From Thermodesulfobacteriota bacterium (GTDB lineage: Bacteria; Desulfobacterota; WTBG01; JAGOGO01), in the NCBI GenBank assembly GCA_026625185.1, contig CP113000.1, positions 2,832,651-2,864,650 of the forward strand: a stretch of DNA of 32,000 nucleotides, read 5' to 3'. Shown piece after piece: positions 1 to 32,000 of this stretch. The position numbers were made by a program, and so were the translations under genes. Within the stretch, counting starts at the first letter, position 1; every line of letters begins with the position of its first letter. The notes beneath the pieces are model-generated. The model saw nothing but the letters and a program-made list of their open reading frames with translations, did not search any database and was not told where the DNA came from.

Positions 1-185
1 CTTGAAAGCCGCCTTCCGATTGTCATTCGCCTGGGCGCCGGAATACCCGACCAGAATCCCCAACGCAGGGAGGGTGCAGCAAGCGCTCATGGCCGCGCTC
101 ACAGCGCCAAGGAGCAAGGCGAATACAAGGCCCAGGGGTTGTGCGAGGCAACCTGTTGCAGGGAGTTGGTTATTGATTCAAGCAT
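1..185 (-). CDS. DsbD/CcdA-type membrane thiol-disulfide transporter, N-terminal part (runs off the left edge), with an apparent 1-nt frame break
   Basis: ATG at 185-183 follows AAGGGG. It reads MLESITNSLQQVASHNP. After a frame change at the G4 run 137-140 (+ strand) it reads GLVFALLLGAVSAAMSACCTLPALGILVGYSG, like the N-terminus of the CcdA at 3582-4280. Confidence 0.45.
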
Positions 186-200
186 GAAACACCCCTTTTC

Positions 201-1319
201 TCAATTGCATCCGGATGATGGCGCGCAACTCGATGGTCCGCAGCCCCCGGCTCGTGATGTTGCCGTAAATGCCTGCAACAATTTCGATTCCGTAACGTCC
301 CCGGTGACTGCCGCCATGCCTTTACCCTTGCTTGCGACGAGAATGGCAGGGGCCTGAACTTGAGTAGAGATCTTGGAGTAATCGGGGGAACTGACCGGCA
401 AGGTATATATTCCAAGGTTGATCTTGTTGGTTTTTAAAGTTTTTTGTGCCGACAGAACGGCGTCTTTTGTCTGGTCCTTAACCGCCTCATCCTTTTCACG
501 GGGAATGAAAATAAAAACAGCGTCTTGACTCAAAGCTACCTTGTTAAGGTCGCTGAGAGACTCCAGGTATTCCCCAATTTTGGGCACTGCCTTGGAATTT
601 TTAAGCTCTACTTTCTCTATTTTTTTCTCCTTTTTATTCTCAATGGGCTTTTGATCGACAACTTTAGAGGTTTCTGTAATTTCATTTTTGACAGGCATCT
701 CTGCTTTGTCGCCATTTAAAGGCTGGGTGGCGCTATCGGTCACTGGTTCAGGGGCCTTGGGTGCGACAGTAAAGCCGGATGTTTTTGCTGCGGCCAAATC
801 GTTAGATGATTTCCCTTTTGTGACCGATGTCTTGAAGATTAGGATGCCGATGACTACCAATAACACGATAAGGCTGACTGCAACCTTGATTCCCTTGGCT
901 TTCGGGGGGGCGTTGCAAGCGCACCCGGGTCCGCAGGAATTCATGCCGCTCTGTGGTTCGAGTGGAGATGGGGGGCTGTTAATGGGCGAATGCTCTGCGG
1001 TCACCACCTTGTCAATTCCTATAAATTGCAGAAGTTCACCCCTTAAGGGATAGCTCCCTCTGCTTACAATTACCCCATCCACCAAAATTAGGGGAAGACA
1101 TTTGTTGCCTTCTCGATTCAGAGCTTCCGCCACACGTTCCTCCCGGGCAAACTCGGCGGTATGTGAAGAGAGGTTGAATCGCTCTACCACCACGCCCTTT
1201 TTCCGCAACCAGTCCAGGTCACTGGAAAACCTCACCAAATCGGGATCAACTTTTGGTCCGCACACCACACTCGAACAGCACATCGGCGGGTCGTACACTT
1301 GCAGTTTGGTTTGTTGCAT
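201..1319 (-). CDS. arsD: ArsD metallochaperone domain fused to a transmembrane helix and a C-terminal domain of unknown function
   Basis: The N-terminal ~105 aa (VYDPPMCCSSVVCGPKVDPDLVRFSSDLDWLRKKGVVVERFNL...LPLILVDGVIV) match the ArsD Cys12-Cys13-Cys18 pattern. Then come CGPGCAC, a TM helix (IKVAVSLIVLLVVIGILIF), a K/E-rich linker, a ~130 aa domain and the tail GGCGPSSCAPSSGCN. SD AAAGGAG lies before the ATG at 1319. Confidence 0.75.
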   Translation of the reverse strand: MQQTKLQVYDPPMCCSSVVCGPKVDPDLVRFSSDLDWLRKKGVVVERFNLSSHTAEFAREERVAEALNREGNKCLPLILVDGVIVSRGSYPLRGELLQFIGIDKVVTAEHSPINSPPSPLEPQSGMNSCGPGCACNAPPKAKGIKVAVSLIVLLVVIGILIFKTSVTKGKSSNDLAAAKTSGFTVAPKAPEPVTDSATQPLNGDKAEMPVKNEITETSKVVDQKPIENKKEKKIEKVELKNSKAVPKIGEYLESLSDLNKVALSQDAVFIFIPREKDEAVKDQTKDAVLSAQKTLKTNKINLGIYTLPVSSPDYSKISTQVQAPAILVASKGKGMAAVTGDVTESKLLQAFTATSRAGGCGPSSCAPSSGCN

Positions 1320-1340
1320 CACTTTCTCCTTTAAATTAGA

Positions 1341-1601
1341 TTAACCACAGCATTTGGAATTGCTGTCAGAACAGCAGGCGCCACTGTTTGATTGGGGCTG
1401 ATTGAGAACCAAGCCAACATGCTTCCTCATAGCAGTTAAGGTGCCTTTTTCAACCATATAGCCGACTTCAATTGCCACTTTTATTTCGTTTTCGTCAACC
1501 TTAAGTTCCCGCGCCTTGCCCAGGTGAACCGTCAGGCAGGGCTGACAATGAGTTCCAACCGAGACACCAATGGCGATCAACTCCTTTATGCGCTCGTCGA
1601 T
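1341..1601 (-). CDS. AhpD-like / carboxymuconolactone decarboxylase (CMD) family protein, CxxC form, with a Cys-rich tail
   Basis: (I/M)DERIKELIAIGVSVGTHCQPCLTVHLGKARELKVDENEIKVAIEVG is the CMD core motif. The track starts at TTG 1580, inside the conserved helix. SD GAAAGGAG lies 7 nt before an in-frame ATC at 1601, so the start is uncertain. Tail is GACCSDSNSKCCG. Confidence 0.7.
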   Translation of the reverse strand: MDERIKELIAIGVSVGTHCQPCLTVHLGKARELKVDENEIKVAIEVGYMVEKGTLTAMRKHVGLVLNQPQSNSGACCSDSNSKCCG

Positions 1602-1647
1602 TAAATTGCTCCTTTCATTTTCTTGTTCGTAAGTCGATGATGATCGT

Positions 1648-1875
1648 TCATCCGCAACTACATCCGGGCCCGCAACCTCCCGACTCGCCTCCCGACTTAT
1701 TTCCCCTGCTCACCTTTGAACTGAGAATGCCGAATCCGCCCAGGACGACGCGCCGAATCGGCTCACCCGTGTCGGGATGTGTTGTCAACGCCTCGTCCTT
1801 CATGCTTTGCTGAATCTCATAGATCTTCGGCTTCTCTCCGGGATTTCCCGGAATCGTTTCGTAAACGTAAATCAT
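1648..1875 (-). CDS. FmdB-family-like small protein lacking the zinc-ribbon cysteines, with a Cys-rich tail
   Basis: MIYVYETIPGNPGEKPKIYEIQQSMKDEALTTHPDTGEPIRRVV parallels the FmdB pattern (MPIYEY.C..CG..FE..QSM.D..L..CP.CG), but both CxxC pairs are replaced. SD AAGGAGAA lies 7 nt before the ATG at 1875. Tail is GGCGPGCSCG. Confidence 0.55.
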   Translation of the reverse strand: MIYVYETIPGNPGEKPKIYEIQQSMKDEALTTHPDTGEPIRRVVLGGFGILSSKVSRGNKSGGESGGCGPGCSCG

Positions 1876-1933
1876 GGTGCCATTCTCCTTTTTTTGGCGT
1901 ATCTTCGTTCGTTTAGTACGTAAAAGCGGTCTG

Positions 1934-3205
1934 TCAAGGAGGCTGGGGAATTCCAGCACCGCGTCTGGTCGAACAGAATCGGCTAAGGCAATCGGATTTC
2001 ATGCAGAACGCATTCAACAAACCGCCGTCGATCTCGTTGCCGAAAAGCGCGCATTTTGCGGCGACAATGCTTTCGGGCAGATAGCGGCCGTACATCTTTA
2101 CCGGTAACTCAGGCACTGCCACAACCGGCGCCGCGGCCAGCGTGAGCAGGTATTCAATCAAGTAGCCGGCGTTTTGGGCGATGGGGCCGCTGTAAGCCTG
2201 CTGCTGCCGGAGACGCAAAACACGTAGTTCGTGCATCGAGCGTCCGAATTCTGATTCCATGAGGTCATCATACGTGGTTAAAATGATCTCCAGCCGCACT
2301 GATCGGGCGCCCTGTGTTAGATAAGCGGCAAAACCCTTTTGGGTTTGGCCGGCGTCAAGGCCCCGACGGACGGCGATGGACGCATCAAATTTCCCTTGGA
2401 GGGCTGCCAATTCGTCCGGTGGGGGCAACTCGACATCGACCAGCACGTTTGAGGCATTGTAAACGCCAGTGTACTCCTCGGTCTCCACGAGGGTGAGGCC
2501 GGGCACTTCCTGCAGCAGCCTTGGCACCCGTCCGAGCACGTCCGGATCGCCGATTATTTTGAAGCCAACCAAATCGTTGACGGTCAGTGCCTCTCGATCA
2601 ATCCGCACGTTTTTGTTGCGAAAACGACGCGCCACCACCTCTTCGGCCTCAACAAAATCCTTCCGCATTTCCTGATCGGAGCTGATGAGCGCGGCAAGCG
2701 GCACACCGGTCGCCACAGCCCTTTGCTCGGCGATAGATTGCGCCTCGGCCTTGATTTCTCGGAAAAGGGCGTCCGCCAGGCGGAATGAAACTTTTTCCGC
2801 CACCCGGGACAGCCGCTTGATCCGTCCGATTGCCGCCAAACGCGGACCGCAACCAGTGATCATCACCGCGTCAATGGGAAGGCGGGGGAAGAAATACTCC
2901 GGGTTTTCCCGAAAAATGTTCGTCAACTGCCGGGACCGAAGGCTCTGGCGTGGCAGGTATTGGATGATACGCTCGCGCAAAAGGCGTTTTTCGGGAATTC
3001 TTTCCACATGAAGCGGCCGCGTGAAGATATTGCCTAAGAACTCGATCATTCGGTCGACGACGGCCGCCGAAATGGCACTTTCGTAGAAAAATATGCGGGT
3101 GACGACGCTTCCGTCTTCAACGTTGAAATCGTCGTTAAGCCAGCGAAGTGTCAAATCAAAAAGTTCGTCCCGATGAGTCAGGGCGGTGATATACATTTCA
3201 TTCAT
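1934..3205 (-). CDS. Divergent RelA/SpoT-domain-like nucleotidyltransferase with an N-terminal domain of unknown function
   Basis: The motifs NDLVGFKIIGD, EEYTGVYNASNVLVDV and VRLEIILTTYDDLMESEFGRSMHELRVL sit where the RelA_SpoT motifs DLxGxRII, YRSLH and EIQIRTxxMxxWAxxxHxxxYK would. Start is M at 3205 or 3196. Confidence 0.45.
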   Translation of the reverse strand: MNEMYITALTHRDELFDLTLRWLNDDFNVEDGSVVTRIFFYESAISAAVVDRMIEFLGNIFTRPLHVERIPEKRLLRERIIQYLPRQSLRSRQLTNIFRENPEYFFPRLPIDAVMITGCGPRLAAIGRIKRLSRVAEKVSFRLADALFREIKAEAQSIAEQRAVATGVPLAALISSDQEMRKDFVEAEEVVARRFRNKNVRIDREALTVNDLVGFKIIGDPDVLGRVPRLLQEVPGLTLVETEEYTGVYNASNVLVDVELPPPDELAALQGKFDASIAVRRGLDAGQTQKGFAAYLTQGARSVRLEIILTTYDDLMESEFGRSMHELRVLRLRQQQAYSGPIAQNAGYLIEYLLTLAAAPVVAVPELPVKMYGRYLPESIVAAKCALFGNEIDGGLLNAFCMKSDCLSRFCSTRRGAGIPQPP

Positions 3206-3244
3206 CCCCTTTGGTTTCCTGTCAGGGCACAATGGCCAAGTTTC

Positions 3245-3484
3245 TCATCTTTCGCTTTTTCGCCGCCTTGAGAATTCGCCTGACTCGACCTTCTCGTGGT
3301 CGATCCACTTGACATAAAAACCCGTGGCGGCCTCGGTGCGGTTGGTCGTGCCTACCACCGCATAGTTTCTCTGCTCGGCTTCGAGGTAGAGGCAGACCAT
3401 CCGCAAGCCAACGCTTTCTAAACCTTCCAAATTTTGATTCAAGGTGATAATCCCTACTAATTGTTTATCGATTTTGATCTGCAT
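3245..3484 (-). CDS. Hypothetical small protein (79 aa), first gene of the GC-rich three-gene insert
   Basis: Intact ORF co-directional with and 12 nt upstream of the RelA/SpoT-like gene. I recognise no family. Confidence 0.4.
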   Translation of the reverse strand: MQIKIDKQLVGIITLNQNLEGLESVGLRMVCLYLEAEQRNYAVVGTTNRTEAATGFYVKWIDHEKVESGEFSRRRKSER

Positions 3485-3581
3485 TACCTCTTCTTACCTC
3501 ATTTTAAATGTCGGTGATTAAGTCCTCATTATTCGTCTAGGCCGAAAAAAAATTCGTCAGTCTTGTCCGCAAGGATTCATA

Positions 3582-4280
3582 TCACGGCGCGATATAAATA
3601 ATCCAAACGCCCCCCAAAATAACCAACATACCGCAGACTTTCTTAAGAATTACCGCACCGTTGGATTTTTCGTTCCAGTTTAGATACTGCTGTACGACTC
3701 CGGTAAACGTACCCGCAAAAATAATGACAGCACAATGGCCCACGCCATAAAGGCTGATAAGCACTACCCCGTAAGTCAGATTATTCGCGCCTATCTTGAA
3801 GGCAATCCCCAGCATCGGCCCCATATACGCGAAGGTGCAGGGTCCGAGAGCAACACCAAACACCAAGCCAATGATAAACGCGGCAACCAAGCCCTTACGC
3901 TTTAGACCAACGTTACCAGGCCCTGACCAGGGAAGAGGGAGCACGTCGAGAAGATGCAGTCCGACAAGAAAAAAAATAGAGGCTACAATGTAGTTGCCAT
4001 AGGCCCCAATGTCTCCTGCCATGCGCCCGAGGGCAGCAGTTGCCAGGCCAACGGCGGCAATCGTAGTCAGGATGCCGATAGCGAACAGCGAGCTGATACA
4101 AAAGGCGCGCCTGGTGGATGTACGCCCCTGTTCGTCAATAAAACCGACGATCAATGGAATACTGGCAAGGTGACACGGACTAAGGATGATACTGAGAATG
4201 CCCCACACAAAAGCTGCAGCCACGGCGACGAGAAAAGAACCCTCGACAGAGCGGGTCAATACTATAAAAAGTTCTTGCAT
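3582..4280 (-). CDS. ccdA: Cytochrome c biogenesis / thiol-disulfide transporter CcdA (DsbD family)
   Basis: Multi-TM protein with ILSPCHLASIPLIVGFI and a second conserved Cys (ALGPCTFAYMGPML), typical of the CcdA/DsbD core. Confidence 0.8.
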   Translation of the reverse strand: MQELFIVLTRSVEGSFLVAVAAAFVWGILSIILSPCHLASIPLIVGFIDEQGRTSTRRAFCISSLFAIGILTTIAAVGLATAALGRMAGDIGAYGNYIVASIFFLVGLHLLDVLPLPWSGPGNVGLKRKGLVAAFIIGLVFGVALGPCTFAYMGPMLGIAFKIGANNLTYGVVLISLYGVGHCAVIIFAGTFTGVVQQYLNWNEKSNGAVILKKVCGMLVILGGVWIIYIAP

Positions 4281-4337
4281 GCCGCTTAACTCCTTCGCCT
4301 GATTCTCAGCTTATTGCCTTGCCCCACAACCACGAAT

Positions 4338-4670
4338 TTATTTTTCCTTTCTTGCCTCGAGATTGACGCCAAATTCCTTCCACTTCACAATGATCTGTTC
4401 TTTGGAATAAAATCCCTGGTGACGGAAAAGCTCCTTTCCCTCCGCATTGAAAAATATCTGCGTAGGGATAACCCGAACATTATATCGACTTATCGCTTCT
4501 TTGTTTTCAAAGATGTGGATGAAGACCACATCAAATCGTCCTCGGTATTCCTCTCGAAGCTCATCCAGGATGGGCGCCATCATTTTGCATGGTATGCAAT
4601 TTGTTGCGCCCAGATCAAGAAGGAGCGGAACCGGTTTCTTAACTTGAGCATTTGTTTCGACTCCGGCCAA
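4338..4670 (-). CDS. Thioredoxin-family protein (CIPC active site). A possible N-terminal membrane anchor is encoded out of frame at 4856-4749.
   Basis: LLLDLGATNCIPCKMMAPILDEL...VIPTQIFF is a thioredoxin fold. The track start is TTG with no SD. See the finding on the upstream anchor mini-ORF. Confidence 0.75.
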   Translation of the reverse strand: MAGVETNAQVKKPVPLLLDLGATNCIPCKMMAPILDELREEYRGRFDVVFIHIFENKEAISRYNVRVIPTQIFFNAEGKELFRHQGFYSKEQIIVKWKEFGVNLEARKEK

Positions 4671-5039
4671 ACGATCTTTCGTGCGGTAAGATGATACTTC
4701 TCCGGGTTGCTCAATCTTAGGACCCCTCTCTCTCAGAGTTATCGGATCCCATTTTTGTGTACCTGTTTTATAAAAATAACAATTCCGACAAGAAGAAACA
4801 ACCCGATGACGATGACAATCTTGAGGGCGTTACCCGTCTTGAACATAACCATCCTTCATTACTGTTGGTTTCAACCTAAAATGCCTATGTTCACCTTCAA
4901 CACTGGAGGTTCAAAGATGTGGAGATAACGATGTTATGGGACTACTTCACAAATTTATACTTCGCCAAATAAACGGTGTAACAAGTCTGATCATGGTGCA
5001 ACAAGTTCATCATGACCGTTAACAATTAAGGAGTTAGCC

Positions 5040-5101
5040 GTCACCCTGAGCGTGTCGAAAAGTGAATGGCTAATTACAACACAGTCTAAAAGGCGAGGTT
5101 C
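5040..5101 (+). repeat. Dispersed repeat copy 1 (CCTGAGC-N3-TCGAA-RRG-TGAATG-R-CTAATTAC-R-ACACA...GGCGAGG)
   Basis: Aligns to the reverse complement of 15923-15980. I counted 33 of 39 identical in the core by hand, and similarity continues through tct...ggcgagg.tc. Confidence 0.7.
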
Positions 5102-5121
5102 CTCACTGTGTTCCCGATAGG
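5087..5121 (-). terminator. Possible hairpin immediately after the acr3 stop
   Basis: An 8-bp inverted repeat aacacagt / actgtgtt with a 19-nt loop starts 5 nt after the acr3 stop. There is no clear U-run, so this is weak. Confidence 0.25.
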
Positions 5122-5125
5122 AAGG

Positions 5126-6184
5126 CTAAGCAACCTTCCCTCCCCAGTATTTTGCTCGATATTTTAGAGCTACATTTACCAGACTTATCAGGATCGGGAC
5201 TTCCAGCAATGGACCGATAACGGTTGCAAACGCCTGGTTCGAGGAAATCCCAAAAATCGCTACTGCCACTGCGATAGCTAATTCAAAGTCATTGCTCGCC
5301 GCAGTAAATGACACCGCGGTAGTTTGCCCGTAGGTTGCTCCCATTTTCTTTGCGATAAAGAAGGTAACAAACCACATAAGAACGAAGTAAATGGCAAGCG
5401 GTATGGCCACCCTAACCACATCCAATGGTAATTGGATAATATATTCACCTTTCAGAGAAAACATGACAATGATGGTAAATAAAAGCGCCACCAGGGTAAT
5501 CGGACTAATCTTCGGAGCAAACACTTTCTCAAACCACTCTCTTCCTTTCGTTTTCAGTATTGAAAACCGAGTAACAATTCCTGCAAGGAAAGGAATCCCC
5601 AGATAGATGAAAACGGTTTTCGCTGATTCCAACATAGAGATTTTGACGTTCAATCCTTTAGCAAGCCCAAGCCAATTAAGTAAAAAGGTGATAAAAAACC
5701 AAATATAGACAGCGTAAAGCAATACCTGAAAAATAGCATTAAAACCAACCAACCCAACAGCCAGTTCTCGGTCGCCCTCGGCAAGTTCATTCCAAACAAT
5801 GACCATAGCTATACAACGTGCAAGCCCGACTAAAATCACCCCGATCATGTATTCAGGATAATTATGGAGGAATATGATCGCCAGGACAAACATGACCACC
5901 GGTCCGATTATCCAGTTTTGCAGGAGGGATAAAACCAGAAGTTTCTTGTTGCGAAACACACTTCCCATCTCCTCATATTTTACTTTGGCGAGGGGAGGAT
6001 ACATCATCAGTATAAGGCCAATTGCAATAGGAATCGAGGTGGTACCAATCTGAAGGCCAGCAATAAATTGAGTTATAGCTGGGGCAAAATACCCTATTCC
6101 TATTCCAATCCCTATTCCGATAAATATCCATAACGTTAAAAATCTATCTAACACGGAAAGTTTTTTTGCTTTTACCTCTGTCAT
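5126..6184 (-). CDS. acr3: Arsenite efflux transporter, ACR3 family
   Basis: [13 protein letters not shown]...[40 protein letters not shown] and about 10 TM segments. SD GGGAGGA lies 7 nt before the ATG at 6184. Confidence 0.9.
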
Positions 6185-6252
6185 TTTTATTTCCTCCCTC
6201 AATAATTTCTAAAAGTAATTAAGTATAATAACCTCAATAAGTTAGCTTCATT

Positions 6253-7095
6253 TTACGAATTTATTGGATCTCTTAGCACTCCGAATTTTAAGGGAAAAAT
6301 TTCACCCCGGTATTTAATTTGGGGGACATTCTGATTGGATATCTCGGAAGCCCTCAACCATTCCTCCGTACCCAATTCACCTGATTTAAATACTATTCCC
6401 AGCGATTGCTCCATCCCTTTTCTAATAGCCGTTTCAATCTCACCGGGGCTAAGGTGACAGCCTAAAATTTCTTCTATTGAGGTTAAACGTGAAGTTAGCA
6501 TAACTCTCAAATTTTCCGGTGAAGCACCATTTGCCCCCCAAAGTTTGACCAGAGTTTCAACCTGAGATTCTAAAATAATAGATCCATGTTGCAACAAAGA
6601 GGTAGCATGCCAATACTGAGCGCTCCCGACAAATTTGTGATTATCGTGCACAATATCACCAACTCCACCGGATAAAAAACAAATATCCTTTTGGATTGTC
6701 TTTTCCTTCCCCTGCCGTAACTCCCCCTGGATTCCCAGTAATCGAAAGCCCATGAGTAGTCCTTCACAAATCAATTGATAGGCTGCGGCGGCCTCTTCAG
6801 GTATTCCATCCTGCTTGCCTGCGATAACCGAATACGTAAGATCCCCCTGGTGCAACACTGCCCGCCCTCCGCTCGGCCGTTGAACAACATCAATACCCAT
6901 TTTCCGGCAAACGCTTCTATCTATTTTGGGATCTCGTTGGAAATAACCAAGGGAAACCGCCGCTGGATGCCACTTATAAAACCGCAAGGTGGGAGGAGAT
7001 TTTTCCTCCGCATGCATAGTCAAAAGGGCTTGATCAATGGCCATGTTAAGGGCACCGGCCAAGTGACCATTATTCAGTAATCGCCAGCTTTTCAT
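6253..7095 (-). CDS. Lipoate-protein ligase / octanoyltransferase family protein (LplA/LipM-like)
   Basis: ALNMAIDQALL...LRFYKWHPAAVSLGYFQ...QRPSGGRAVLH...KFVGSAQ are BPL_LplA_LipB catalytic-domain motifs. It overlaps the lipA stop by 4 nt. Confidence 0.8.
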   Translation of the reverse strand: MKSWRLLNNGHLAGALNMAIDQALLTMHAEEKSPPTLRFYKWHPAAVSLGYFQRDPKIDRSVCRKMGIDVVQRPSGGRAVLHQGDLTYSVIAGKQDGIPEEAAAAYQLICEGLLMGFRLLGIQGELRQGKEKTIQKDICFLSGGVGDIVHDNHKFVGSAQYWHATSLLQHGSIILESQVETLVKLWGANGASPENLRVMLTSRLTSIEEILGCHLSPGEIETAIRKGMEQSLGIVFKSGELGTEEWLRASEISNQNVPQIKYRGEIFPLKFGVLRDPINS

Positions 7096-7973
7096 ACAAT
7101 TTCTTGATAAAATGCCGGAGCCTTATAAGAACTCCGTACAAGCGGTCCAGAAGCCACGCTTTTAAAGCCCAAAGCAAGGGCTAACCTTTGCCAATCTTCA
7201 AATTCCACAGGTTCCACATAACGAGCTACCGGCCAGTGTCGGATAGAAGGGGACAAATATTGACCAATCGTAAGCATGTCGCACCCTGCCTCCCTCAAAT
7301 CTTGAAGTACGTTCTCCACCTCTTGTTCGTCTTCACCCAGTCCTAACATTATTCCGGACTTAGTGACCAAACCCGGCATCACCGCCTTCGTTTGCCGTAA
7401 TATGTTAAGGGACAGCGTATAATGGGATCCCCCACGAACCATGGGATACAACCGCGGCACTGTTTCCAGATTATGTGCAAGGATGTCCGGTTGCGCAGCC
7501 AACACCTTGTCAACAGCCTGTTTTGACCCGCCAAAGTCAGGAATCAACAGCTCGACTTTACCGTTCGGACACTGTTCACGCACCATTTTGACCACACTCG
7601 CGTAATGACCTGCCCCACCATCCGGCAAGTCGTCTCTCGTGACGGACGTAATAACCACGTGATCAAGGCCCAGTGCGTTTACTGCCTCGGCAAGCCTTTC
7701 CGGCTCACCTTCATCCAAAGTTTTATCCGGGTTCCCATGGGTAACTGCACAAAAGGAACACCCCCGCGTACAAACATCTCCTAAAATCAAAAAAGTAGCC
7801 GTACCATTGGAAAAACACTCCCCCTGGTTTGGGCAATGAGCCTCCTCACAAACAGTGGAAAGGTGACGGCGTGCCAGAAGATTTCTGATATCTTCGATCA
7901 GCTGAGCACTCATTCCTTTTTTGGCCTCACGAACCTTATTGATTAACCAGTCTGGCGCCCTTACTTCCATCAT
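7092..7973 (-). CDS. lipA: Lipoyl synthase
   Basis: CEEAHCPNQGEC is the auxiliary cluster CX4CX5C and CTRGCSFC is the radical-SAM CX3CX2C. The ATG at 7973 overlaps the lpd stop (ATGA). Confidence 0.92.
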   Translation of the reverse strand: MMEVRAPDWLINKVREAKKGMSAQLIEDIRNLLARRHLSTVCEEAHCPNQGECFSNGTATFLILGDVCTRGCSFCAVTHGNPDKTLDEGEPERLAEAVNALGLDHVVITSVTRDDLPDGGAGHYASVVKMVREQCPNGKVELLIPDFGGSKQAVDKVLAAQPDILAHNLETVPRLYPMVRGGSHYTLSLNILRQTKAVMPGLVTKSGIMLGLGEDEQEVENVLQDLREAGCDMLTIGQYLSPSIRHWPVARYVEPVEFEDWQRLALALGFKSVASGPLVRSSYKAPAFYQEIV

Positions 7974-9373
7974 TTCACATCTGGCGGCATATGAATAGCC
8001 TGTCCGTGCAATGCCTGGCAAACCTCCAGCACTGCCTCAGAGAGAGTTGGATGGCTATGGATAGTATCCATAATAACCTGACTGGGCAGTCCCGCTTTCA
8101 TTGCCAGGGCTATCTCACCGATTAAGTCGGAGGCGTGCGGTCCAATAATATGCGCGCCTAAAATCTGATCGGTCTGAGCGTGAGTAATTATTTTCACTAA
8201 TCCCTCCGGTTCACCCATAGCCTGACCCATACCAAGCGATTTAAAGGGGAATCGTGCGGTTTTAACCGGATAGTGCTTGACCGCTTCTTCTTCCGAAAGC
8301 CCCACCGCGCCATACTCCGGTAACGTAAAGGCACATCGCGGGATAACCCGATAGTCCATTATAGCCCCACGACCTAAGGCGTTCTCCGCCGCGCACATGC
8401 CCTCGGCAAAAGCCACATGCGCCAAAAGCCAGCCGCCGATTACATCACCGGCCGCGGCTATACCGGGGAGATTGGTTTGCAGGTTTTCATCCACGATAAT
8501 GCGACCTTCATCCATAGCTACTCCAAGCTCTTCCAGACCAATGACATCGGTATTCAAGCGTCTTCCAACTGCCAATAATACTGTATCAGGTAAAAGCTCT
8601 TTCCCATTATTAAGAGTAACAACGACACCCCTCTCCGACTCCGAAACTGTCTCAATACTTGCGCTACAGATAATCTCTATCTTTCGTCTTTTCAATACTC
8701 CCTGCAGATAGGCCGCCATTTCAGCATCTTCAGCAGGCAAAATCCGGTCCTTTATCTCCACAATCGTCACCTGGGAACCAAGCTCACGAAAGACAGCTGC
8801 CATTTCCACCCCAATCATGCCTCCGCCCACTACCAGCAGATGAGATGGTAACCAGGAAATATTAAGCATTTCATCCGCCGGAAAGACGCGCGGGCTGGGA
8901 GGAAATACTGGTAGATTTGCTGGACGGGAGCCGGTGGCAATAACTATTTTTGGAGCTTCAAGCAGTTCCGTTTGTCCATCTTTTTTAACTTCAATCTTTC
9001 CACCACCGATCAGCCTCCCCCTTCCTTCAACCAGAGCAATCCGGTTAGCCTGGAAAAGACGCCCGACGCTGGCACGTAACCCTGACACGATTCGCTCCTT
9101 GCGGAGCATAATCGTTGCGATATCAGGCGAGACCTCGACCGGCTTAAAACCGAACTCTTTCGCACGGCGCATAGTCCGGGCCGCTTCCGCCGACGCCCGC
9201 ACAGTCTTCGTGGGGATACAGCCCCAATTGAGACAGATCCCTCCCAGAAATTTTTCCTCGATAACTGCCACCTTGGCTCCGAGCTGTGCCGCCCGGATCG
9301 CTCCCTGGTAGCCGGCCGGACCACCGCCTAAAAAGATAATGTCATAAGAATCGCTCACCGGGGAATTCCTCAC
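7970..9373 (-). CDS. lpdA: Dihydrolipoyl dehydrogenase
   Basis: GGGPAGY FAD site, redox disulfide GGICLNWGCIPTK, and C-terminal HSHPTLSE His-Glu pair. The GTG start overlaps the OsmC stop (GTGA). Confidence 0.9.
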   Translation of the reverse strand: MRNSPVSDSYDIIFLGGGPAGYQGAIRAAQLGAKVAVIEEKFLGGICLNWGCIPTKTVRASAEAARTMRRAKEFGFKPVEVSPDIATIMLRKERIVSGLRASVGRLFQANRIALVEGRGRLIGGGKIEVKKDGQTELLEAPKIVIATGSRPANLPVFPPSPRVFPADEMLNISWLPSHLLVVGGGMIGVEMAAVFRELGSQVTIVEIKDRILPAEDAEMAAYLQGVLKRRKIEIICSASIETVSESERGVVVTLNNGKELLPDTVLLAVGRRLNTDVIGLEELGVAMDEGRIIVDENLQTNLPGIAAAGDVIGGWLLAHVAFAEGMCAAENALGRGAIMDYRVIPRCAFTLPEYGAVGLSEEEAVKHYPVKTARFPFKSLGMGQAMGEPEGLVKIITHAQTDQILGAHIIGPHASDLIGEIALAMKAGLPSQVIMDTIHSHPTLSEAVLEVCQALHGQAIHMPPDVK

Positions 9374-9792
9374 TTAATGATTATCGTTGGCTTGATAATA
9401 ATTTCAGACTTTAAGGATTGATTTATCGTGGAATATTTTAAAGCCATATCAAGGGCCCGCTGCACAACTTCCCGGGTTTTATTTTTTACAACAATTTTGG
9501 GATATAAAGTAAGCCTCTTAAACCATGAGGTCCGGTCAATGAATTCTTCAACCTCGCCTTCAGCTTCACATTCTAAAGATATAAGTTCCATCTTAAAGCG
9601 CTCCATCGCCCAGATGACCATCATAAAATAACAGGTATTCGACGCCGATATAAAGGCGTCCTCAGGAGTAAGAACATTTTCCTTTCCGTATAGGTCAGGG
9701 GGAGCAGAGAACTCCATTTCCACACCATTCTGACACCACGTATACCCAAGGTGACCACCGCGCCATTCAACTTTATTTTTATACAGTGACAT
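9370..9792 (-). CDS. OsmC/Ohr-family protein, apparently a 1-Cys variant
   Basis: ...LTPEDAFISASNTCYFMMV keeps the first conserved Cys. Where OsmC/Ohr carry the second Cys (..CP.S..L), the sequence reads ALKYSTINQSL. Confidence 0.7.
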   Translation of the reverse strand: MSLYKNKVEWRGGHLGYTWCQNGVEMEFSAPPDLYGKENVLTPEDAFISASNTCYFMMVIWAMERFKMELISLECEAEGEVEEFIDRTSWFKRLTLYPKIVVKNKTREVVQRALDMALKYSTINQSLKSEIIIKPTIIIK

Positions 9793-9805
9793 GGTTTTCC
9801 TTTCC

Positions 9806-10219
9806 CTAATCGTTTTCCAGGACTTCTTTTACCGATTTGGCAATTTCGTCCGCTACCGCCTGAATCGCAGCCTGATCCTCATCACCAAAGTGTCTCAATT
9901 TTTTTGGGGCAGAGAGGTTGTGTTTCTTCAGAATATCGGGGACAACCAACGATTTGCTCGGTTTCCCGGAAAACATTTCTGTGCTCTTGGCCGCGCAGAG
10001 TTTCTCACAGCCGTCCACGGTTATGGTGGGATACTTTTTTGCAAATTTCCTTTCTTCTTCCCCACCGGCAATAAACAGAGGCAAACAGATCGTCACTGTT
10101 TCATTCGGCTTAAGATCTGTGAGTACCTTGCGACAAGCGATTCGGGAAATTGTGCCTTCCGGCAACTCTTCACCGCTGCACGACACCATCCCTATCTTTG
10201 TTACCTGGATATCCATCAT
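9806..10219 (-). CDS. DGC-domain putative zinc-binding protein (paralog 1)
   Basis: MVSCSGEE...ICLPLF...ITVDGCEKLCA carries the DGC motif and flanking cysteines. Confidence 0.7.
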   Translation of the reverse strand: MMDIQVTKIGMVSCSGEELPEGTISRIACRKVLTDLKPNETVTICLPLFIAGGEEERKFAKKYPTITVDGCEKLCAAKSTEMFSGKPSKSLVVPDILKKHNLSAPKKLRHFGDEDQAAIQAVADEIAKSVKEVLEND

Positions 10220-10632
10220 TGTTCCTCCTGTACCGCCAGTTCATCTATAACGGTTGCTAATTCGTCAGCAGCAATGGCCGCCAATCTGCGGCCAGTCTCA
10301 TCAAGCTCGCTGATCCCCTCTGGCTTCATATCTTTGTGAGCTTTGTAAAAATCGATTGTCTGAAAACTCCTGGCCACGTTAACCCCTTGCGATTCTGCGC
10401 TCTTTCGCGCGCACTCCTTTGGACATCCGTCAATGGTAATTACCGGGTTTTCTTTTACCAACTGCTTGGTTTCCGTATCTTCAATCACTAATTTTGCCAG
10501 ACAAGTAGTCACCGCACTATTTGGTCTTACTCGTTCTACAAGTTCATAGGTGGTCTCACGGGCAAGGGCGCCGAAAACTTTCCCAATACCACTGCAGGGG
10601 AGCACTACCACCTTTTTATTTTTTTTCTCCAT
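10216..10632 (-). CDS. DGC-domain putative zinc-binding protein (paralog 2)
   Basis: VVVLPCSGIGKVFGALARE...TTCLAKL...ITIDGCPKECA. There is an ATGA overlap with paralog 1. Confidence 0.7.
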   Translation of the reverse strand: MEKKNKKVVVLPCSGIGKVFGALARETTYELVERVRPNSAVTTCLAKLVIEDTETKQLVKENPVITIDGCPKECARKSAESQGVNVARSFQTIDFYKAHKDMKPEGISELDETGRRLAAIAADELATVIDELAVQEEQ

Positions 10633-11080
10633 ATAGTTTCCTCGCTTCTTCTAAAACTTTTTTCTTCATTAATTCAAAGTAGTCCCAATCCTTAAGCAAT
10701 TCATTTTTGTCAGCCTCAAAATCGAGAAGTTCAATCCGGTAAATCCAGCCAGAGTCATACGGGGCCTCGTTAATGAGATAAGGGCTTGCCTCGATCTCCT
10801 GGTTAACCTCAACAATTGTCCCCGTTACCGGTGAAATGATGTTAAACGTGGCTTTAATCGTCTCGATCTTCCCAAGTTCTTGACCTCGTTTTACTGTTAT
10901 ACCCGGGCTAATGGTTTCCAGAAATGCCACATCGCCTTTAAGTTTTTGAAGAAAATCGCTAACGCCTATGACGGCAACATGGTTAACAATGTTCGCCCAG
11001 AAATCTTCGGGACTATACCAATACCCGGTTTTGACCTTAAAAATAAATTTTTCATGGGTATATTCCAAAAATTCTTCCAT
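10616..11080 (-). CDS. gcvH: GcvH-like lipoyl carrier protein
   Basis: VAVIGVSDFLQKLKGDVAFLE...GKIETIKATFNIISPVTGTIVEVN matches the H-protein lipoyl-lysine motif E(S/T)(V/I)KA...SP(V/I)(S/T)G. SD GAGG precedes the ATG. Confidence 0.8.
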   Translation of the reverse strand: MEEFLEYTHEKFIFKVKTGYWYSPEDFWANIVNHVAVIGVSDFLQKLKGDVAFLETISPGITVKRGQELGKIETIKATFNIISPVTGTIVEVNQEIEASPYLINEAPYDSGWIYRIELLDFEADKNELLKDWDYFELMKKKVLEEARKLYGEKK

Positions 11081-11093
11081 ATGTTACCTCGGT

Positions 11094-11438
11094 CTATGGG
11101 TTAAGAGTTTTTCCTACTTCCTTCACAATTTTGTTAATGATAATGCTCCCGGCAAACCTGGCTTCTCCATTGATAACCACTAATGGTGTTGGGAATTTTT
11201 GGTTCACCAAAAGCTGGCCTAACCCGCTCTTTCTTTCATCCGGTGATTCGCGCAAATCAATATATTCAACAGTGATCTGATGAGGATAACTTTCTTCCAA
11301 TGCGGTTCTAAGCTCTTTTACTTTCTGCTGTATTAGCACCGGAAACTCGGGGCTACAGGCTATACTTCCTCACGTACAGCCATCAGGATTGCCCGGCAAA
11401 TTAAGGATCTTTATTGATACCGGATCTTTTTCTTTCAT
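11094..11438 (-). CDS. Selenoprotein candidate: thioredoxin-fold ArsD/YuzD-like protein with an in-frame TGA (residue 23)
   Basis: SD AAGGAGAG lies 6 nt before the ATG at 11438. It reads MKEKDPVSIKILNLPGNPDGCT-TGA(11372-11370)-GSIACSPEFPVLIQQKVKELRTALEESYPHQITVEYIDL...PLVVINGE. The TGA is contiguous and in frame with track ORF 11094..11339. Confidence 0.6.
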
Positions 11439-11496
11439 TGCATCTCTCCTTACGATAGTGTTTGTATGGTTTTCCACCCAAGTATACCCCCCCCCA

Positions 11497-11505
11497 ACCA
11501 AAATA
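11497..11505. repeat. C9 (G9 on the coding strand) homopolymer, 59-67 nt upstream of the 11438 start
   Basis: Counted directly: agtata-ccccccccc-aacc. Confidence 0.9.
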
Positions 11506-11613
11506 ACGGGACACCACCAGACAAATATCACCCTTAATCTGGCTCTGGCAGGTATCCATATCACAAAAATAGCGTTCCCCTACCGATAGAAAAGCCTTGA
11601 AATTACGAAAAAC

Positions 11614-11853
11614 TTACTTGACTCCGGAGAAAATTTTTTGAAGCTCGGCTACTGTGGGAATTCTGCCGGACACGAGAACCTTACCATCTACAATTACTGC
11701 TGGCGTTGCCCTAACACCAAGCTTCGCATATTCGCTGGTATCATAAACATGTGAAATATCAGCAGCAAGGTTTAATTCTGCACAGGCATTAACCACATTC
11801 TTCTCAGTTGCCTCGCACCTCGGACAACCTGGTCCTGCAACTTGTATTTTCAT
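11614..11853 (-). CDS. Small thioredoxin-family protein (redox-active disulfide protein 2 type)
   Basis: MKIQVAGPGCPRCEATEKNV...TPAVIVDGKVLVSGRIPTVAEL. SD GGAGGG. Confidence 0.8.
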   Translation of the reverse strand: MKIQVAGPGCPRCEATEKNVVNACAELNLAADISHVYDTSEYAKLGVRATPAVIVDGKVLVSGRIPTVAELQKIFSGVK

Positions 11854-11880
11854 AATGTTACCCTCCTAAAAAAAATCTTT

Positions 11881-12090
11881 TTATTTTTTATCAGCAAAAG
11901 TTGATGCCGGGTCTTGACAACCATCAAGATGCGACTTTAGCCGATTCTCTTGGGAAGTAAGCAGCCGCTGATAAATTTTCTTCTTTAAAAAAATGAGGGC
12001 TTCTTGTTGATCCTCGTCCGTAAAAATTCGCTCAAGTTCCATTACTTCCTGTGGCTCTAAGGTCAAAGTCTTTCGGGTAATCTCTAACAT
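11881..12090 (-). CDS. Hypothetical small protein (69 aa)
   Basis: Intact ORF with SD GGGAGGG, lying between two thioredoxin paralogs. I recognise no family. Confidence 0.4.
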   Translation of the reverse strand: MLEITRKTLTLEPQEVMELERIFTDEDQQEALIFLKKKIYQRLLTSQENRLKSHLDGCQDPASTFADKK

Positions 12091-12103
12091 AAAAAACCCT
12101 CCC

Positions 12104-12340
12104 TTATTGGGAAAGAAGTTTCTTAACCTCCTCTACTGAGGGCAACTTTCCTGAAGTCTTCACCTTTCCATCAACAACCAGCCCCGGTGTCATGGCTATT
12201 CCAAAGTTCATAATTTGGGTGATGTCGGTTACTTTTTCAAGTTCATAATCAATCCCCAGTTCTTTGGCGGCCTGCTCGGCGTGTTGAACTAATTTTTTGC
12301 ACTTCGCGCAACCGACACCTAAAATGTGTATTTTTTTCAT
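12104..12340 (-). CDS. Small thioredoxin-family protein (redox-active disulfide protein 2 type; ArsE-like position)
   Basis: MKKIHILGVGCAKCKKLVQHAE...TPGLVVDGKVKTSGKLPSVEEV. Confidence 0.8.
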   Translation of the reverse strand: MKKIHILGVGCAKCKKLVQHAEQAAKELGIDYELEKVTDITQIMNFGIAMTPGLVVDGKVKTSGKLPSVEEVKKLLSQ

Positions 12341-12378
12341 TAATTACCTCCAATAATTTATTCTTTCAAAAATGCCTA

Positions 12379-13083
12379 TCATAAATTAAGTAAAATCCCT
12401 GAGATAACATACGTCCACAAATAAAATAAACCCGCAACAATAAATATTCCCCCCGTTATTTTTCTCGCATAATACTCAAGATGGCCTACTCTATGGAACC
12501 ACTTGGTGACTGATTGTGCTCCCAAGGCTAAGCACACAGAGAACAACAAAACCGGAAGGCCGGTTCCTAAACCATAAATAATAGGTAAAATGGCACCATA
12601 CTGGTTCTGAAGCGAAAGCGGAATCAGGCTCCCGAAAAACAAACCTGCGGAGATGGGACAAAAAGACAACGCAAAAAGCAAACCCAAAGCGAATGAACCG
12701 GTTATGTCCCCTCTTTGGGCGAGCTTCTGCTGGTTTTCTGGGGAGAGTACGAACCCGGTAATATTAATTTTTATCACATCCAGCAGCACTAAGCCGGCGA
12801 TAATGAGAATTGGCCCCAAGAGCTTATTGAGATAGTCTTGGAGAAATTGAGCAATAACCGCTACACCTAATAAAGCCTTAACAATAATAAACCCCAGCAA
12901 AGCATAGGCAACCATCCTGCCTAAAGTGTAGGCAATTCCTGACCGTAATACTGCATTTGGGTGAACAACGTTTTTCGACAGGTAAGAGGTTGCGGCAATA
13001 TTAGTCGCTAACGGGCATGGGCTGACCGAGGTTAGAATACCAAGCCAAAGGGCCGAAGTCAGACCAATTGCCAGGGCACCCAC
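12379..13083 (-). CDS. DsbD_2/CcdA-like membrane protein (ArsG-like permease family by recollection)
   Basis: A six or more TM protein with SVSPCPLATNIAA and LSFCPISAGLFFG. It abuts the upstream periplasmic thioredoxin-like gene with a 0-nt gap. Confidence 0.6.
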   Translation of the reverse strand: MGALAIGLTSALWLGILTSVSPCPLATNIAATSYLSKNVVHPNAVLRSGIAYTLGRMVAYALLGFIIVKALLGVAVIAQFLQDYLNKLLGPILIIAGLVLLDVIKINITGFVLSPENQQKLAQRGDITGSFALGLLFALSFCPISAGLFFGSLIPLSLQNQYGAILPIIYGLGTGLPVLLFSVCLALGAQSVTKWFHRVGHLEYYARKITGGIFIVAGLFYLWTYVISGILLNL

Positions 13084-13503
13084 TTACTTTACCCCTGCAA
13101 GATATTTAGCGGTCTCAGTCTTAATATATTCGTAAAACTTTTCTTTATCCCTAACATATTCCCATATTTTAGTAAGGTTATTAAACTTTATCTCTTTCCC
13201 TTCCTTTATCATGGAGATAACCACGGCTTTGGCAAACAGCTGATAATCTTTGACATAATGTTGGTTTTTTTCTTGTTGCACATTTACGGCCTTAAAACTT
13301 ATGGTGCCGGCCTTAATTTCCTTGTCAAAATATTTCTCAACCGCCTCTTGAGTATATTGTTCAATTTTATAACAGGTAGGGCACCGAAGAGTAGTGTGGA
13401 AATAATAAACAACAATTGAGTTTCCGGGTGCAGATTTTGCCCCTGCGGGGGGAAAAACGCTCAACAGCAAAAAGCAACTAACCATAAAAATATTTTTTTT
13501 CAT
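13084..13503 (-). CDS. Secreted thioredoxin-like protein (CPTC), ArsF-like by recollection
   Basis: Signal peptide MKKNIFMVSCFLLLSVFPPAGA, then VVYYFHTTLRCPTCYKIEQYT. Confidence 0.6.
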   Translation of the reverse strand: MKKNIFMVSCFLLLSVFPPAGAKSAPGNSIVVYYFHTTLRCPTCYKIEQYTQEAVEKYFDKEIKAGTISFKAVNVQQEKNQHYVKDYQLFAKAVVISMIKEGKEIKFNNLTKIWEYVRDKEKFYEYIKTETAKYLAGVK

Positions 13504-13613
13504 TTAACACCCCTTTTTTACGAAAAAAAACCATAACCCTTTGATTAAGTGAACCGTGATAGGCCGTAGGTTTATTTTGGCATGGAGTTAAAACCATCGC
13601 CATTGGCCTTTCT

Positions 13614-14447
13614 TTACGCTTGTTTTGGTTTCACTCCGCAAACCCTAATGCTTACCACCGCCCGTATAATTTCTCCCACCTTATCGCGCGGTACGCCAAA
13701 ACTTTCACCGATCCCTTTAGCAGTGGGATCATTGGTCCAAGAATCTAAGGAAAGCGAGGACTCACCAATGATCCTGACATCCTGAAATCCGGCCATATCA
13801 ATTCCCCCGAGGTATTCTTGCTTCAATATGGCGCCGGAAAGGCACCCGACATAAGCTGCTATTGAACCCTTTACGCTCTCAGGAAGTTCTCTCAATAGAA
13901 CCATATCAGTGACCATCAGCCTGCCGCCTGATTTCAATACCCGGAAAGCTTCATTAAAGACTCTTCTTTTATCAGGCGAAAGATTAATGACACAATTTGA
14001 AATGATGGCATCCACGAAATTATCCGCCACCGGAAGATTCTCGATCTCTCCCAGCCTGAACTCAACGTTTCCGTAGTCACCCTTTCTCGCGTTTTCTCTT
14101 GCCTTATCAATCATCTCGGGGGTCATATCCACGCCAATCACCTGGCCGGCCTCTCCCACTTTCTTAGCGGCAAGAAAACAATCAAACCCCGCGCCTGAGC
14201 CGAGGTCAAGAACAATCTCGCCCTCTCGCAGAGATGCAAGTACCACCGGATTGCCGCACCCAAGCCCCAGGTTTGCGCCCTCCGGAACTGTCTCCAGTTC
14301 TTCGTCGTTATATCCTATTTTCTTACTTATTTCAAGCACATCCGTGCTTACACAGCATGGATTCGGCGTGCCCCAGCAGGATCCCCCTCCCTTCGCAACG
14401 CCGGCATAACCTTCCCTGACCGCTTTTTTAATGTCTTCCGGTTTAAT
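13614..14447 (-). CDS. arsM: Arsenite S-adenosylmethionine methyltransferase
   Basis: VLDLGSGAGFDCF (SAM motif I), VIGVDMTPEMI, ISNCVINLSPDK, GCLSGA. The N-terminal KPEDIKKAVREGYAGVAKGGGSCWGTPNPCC lies upstream of the track start. There is no ATG/GTG/TTG; SD GGAGGTG lies 7 nt before ATT 14447 (or CTG 14453). Confidence 0.85.
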   Translation of the reverse strand: MKPEDIKKAVREGYAGVAKGGGSCWGTPNPCCVSTDVLEISKKIGYNDEELETVPEGANLGLGCGNPVVLASLREGEIVLDLGSGAGFDCFLAAKKVGEAGQVIGVDMTPEMIDKARENARKGDYGNVEFRLGEIENLPVADNFVDAIISNCVINLSPDKRRVFNEAFRVLKSGGRLMVTDMVLLRELPESVKGSIAAYVGCLSGAILKQEYLGGIDMAGFQDVRIIGESSLSLDSWTNDPTAKGIGESFGVPRDKVGEIIRAVVSIRVCGVKPKQA

Positions 14448-14588
14448 TTTCAGCCACCTCCGTAATCATTTTTTGTTGATAGAACTGACGGGGATCGAAT
14501 TTGTGCTCCTTGACTGATAACTTAAAATTAATGTAATGCATCGTTTTTTCACGTGCATTTATAAGGCACCAATTAATGCATTTTCTCT

Positions 14589-15000
14589 TTATAATGTATT
14601 GGCAACTGTTTGGGCTACTGTTTGAGCGTGTTCCTTGATTTGAGCCTTTGACTTTTCGTTTTTATCGAATTCATACAGTCTGTAAGCAACAATTATTTCT
14701 GGTTTAAGTTCTGCCTTTACCCCTTTCATTGTAAGATTGAAAAAACATTTACTAAGGCAGCCTTCCAGGGCAATGACTTTTTTGGCATTTTTCACTAAGT
14801 TTCCCGGGGCGGTATCTTTTTTAAGCGAACCCCCCCCCACTGACCAACACTGTTTTTCCCGGCGCGATTGAATCACATAAAATATTTGCCGCTTCTCTTA
14901 CGATTTCGCCATTAATACAATCCCCCTCACAGCATATCAGGGCAATGGATTCTGATAGCTGCTCTTCCCCTATGATTCCACTACCTTTTTTTTCAGTCAT
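14589..15000 (-). pseudogene. DGC-domain protein (paralog 3) split by a frameshift at a G9 tract
   Basis: The N-part is MTEKKGSGIIGEE..ALICCEGDC..APGKTVLVSGGG and the C-part is SLKKDTAPGNLVKNAKKVIALEGCLSKC.... They are in different frames and join at the C9 run 14830-14838. SD GGAGGAG precedes the ATG at 15000. Confidence 0.65.
14830..14838. repeat. C9 (G9 on the coding strand) homopolymer inside the DGC paralog 3
   Basis: Counted directly: gcgaa-ccccccccc-actgacc. Confidence 0.9.
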
Positions 15001-15132
15001 TTTTTGAATCTCCTCCAATCCTGCGCCGATGAAGTTCATCCGCGCCACAGTGTGTTTTTATCTTCTCCTGCCGTAATGACTTATAATACAAACTCAGAAA
15101 TTCTCCATCTCGATACGGTCAACAATGCTATC

Positions 15133-15846
15133 TCAGTGTGGATGACGACGCAACGATGGAGCAAGCATAGAAACTTTCTTCTTATACTCTTGATACGCAT
15201 CGCCATATTCCGCCGTCAAATCACGTTCCTCAAGGTTTGCCGCCACAACGATCCAAACCGTCCACAAAATATTAAATAATAACCTGTCCGCGGTAATAAC
15301 AGGATTTGACCAAATCAGGAGTAGCATTGCCAAATATAAAGGATGCCGCACAAATACGTAAGGTCCTTTAGAAACGACGCTCCCTTTTACGGGCGTTTTA
15401 CCCTGCATATGTTCGATTGCATCCCTTATGCCGGTAGGATCATAAAATCCCATAGACTGTATCCCCCAGAAAAATATAAATAGCCCGATAAAGAAAACCG
15501 TTCTGAGCACGAAACGCAAAACACCGCCTGCAACCAGGATATGGTCTGGGGAGGCCTGCCACAGCAAAAGCATTGCGTACAAAAAAATACCTGAAAAAAT
15601 CGCAAAAACCGCTTTCACGCATCCACCAGGCACAATCCTTGTCAGAAATGCTTGAACCGGCCTTCGTATCATGCCGCTGTGCTGAATGAAAAAGACAAGG
15701 CAAAGGCTGGCGTCAACAAACATTATGCCGCTTTTATCAAGATTGAAGTTCACCAGACCGAAAGGTTCGAAATACAGAAACCTCATAAAAGCCAGCAAAC
15801 CCCCAACGCCAAAAATTGCCGCCATACCCATAATTAAATATGTCAC
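15133..15846 (-). CDS. Membrane methyltransferase, ICMT/PEMT-like family
   Basis: Multi-TM protein with C-terminal GPYVFVRHPLYLAMLLLIWS...ANLEERDLTAEYGDAYQEYKKKV, the isoprenylcysteine carboxyl / phospholipid methyltransferase signature. Confidence 0.65.
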   Translation of the reverse strand: MTYLIMGMAAIFGVGGLLAFMRFLYFEPFGLVNFNLDKSGIMFVDASLCLVFFIQHSGMIRRPVQAFLTRIVPGGCVKAVFAIFSGIFLYAMLLLWQASPDHILVAGGVLRFVLRTVFFIGLFIFFWGIQSMGFYDPTGIRDAIEHMQGKTPVKGSVVSKGPYVFVRHPLYLAMLLLIWSNPVITADRLLFNILWTVWIVVAANLEERDLTAEYGDAYQEYKKKVSMLAPSLRRHPH

Positions 15847-15922
15847 AAACAGTTGCGTCTCCTTTCATGGTGTTGTCGCTTTTCAACAACGTTCCGTTGT
15901 CAAGAAATTCCACCCTCACTCT

Positions 15923-16002
15923 GACCCTCGCCCTCAGATAATGTGTCGTAATTAGTCATTCACCCTTCGATAAGCTCAGGATAAACTTAGCTCCGGGTGA
16001 CA
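15923..16002 (-). repeat. Dispersed repeat copy 2, inverted relative to 5040-5101
   Basis: The reverse complement reads gtcacccggagctaagtttatCCTGAGCttaTCGAAgggTGAATGaCTAATTACgACACAttatctgagGGCGAGGgtc. Confidence 0.7.
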
Positions 16003-16029
16003 TTCCTTTCTGTCATAATGAAGCCGTAG

Positions 16030-16083
16030 GGCGTGTTCCCTGAACACGCCACATTTTTAGCCGGTGCGCTCGGGGAGCGCACC
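16030..16083. repeat. Two adjacent perfect 9-bp-stem / 3-nt-loop hairpins (REP-like)
   Basis: ggcgtgttc-cct-gaacacgcc (16030-16050) and ggtgcgctc-ggg-gagcgcacc (16063-16083), 12 nt apart. Confidence 0.8.
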
Positions 16084-16214
16084 CTGCAATTACCGATAGC
16101 GATTTCGATACCGATTTTGATTAGTTAAACAGGTTTATTCGATTCCATATCTTCTTTTCCCGCCTCCTGACTTCTGTCTCCTTCGACTCTTTGCCTTTTC
16201 GACCCTTCGGCCTT

Positions 16215-16421
16215 TTATGGTTTTGATAACAACCATGATCTAATTATCTCAGGAGTGGACACATATCCAAAATGTACGACCCTGCCATCAATGACTACAA
16301 CTGGCGTCATAATCCACCCTTCCTTCTTTGCTTCATCCGCCAGAGAGATCAAAATACCGTCTAATGCCCTAGAGCCATTCTCCCGAAGCCAGCTTATGAA
16401 CCCTTTAACAGTAGTTTTCAA
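16215..16421 (-). pseudogene. Thioredoxin/glutaredoxin-fold C-terminal fragment with no intact N-terminal half
   Basis: GFISWLRENG...GWIMTPVVVIDGRVVHFGYVSTPEIIRSWL resembles helix1-beta2...beta3-beta4-helix of small thioredoxins. It has no beta1/CxxC, and the 200 nt upstream has stops in all frames. Confidence 0.4.
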
Positions 16422-16619
16422 TTCCTGCCCAATCAGCTATTTCATGACCCGTCCCCACCCTCCCTAGACGCTGAGCCTCATCCGAAGAATAAACAATCTT
16501 TCTGACTCCGTGATTGGGCACAACGCCCTCGGCTGCCTATTTGACTCATTCATACGTTTCTCAGCACCGCGGGCGGGGAGGTTCGGTTCCAATTAAAAGA
16601 CTTACGCTCTTCCCAAACA

Positions 16620-16961
16620 TCACTCCTTACAACAACCTATTTTTACCTCTTTAGATAGATTTCCCGTAGCCGGTTGTTCTAATCTCTTGGCAACCCTACT
16701 TCTGGTCAGTACCTCCCCAAATTGAGCCATAACCCTGCCTCCGGAGATAGCCATGACGATGGCTTGAACCGTCCCTATCTCCTGATCGGTAATTCCGGCC
16801 TCCTTGGCAACGCCAAGGTAATTTTCCATTCACGGATAACAGCCAATGGCCATTGATGCAGCCATGGAGACCAGGAGAGTTGTTTTGGGTTCTAAAATTT
16901 CATTGTTTCGGGTTGATTTGTAAAAATCACTAAAAGCTTTAGCCTGTCTCCCTGGAAGCAT
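16620..16961 (-). CDS. AhpD-like/CMD-family selenoprotein (CxxU active site)
   Basis: SD GGAGA lies before the ATG at 16961. It reads MLPGRQAKAFSDFYKSTRNNEILEPKTTLLVSMAASMAIGCYP-TGA(16832-16830)-MENYLGVAKEAGITDQEIGTVQAIVMAISGG.... The TGA occupies the second Cys of the CMD CxxC motif, and a SECIS-like hairpin follows. Confidence 0.8.
16802..16818 (-). promoter_or_regulatory. SECIS-like hairpin for the TGA at 16832-16830
   Basis: The RNA CCUUGGC-GUU-GCCAAGG has a perfect 7-bp stem and a G/U-containing loop, starting 11 nt after the UGA. Confidence 0.65.
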
Positions 16962-17000
16962 AAATATCTCCTTTCTGGATTTTTTGTTACCCTGTCGTAT

Positions 17001-17300
17001 TTAAATTTTAACGGAGTTTTTGGTTTGGGCTTCAACATATTCCCGGTATTCCTTCATCAGAAGATACCGGTACTCTTTCCGAGCCGAGGCAGGGATGTGG
17101 TTCTTAACTTCCAGCCTCTTTACAATTTCTTCGGCTGTATCTATACTCACCTGTCTGCCTTCTATGTAAAGGTTGGCCAGTATCTCGTCCAAGCCGATAA
17201 TAGCGATCTGGGTATTATCAAAAAACCTTAACATGCGCCGGCTAACTGTCGGCTTTTCGCTATCGCCACAGGTTCATCCTATTTTTTTAGATAGTGACAT
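17001..17300 (-). CDS. Selenoprotein candidate of unknown family (in-frame TGA at residue 9, motif G-U-T-C-G)
   Basis: SD AAGGAG lies 7 nt before the ATG at 17300. It reads MSLSKKIG-TGA(17276-17274)-TCGDSEKPTVSRR, then the track ORF MLRFFDNTQIAIIGLDEIL..., contiguous and in frame. There is no SD before the internal ATG at 17234. Confidence 0.55.
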
Positions 17301-17424
17301 ATTTCATCTCCTTAATTAATTTCCAATAACCATTCTGCCATTTGGCTGCGGCAGATTTTTTTGGAGAAGAGAATAAGAACGGTTCTCCATAGCCGCTCAA
17401 GTTTATAGAGTCTAACGTTTCATT

Positions 17425-17811
17425 TTAAAAAATCTTTTCTACTAATTGCCCGGAACATCTATTACAACATGTCTTTATTTCTCCCAGCCTTACGGCTTTT
17501 TTTAGTTTTTTTTGGTCGGCTTTAACCACCACGTCGTCATTGGCCATTACCACCATAGCATTAAGAAGAATTTTAATTTTTTTATCCTGATTTTCTTTTT
17601 TTAACGAGTAATGAACCCACTTGCCTTCCCGGCGATCATCAACCAGTCCGGCATTTTTAAGCACACTCATATGCCTGGATATCCTCGGTTGCGACATATC
17701 GAGCACCTGCATCAACTCGCACACGCAGAGTTCCCGCTCCTGTAATAGCTTGATTACCCGTAAGCGGGTATCGTCAGAAAAGGCTTTAAAAATATTAGCA
17801 ATTTTTTTCAT
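17425..17811 (-). CDS. arsR: ArsR/SmtB-family transcriptional repressor
   Basis: FKAFSDDTRLRVIKLLQERELCVCELMQVLDMSQPRISRHMSVLKNAGLV has the wHTH and the ELCVCEL As(III) site. It has an extra C-terminal CCNRC. Confidence 0.9.
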   Translation of the reverse strand: MKKIANIFKAFSDDTRLRVIKLLQERELCVCELMQVLDMSQPRISRHMSVLKNAGLVDDRREGKWVHYSLKKENQDKKIKILLNAMVVMANDDVVVKADQKKLKKAVRLGEIKTCCNRCSGQLVEKIF

Positions 17812-17823
17812 AAGCCACCTTTC

Positions 17824-17851
17824 ATAAATAAACATATAAAGATTTATTTAT
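17824..17851. promoter_or_regulatory. Candidate ArsR operator (inverted repeat)
   Basis: ATAAATAAA-N10-TTTATTTAT lies 13-40 nt upstream of the arsR ATG. Confidence 0.3.
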
Positions 17852-17986
17852 ATATTATTCCTAAAAATTAAGGTGTCAAGGAAAAAAACTAAAAAATTTT
17901 TTAGAAAAACAAACAGGTTATGGTCATCACCACTTTGATCAAGCTTGCCCCTTAATTGATACAGGCGGAACCTTTCCCCTCTGTCT

Positions 17987-18005
17987 TTCCGGACTTGATC
18001 CGGAA
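17987..18005. promoter_or_regulatory. Palindrome TTCCGGA-N5-TCCGGAA in the arsR/hemerythrin divergent region
   Basis: A perfect 7-bp inverted repeat about 50 nt upstream of a TTGACA box at 18053-18058. Confidence 0.25.
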
Positions 18006-18199
18006 TCCAGAAAAATTCTGCCCATCTTTATTGTTTGCCCTCCCCTATCCAAACTTGACAAATTTTCTCAGCATGCATAATTTGGAATCACTTATTTATA
18101 AACAGGAGGGCTTGCCTTACCTTATATCTTTTATGAAACGGATACCTTTTTACCTGACAAACCAAGCTTGATAGCAACATAATTAATGAGGAGATTTTT

Positions 18200-18736
18200 A
18201 TGAAACCAAGAGGCCCATTGATGATTGAACACCGACTCATTGAGAAAATGTTCGGCCAATCCCAAAAAGAAGTCATAAAGATGAAAAATAATAAAATAGT
18301 AGATCCACTTTTCATTGATACTATAGTGGATTTTATCCGAACCTATGCTGACCGAACTCATCACGGGAAGGAAGAAGATATCTTATTTGTAAAACTTAAA
18401 ACGAAAAATTTAAACAAAAAAGATAACACAATGATGAATGACTTAATTAACGAACACAGATATGCCCGATCCTTAGTCGTAGCTTTGGTTGATGCCAAAA
18501 ATAAATATATCAGTGGAGACAAATCCTGTTTGCCGGTTATTATCGAAAAACTGGAAACCTTGATTAATTTTTACTCCGAGCATATCAAAAAAGAGGATTT
18601 AGAATTTTTCCCGAATACTGAACTATATTTCACCAAAGAAGAATTAGATACCATGCTCTCCGATTTTTGGGAATTTGACAGAAAAATGATCCACGAAAGA
18701 TATCAAAAAGTGTTTGAAACCTTATCAAAAAAATAG
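18200..18736 (+). CDS. Hemerythrin (HHE cation-binding) domain protein
   Basis: PRGPLMIEHRLIE, ADRTHHGKEEDILF, LINEHRYA and EHIKKEDLEFFP are His/Glu ligand motifs. SD GAGGAG. Confidence 0.8.
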   Translation: MKPRGPLMIEHRLIEKMFGQSQKEVIKMKNNKIVDPLFIDTIVDFIRTYADRTHHGKEEDILFVKLKTKNLNKKDNTMMNDLINEHRYARSLVVALVDAKNKYISGDKSCLPVIIEKLETLINFYSEHIKKEDLEFFPNTELYFTKEELDTMLSDFWEFDRKMIHERYQKVFETLSKK

Positions 18737-18950
18737 ATATGATCCGGAATACAGGAAATTTGTATTGATATTGACCTTACCTACCCCAGCTTGACAAAAC
18801 CCATCAGTATGAAAAATTAGGAACCCGAGGAGGAACTCACACCGCAGGGACGACAGGAAGATTCACAACAATATGAATAAGGATGAATGCCACAACGTCA
18901 GATAACAAAACTTATCCGCATTTACTCAATAACCACCCTCTTTCATCATC

Positions 18951-19811
18951 TTATTTTAAACTTCCCAACCACCCCTCAATCTCCTCTCGCTCGTATGCTT
19001 CCTGCTGAACCGAAAGATCAAGGTTGATAAGTAAGCCGGCGTGTTTTTTAGTTTCGGTATCATTTTGTAAATCAAGATGACGTTCGCGTGATGACCGGAC
19101 ATCTTCGAGGGCTTTTTTAAGGGCGAAACCAATAGATGCGCTCAGGTCAATGTTGTTTGCCTTAAACTTTGGGTTAATGCCGTTTTCGGCTACTGGTTCG
19201 GCAACATGGGCAAGCTGCTTCATCTTAGTAAAGGCAAAATCCATAATCTCCCATCCAAGCATCTCTTCTTTCTGAAACACCCAGGATATGCGGATATGCT
19301 GGAGCATCTCAGTATATTTAGCGGCTACCATCTCCTGGACCTTTTCCACAAACCCGGCTGGCAATTTATTTTCTCCCCCTGGTTTTCCGGCAGCCATGTC
19401 GGGTTTAAGCCGGTCATGCACCCGCTGAAACTTTTTGGCATGAATCGCCGATTCCCATGCCTCACGGTGAAGAACGCGCTTGATGTGCGGATCTTCAACC
19501 TGATCAGCTTCCCCGTGGTAATGCGGAATCAATTTAAGCTCGTACTCAACATAGGATTTAAATATCGTAGCCCGGTTAGTTGGGTCAAAGGGATAGGGCG
19601 CAGGAGTCAGATTGGGTTCTCCACCCAATTTACCGATGATCATTCCAAGCCAGTGCATATGCCACATCTCTTCTCTGGCACGAGAAAGTAAGCCTGCACC
19701 AAGAGGTGTATCCTCCCCTTCCAGGTAACCATGAACTAAATAGCGGATAATCGCAGCATGCTCATCAGTCAGGTCACGATTGACCATTGCAATTAATTCA
19801 TGTTTGCTCAT
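18951..19811 (-). CDS. Ferritin-like / bacterioferritin-like diiron-fold protein (two ferritin-like halves)
   Basis: LTDEHAAIIRYLVHGY and REEMWHMHWLGMIIGKLGG in the first half, and EMLQH...KQLAHVAE in the second. Confidence 0.6.
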   Translation of the reverse strand: MSKHELIAMVNRDLTDEHAAIIRYLVHGYLEGEDTPLGAGLLSRAREEMWHMHWLGMIIGKLGGEPNLTPAPYPFDPTNRATIFKSYVEYELKLIPHYHGEADQVEDPHIKRVLHREAWESAIHAKKFQRVHDRLKPDMAAGKPGGENKLPAGFVEKVQEMVAAKYTEMLQHIRISWVFQKEEMLGWEIMDFAFTKMKQLAHVAEPVAENGINPKFKANNIDLSASIGFALKKALEDVRSSRERHLDLQNDTETKKHAGLLINLDLSVQQEAYEREEIEGWLGSLK

Positions 19812-20121
19812 AGTGTTCTCCTAATTTTTAAAATTAAGAATCAATATAGTTTAAATTTTTTCCTATGTGATCGTTGTCGATAAAATTGGTTATTAGTTTA
19901 TTATATCAACCAAATTCTCTGATATGACTCTTAAAAAATTATTTTTTGAACACCAACCACAAGGCAAATAAACTGATAAATAACTTTAATTATAGATTTT
20001 ATGTTTTTGTTATTTTTATATTATTTATATTATTTTAGAAAAAAGGAAAAATCTCGAACCAATGCATATTGCTAAGGCGCTCACAGCAAAGGACAACTGA
20101 TGAAGGAAGGTTTATAATTAT

Positions 20122-20167
20122 AAAAAAAAGTAAGGCATCTCGTCGTCAGTTGGGACAAAATGCCTTA
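20122..20167 (-). terminator. Rho-independent terminator of cspA
   Basis: On the minus RNA: UAAGGCAU-loop-AUGCCUUA (8 bp) followed by C and U8 (+ strand A8 at 20122-20129). Confidence 0.7.
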
Positions 20168-20188
20168 AATAATCAAGTTAGAAAAAAT

Positions 20189-20389
20189 TTAAGCTTTTGC
20201 TACGTTTTTGGCTACTGGTCCCCGGTCGTTTTCTTCAACATCAAAGGTAACCCGGTCACCTTCGGCAAGTGTTTTAAATCCCTGCATCGTTATAGAAGAA
20301 AAGTGAACAAATAAGTCTCTCCCATCTTCGTGTTCAATAAAACCATAGCCCTTTTTATCACTAAACCATTTAACGACTCCTTGTGCCAA
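20189..20389 (-). CDS. cspA: Cold-shock protein CspA family
   Basis: [30 protein letters not shown] carries the RNP1/RNP2 motifs. Confidence 0.95.
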
Positions 20390-20490
20390 AGCGTTAACCT
20401 CCTTACAAAAAATTAATTAAAACAGTAGGTCGCCACTCTAACAAAGGAATCTTTCCTTCCGAGCGAAACCGACCTGTAACTACCTAATTT

Positions 20491-20521
20491 TTTATAAACT
20501 ATTGTAAAGTGAAATGTCAAG
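20491..20521 (-). promoter_or_regulatory. Candidate sigma70 promoter of cspA with a long 5' UTR
   Basis: On the minus strand, TTGACA (20521-20516), an 18-nt spacer, then TTATAA, about 100 nt upstream of the ATG. Confidence 0.4.
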
Positions 20522-20587
20522 CAAAAAAATACGTCACCTCCACAAGCACCTAAACATAAAAAACTTAACTGTTACCGATAGTTCCTG

Positions 20588-23500
20588 TTATTTTTCCTTT
20601 TGCCCGGTTGTTCTTTTCATCCATATCCCGCCTTCACTGAAACACTGCCAGCCCCAGCGAAGCCATTTTAAAAGTGAACCGGCAAGCCAGAGCGCCCACA
20701 AAAGCATCAAAATTCGAAACACAAAAAGCGGTAAAGATAAAACCCAGGGCTGAGGCATCAAAGCTCCAATACGGTCTTGCGTCCAGTGAAGGTAGAAATT
20801 TGAGGAACCGTTTCCAGCGATTTGCATATCCGGAATCCCCAAAAGACCAGCTTCAACTGCAAGGTAAAGGCAGATCAATGCCGCAACCGTCAAAACCACC
20901 AGTAGGAGCTGAGATACATTAAAGGAAAAACGTTGGTTTTCAGGTATAGGTTTTAATCGTCGTAGTCCGAGAGCAAGCAGCCACCCTAAAATAATTATTG
21001 CCATCATGGGAGTTACCTGGGTTATTCCCAAGCCTAACAAAAACCAATGGGTGGTTTTAAGAGGAGTCAAGGTAAGCCGACCTAAAGCGACTGCTGCCAA
21101 TATCACCACCACCACGTAACTCCAGAAAAGTACTGCTGGGCCTAACCGAGGTCCCCCGGCAAATAAAATCCACCGATTTTGCGGCATTTTAAAAACCATA
21201 TCCGCATTCACCGCCTGAGGACCCACGCTAACCAATGGGGACCGGATAATCGGTGGGGATGAAGTGGGTTGCTGCCACTTAACCTCTACTCGTTGCAGAC
21301 CAGGCGCAAGAGGGATAATGACTTCCTTGCCTTCTCTTTTTATTGGCTGGGTTTTATTATTTATGATTACCGCCATTATTTTCGCATCCGCAGGCACGAT
21401 TACGCGGTGTTCCCCTCCTTTACTGGTCCGAACTTTAAAAAGAAGTTCACCATTGGTATAACGCTCTCCAGGGGTGAGGTCCAGTTTTGCTTCTTCGATG
21501 GTTAAGGTTGATCCGGGAATTGCCTGGGGCCGACTCAGAGTAATGATGACCTTTTCTCCCGGCCACGGTTGCCACAGGGGCATCCAATAGTTCGCTTGGT
21601 CCTGATGATGGATAACCGGAATACCTGATAATTCACAATGCCAGATTGGACTGGCATCCAAAATCCAGGTCTCAATCCAAGGAACCTCCTTTGGGGCCAG
21701 CAATATAATGGTTGGTGACTCTTGAAGGGTTGATGACCAGGTAACCTCAGTTTCATTTGCCGCTATCGTAATCCGCACCCGGCTCTTTTCCACCTGAATT
21801 CCCGGAGAGGTGACCGATTCCCGGGCAATTAGGGGTATAAAAAGCGTAGCTGGTGTGTCCGGTGGTGTCACTCGTCTCAAGGTGTTTTTCACCTTCCAGT
21901 TTAATCCCAGAGTTAAAACCCGCTCGAGCTGAAAAAAAGGAGGTATTGCGGCCTCAGGCTTGGCTTGACTTTCCGGAAGGTTTTTCTCTTCTCGGGTTAA
22001 CTGAAGCGACGACTCGACTTGGCCGTCCGGCTGGACGCCTTGAACCGTCCATCCATCGGTTTCAAACGTTACCTTCCGTGGTCTGAGCGGCAAAACCACC
22101 GAAAATGATCTCTCCGCCGGCACTCTCCCATACAGAGTAACCACATGGAAACCTTCAGGAATCAGGACCCACAGAACTCCCGCATGGTCTTTCATAAGGC
22201 CTCGTGCCGGTTGTCCGTTAAGAAGAACCTCTTCCGGCATCCATGATTTCAGTGATCCGGGCAACGGCACCGCAGTCTCCACCCCGGCATCAACATTAAA
22301 AAGGATACGCAAACTATTTTTGTTCGCAGTAAGGAGCATTTTGGGGCTATCAGCGCAATTGGGAAGGCATTCCGGCTTTTCCAAGAGCCGTTCCTGAAGC
22401 TTTTGAAGGAGTTCAGGAGAGGGATAACCAGCATCTTGTTCCGCTCTCGTACTGGTTGCACCCAAAGCTAATACTATAAACAAAACCAAACTCACTATTT
22501 TATTGCCGGGCAATTTCCAGGTTCGAACACTCAGGAGAAAAAAGATTAAAGAAACCAAGAACCCAACCCTTAAAAAAGAGAGAATAAGGTTAGTAAACGG
22601 GGAAAGTAAAAATAATCGAATTTCCTGTTCCTTGGAAACGGGGCCGGTCCAAGTCAAAGGGATAGCCCGCCATTTCCACGTGGGAAGTCCAGGCCCGGTC
22701 TGATTAAGAGCGTGAGGGTCTTGAGTTAACGCAGTTAAGTTTTGATATTGTTGTTGGAACTCCCCTTTTAACTTCGGTTTGCCGATAAAAAAGGAATCTT
22801 TTTTTTCTCGTGGTGCTTGGACCTGCGGAACGGGGACCAGCTGCTCTGACCCCGCTTGCATCTCTTCTTTTGACGACAACTCCTCCATAACTGTTTGAGG
22901 CATCATTTTTGATGGACCAACAGTAATGCCCATTGGTGGGTAAATGTCCTCTAACTGCGGGTAAATTCCCCAGCGCACTTGTTTCACCACGAATGGTATT
23001 GAAAAAATAAGAAGAAAAATAATGGAGCCTATGCGCCAGAGGTTAACCACTTTTTTCGCCCAGCCCTCAGGCAGAAACCGCAAAAGAGCTAAAGCAGCCA
23101 GGAGATTAAGCCAGACCAAATGGGGCGCTCCGGGTTCATGATAGGTAAGACCAACCGCAAAAAGCGCCAGTATTCCCCATTTCCAATTCCACAGTTTATA
23201 AATTACTAAGCTGATTATCAAAACCAAAAAGAGGTCAAGAAGACTCCATTGTTTAACCCAGGTTCCCTCAATTCCATCTATTCCCGAGGCAATAAGCAGC
23301 TTCCACCCCGGCGGAAGATTTAAAACCCCGGATACTGACTCAAAGTCATGGTCCCATCCAACTGCAGGAATTTTCCAAAGTGAAGTCTCAAGCCGGCCTT
23401 CAGATTCAAGTTGTAGGTGTCCTTTGCGAAGCTCAATTCCTGGTTTTTTCCCTTTGCCGTGACCCGTTATCAGTTGTTCGACCCCCTCAATAGTTACTCT

Positions 23501-24661
23501 GCCCAGTTGACTTGGGGGATTTATCGCCAAATACCATTGCCGGCTCAAAGTGCCGGTGACCTGGTCCTTAGTCGTAAACCCTCGGCCATCAAAATCTAAC
23601 CACCAGGTCCGGTAAAGAAAGAGCTGGTCGGGAGCGGGGTCCGGATCACCGCGCCGTATTTCCTTAAAAATCATTTCAAGACCGGGATGCATAATAAAAG
23701 TAGGAAAGTTTTGCCATTGGGAAGGGACATCGGTCTGTTTGGGATCAATGGGTGAGACACCCTCGATTTTTACCATGCGGAGTTGATTTTGGGCTTGAAA
23801 TGACCAGACTTCATCTTGTAAAGTTTTCTTAAGCGGAGTTAACTTTGAAATCGGACCCTCAAAACGGGAAATAATCTGTATTTCCCATTGACCGGGACGG
23901 ACTTGAAGAATAATATCACCTTCTGGACTGAGCCGCGCCGGAAGAGGACTTTGAATATTCAAGGGAACCGCGCCTTCCAGCAGCACCCCAGGCAACGTAA
24001 TTTCTCTCGGCTGACCGGATACATTGATCTTTAAAAGATTGTTGACCTCGAGGGGAATGGCATCTTTAATTAAACGAAAAACCCGACACTCCACACTATC
24101 TTCTTTTCCCAATCCTCCTTCTTTCTTTTTGAGCCACAAGCGACCGCTGTTCTCAATAAACGGAAATTGAATGGGATTTCCATTAATGGACAGGCTGACA
24201 AGTCCGCTTTCCGGAGGCACATTGAGCCATTCCGGCATTTCCTTCCAGGTAAATACCCCCTCGGTCCGGTGAACCCCAGGGGTTAAGTAAACAGCAGGGA
24301 TATTGTTTTTCCCCACCACGGGAGCTGGTTTGCCGTCAACCTTTACTTCTGCGGGCCAGGTTTCGGGATTTCCCGGCAAGGGAACCCATGCCTTAATAAA
24401 AACACGCCATTCCTGATTGAAACCACCTTTATTATTTTCCAGATTCAATGTGAGGCGGGAAGGCCAAAGGCATTGACACCGTTCTCCGTTGTTGTAATAG
24501 GTAGGGCAGAGTTTATCTTCCACATTATGAAGCACCCACCCCTTCCATTGTTCAAGGTTGGGAGGGATCTCACCCCGTTCCGGTTTAGCAGCAAAAGGGG
24601 AACCAATATTCACGAAAAACCAAGCGACTATCGCCAGTAAAAAATAGATTTTGTTTTTCAT
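20588..24661 (-). CDS. Very large (about 1357 aa) multi-pass membrane protein of unknown function with an internal duplication
   Basis: SD GGAGGAGG precedes the ATG at 24661. Signal/anchor is MKNKIYFLLAIVAWFFV. Two extracytoplasmic modules are each followed by TM clusters. Confidence 0.6.
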   Translation of the reverse strand: MKNKIYFLLAIVAWFFVNIGSPFAAKPERGEIPPNLEQWKGWVLHNVEDKLCPTYYNNGERCQCLWPSRLTLNLENNKGGFNQEWRVFIKAWVPLPGNPETWPAEVKVDGKPAPVVGKNNIPAVYLTPGVHRTEGVFTWKEMPEWLNVPPESGLVSLSINGNPIQFPFIENSGRLWLKKKEGGLGKEDSVECRVFRLIKDAIPLEVNNLLKINVSGQPREITLPGVLLEGAVPLNIQSPLPARLSPEGDIILQVRPGQWEIQIISRFEGPISKLTPLKKTLQDEVWSFQAQNQLRMVKIEGVSPIDPKQTDVPSQWQNFPTFIMHPGLEMIFKEIRRGDPDPAPDQLFLYRTWWLDFDGRGFTTKDQVTGTLSRQWYLAINPPSQLGRVTIEGVEQLITGHGKGKKPGIELRKGHLQLESEGRLETSLWKIPAVGWDHDFESVSGVLNLPPGWKLLIASGIDGIEGTWVKQWSLLDLFLVLIISLVIYKLWNWKWGILALFAVGLTYHEPGAPHLVWLNLLAALALLRFLPEGWAKKVVNLWRIGSIIFLLIFSIPFVVKQVRWGIYPQLEDIYPPMGITVGPSKMMPQTVMEELSSKEEMQAGSEQLVPVPQVQAPREKKDSFFIGKPKLKGEFQQQYQNLTALTQDPHALNQTGPGLPTWKWRAIPLTWTGPVSKEQEIRLFLLSPFTNLILSFLRVGFLVSLIFFLLSVRTWKLPGNKIVSLVLFIVLALGATSTRAEQDAGYPSPELLQKLQERLLEKPECLPNCADSPKMLLTANKNSLRILFNVDAGVETAVPLPGSLKSWMPEEVLLNGQPARGLMKDHAGVLWVLIPEGFHVVTLYGRVPAERSFSVVLPLRPRKVTFETDGWTVQGVQPDGQVESSLQLTREEKNLPESQAKPEAAIPPFFQLERVLTLGLNWKVKNTLRRVTPPDTPATLFIPLIARESVTSPGIQVEKSRVRITIAANETEVTWSSTLQESPTIILLAPKEVPWIETWILDASPIWHCELSGIPVIHHQDQANYWMPLWQPWPGEKVIITLSRPQAIPGSTLTIEEAKLDLTPGERYTNGELLFKVRTSKGGEHRVIVPADAKIMAVIINNKTQPIKREGKEVIIPLAPGLQRVEVKWQQPTSSPPIIRSPLVSVGPQAVNADMVFKMPQNRWILFAGGPRLGPAVLFWSYVVVVILAAVALGRLTLTPLKTTHWFLLGLGITQVTPMMAIIILGWLLALGLRRLKPIPENQRFSFNVSQLLLVVLTVAALICLYLAVEAGLLGIPDMQIAGNGSSNFYLHWTQDRIGALMPQPWVLSLPLFVFRILMLLWALWLAGSLLKWLRWGWQCFSEGGIWMKRTTGQKEK

Positions 24662-24737
24662 TCTTTCCTCCTCCAAAAGGGGATAAAATAAATTTTGGAT
24701 AGCCACTATGACGTAATTACCGGAAAACCGTTATTTT

Positions 24738-27700
24738 TTACCTCCCAGGTTGATATGCTCCCGATACTGCCAATGCTGCGAGCATTCTTAAACTAAGCAT
24801 TGCATTTGGATTTGAAGAACTCTGATATCTCGACCATAAAGCCACTGCAGCATTAAAGTCCTTCTGTTTAATTAAACTAATCAACGCTAACCTTAAAAGA
24901 AAATTATTCTTTTGATCGCTATGAATTCTACCTTGTTTGGGAAGAAGCTCCTCAGAAATGCGTCTTATTTTTTTATAATCTCTTTCACCCCACGCACGTA
25001 CCAAAGCAATCCAATCCCGAAGTCCTTCAGGTAATTTTTTATAGCACGGAGAAGTTTCTATATCTTCCCAAATTACTTGCAAGGCATCAGCAGGAAGGTA
25101 CGGGACGGTTGCATTGGCAAATGAAATCAACTGGGGCAACCAGACGTCGCCTCTCAAGGACACCGGATCACACAGATTACGGATCGAACGAAAATTGCGT
25201 ACTAAAGTAACCGTCGAATCTGATAACGATGGAGAATTTTTGTCCCCAGGAGCGCCCTCCCCATAGAAATAGCGCCAAATGCCTACCGCATTATGTGCAT
25301 TTTTCCCTATTGCTAAAGGGTGGTTGCCAGCAATACCAGAAAGTAACGACCCATGAGCAAATAGGTTAACATCATTGAGAAAGAAAACCACTTCAGGTCC
25401 GAGGCGGAGCAAACCTGAAGCGGATTGTTGTAAAAAACGTGCCTTGACGGCACCGAGATCTAAAACCGGATAAAAGTCTGAGTTAGGCGCAATCGCATAC
25501 GCGTCAAACAAAGGGTCTAAATTTCGGCGATCACCAATTTTCAGCAAGATAACATCCTGAGGGGTTTTAACACCAATCAAATTAAGCTGCTTTTTTATCT
25601 TTCCTTCGGGCAATACAGGGGACAGTATATCCGGTAGTGCTGTTTGACTGGCAAGAATAAGGATATCACCCTCGGATGTTCCATATAACTGATAATCAAA
25701 AAAATTTTTACGCATTGCTTTTACTACGGAAGATATCAGTTCTACATTAATTTCGTAGACGTGTAGCCACTGACAAAACAAGCCATCCTTTTTTACATGT
25801 CGGTTAATGAGACGATAAAACTCGCCGGAAAAGAGTCCACCGATCCCACTTACCCAGGGATTTGAAGGCTCGGATATAATCAGATCATAAGTTTTTTGGT
25901 GATTGCTGAAAAAGATCTTGGCATCGGCAATGCTGATTTTGCTCCGGGGATCGTCGAAAGCATTATGGATTTTCCCGCCGATAAATTGTGTGGCCACACG
26001 AGCCGCCTCAAGCATAGCTGGTTCGATCTCCACAGTATCAACATTGCGAATACCAGGGTAGTTGAGCATCGTGTGCGTAGTCATACCTGATCCCATCCCA
26101 ATGACTGCAACATCAGAGACATCCGACTTCATTATCAGAGGAAGAGCAGCCAATAATGTCATGGTTGATTCATCTGGGGCGATTTGTTGACTATTAATTT
26201 GAACACCGGCGTCAGTTTTTCCATTAGTACGAAAGCTCAGTCTTTCAGGGTCCTTAACGAGATCTATAGAAGCGGTTTTTCCATCCCGATGATAAATAAT
26301 TTCCTCACCTTTCCCAAGTAAATGTCCGGTGCGATAAACTCCGGAGGCCATCTTGCTGATATCAAGATGCACGCCAAAAATAACGGCAATCAAATACAAT
26401 AAACTTCCACCAACATACATCAGACGACTTTGCAATGATATTGAAAATCGGCCAAGCCAAAACAACCAAAACCCAATTATGATATCCAAAGCACCCCCGA
26501 TGATAACCAGGTTCCTCAGCCCCCCAAAAGGCATAACGAACTGGATGCTTGCGATAACACCCAGGATACACCCCAAAGTGTTCACCGCATAAACGCGGCC
26601 AATTGCTTTTTCACCAACACCATTAGTAAATAAATAATGTGTCAGTAATGGCAATGTCATCCCTGCACATATTGTGGCAGGTATCATCACAAACATTGCC
26701 AAGGAATGACTGAAGATATTAAAAAATAGATATCCCTCTTCTGTTTTGGCCAGAGCTTTGAGGGCATACTGCATACCGTTAAAGGTAAATCCGTATACAA
26801 TGAGGGTTAAAATTGCCAGGACACCCATTACCATCTGCACCGCGCCAAGAACAAACAATGGTCGCTTCAATCGATCCACCTGGGTCCGTATCAAAAAACC
26901 TCCAATAGCAAGGCCAAAAATAAATGCCGCTAGCATTAATTCAAATGCATGGGTAGTGCTTCCTAAGACCAGACTCAACATGCGAATCCAGGCAATTTCA
27001 TACATAAAGGAGGTCATACCGGTAACCCCGGCACAAACAAGAAATATCCCTATCATTCTTACCGGCATTGTTCGGCCTTCCTGAGCAGTAACTGCTTCAG
27101 GAAGACTTACGGTTTTATCATCCATACGCACCAGCACATAAACCGCAATAGCAATGAATATGTTGATAAGACCCGCAGCAAGTATCGTCCCCGGCAACCC
27201 CACCAAGCCAATGAGAAAAAATCCCGAAGCCAAAACGCCAAAAACCGCCCCGAGGCTATTGGCAAAATACAACACCGCGATAACATGTCCGGGACGATCC
27301 GGAAACCGCCGAATAAGGCCCGCGCTCATAAAAGGGAAAGTCATTCCCAAAAGTGCTGACTGGGGAAAAATCAGAAATGCAGCCAACACCCATTTATATG
27401 TTTCCACGGCAAAAGCCGAGCCCAATGAAGGAATAACGGTAAAATAGGAGAAATCTGTCGCGGTCACAAAAATATTGTGGAACACCATTGCCATGAGACC
27501 TACGACTGCTTCTGTAATTGCATAGGCAAAAAAAGGATTCAATAAACGAAGGCTAAAACGGCTGGCAAGCCATGCGCCAAAAGCCATCCCCCCCATGAAA
27601 ATCGCCAGTACCAGCGTCTGGGCATAAGCAGCATGGCCAAGAAAAAGTTTTAAGTAATGCGTCCAAATAGATTCATAAATCAACCCGGAAAATCCCGAAA

Positions 27701-27773
27701 AGACAAAAACAGAGATATAAATATTGCGCAATAAAACAAGACCAACAAAACGAGGCAATTGAAAGGATTGCAT
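24738..27773 (-). CDS. Fused polytopic membrane (MFS-like) / spermidine-synthase-like aminopropyltransferase-fold protein
   Basis: The N-terminal ~480 aa has many TM helices (FSGFSGLIYESIWTHYLKLFLGHAAYAQT...). Then comes a methyltransferase/spermidine-synthase fold, VAVIGMGSGMTTHTML...VDTVEIEPAML...YDLIISEPSNPWVSG. Confidence 0.7.
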   Translation of the reverse strand: MQSFQLPRFVGLVLLRNIYISVFVFSGFSGLIYESIWTHYLKLFLGHAAYAQTLVLAIFMGGMAFGAWLASRFSLRLLNPFFAYAITEAVVGLMAMVFHNIFVTATDFSYFTVIPSLGSAFAVETYKWVLAAFLIFPQSALLGMTFPFMSAGLIRRFPDRPGHVIAVLYFANSLGAVFGVLASGFFLIGLVGLPGTILAAGLINIFIAIAVYVLVRMDDKTVSLPEAVTAQEGRTMPVRMIGIFLVCAGVTGMTSFMYEIAWIRMLSLVLGSTTHAFELMLAAFIFGLAIGGFLIRTQVDRLKRPLFVLGAVQMVMGVLAILTLIVYGFTFNGMQYALKALAKTEEGYLFFNIFSHSLAMFVMIPATICAGMTLPLLTHYLFTNGVGEKAIGRVYAVNTLGCILGVIASIQFVMPFGGLRNLVIIGGALDIIIGFWLFWLGRFSISLQSRLMYVGGSLLYLIAVIFGVHLDISKMASGVYRTGHLLGKGEEIIYHRDGKTASIDLVKDPERLSFRTNGKTDAGVQINSQQIAPDESTMTLLAALPLIMKSDVSDVAVIGMGSGMTTHTMLNYPGIRNVDTVEIEPAMLEAARVATQFIGGKIHNAFDDPRSKISIADAKIFFSNHQKTYDLIISEPSNPWVSGIGGLFSGEFYRLINRHVKKDGLFCQWLHVYEINVELISSVVKAMRKNFFDYQLYGTSEGDILILASQTALPDILSPVLPEGKIKKQLNLIGVKTPQDVILLKIGDRRNLDPLFDAYAIAPNSDFYPVLDLGAVKARFLQQSASGLLRLGPEVVFFLNDVNLFAHGSLLSGIAGNHPLAIGKNAHNAVGIWRYFYGEGAPGDKNSPSLSDSTVTLVRNFRSIRNLCDPVSLRGDVWLPQLISFANATVPYLPADALQVIWEDIETSPCYKKLPEGLRDWIALVRAWGERDYKKIRRISEELLPKQGRIHSDQKNNFLLRLALISLIKQKDFNAAVALWSRYQSSSNPNAMLSLRMLAALAVSGAYQPGR

Positions 27774-27798
27774 GGGCTGTATCCCTTCGAAAAAAAGG

Positions 27799-29661
27799 TT
27801 ACCTAAAGTGAATCTTATAAGTCGATATCCCGTTTGCCGAAAATATTTTTACAAGATATTTCTGCTTAAAATCAATAAAGCGGGGGTCTTCATCATAGTG
27901 GATTGTATCGTTACGATAATTTTCATGAATTTTATCAGAACTGATAATATGGGTAAAATTTTGACTTCGCAAACCCCTTAAAATATCTTCACCATTTTTT
28001 GCCTTATCGTAATTAATAAATTTCTGGCTCAGATGATCATTAAATGGTTCGAACCTAAAGTAAAAATACCGAACAAAACCATGAAAGAGGACCTTGGCGT
28101 CATCAGGCAGGTTTCTGTTCGCCCAGGCAGCAGGAACATAACTTATCTCAAAGGCCTTCAAAAAATCAGGCGTCAGTTTTGGATTAACAGCAGCCAAAAT
28201 TCTTTTATGACTCAACATAAGATTATAATTTTGAAAAGAATAAAAGGTAACAAAAAAAACAAAAAAGCCGAGGCACATATACCTGATTACTTTGCCGAAG
28301 CACATTATCCTTTGCCCCACTGCTCCACAAAGCAAAGACAAAAAAATCACTAGGATAACGACATAGCGAATGTTACCATTTAAAAAAACAAGAAAAAGGT
28401 AACTCAAGACTCCAATGAGAAAAATAAGCGGCCATTTTAACGGTGTCTTTTTAAGGGAAAAAATAAAAGGAGAAAAAAATAAAAAGAGAGGTCCGATAAA
28501 TCGCTGAAAATCATCTTCCTTACCCCAAGCACCCGACCAAAGGTAACTAAAGGGGAAAAAGTAATTTTCTTTCAATTTTACAAAAGCGATGGAAAAAAGT
28601 TCGGTTGCGTTGGTTCCGTTTTCCCAGAGCGAGTCCGGACGGATCATTTTTGAAGAAAAAATATCGTTAAGAATTGGGAAAAAAGGATTACGAGTTATTA
28701 TATAATTGCGGACAAACCATGGTGATACCAGGATAATGCCAATGAACAACGAAGCGCTAAAGAGTATTGACACCTTTTTCCAACCCTTTAGTTTATGTAT
28801 AAAAAAGAAAAGGTAAAGTAATCCAACGAGGAGAATTGCCTGATATTTTATTCCTAACGCCATTCCCGTTATGAGCCCTAAAAAGGCAACCTCATTGACC
28901 TTGCTTTCTTTATCACATTCCATTAAACGCATTGATACAACCAAAAGATAAAAACCGAGAATATTACAGGTATAGGCCATGGTTCCCCAAGAGTTTATTA
29001 CCGGAGCCGTCAAATAAATGATACCGGGAATAAGAGCATATTCGCGTTCAAAATATTTTTGAGTATAAACATAGAGTGCCGTTACGGTAAGCAAAGCAAA
29101 GCCAAAATGGGTGAGGTTAACCAAAACCGGGCCACCAATGACTAAAGCCAACGAAAATAGAAGCTCGCCATTAGACGGGAAAAAAGAAGGGAAAAACGTT
29201 GGATTAGTAACTATTGCCCCATGCCCAAGAAAAAGCTTGGGGATAGTCATATGATAATATAGGACATCAGTGGGCCCATGAGGTGGAAGTAGTGCTTTTA
29301 ATATATTTACGATTACAAAAATACAAAAAGCTCCGGTTAAGAAATGATGAGAGGTAAAAGAAAAATTACGGTGATAAAGGTAGAAGATGAACGCTTTTAA
29401 GAAAAATTTTGCTTCCTTGGCACTCATAACAAAGAGAACGAAAAGTAAAAGGCAAAGGGTAATAGGGGTAAAAAACCCTATCATGCCCAGGAAAAGCAGT
29501 CCCTCACTGATAAGTGCAAACCCGGAGGCGGCAGAAAGAACGAATAGTTCCAGGTTGCTTTCCTTATTTATGCCTAAAATCCGAAGAAACTTCATCCCCG
29601 AACAGGAAACCATGAAAAAAAGGAGCGCCAGTAACAAAAGTTTAGTTAAAACATAGACCAT
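27799..29661 (-). CDS. Polytopic glycosyltransferase-like membrane protein (GT39/ArnT-like, tentative)
   Basis: About 14 predicted TM segments, with a soluble C-terminal ~130 aa. The start is set at ATG 29661 because the hsp20 promoter elements lie inside the longer track ORF. Confidence 0.45.
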   Translation of the reverse strand: MVYVLTKLLLLALLFFMVSCSGMKFLRILGINKESNLELFVLSAASGFALISEGLLFLGMIGFFTPITLCLLLFVLFVMSAKEAKFFLKAFIFYLYHRNFSFTSHHFLTGAFCIFVIVNILKALLPPHGPTDVLYYHMTIPKLFLGHGAIVTNPTFFPSFFPSNGELLFSLALVIGGPVLVNLTHFGFALLTVTALYVYTQKYFEREYALIPGIIYLTAPVINSWGTMAYTCNILGFYLLVVSMRLMECDKESKVNEVAFLGLITGMALGIKYQAILLVGLLYLFFFIHKLKGWKKVSILFSASLFIGIILVSPWFVRNYIITRNPFFPILNDIFSSKMIRPDSLWENGTNATELFSIAFVKLKENYFFPFSYLWSGAWGKEDDFQRFIGPLFLFFSPFIFSLKKTPLKWPLIFLIGVLSYLFLVFLNGNIRYVVILVIFLSLLCGAVGQRIMCFGKVIRYMCLGFFVFFVTFYSFQNYNLMLSHKRILAAVNPKLTPDFLKAFEISYVPAAWANRNLPDDAKVLFHGFVRYFYFRFEPFNDHLSQKFINYDKAKNGEDILRGLRSQNFTHIISSDKIHENYRNDTIHYDEDPRFIDFKQKYLVKIFSANGISTYKIHFR

Positions 29662-29764
29662 TTTTGCTCTTTTGCGGATAATAGCAAAATTTAAAATAAG
29701 AGACCAAAAATGTATAAATAATAACCATTTTAAAAAAATTAGCCACAAAATTATTTTCTTCTTA

Positions 29765-29792
29765 TTGACTTGAAACAACTTTTTGATATAGT
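29765..29792 (+). promoter_or_regulatory. Candidate sigma70 promoter of hsp20
   Basis: TTGACT (29765-29770), a 16-nt spacer, then TATAGT (29787-29792). SD GGAG precedes the ATG at 29820. Confidence 0.5.
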
Positions 29793-29819
29793 AAAAAAAT
29801 TAACCTGGAGAATATTTTT

Positions 29820-30245
29820 ATGGTTTTAGTTCCCTGGAGATTTTACGAAGATTTAAGTTCTTTTAACCGGGAAATGGATCAGCTTTTTGATCGTTTCTTC
29901 GGGACGGAATTTATTGAAGGCCCTTGGGAAAAAATTTCCTATCCTCCCATGCGGGTGGTTAAAACTGAAAACGAAATCATAGTCTTTTTACAAATTGCCC
30001 CTCTTTCGCCTGATGAAATAGAGGTTGCTTTTAAAGATGACCTCCTGGTGATTACAGGGGAAAAGAAAAAAACAAATAACTTTCATTACCCTCAAAATGG
30101 AAAAATCTCCTTCAAGCGCATTATCCACCTCCCCAAAAAAATTCACGCTGATAAAATAGAAGCAACTTGCAAAGGGGGCGAACTGATTGTAATCCTCCCG
30201 AAAATGAAAAATAAAACTCTTTCAATGAAGATTAAGATTGAATAG
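29820..30245 (+). CDS. Small heat-shock protein, Hsp20/alpha-crystallin family
   Basis: FNREMDQLFDRFFG...PPMRVVKTENEIIVFLQIAPLSPDEIEVAFKDDLLVITGEKK...FKRIIHLP...ATCKGGELIVILPK. Confidence 0.9.
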   Translation: MVLVPWRFYEDLSSFNREMDQLFDRFFGTEFIEGPWEKISYPPMRVVKTENEIIVFLQIAPLSPDEIEVAFKDDLLVITGEKKKTNNFHYPQNGKISFKRIIHLPKKIHADKIEATCKGGELIVILPKMKNKTLSMKIKIE

Positions 30246-30281
30246 ACTTTAGATAGAAACAATAAAAGGGTGAGATGATAA

Positions 30282-32000
30282 ATGATTAAAAAAATTTTTT
30301 TTGAAGAAGTTCCTATCGAGAAACTCAGGTGGGAATGTCCTTTAGAGTATATCCCTTTTGAAAACTCAAACGAAATTGCACCGCTCACAGAAATCATCGG
30401 GCAAGATCGGGCGGTTGAAGCGATTAAGGTGGGATTATCCATAGATAGTGAAGGTTATAATATTTTTGTGACTGGCCTTTCCGGGGCCGACCGCATTCCC
30501 ACTATCCAGCAGTTGTTGGAGCAGACCAAAAAATCTGATGATGCGCCCCCTTCTGATATTTGCTGCGTGCACAATTTTAAGGACCCGGACTCCCCCCGGA
30601 TAATTTATCTACCCGCCGGAAAAGGCAATGATCTTAAAAAAGACGTGCGTGAATTCATAGAGTCTTTAAAAAAAGATATCCCCCAAATTTTTGAGAGTGA
30701 AGAATATAAAAACCGTAAAAAAGCCATCACCGAAAATTTTCGAGAAAAGCAAAAAGCAATAATCAAAGAGTTTGAAAAAAAAATAACGAGTGAAAATTTC
30801 TCTATTGTTCAGGTTCAAATGGGACCGTTCACCCGTCCGGTTATTTTTCCGATTGTTATGGGAAATCCGATGCCGCTGGAACAGGTTGAAGCACTGGTTG
30901 AAAAAGGCGAGTACCCGCGTGAGACGTATGAAAGAATGGCCCAAAAACTCTCTGATTTCACTTCAGAAATGGAAACCATATTTACTGAGCTGCAAAAAAG
31001 GGAAAAAGATTTTGAAGAAAAAATGAAGGCGCTCGATAAAGAGTTAGTATCACCCCTTCTCAATGAAGCGGAAGAGCTTATTAAGAAAAAATATCAGAAT
31101 GAAAAATTAAATCTCTACTTGTCCGAGATGATCGATGATATTTTAAACAATTTCACTTTTTTTATCCCCCGGCGGGAAAAAGAATCTCAGTTTCCCGCTC
31201 CCCCTACCCCTGACCTTTTTACTGAGTATCAAATCAACGTGCTGGTTGATAATTCTGAGACCAAAGGTACACCTATTATCATTGAAAGAAACCCTAATTA
31301 TCGAAACCTGTTTGGAGGAATCGAAAAAATCTTGGATCCACGGTACGGAGTATGGAGGACAGACTTTAGCCGGATTAAAGCCGGTTCGCTGCTTAAAGCT
31401 AATGGCGGTTATCTGGTTATGAATCTTCTCGATGCTGCAATAGAGCCGGGCGTTTGGCTTACTCTGAAAAGAGTTTTAAAGAACCGGAATGTGGAGGTTC
31501 AAAGTTTTGATCCTCTTTATCTTTTTAGCATGTCAACGTTAAAGCCGGAACCTATTGAAGTGAATATAAAGGTAGTGATGCTCGGTGACAACTATCTTTA
31601 TTACCTCCTCAATAACTATGATGATGATTTCAAGGATATTTTTAAAATTAAAGCGGACTTTGATACGGTGCTGAACAATGAAGAAAAAACCGTTAAACAA
31701 TATGCCTCATTTGTCAAAAAAATATGTGACGAAAAAAAAATAAGGCCTTTGGATAAAGGCGGAATCGCTGCAATAATTGAACATGGAGTGCGCCTTGCGG
31801 ACCGGCAAAAAAAAATTACCACTAAATTTTATAAATTAAGTGATGTCCTCAGTGAAGCAAACTACTGGGCAGACAATGATGGTTCTCCGATAATACAAAA
31901 CCATCATGTCGAAAAAGCTATTGAGCATCAAGAGTACCGGGTTAATTTGATCGAGAAAAAAATCCAGGAGATGATCGAAGATGGTCTTCTTATGATTGAT
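30282..32000 (+). CDS. Lon-family (LonC/LonB-like) protease with a degenerate P-loop, partial (runs off the right edge)
   Basis: Not in the ORF track because it is open at the edge. It reads MIKKIFFEEVPIEKLRWECPLEYIPFENSNEIAPLTEIIGQDRAVEAIKVGLSIDSEGYNIFVTGLSGADRIPTIQQLL...GGYLVMNLLD...VKVVMLGDNYLYYLL, and the frame stays open to 32000. Confidence 0.7.
   Translation, partial: MIKKIFFEEVPIEKLRWECPLEYIPFENSNEIAPLTEIIGQDRAVEAIKVGLSIDSEGYNIFVTGLSGADRIPTIQQLLEQTKKSDDAPPSDICCVHNFKDPDSPRIIYLPAGKGNDLKKDVREFIESLKKDIPQIFESEEYKNRKKAITENFREKQKAIIKEFEKKITSENFSIVQVQMGPFTRPVIFPIVMGNPMPLEQVEALVEKGEYPRETYERMAQKLSDFTSEMETIFTELQKREKDFEEKMKALDKELVSPLLNEAEELIKKKYQNEKLNLYLSEMIDDILNNFTFFIPRREKESQFPAPPTPDLFTEYQINVLVDNSETKGTPIIIERNPNYRNLFGGIEKILDPRYGVWRTDFSRIKAGSLLKANGGYLVMNLLDAAIEPGVWLTLKRVLKNRNVEVQSFDPLYLFSMSTLKPEPIEVNIKVVMLGDNYLYYLLNNYDDDFKDIFKIKADFDTVLNNEEKTVKQYASFVKKICDEKKIRPLDKGGIAAIIEHGVRLADRQKKITTKFYKLSDVLSEANYWADNDGSPIIQNHHVEKAIEHQEYRVNLIEKKIQEMIEDGLLMID

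Follow-up and report, generated by a model that had tools for sequence, protein, structure and literature searches.

A conserved gene cassette built around a GcvH-like lipoyl carrier, two DGC-domain proteins and an OsmC-like protein was identified in arsenic-resistance islands of anaerobic bacteria and archaea, where it apparently has not been described before. The module is tentatively read as an arsenic-regulated dithiol relay from NADH to the lipoyl carrier, which would serve the thiols of the OsmC-like and DGC proteins and end at an arsenic-linked oxidant, a reading to which we give somewhat less than an even chance. If so, microbes may turn lipoic acid, the classical target of arsenite, into a tool against arsenic.

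All coordinates are positions within the window, i.e., the whole 32,000-nt stretch of DNA that was analysed. The module occupies positions 6253-11080 on the minus strand and comprises seven ORFs, which are given below (from the GcvH-like carrier to the LplA/LipB-type enzyme) together with a gene upstream of them, the downstream neighbour and the head of the island:

11094..11438, minus strand: DUF1462-like thioredoxin-fold protein with a CxC-type motif (here C-T-U); Pfam DUF1462, 26.8 bits
10616..11080, minus strand: GcvH-like lipoyl carrier; Pfam GCV_H, 98 bits
10216..10632, minus strand: DGC1, tetra-Cys DGC-domain protein; Pfam DGC, 60.8 bits
9806..10219, minus strand: DGC2, tetra-Cys DGC-domain paralogue; Pfam DGC, 61.8 bits
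9370..9792, minus strand: OsmC-fold thiol protein; Pfam OsmC, 37.7 bits
7970..9373, minus strand: Lpd, dihydrolipoyl dehydrogenase; Pyr_redox_2/dim, TIGR01350, 496 bits (cut-off 408.8)
7092..7973, minus strand: LipA, lipoyl synthase, starting at ATG 7973; TIGR00510, 370 bits (cut-off 310)
6253..7095, minus strand: lipoyl-/octanoyl-transferase or ligase of the LplA/LipB/LipM superfamily; Pfam LplA-B_cat, 115 bits
5126..6202, minus strand: Acr3 arsenite efflux permease, the downstream neighbour, with a probable ATG at 6184; TIGR00832, 454 bits (cut-off 283)
17425..17835, minus strand: ArsR-family regulator with the motif ELCVCEL, head of the same-strand arsenic island (context, outside the module); Pfam HTH_5, 67.7 bits

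An earlier note on this DNA, whose interpretation is partly supported overall, had described the seven genes as one operon, and all ORFs and junctions within the module were found as it reported: 4-nt start/stop overlaps (ATGA at 10216-10219, 7970-7973 and 7092-7095; GTGA at 9370-9373), a 17-nt overlap between the GcvH and DGC1 genes and a 13-nt gap between the DGC2 and OsmC-like genes. Its extension of translational coupling into acr3 did not hold, since this gene is separated from the module by a gap of 50-68 nt, in which no terminator-like site was found. The start of LipA was placed at ATG 7973 because of the ATGA overlap at 7970-7973, and TTG 8021 was rejected. The parts list of the note was correct, with HMM searches matching GCV_H, DGC (twice), OsmC, Pyr_redox_2/dim, lipoyl synthase and LplA-B_cat, and with the motifs ETIKA, SNTCYF and KYSTINQSL all present. 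The reported lack of glycine-cleavage and 2-oxoacid-dehydrogenase partners was also borne out, as genes for GcvP, GcvT, E1 or E2 were neither present in the window nor recurrent across 80 related loci.

The lipoyl-lysine of the carrier is K76, which belongs to the motif ETIKA and is encoded by codon 10853-10855; ET(I)K is invariant across 75 orthologs. The H-protein 1dxm in the PDB matches the carrier (E = 4e-22) with the lysine aligned, and GcvH models score higher than GcvH-related models; the score of 89.5 bits with the NCBIfam GcvH equivalog lies under its cut-off of 115.85. Lpd contains the redox disulfide C47-C52 and the C-terminal motif HPTLSE, and the LipA motifs CX4CX5C, CX3CX2C and RSSY are kept across 41 orthologs. 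The LplA/LipB-type enzyme is far under the cut-offs of all NCBIfam equivalog models; its best PDB match is LplA of T. acidophilum (E = 5e-12), 39 orthologs all keep Cys139-Phe and the KFVGSAQ lysine, and this member of the LplA/LipB/LipM superfamily is probably dedicated to the carrier.

The two DGC proteins share 28% identity, and each has four Cys residues that are all invariant (C13, C44, C70 and C74 of DGC1 in 77 orthologs; C14, C45, C71 and C75 of DGC2 in 78). An AF2 model of DGC1 (pLDDT 92) predicts an alpha/beta fold resembling flavodoxin, in which the Cys residues lie at the C-terminal ends of strands 1-3; no structural neighbour with E < 0.01 and no characterised relative of this fold was found in the PDB. 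Natural DGC1::DGC2 fusions exist, as do DGC::GcvH and DGC::CxC::ArsE-thioredoxin fusions, which tie the DGC proteins to the lipoyl carrier. Because of the DGC::GcvH fusion and because some variant loci have ferredoxin-like proteins in the place of OsmC, the most tightly tied partners of the carrier are the DGC proteins, not OsmC. These replacements also hint at a possible role of DGC in electron transfer by Fe-S.

The OsmC-like protein, which keeps 75-90% identity across phyla and whose best Foldseek matches are Ta0195, E. coli OsmC and Ohr, retains the peroxidatic Cys54 (in SNTCYF) and the catalytic Glu44. The catalytic Arg of Ohr is replaced by His14, and Ser121 (in KYSTINQSL) occupies the position of the second, resolving Cys of Ta0195, VCA0330, YhfA and OhrB; both residues are lost across the whole family. 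C54 is the sole Cys invariant among 81 orthologs, so the designation of this protein as 1-Cys applies family-wide, but the clade of the window additionally keeps C20 and C75.

A census of species-representative genomes yielded at least 523 matching loci. Of 75 evaluable loci, 73 kept the order GcvH-DGC-DGC-OsmC. They belong to Desulfobacterota, Chloroflexota, Nitrospirota, Riflebacteria, the PVC group, Aminicenantes, Actinomycetota and Bathyarchaeia, and the arrangement, recurring in so many phyla, is far beyond chance. These four genes are the invariant unit, and Lpd-LipA-Lpl is an optional add-on that is complete in 32 of 65 loci and absent from 22, about one third being without an in-cassette Lpd. 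The add-on moves along with the core and is found, with 55-72% identity, in Chloroflexota, Nitrospirota and Dehalococcoidia; its genes are therefore considered dedicated rather than housekeeping.

The core almost always adjoins arsR, acr3, arsC, arsP, arsM or ArsE-type thioredoxin genes. The link to ars genes, on which the earlier note made its reading depend, is conserved: Acr3, ArsR, ArsM or ArsD was present in 67 of 80 loci; the 35 full-length loci contained Acr3 (30), ArsR (30), ArsE-type thioredoxin (27), ArsC (20), ArsP (14) and ArsM (12), and in several other genomes the arsR gene immediately precedes that of the GcvH-like carrier. Cys-rich motifs and tails abound in the island (an ArsD fusion, CxC/CxU, C-terminal CC/CxC tails). 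Most of the host organisms are strict anaerobes that come from sediments and groundwater. In one locus (L001) the module has rhodanese and CCG (HdrB/D-like) genes at its sides; rhodanese was seen in a single lineage.

The CxC thioredoxin-like gene is often an eighth member of the module, lying immediately upstream of GcvH in 26 loci. In the window a gap of 13 nt separates it from the GcvH-like gene downstream, and its translation reads through an in-frame TGA at 11370-11372, giving DGC-T-U-G where orthologs from about 30 loci have GGC-x-C-S/G. The window's CxU protein is a candidate selenoprotein; a SECIS-like hairpin in this gene was without statistical significance.

In the proposed relay, electrons would flow from NADH through Lpd and lipoyl-GcvH to the DGC and OsmC-like thiols and then to the oxidant, which could be a hydroperoxide or an arsenical in its pentavalent state (oxy-, methyl- or thio-). 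The lipoyl group would be built on Lys76 by LipA together with the LplA/LipM-like enzyme, both encoded here, and Lpd, judging from its equivalog-level match, would use NADH to hold it as a dithiol. By analogy with Ohr/OsmC and the Trichomonas L/H/OsmC system, the arm would dock on its clients, namely the OsmC-fold protein with its reactive Cys54 and a heterodimer of DGC1 and DGC2 that offers two Cys4 sites. It would reduce what their thiols carry, perhaps a Cys-sulfenate or a Cys-S-As adduct formed by attack on an oxidised substrate, itself ending as a cyclic disulfide. The genomic context suggests that the product, a trivalent arsenical or a repaired thiol, may be passed to Acr3, ArsP, ArsM, ArsE, the CxC/CxU protein or Trx-CcdA.

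This relay is supported by the domain identities with equivalog-level Lpd and LipA, the invariance of the lipoyl-Lys, the two sets of four Cys and Cys54 across 75-81 orthologs, the tight translational coupling, the conserved core order with Lpd-LipA-Lpl travelling along, the ars context including the upstream ArsR, the Rosetta-stone fusions, the published Trichomonas pathway, the published lipoyl dependence of Ohr/OsmC, and the arsenic-induced ars operon with a DGC gene in P. mercurii ND132. It is weakened by the missing catalytic Arg and resolving Cys, the loci without in-cassette Lpd, the ferredoxin-like replacements of OsmC with a perhaps Fe-S-binding DGC, and the lack of a characterised relative for the DGC fold. 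The dihydrolipoyl dithiol is the classical high-affinity cellular target of As(III), and the relay should therefore be poisoned by its own inducer; moreover, ArsC is present in 57% of full loci, where plain arsenate reduction is already covered.

The same affinity, the highest known for As(III), would speak for a reading in which the reduced arm chelates As(III) or, preferably, MAs(III) or aryl-As(III), for which two thiols are exactly what is required. Ligand exchange would then pass the metalloid on to Cys54, to the Cys4 sites in both DGC proteins, and to CxC/CxU and ArsE, which would feed Acr3, ArsP or ArsM. The carrier would then act as a protein-bound, BAL-like chaperone or buffer for glutathione-free organisms, with Lpd only priming the dithiol. 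The chaperone-typical Cys motifs of the island, Acr3 as the commonest neighbour, the fusions of DGC to the carrier and to CxC linkers, and the dispensability of Lpd fit this explanation; however, As(III) sites normally have three Cys, the four invariant Cys of DGC are more typical of Zn or Fe-S, the ferredoxin-like partners point to electron transfer, and a stoichiometric sponge would need no catalytic OsmC fold with a conserved Glu; we consider it unlikely. A plain lipoyl-dependent hydroperoxide reductase, a counterpart of Trichomonas L/H/OsmC or Xylella Ohr that would be arsenic-induced against secondary oxidative stress with DGC as accessory Zn proteins, is more doubtful still. 1-Cys peroxidases resolved by external thiols are known in other families, and the peroxidatic Cys and catalytic Glu are conserved. 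Lpd, H-protein and OsmC are exactly the published peroxide-detoxifying set (PMC7946386, PMC5384416). Nevertheless, the hosts are mostly strict anaerobes, the cassette sits in ars islands rather than OhrR/OxyR-type contexts, and two invariant DGC genes and OsmC-free variants are left unexplained. The loss of the catalytic Arg in addition to the resolving Cys weakens this explanation, and an Ohr-like protein without the catalytic residues is reported to have had no peroxidase activity (PMC4069020).

Sulfur or thio-arsenic chemistry on the carrier, as on LbpA in sHdr sulfur oxidation, with DsrE/TusA-like DGC proteins loading sulfane sulfur or a thioarsenical for desulfuration or thioarsenate formation, is quite improbable. 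Habitats are sulfidic, one locus has rhodanese and CCG genes beside the module, thioarsenicals of unexplained origin are formed by ND132 (bioRxiv 10.1101/2022.10.17.512643) and the carrier type has precedent (PMC10332631), but sHdr, DsrE, TusA or LipS1/S2 genes do not recur in the 80 loci, the carrier prefers GcvH over GcvH-related models, and rhodanese was seen in only one lineage. Least credible, and very improbable, is housekeeping or back-up lipoate metabolism that happens to lie near ars genes, providing either the sole H/L pair for glycine cleavage in the genome or a back-up set of H protein, E3 and lipoylation enzymes that replaces lipoyl enzymes poisoned by arsenite. In favour of this, Lpd and LipA match canonical enzymes at equivalog level and GcvH is the lipoyl-relay intermediate in Bacillus-type pathways; against it, the carrier is under the GcvH equivalog cut-off, its classical partners are missing from the window and do not recur in the related loci, DGC-DGC-OsmC consistently follows it, the cassette moves between phyla with ars genes, and 22 loci have the core without Lpd/LipA/Lpl.

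The earlier note knew of no description of such an operon, and no paper describing the module was found; its components are nevertheless partly familiar, since a eukaryote is known to possess the L/H/OsmC triad, and a DGC gene of "unknown function" was noted in the arsenic-induced ars operon of P. mercurii ND132 (bioRxiv 10.1101/2022.10.17.512643). There is also precedent for carriers of the GcvH type that have private lipoylation genes and work in processes other than glycine cleavage (PMC10332631), and the lipoyl dependence of Ohr/OsmC has been published (PMC5384416, PMC7946386, PMC10332631 refs 7-8). The nearest known system to the proposed dithiol relay is the L-protein/H-protein/OsmC pathway that detoxifies peroxide in Trichomonas hydrogenosomes, which gives the electron path suggested in the earlier note a published precedent (PMC5384416, PMC7946386). 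Active Ohr/OsmC peroxidases are defined by a catalytic Arg and a resolving Cys (PMC5384416, PMC5962072), whereas the OsmC-like protein of the module has neither.

The minus strand of the window, from about position 17835 down to 201, forms a single long arsenic island, in which ArsR, an ArsM-like methyltransferase, Acr3 and ArsD all lie on the strand of the module. The features of this island, in its own order, are as follows:

17425-17835, minus strand, ArsR, at the head of the island
16620-16961, minus strand, CMD/AhpD-like gene, second in island order
minus strand, PEMT-like methyltransferase, between the CMD/AhpD-like gene and the third DGC gene
14589-15048, minus strand, third DGC gene, frameshifted, before the ArsM-like gene
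13614-14339, minus strand, ArsM-like methyltransferase
minus strand, signal-peptide CxxC protein and DsbD_2 membrane protein, after the ArsM-like gene
minus strand, two ArsE-type Thioredoxin_3 proteins, just before the module
10616-11080, minus strand, GcvH-like carrier (GCV_H, 98 bits)
10216-10632, minus strand, DGC1 (DGC domain)
9806-10219, minus strand, DGC2 (DGC domain)
9370-9792, minus strand, OsmC-like protein (OsmC domain)
7970-9373, minus strand, Lpd (TIGR01350, 496 bits, cut-off 409)
7092-7973, minus strand, LipA (TIGR00510, 370 bits, cut-off 310)
6253-7095, minus strand, enzyme of the LplA/LipB superfamily (Lpl), by a catalytic-domain match
minus strand, Acr3 (TIGR00832, 454 bits), next after the module
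minus strand, thioredoxin and DsbD_TM (CcdA-like) protein, after Acr3
1341-1580, 1648-1959 and 1934-3232, minus strand, three small or unknown proteins, between CcdA and ArsD
201-1322, minus strand, ArsD fusion, last in island order

All seven module genes that the earlier note had named from the sequence are real open reading frames, the family-model searches that it proposed having matched GCV_H, DGC (twice), OsmC, Lpd, LipA and the LplA/LipB domain. The tight junctions that it described were also recovered, namely ATGA at 10216-10219, 7970-7973 and 7092-7095, GTGA at 9370-9373, a 17-nt overlap and 13-nt gaps. Its proposal that the operon runs on into acr3 stands only in part: the gap between the module and acr3 (50-68 nt) contains no terminator-like site and the gene is plausibly co-transcribed with the module, whereas translational coupling does not extend across such a gap. 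A promoter and terminator scan gave no enrichment and no internal terminator, and therefore neither proves nor breaks the operon.

The carrier presents its lipoyl-lysine in an E-x-x-K hairpin of the GCV_H domain, where alignment to the pea H protein (1dxm) pairs K76 with the lipoyl-Lys and the lysine of E-T-x-K is invariant among 75 orthologs. Its scores fall below the GcvH equivalog cut-offs (TIGR00527, 89.5 against 115.85; NF002270, 102.6 against 117), and the absence of GcvP/GcvT or E1/E2 partners, reported earlier for this cluster, holds throughout the 32-kb window, with no resembling family recurring in 80 related loci. Because of these scores and the missing P and T partners, the carrier is classified here, by sequence, as not a member of GcvH proper. 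Lpd exceeds the dihydrolipoyl dehydrogenase cut-off (496 bits against 408.8 for TIGR01350), has the redox disulfide CLNWGC (residues 47-52) and the C-terminal His-Glu dyad in HPTLSE (residue 441), and scores below the cut-offs of the models for MerA, GR and others. A MerA-like metal reductase was ruled out, since the Lpd cut-off was passed, MerA remained below its own and no C-terminal Cys pair is present. LipA has both Fe-S Cys motifs and RSSY of lipoyl synthases, which are conserved in 41 orthologs. The catalytic domain of Lpl was recognised by PF21948 (115 bits) and PF03099 (51 bits), its best PDB match being an LplA (E = 5e-12), and all NCBIfam subtype models, ligase and octanoyltransferase alike, were far below their cut-offs. 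Lpl keeps the Lys of KFVGSAQ and an invariant Cys139-Phe, which we take to resemble the catalytic Cys of LipM.

The OsmC-like protein has the OsmC fold and the peroxidatic Cys of its family, as seen with Pfam OsmC and with Foldseek matches to 2onf, 1qwi, 1nye and Ohr structures; an AF2 model (pLDDT 78) also adopted this fold, its best match being Ta0195, an uncharacterised protein. In alignments to solved OsmC/Ohr structures, C54 corresponds to the peroxidatic Cys and the conserved Glu44 to the catalytic Glu. C54 is the sole universally kept Cys (invariant in 81 sequences), C20 and C75 being conserved in the bacterial clade of the window and not in the archaeal/actinobacterial clade. The loss of the second conserved Cys, already read from the sequence in the earlier note, is borne out by an invariant Ser121 that aligns with the resolving Cys of Ta0195, VCA0330, YhfA and OhrB. 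The Arg of the Ohr 'GGR' motif aligns with His14, and R11 is not conserved. The OsmC-type Arg position, presumably placed correctly by use of the E. coli OsmC sequence, holds no conserved Arg, the family having 'FSAPP'. On these alignments, two of the four features by which active Ohr/OsmC peroxidases are defined are missing from the protein; both the Arg and the Cys pair are described as belonging to the catalytic apparatus of such enzymes (PMC5384416, PMC5962072).

Both DGC proteins belong to PF08859 (60.8 and 61.8 bits; cut-off 27), a small family with 617 representative clusters among 1.84 billion proteins. Four cysteines, including that of the D-G-C motif, are kept in each of them (C13, C44, C70 and C74 in DGC1; C14, C45, C71 and C75 in DGC2) among 75-81 orthologs. 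A confident model of DGC1 (pLDDT 92) has a flavodoxin-like alpha/beta fold with the invariant cysteines at the C-terminal end of strands 1-3 or the start of the next helix, so that all four should converge on one site in this model. A Foldseek search of the model against the PDB returned only generic flavodoxin-like folds (best E = 0.015, TM 0.46), which is too distant to transfer a function to DGC by structure, and the DGC1 sequence retrieved no solved DGC structure from the PDB, its matches being spurious de novo beta-trefoils.

More is revealed by gene fusions and variant loci. DGC::DGC fusions exist, as do fusions of DGC2 through a CxC linker to an ArsE-type Thioredoxin_3 domain, one of which is followed by a thioredoxin and CcdA; in an ArsR-GcvH-DGC1-DGC2 operon, DGC2 bears a CxC-containing extension. 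A DGC::GcvH fusion of 285 aa that retains the lipoyl-Lys lies in the related locus L085 (5515-9989), and the same arrangement occurs in L086. L085 contains six DGC-domain genes (one being the fusion), two ferredoxin-like genes, a Cys-rich 123-aa protein and DUF166, divergent from Acr3-ArsR-ArsC, and no recognisable OsmC-like gene was found in that stretch. Two short contigs add an Lpl-like gene ahead of a DGC::DGC fusion of 432 aa and a ferredoxin-like protein (L089, 421-3606), and a DGC::Thioredoxin_3 fusion followed by a thioredoxin and CcdA (L088, 39-1930). These fusions imply that DGC1 and DGC2 act together, that DGC proteins are direct partners of the lipoyl carrier and that they are also connected to ArsE-type thioredoxins. 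Judging from the variants that have ferredoxins and no OsmC, the OsmC-like protein may be one among several terminal clients, and DGC could have a role in electron transfer.

An eighth member, a DUF1462-like gene, lies 13 nt upstream of the GcvH-like gene; its frame, followed upstream, passes a TGA at 11370-11372 and reaches an ATG at 11438. Around this TGA the window has 'DGC-T-[TGA]-G', where orthologs in about 30 related loci have 'GGC-x-C-S/G', a Cys in place of the TGA that gives the classical Cys/Sec pairing of a selenoprotein. The gene is directly upstream of the carrier gene in 26 loci, and its G-C-x-C motif is also found in the linkers of DGC fusion proteins. The hairpin after this TGA was no better than those of shuffled sequence, and an Rfam scan of the window matched no family and no SECIS model. 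A second selenoprotein candidate is the CMD/AhpD-family gene at 16620-16961 (minus strand), which reads 'AIGCYP-[TGA]-MENYL' with TGA at 16830-16832, that is, CxxU in place of the CxxC of the family. With Cys substituted at the TGA, Pfam CMD matches across the stop with 42.6 bits (residues 8-78), and the C-terminal tail is 'GCCKE'. In Mycobacterium, proteins of the AhpD type count among the clients of lipoyl proteins.

The distribution of the cassette was investigated by a pattern scan of one genome per species over 185,579 species, in which 523 loci were confirmed, a lower bound. Eighty of these at least 523 loci were fetched and the window proteins mapped onto them; all of the relatives are metagenome-assembled genomes. 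They span many bacterial phyla as well as Bathyarchaeia. A protein-database search at E <= 1e-5 gave 378 relatives of the OsmC-like protein, and the 120 matches listed are 72-91% identical, the ones with a named source coming from different phyla. The order GcvH-DGC1-DGC2-OsmC, the core, is unbroken in 73 of 75 loci with enough upstream sequence. The Lpd-LipA-Lpl block that may follow it is complete in 32 of 65 evaluable loci, partial in 11 and absent from 22; loci without it come from Riflebacteria, Lentisphaerae, Kiritimatiellota, Geobacter, Aminicenantes, Actinomycetota and Bathyarchaeia. In metagenome-assembled genomes of Chloroflexia, Nitrospiraceae and Dehalococcoidia its proteins are 50-69% identical to those of the window, which implies a block that travels along with the cassette rather than a housekeeping set resident in each genome.

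The link to arsenic genes, for which the earlier note had proposed a neighbourhood census, is conserved elsewhere: Acr3, ArsR, ArsM or ArsD was present in 67 of 80 loci. Among the 35 loci with a full 20 kb, to which neighbour counts were restricted, Acr3 and ArsR each occurred in 30, an ArsE-type thioredoxin in 27, LMW-phosphatase ArsC and the pair of Trx and CcdA in 20 each, ArsP in 14 and ArsM in 12. In several loci (L002, L003, L008, L046 and L084) the carrier gene is immediately preceded by ArsR. The flanks vary from locus to locus, which makes the cassette a mobile one within ars islands. A tblastn search of 72,556 plasmids gave no match for DGC1 and only remote OsmC matches for the OsmC-like protein; judged by these searches, the sequenced plasmids of cultured bacteria do not carry the module. 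In 25 of the 80 loci, ars islands with the module also encode proteins of corrinoid or Fe-S type, including PF04060 'FeS' (about 180 aa), MtrA-like plus FeS, RACo (reductive activator of corrinoid enzymes), CCG (HdrB/D-like), MauE/DoxX and rhodanese. Examples are found in L001 (5811-6332, 14171-16177 and 17320-18675) and, with MtrA+FeS genes, in L002 and L003. Such neighbours hint at corrinoid-dependent methyl chemistry on arsenic in anaerobes.

Several further observations were made in the window. The third DGC gene (14589-15048, minus strand), which precedes the ArsM-like gene, falls into two frames within a stretch of nine G (nine C on the plus strand) at about 14831-14839; when frame-corrected, it matches DGC over the whole domain with 39.8 bits, and sequencing error, phase variation or decay to a pseudogene could account for the break. 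Two stretches look like gene fragments: that at 16215-16421 (minus strand) corresponds to half of a Thioredoxin_3/ArsE-like protein (27 bits), the C-terminal one, and is preceded by stop codons, and that at 3245-3484 (minus strand) is a 79-aa piece matching NAD synthase. ArsD (residues 5-127) at 201-1322 (minus strand) carries a fused extension of roughly 245 residues with a hydrophobic segment, a lysine-/glutamate-rich region and, at the C-terminus, the Cys tail 'GGCGPSSCAPSSGCN'; any ArsA gene would fall outside the window edge past this fusion. A short CMD/AhpD-like protein (1341-1580, minus strand) has CQPC and a 'GACCSDSNSKCCG' tail, and a 103-aa protein (1648-1959, minus strand) ends in 'GGCGPGCSCG', flexible Cys-rich tails of this kind recurring across the whole island. 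The 432-aa protein at 1934-3232 (minus strand) had no Pfam match. Outside the island, the region 18200-29778 contains a hemerythrin gene (plus strand), a ferritin/rubrerythrin-like gene, a 1372-aa ORF without a Pfam match, a 1011-aa protein containing a spermine-synthase-like domain and a membrane protein resembling PMT_2 glycosyltransferases, and GC drops to 0.36-0.39 past about 28 kb.

The identities of the parts, their coupling, their co-inheritance and the ars context are shown, and a function can be proposed from them. Lpl and LipA would lipoylate K76 of the carrier, Lpd would reduce the lipoyl group with NADH, the dithiol arm would service DGC1, DGC2 and Cys54 of the OsmC-like protein, and the outcome would feed arsenic export or methylation. 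In this general form the relay, from NADH to an arsenic-linked oxidant, is put forward tentatively, with a confidence somewhat short of even. Its strongest outside support comes, by analogy, from the established lipoyl dependence of Ohr/OsmC and from the Trichomonas hydrogenosomal pathway, where OsmC receives electrons from L and H proteins in the absence of P and T proteins (PMC7946386, PMC5384416; refs 7-8 of PMC10332631). With ArsC present in most full loci, the attractive substrate candidates are pentavalent arsenicals apart from arsenate; a general substitute for ArsC was ruled out, since the LMW-phosphatase type accompanies the module in 20 of the 35 full-length loci. The main rival, in which the dithiol arm itself binds arsenic and passes it on, would resolve the paradox of finding arsenite's favourite target in arsenic defence, and is considered rather unlikely. 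An ordinary hydroperoxidase is improbable, given the lost Arg and resolving Cys, the anaerobic hosts and the ArsR context. Sulfur or thio-arsenic chemistry is ranked lower, as very unlikely, and housekeeping lipoate metabolism is scarcely to be expected.

It is possible, if doubtful, that the module is a categorically new system in which arsenic would be acted on directly by the lipoyl arm of a dedicated H-like protein, either as a lipoyl-dependent organo-/thio-arsenical reductase or as an arsenic-carrying swinging arm. In the reductase form the arm would be the two-electron donor of a new reductase for pentavalent arsenicals beyond the reach of ArsC (methylarsonate, dimethylarsinate, trimethylarsine oxide and thio-/methylthio-arsenates), with Cys54 of the OsmC-fold protein taking the oxygen or forming an As-S intermediate. 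In the carrier form the covalent swinging arm would shuttle As(III)/MAs(III) between the Cys4 proteins of the DGC family and the machinery of efflux/methylation. The lipoyl cofactor has been known for a century as a victim of arsenite, and an arsenic defence built on this classical target is a paradox; if the lipoyl-arsenic reading is true, a widespread enzyme system for arsenic detoxification in anaerobes would have this victim cofactor as its working part, and a first function would fall to the DGC family. The contamination of drinking water and rice is controlled by how arsenic cycles in anoxic sediments, aquifers and paddy soils, and we know of no enzymes that reduce methylated and thio-arsenicals under anoxia. 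The cassette would also supply the first functional context for the DGC family and add a third non-canonical role of H-protein-like lipoyl carriers, after sHdr-LbpA and Trichomonas OsmC. It occurs at no fewer than 523 loci (one genome per species) and travels with ars genes; a full-text literature search found no paper describing it, the sole related note being a DGC gene in an operon of Pseudodesulfovibrio mercurii ND132.

Among known systems, the hydrogenosomes of Trichomonas vaginalis are reported to use L protein, H protein and OsmC to detoxify peroxide (Nyvltova et al. 2016, as cited in PMC7946386, PMC5384416 and PMC10332631). The component set of that pathway, an L protein, a lipoylatable H protein and an OsmC-family protein without P or T proteins, is present among the genes of the module; both are an 'incomplete glycine cleavage system', and in the anaerobe Trichomonas the electrons of NADH reach a thiol protein of the OsmC family. 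The canonical Arg/Glu pattern of OsmC is missing from TvOsmC too (PMC5384416). Unlike the Trichomonas system, the module is a prokaryotic operon within arsenic-resistance islands with an ArsR-type context, it always includes two DGC Cys4 proteins and often its own LipA, ligase and CxC/CxU protein, and its OsmC-like member has no resolving Cys, its peroxidase role being putative. Losing both the Arg and that Cys, as the alignments indicate, argues for caution over NADH-dependent peroxide reduction of the Trichomonas type.

Ohr/OsmC thiol peroxidases, for example Xylella Ohr (Cussiol et al. 2010), are reduced by dihydrolipoyl groups bound to proteins, which Lpd recycles (PMC5384416, PMC5962072). 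With these enzymes the module shares the OsmC fold, a peroxidatic Cys located on the same helix and, in a 'PE' motif, the catalytic Glu, but it has Ser121 for the resolving Cys, His14 at the Ohr Arg and no OhrR, and the nearest structures to its OsmC-like protein belong to an uncharacterised 'third group' (e.g., Ta0195 and VCA0330). A comparable chain in Mycobacterium tuberculosis runs from NADH through Lpd, the lipoyl protein DlaT and the small Cys adaptor AhpD to the terminal thiol enzyme AhpC. The window island likewise encodes two CMD/AhpD-family proteins (1341-1580, and 16620-16961 with CxxU); however, the carrier of the module is a free H-protein-like protein and not an E2 subunit, AhpC is absent and the adaptors beside the carrier are DGC, not AhpD.

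Sulfur oxidation by sHdr-LbpA relies on a GcvH-like lipoate-binding protein outside glycine cleavage, with a dedicated lipoylation pathway (PMC10332631). In both systems the carrier is encoded beside its own ligase and sulfur-insertion genes, whereas the module has canonical LipA and not LipS1/S2 (LipS2, 25.6 against a cut-off of 270), lacks the sHdr complex, DsrE and TusA, and lies in an arsenic rather than a sulfur-oxidation context; no Hdr-like family recurred in the 80 loci. In ND132, an arsenic-induced ArsR-ArsP-ArsE-DGC operon has been reported, whose PF08859 protein was called 'of unknown function' (bioRxiv 10.1101/2022.10.17.512643). There too DGC adjoins an ArsE-type thioredoxin, a triad repeated in L001 and echoed by the DGC::ArsE fusions, but the operon has a single DGC gene and no genes for GcvH-like, OsmC-like, Lpd or LipA proteins. 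The induction of this operon by arsenic is indirect support for an arsenic-dependent expression of the module, or for a resistance phenotype. Some ars operons carry their own disulfide-reductase system, the thioredoxin reductase arsT and the thioredoxin arsX. As proposed for the module, a pyridine-nucleotide disulfide oxidoreductase and a small dithiol carrier inside the ars operon supply reducing power, although in the module the reductase is Lpd, the carrier is a predicted lipoylated H-like protein and DGC/OsmC-like clients are added. By analogy, the module would be a lipoyl-carrier thiol relay, working like the L/H/OsmC pathway, the Lpd-lipoyl-Ohr system and the ars operons with their own supply of reductant.

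Follow-up and report, generated by a model that had tools for sequence, protein, structure and literature searches.

The locus discussed here raises the question of whether an in-frame TGA after the first 22 codons of a short minus-strand gene ends translation or is read as selenocysteine (Sec), and what kind of protein results if it is read through. It lies in a window of 32,000 nucleotides, i.e. the whole stretch of Thermodesulfobacteriota DNA that was analysed. An earlier sequence-only reading had joined two open reading frames across the TGA into one gene split by a probable Sec codon, and our analysis supports this union. The gene comprises the following elements.

11444..11451, minus strand: Shine-Dalgarno sequence AAGGAGAG, read directly; it ends 5 nt before the ATG, and its GGAG lies 7 nt before the ATG.
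11094..11438, minus strand: full coding sequence of a YuzD-like (DUF1462) thioredoxin-fold protein, 114 codons including the proposed Sec23, stop codon TAG at 11096-11094; based on the translation and on full-length 113-aa Cys homologs.
11370..11372, minus strand: in-frame TGA, the proposed Sec23, which aligns with an invariant Cys.
11376..11378, minus strand: TGT codon of C21, the invariant first Cys of the C-x-C/C-x-U motif.
11355..11357, minus strand: TGT codon of C28, a clade-specific third Cys.
11337..11339, minus strand: GTG chosen by gene callers as the start of a truncated 81-aa product, an annotation artefact; preceded by GAGTTTCCG, without a Shine-Dalgarno sequence.

From the ATG at 11438-11436, the equivalent of which also opens the ortholog L014, the frame reads MKEKDPVSIKILNLPGNPDGCT, passes the TGA at 11372-11370 and continues with GSIACSPEFPV..., unbroken into the ORF 11094..11339, as seen in the translation. 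The start site, the TGA and the junction proposed in the sequence-only reading could all be located as described, and the same holds for the missing Shine-Dalgarno sequence at the GTG and for the 114-codon product with C21, U23 and C28. Since TGA is the normal stop codon of 11 of the 28 genes in the window, the genetic code is standard.

A census of distinct relatives revealed Cys at the TGA-aligned position in every case (85/85), which answers the earlier call to look at residue 23 in homologs, and C21 is likewise Cys in all of them, so that the motif is an invariant C-x-C. The genome scan (9/9 loci) and the metagenome scan (80/80 loci) gave Cys at the TGA position throughout, and neither of them contained a further TGA form within the window's clade. 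The closest orthologs, L004 and L014 (87-88% identical), carry TGT at this position. The TGA allele is fixed in about ten near-identical assemblies of one species (the window, two NCBI MAGs, one Logan run and six JGI metagenomes; each locus shows 0-3 mismatches), some of which differ by nearby SNPs, and within the window's own clade it is confined to this near-clonal species.

The sequence on both sides of the TGA is conserved. Full-length 113-aa homologs share the N-terminal stretch V-x-[VI]-K-I-L-[DN]-L-P-G, and Cys-form relatives have a length of 113-120 aa in every case. Compared to L014, residues 1-22 show a pN of 0.10 and a pS of 0.49 (pN/pS about 0.2), residues 24-114 a pN of 0.06 and a pS of 0.26, and the whole gene an omega (dN/dS) of 0.19 without indels, neighbouring genes ranging from 0.07 to 0.31. 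From this we conclude that the 22 residues before the TGA are coding, conserved and under purifying selection; the scenario raised earlier, in which homologs start at the equivalent of 11339 with no conserved sequence upstream, does not apply. Two hallmarks of bacterial selenoprotein genes, a continuous conserved frame around an in-frame UGA and Cys in homologs at the UGA position (85/85), are both found here. We consider it likely that window positions 11438-11094 represent one gene, whose codon 23, TGA, is decoded as selenocysteine.

Regarding its family, the window protein matches the Pfam model DUF1462 (PF07315) with 26.8 bits against a gathering threshold of 25, residues 41-108 aligning with profile positions 23-92, and 13 of the 16 clade members tested match PF07315 at E < 0.01, which supports the YuzD link drawn earlier; JGI also names relatives YuzD. 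Profile positions 1-22, the N-terminal CxxC region, stay unaligned, and it is in this N-terminal part of the DUF1462 model that the CxxC of YuzD presumably sits. Judged from the sequence match, membership in YuzD/DUF1462 appears borderline and distant. The AF2 model (pLDDT 79.9) predicts a thioredoxin-type beta-alpha-beta-alpha-beta-beta-alpha topology, with the Cys motif in a Gly-rich, flexible loop of low confidence between beta1 and alpha1, and together with Foldseek it is in line with the thioredoxin-like fold assumed before. The match to PF13192 (Thioredoxin_3 / redox-active disulfide protein 2), a comparison family that includes Brachyspira Sec.1/Sec.2 and ArsE, reached only E = 0.15 and 12.6 bits against a cut-off of 24.8 and was restricted to the last 24 residues. 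True members of PF13192 are, however, encoded in the neighbourhood of the YuzD-like gene.

11853-11614: genuine PF13192 gene.
12340-12104: genuine PF13192 gene.

A PDB sequence search gave only sub-threshold matches to KaiB and the Mj0307 thioredoxin, and none of the NCBIfam selenoprotein models matches the window protein.

The proposed relationship to ArsD did not hold up. No ArsD match (PF06953 / NF033727) was obtained in Pfam at E <= 1 or in NCBIfam at E <= 0.1, and hhalign of the window protein against the window's own ArsD returned a probability of 4.5%. In Foldseek, the ArsD structure 3MWH took rank 8 among many (TM 0.55/0.62); since ordinary thioredoxins score equally well or better, the thioredoxin fold does not discriminate for ArsD.

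1322-201: genuine ArsD of the window.

This ArsD carries a G-C-A-C stretch past its ArsD domain. The As(III) site of ArsD consists of the conserved C12, C13 and C18. The family of the window protein has no vicinal Cys-Cys; position 28, at the x4 spacing, is Cys in only 34/85 relatives, position 40 is Cys in 27/85, mutually exclusive with C28, and the 24/85 with neither have two Cys only. In the Cys orthologs of 87-88% identity, position 28 is Gly. Of the triad C21-x-U23-x4-C28 suggested earlier, positions 21 and 23 are thus invariant (85/85), whereas C28 is clade-specific. We conclude that the window protein is a distant YuzD/DUF1462 thioredoxin-fold protein and not an ArsD homolog.

The following genes lie downstream of the YuzD-like gene.

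10616..11080, minus strand: GcvH-like lipoyl-carrier gene (Pfam GCV_H, 98 bits), a conserved neighbour in 82/90 related loci.
6253..10632, minus strand: rest of the conserved cassette, encoding DGC, DGC, OsmC-like, Lpd, LipA and LplA proteins; based on Pfam, gene calls and synteny.

The YuzD-like gene is the first in this conserved ars-linked cassette, the remainder of which is intact, and its TAG at 11096-11094 lies 13 nt before the ATG (11080) of the GcvH-like gene, a spacing that had been noted correctly. ArsR, Acr3, ArsM and ArsD are encoded nearby, and this ars context is conserved in relatives. Lipoyl dithiols are classic arsenite targets. We found no description of an ars-linked lipoyl cassette in the literature. 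The C21/U23 (+ C28) centre probably serves either in selenol/thiol redox chemistry or in the handling of As(III).

A more specific function, independent of Sec decoding, would be that of an ArsD-type As(III) metallochaperone, which coordinates As through the three ligands C21, U23 and C28 and hands it to ArsM, Acr3 or ArsA. The conserved ars-operon context is consistent with such a role, as are the Cys motif in a Gly-rich flexible loop after beta1 as in ArsD, the third Cys at position 28 or 40 but never at both, the G-C-A-C stretch of the window's own ArsD, and another subfamily, in which this loop contains GGC-x-C-G-C and then a His-rich stretch, an arrangement of metal-binding appearance; moreover, Sec ligands are documented in metal/metalloid resistance proteins (PMC13188914). 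However, there is no ArsD sequence homology, 24/85 members have two Cys only and the closest Cys orthologs have Gly28. Furthermore, the tightest linkage is to GcvH-like/Lpd/LipA/LplA/OsmC and not to an efflux ATPase, which a redox relay fits at least equally well. We thus regard the metallochaperone function as conceivable but rather doubtful.

For the decoding of the TGA as Sec, the sequence downstream of it is of particular importance.

11328..11358 (core 11355-11334), minus strand: putative SECIS hairpin, UAGC-C-CCG [AGUUUC] CGG-U-GCUA, with an outer CUG/CAG extension to 11358-11328.

An imperfect hairpin had been suspected at 11335-11354; it is real, spans 11355-11334 in full, can be extended to 11358-11328, and has a C.U mismatch in the stem. 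The stem begins 14 nt and the apical loop 22 nt after the UGA, G is the second nucleotide of the loop AGUUUC, and with -8.9 kcal/mol the hairpin is the dominant fold (42% of the ensemble). Criteria of the bSECISearch type ask for an apical loop 16-37 nt from the UGA, a G in the first two loop positions and about -7.5 kcal/mol or better, and the hairpin lies within all of these limits. The RNAfold check proposed earlier yielded this stem-loop, but its z-scores for the sequence after the TGA do not reach significance (-0.07 over 76 nt, -1.3 over 45 nt). Plain RNAfold z-scores appear to be an insensitive measure, since the SECIS of the AhpD-like gene described below itself scores just -1.5.

In hairpin strength, the window ranks 11th of 76 among family members, a ranking that is confounded by GC content (family 60% vs 47%) and that was replaced by a null of synonymous recodings and a window-wide TGA background. 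Only 8/600 synonymous recodings of the same peptide (1.3%) have an equally good hairpin; the background among random TGA trinucleotides in the window is 9.4%. The Cys orthologs L004 and L014 have no qualifying hairpin, and all five stem differences between them and the TGA lineage strengthen the pairing in the latter. Synonymous change compared to L014 is clustered in codons 24-40 (pS 0.62 vs 0.18, Fisher p ~0.006). Because the TGA occurs in only one near-clonal species of the window's clade, the hairpin comes without covariation support, and Rfam gave no SECIS or other relevant family, neither in a gathering scan of the whole window nor in a permissive scan of 11200-11480. On its own, the hairpin represents only weak to moderate evidence for Sec.

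The window contains a second recoded gene, and the textbook SECIS attributed to it earlier is indeed present.

16620..16961, minus strand: AhpD/CMD-like selenoprotein gene with the motif C-Y-P-U and its TGA at 16832-16830, split in the annotation into ORFs of 43 and 69 aa.
16802..16818, minus strand: SECIS of the AhpD-like gene, CCUUGGC GUU GCCAAGG, a hairpin of 7 perfect base pairs closed by a GUU loop; it starts 11 nt after the UGA.

In NCBIfam, this gene is matched best by AhpD domains from curated models of selenoproteins, and AhpD-like CxxU proteins are a catalogued selenoprotein family (PMC13188914). As this C-x-x-U gene with its canonical SECIS is located 5.4 kb from the YuzD-like TGA gene, the source organism very probably decodes Sec. 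The window contains no tRNA gene, and thus no tRNA-Sec. Two further ORFs were rejected as a third selenoprotein candidate, namely the thioredoxin ORF 4670-4338, which has an ordinary CIPC motif, and the Trx_3-like ORF 16421-16215, which is delimited by TAG and lacks a Cys motif. A TGA at 14468-14466 upstream of ArsM was also discarded as a Sec codon; it is TGG in another strain and precedes the start of the ArsM profile, which indicates leader sequence. A comparison of ArsM N-termini among relatives was uninformative.

Three or four other DUF1462-like subfamilies also have an in-frame TGA in their beta1-alpha1 loop, and a hairpin follows in each case. The motif is UxxC in L094 and L095, CxxU in L096 and L099, and C-G-U-G-S, as in the window, in L098; the hairpins are located 11-15 nt downstream of the TGA and have G/U in the loop. 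For one of these subfamilies, the TGA position is occupied by Trp instead of Cys in the closest relative of full length. L097 and L100 were rejected as TGA genes, as they are mis-called starts of Cys/His-rich forms.

As an alternative to Sec decoding, the TGA could be a fixed nonsense mutation (TGT/TGC to TGA) that left a recent pseudogene or a crippled 81-aa fragment, with a coincidental hairpin. Cys codons are one step away from TGA, and this explanation would be compatible with the restriction of the TGA form to one near-clonal species, with Cys in all 89 other clade loci, with the hairpin background of 9.4% and with the TGA/TGG polymorphism that the same strains show elsewhere (14468-14466 before ArsM). 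However, out of 114 codons the mutation would have had to strike precisely that of the invariant motif Cys, and the ORF would have stayed intact on both sides, without indels and with an omega of 0.19 compared to L014, while the allele became fixed across about ten datasets. Moreover, all five substitutions that separate this lineage from the Cys orthologs contribute to the hairpin, where synonymous change is concentrated; the same island contains a second recoded gene, other subfamilies have Sec in the corresponding loop, and the remaining genes of the strongly conserved cassette are intact. Taken together, we judge a nonsense mutation to be improbable.

Gene callers at NCBI, JGI and Logan alike start the gene at GTG 11339, and the database entries P0001 and P0175 are accordingly 81 aa long. 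That this annotation is correct, with a functional 81-aa protein and a non-coding frame upstream, is very hard to reconcile with a GTG without Shine-Dalgarno sequence next to a strong one plus ATG at 11451-11436, with the conservation of codons 1-22 at the protein level (pN/pS about 0.2) and with the length of all Cys-form relatives; the product would also be devoid of strand beta1 and the invariant C-x-C and could not form a thioredoxin fold. A sequencing or assembly error, for which nothing speaks beyond the general possibility, is refuted by the identical TGA in independent assemblies (two NCBI MAGs, Logan, six JGI), some of them with nearby SNP differences.

Sec decoding at codon 23 remains the preferred reading, and it builds on what was observed directly at this locus, from gene structure, Cys/TGA alignment and selection on both halves of the gene to fold, synteny and allele fixation. 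That Sec is inserted and SelB binds, and what the protein does biochemically, we infer from these observations. SelB with Sec-tRNA(Sec) would bind the hairpin 11355-11334 with its apical loop AGUUUC, following the standard bacterial route, and Sec would be delivered at TGA 11372-11370 in competition with RF2. It would replace the second Cys of the invariant C-x-C in the flexible beta1-alpha1 loop, a site that is occupied by CxxC in thioredoxins and by a Cys cluster in ArsD. Since the 87-88% identical orthologs keep TGT and have no hairpin, the conversion from Cys to Sec would be recent and lineage-specific. The C21/U23 (+ C28) centre may work with the GcvH-like lipoyl protein and be kept reduced by Lpd, inside the ars operon. 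The mechanism of Sec decoding would be the ordinary bacterial one.

DUF1462, YuzD and PF07315 are absent from a 2026 selenoprotein review and its family table (PMC13188914), DUF1462 and YuzD are absent from the main text of BSepDB, and a non-exhaustive literature search found no pairing of DUF1462/YuzD with selenoprotein terms. Given the TGA forms in several subfamilies, YuzD-like/DUF1462 looks like a selenoprotein family absent from the searched catalogues. More tentatively, all observations could be combined into an uncatalogued family of YuzD-like Sec proteins, in which Sec arose independently in at least four subfamilies (CxU, CxxU, UxxC). The window protein, after a very recent Cys-to-Sec conversion, might then be the entry component of an undescribed ars-embedded lipoyl system (YuzD-like, GcvH-like, DGC x2, OsmC, Lpd, LipA, LplA), whose dihydrolipoyl protein and selenol/thiol adaptor would bind, reduce or hand over arsenic species. 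If this combined picture is true, the window shows a SECIS that has only just arisen, with the traces of its origin still present at synonymous sites: orthologs of 87% identity differ by TGT vs TGA and a few, mostly synonymous, hairpin-creating changes, a rare close-up of this process within a coding sequence. With a dedicated lipoyl system and its selenol adaptor, anaerobic arsenic handling would gain a new element that can be tested. For annotation, a protein listed everywhere as an 81-aa 'DUF1462 family protein' without active site and an AhpD-like gene split in two would both be corrected by Sec codons.

Compared to YuzD/DUF1462, the small 'disulfide oxidoreductase YuzD' of Firmicutes, the window protein is alike in its size of about 110 aa, its thioredoxin topology and its Cys motif between beta1 and alpha1. 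In contrast, the motif of the window's clade is C-x-C (C-x-U in the window protein) and lies in a Gly-rich loop of greater length, the hosts are Thermodesulfobacteriota and Syntrophobacteraceae-like organisms, and the genetic context is an ars + lipoyl cassette. With ArsD (PF06953; PDB 3MWH) it shares the thioredoxin fold, the occurrence in ars operons and a cluster of Cys residues in the loop that follows beta1, and the C13-x4-C18 spacing of ArsD equals the U23-x4-C28 spacing of the window lineage, but sequence homology is not detectable, and relatives of the window protein do not generally retain the triad.

Lipoyl-dependent thiol relays are known from Mycobacterium (Lpd-DlaT-AhpD-AhpC) and from lipoyl-dependent Ohr/OsmC peroxidases. 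The window cassette likewise encodes Lpd, a lipoyl carrier (GcvH-like), a small dithiol adaptor and an OsmC-type peroxidase together, which by analogy suggests a flow from NADH via Lpd, the lipoyl protein and the adaptor to an acceptor. It differs in that the carrier is GcvH-like and not an E2, that the adaptor would be YuzD-like with C-x-C/C-x-U, possibly together with the DGC proteins, and that the module is embedded in ars operons.

Known bacterial selenoproteins with a thioredoxin fold that arose by exchange of Cys for Sec comprise Trx UxxC, Grx UxxC, the Brachyspira 'Thioredoxin-like Sec.1/Sec.2' (PF13192 with CxU/UxC) and a Trx-like selenoprotein with a HUIPC motif (PMC5330540; PMC13188914). 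As proposed for the window protein, they are small, carry Sec at a redox-motif position and have their SECIS inside the ORF just past the UGA, and their genes are also split or truncated in annotations and outnumbered by Cys homologs (PMC5330540; PMC13188914). The conversion of Cys to Sec proposed here would follow a general trend among thiol redox proteins in Deltaproteobacteria (PMC1794560). In the Brachyspira selenoproteins, however, Sec is located in an N-terminal extension outside the thioredoxin CxxC, and the window protein belongs to a different family.

On the minus strand, the candidate gene reads as a translated frame of 114 codons with one internal TGA, and comprises the following elements.

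11451-11444, minus strand: SD AAGGAGAG, preceding the ATG at 11438
From ATG 11438, minus strand: upstream half of the frame, reading MKEKDPVSIKILNLPGNPDGCT up to the TGA
11372-11370, minus strand: in-frame TGA between MKEKDPVSIKILNLPGNPDGCT and GSIACSPEFPVLIQQK
11355-11334, minus strand: putative SECIS core hairpin, UAGC-C-CCG [AGUUUC] CGG-U-GCUA
To TAG 11096-11094, minus strand: downstream half of the frame, beginning GSIACSPEFPVLIQQK

The ORF listing of this region only contains an 81-aa piece from GTG 11339, which lacks an SD, and another of 64 aa that stops at the TGA; the candidate stop is separated by 13 nt from the ATG of the GcvH-like gene. All of this agrees with the sequence-only reading, which had joined both pieces into a selenoprotein candidate. 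We consider it quite probable that the TGA is indeed a selenocysteine codon, a reading that is well supported by selection, the hairpin, the invariant Cys and fixation of the TGA.

Scanning species-representative genomes yielded nine loci, all from Syntrophobacteraceae-like or 'deltaproteobacterial' MAGs, and 9/9 carry G-C-[AS]-C; likewise, Cys occupies the TGA position in 80/80 loci of a metagenome scan. The nearest different lineages, the Cys-form orthologs L004 (88%) and L014 (87%), have TGT here and encode Gly at residue 28 and Met at residue 34, and L014 has an intact ATG at the start equivalent to that of the candidate. Judged from these alignments, the TGA falls on an invariant motif Cys. 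In the proposed triad C21-x-U23-x4-C28, the first two positions are invariant (each Cys in 85/85 distinct sequences), but C28 is clade-specific (34/85). A further 27/85 sequences have Cys at position 40 instead, none has both and 24/85 have neither, which suggests two interchangeable locations for a third Cys, either resolving or third-ligand.

Alternatively, the TGA could be a nonsense mutation. Within the clade its carriers all belong to one near-clonal species, and hairpin covariation is therefore absent. However, every assembly of the species carries the TGA, with 0-3 mismatches per locus (two NCBI MAGs, six JGI metagenomes and one Logan run besides the window), and the genetic code is standard, since TGA terminates 11 of the 28 window genes. 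Moreover, both halves are under selection relative to L014 (codons 1-22: pN 0.097, pS 0.49; codons 24-114: pN 0.063, pS 0.26), with an overall omega of 0.19, which is inside the neighbouring-gene range of 0.07-0.31, and without indels. The stem-loop suspected near the TGA begins 14 nt past the UGA, reaches -8.9 kcal/mol once its outer extension is counted and is the dominant fold of a 45-nt stretch; the apical loop, with G as its second position, is 22 nt away from the UGA. Neither L004 nor L014 has a qualifying hairpin, and 5/5 stem differences from these Cys orthologs (AGT>AGC, CCT>CCC, CCT>CCG, ATG>GTG, TTA>CTA) strengthen pairing in the TGA lineage. Only 8/600 synonymous recodings of the same peptide, drawn with the codon usage of the window, equalled the hairpin (mean -1.3, sd 2.3), and pS against L014 peaks at 0.62 in codons 24-40 vs 0.18 downstream (Fisher p ~0.006). 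Against recoding, the hairpin is imperfect and ranks 11th of 76 in a family that is GC-richer, an equivalent one follows 9.4% of random TGA sites across the window, Rfam returned nothing for it, and the window contains no tRNA. In favour of recoding stands a second recoded gene in the same island, which had also been predicted, together with its textbook SECIS.

16961-16620, minus strand: AhpD/CMD-like selenoprotein gene, ...GCYP-TGA-MENY..., TGA at 16832-16830
16818-16802, minus strand: its SECIS, a perfect 7-bp stem CCUUGGC-GUU-GCCAAGG beginning 11 nt past the UGA

Here CxxU replaces the CxxC of the family, and the best NCBIfam matches are AhpD domains of the curated selenoproteins MduS, ArsM/AhpD and GSU3128; AhpD-like CxxU proteins are a catalogued selenoprotein family (PMC13188914). 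The gene is split into two ORFs (43 + 69 aa) in the annotation of all assemblies, and a Cys-form CMD paralog (HCQPC) is located at 1341-1580. Selenocysteine at the candidate TGA would be inserted by the ordinary bacterial route, i.e. UGA, in-ORF SECIS and SelB. Cys-to-Sec conversion is a known trend in these lineages (PMC1794560), and the case is of interest because the birth of the SECIS is visibly recent.

An exhaustive profile search of the DUF1462-like superfamily yielded no more than 51 clusters (50% identity), of which several are 73-85 aa long and begin at helix alpha1. The DNA of these short clusters shows, at five loci, a TGA that lies in frame within the beta1-alpha1 loop, as in the candidate.

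L094: ...DIPAGSLR-U-GSCSTAAGCG..., UxxC
L095: ...GPIT-U-GACS..., UxxC
L096 and its ortholog L099 (Syntrophomonadaceae): GGCMG-U-PSAASCG, CxxU
L098: ...PLGGCG-U-GSKRD..., C-x-U-G-S, the motif of the candidate

All five are annotated as truncated 78-85-aa proteins and have a hairpin 11-15 nt past the TGA with G/U in the loop, e.g. UGCCGCA-GGU-UGCGGCA in L094 and UGACUCA-AGUUG-UGAGUCA in L098. The closest full-length relative of the L094 protein, P0072 (73% identical), has Trp, not Cys, at the TGA position. Two further loci, L097 and L100, were rejected as mis-called starts of GGC-x-C-G-C-His-rich-loop forms. Together with the proteins P0033, P0118 and P0139 they form a subfamily with a Cys-/His-rich insertion such as GGCDCGCDHHHGHDQGPGHGHHHHD in this loop, which looks like a putative metal-binding site; callers often pick an internal ATG as start. 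Curated NCBIfam selenoprotein models gave no match among the DUF1462-like TGA proteins; the text of the 2026 review mentions none of DUF1462, YuzD and PF07315, nor does the BSepDB main text contain DUF1462 or YuzD, so that Sec in this family is uncatalogued there.

The evidence supports the proposed assignment to YuzD-like proteins, with the candidate as a distant member: Pfam matches DUF1462 to residues 41-108 (26.8 bits vs a cut-off of 25) and Thioredoxin_3 only sub-threshold at the C-terminus, and NCBIfam has no model for the candidate. A large protein database holds the identical 81-aa truncated product ('DUF1462 family protein', Thermodesulfobacteriota MAG) and seven full-length homologs (113-117 aa, 51-58% identity), which align across the whole joined sequence, including the stretch upstream of the TGA. 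In the AlphaFold model of a full-length homolog (mean pLDDT 79.9), the elements follow the order beta1-alpha1-beta2-alpha2-beta3-beta4-alpha3, and the Cys motif falls in the loop connecting beta1 to alpha1, which is modelled with low confidence. In Foldseek, thioredoxins rank first and ArsD 3MWH eighth (TM 0.55/0.62), among many similarly scoring matches. Pfam gave no ArsD match, and profile-profile comparison with the genuine ArsD of the window (1322-201; NF033727, 113 bits) a probability of 4.5%. From this we conclude that the candidate is a distant YuzD-like thioredoxin-fold protein rather than a homolog of ArsD. The window ArsD homolog (201-1322, minus strand, 373 aa) has its ArsD domain at residues 5-127, followed by SCGPGCAC, whose G-C-A-C equals the YuzD-like family consensus, and by ~230 residues without Pfam match.

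The candidate heads the cassette below; the sequence-only reading had placed it 13 nt upstream of the lipoyl operon.

6253-11438, minus strand: eight-gene cassette (tblastn synteny and Pfam; also L005-L093)

In tblastn of the window proteins against 90 related loci, the order YuzD-like, GcvH-like, DGC, DGC, OsmC-like, Lpd, LipA, LplA is near-invariant, and GcvH adjoins the YuzD-like gene in 82/90; lower counts for later genes are consistent with the many contigs that are short or break off at this point. The cassette is embedded in ars operons, usually with ArsM, DsbD, Acr3 and ArsR upstream. Lipoyl dependence can occur among Ohr/OsmC peroxidases, the mycobacterial Lpd-DlaT-AhpD-AhpC system acts as a relay from lipoyl to dithiol, and dihydrolipoyl groups bind arsenite avidly. 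The cassette has the look of a self-contained redox module, built on a lipoyl protein and devoted to arsenic handling, in which the C21/U23 centre would exchange electrons, or As(III), with a dihydrolipoyl-GcvH-like protein kept reduced by Lpd. The alternative third Cys and the His-rich variants mean that the candidate may bind metalloid, while its constant linkage to lipoyl genes favours a relay role. The searchable literature yielded no published description of this ars-linked cassette, which adds to its interest.

Several other genes of the window deserve mention. The start of ArsM (region 14340-14470, minus strand) is annotated at an internal GTG, 14339 (241 aa), and the ArsM profile match begins earlier, at KPEDIKK (~14444). 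Since ATG, GTG and TTG are absent between TGA 14468-14466 and KPEDIKK, and an in-frame ATT (14447-14445) lies 6 nt past the strong SD GGAGGTGG (14461-14454), this non-canonical ATT is the likely start; strain L109 has TGG in place of TGA 14468, and JGI calls a 314-aa product there. A third DGC-like gene (14589-15048, minus strand) consists of two overlapping ORFs split at a nine-G run (14838-14830), identical in all assemblies compared. Possible explanations are a frameshift pseudogene, a phase-variable tract and a homopolymer error of assembly. An ordinary thioredoxin (4338-4670, minus strand; PF00085, NCIPC, no in-frame TGA) between the DsbD_TM and Acr3 genes is called by JGI and absent from NCBI and Logan gene calls. 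A 1372-aa ORF without Pfam match (20588-24706, minus strand) has as neighbours a PMT_2 glycosyltransferase-like protein and one of 1011 aa that carries a spermidine-synthase-like domain. A DsbD_2 membrane protein and the following genes are grouped immediately upstream of the candidate.

11614-11853 and 12104-12340, minus strand: two Thioredoxin_3 genes, ArsE-like in the usage of the P. mercurii preprint
13084-13503, minus strand: ArsF-family gene (NF040494)

This group is reminiscent of genes for resistance to organoarsenicals (ArsEFG type). PF13192, to which the Brachyspira 'Sec.1/Sec.2' CxU/UxC proteins belong, is not the family of the candidate. The analogy to ArsD that had been drawn is supported no further than by thioredoxin fold and ars-operon context, two features common to both proteins.
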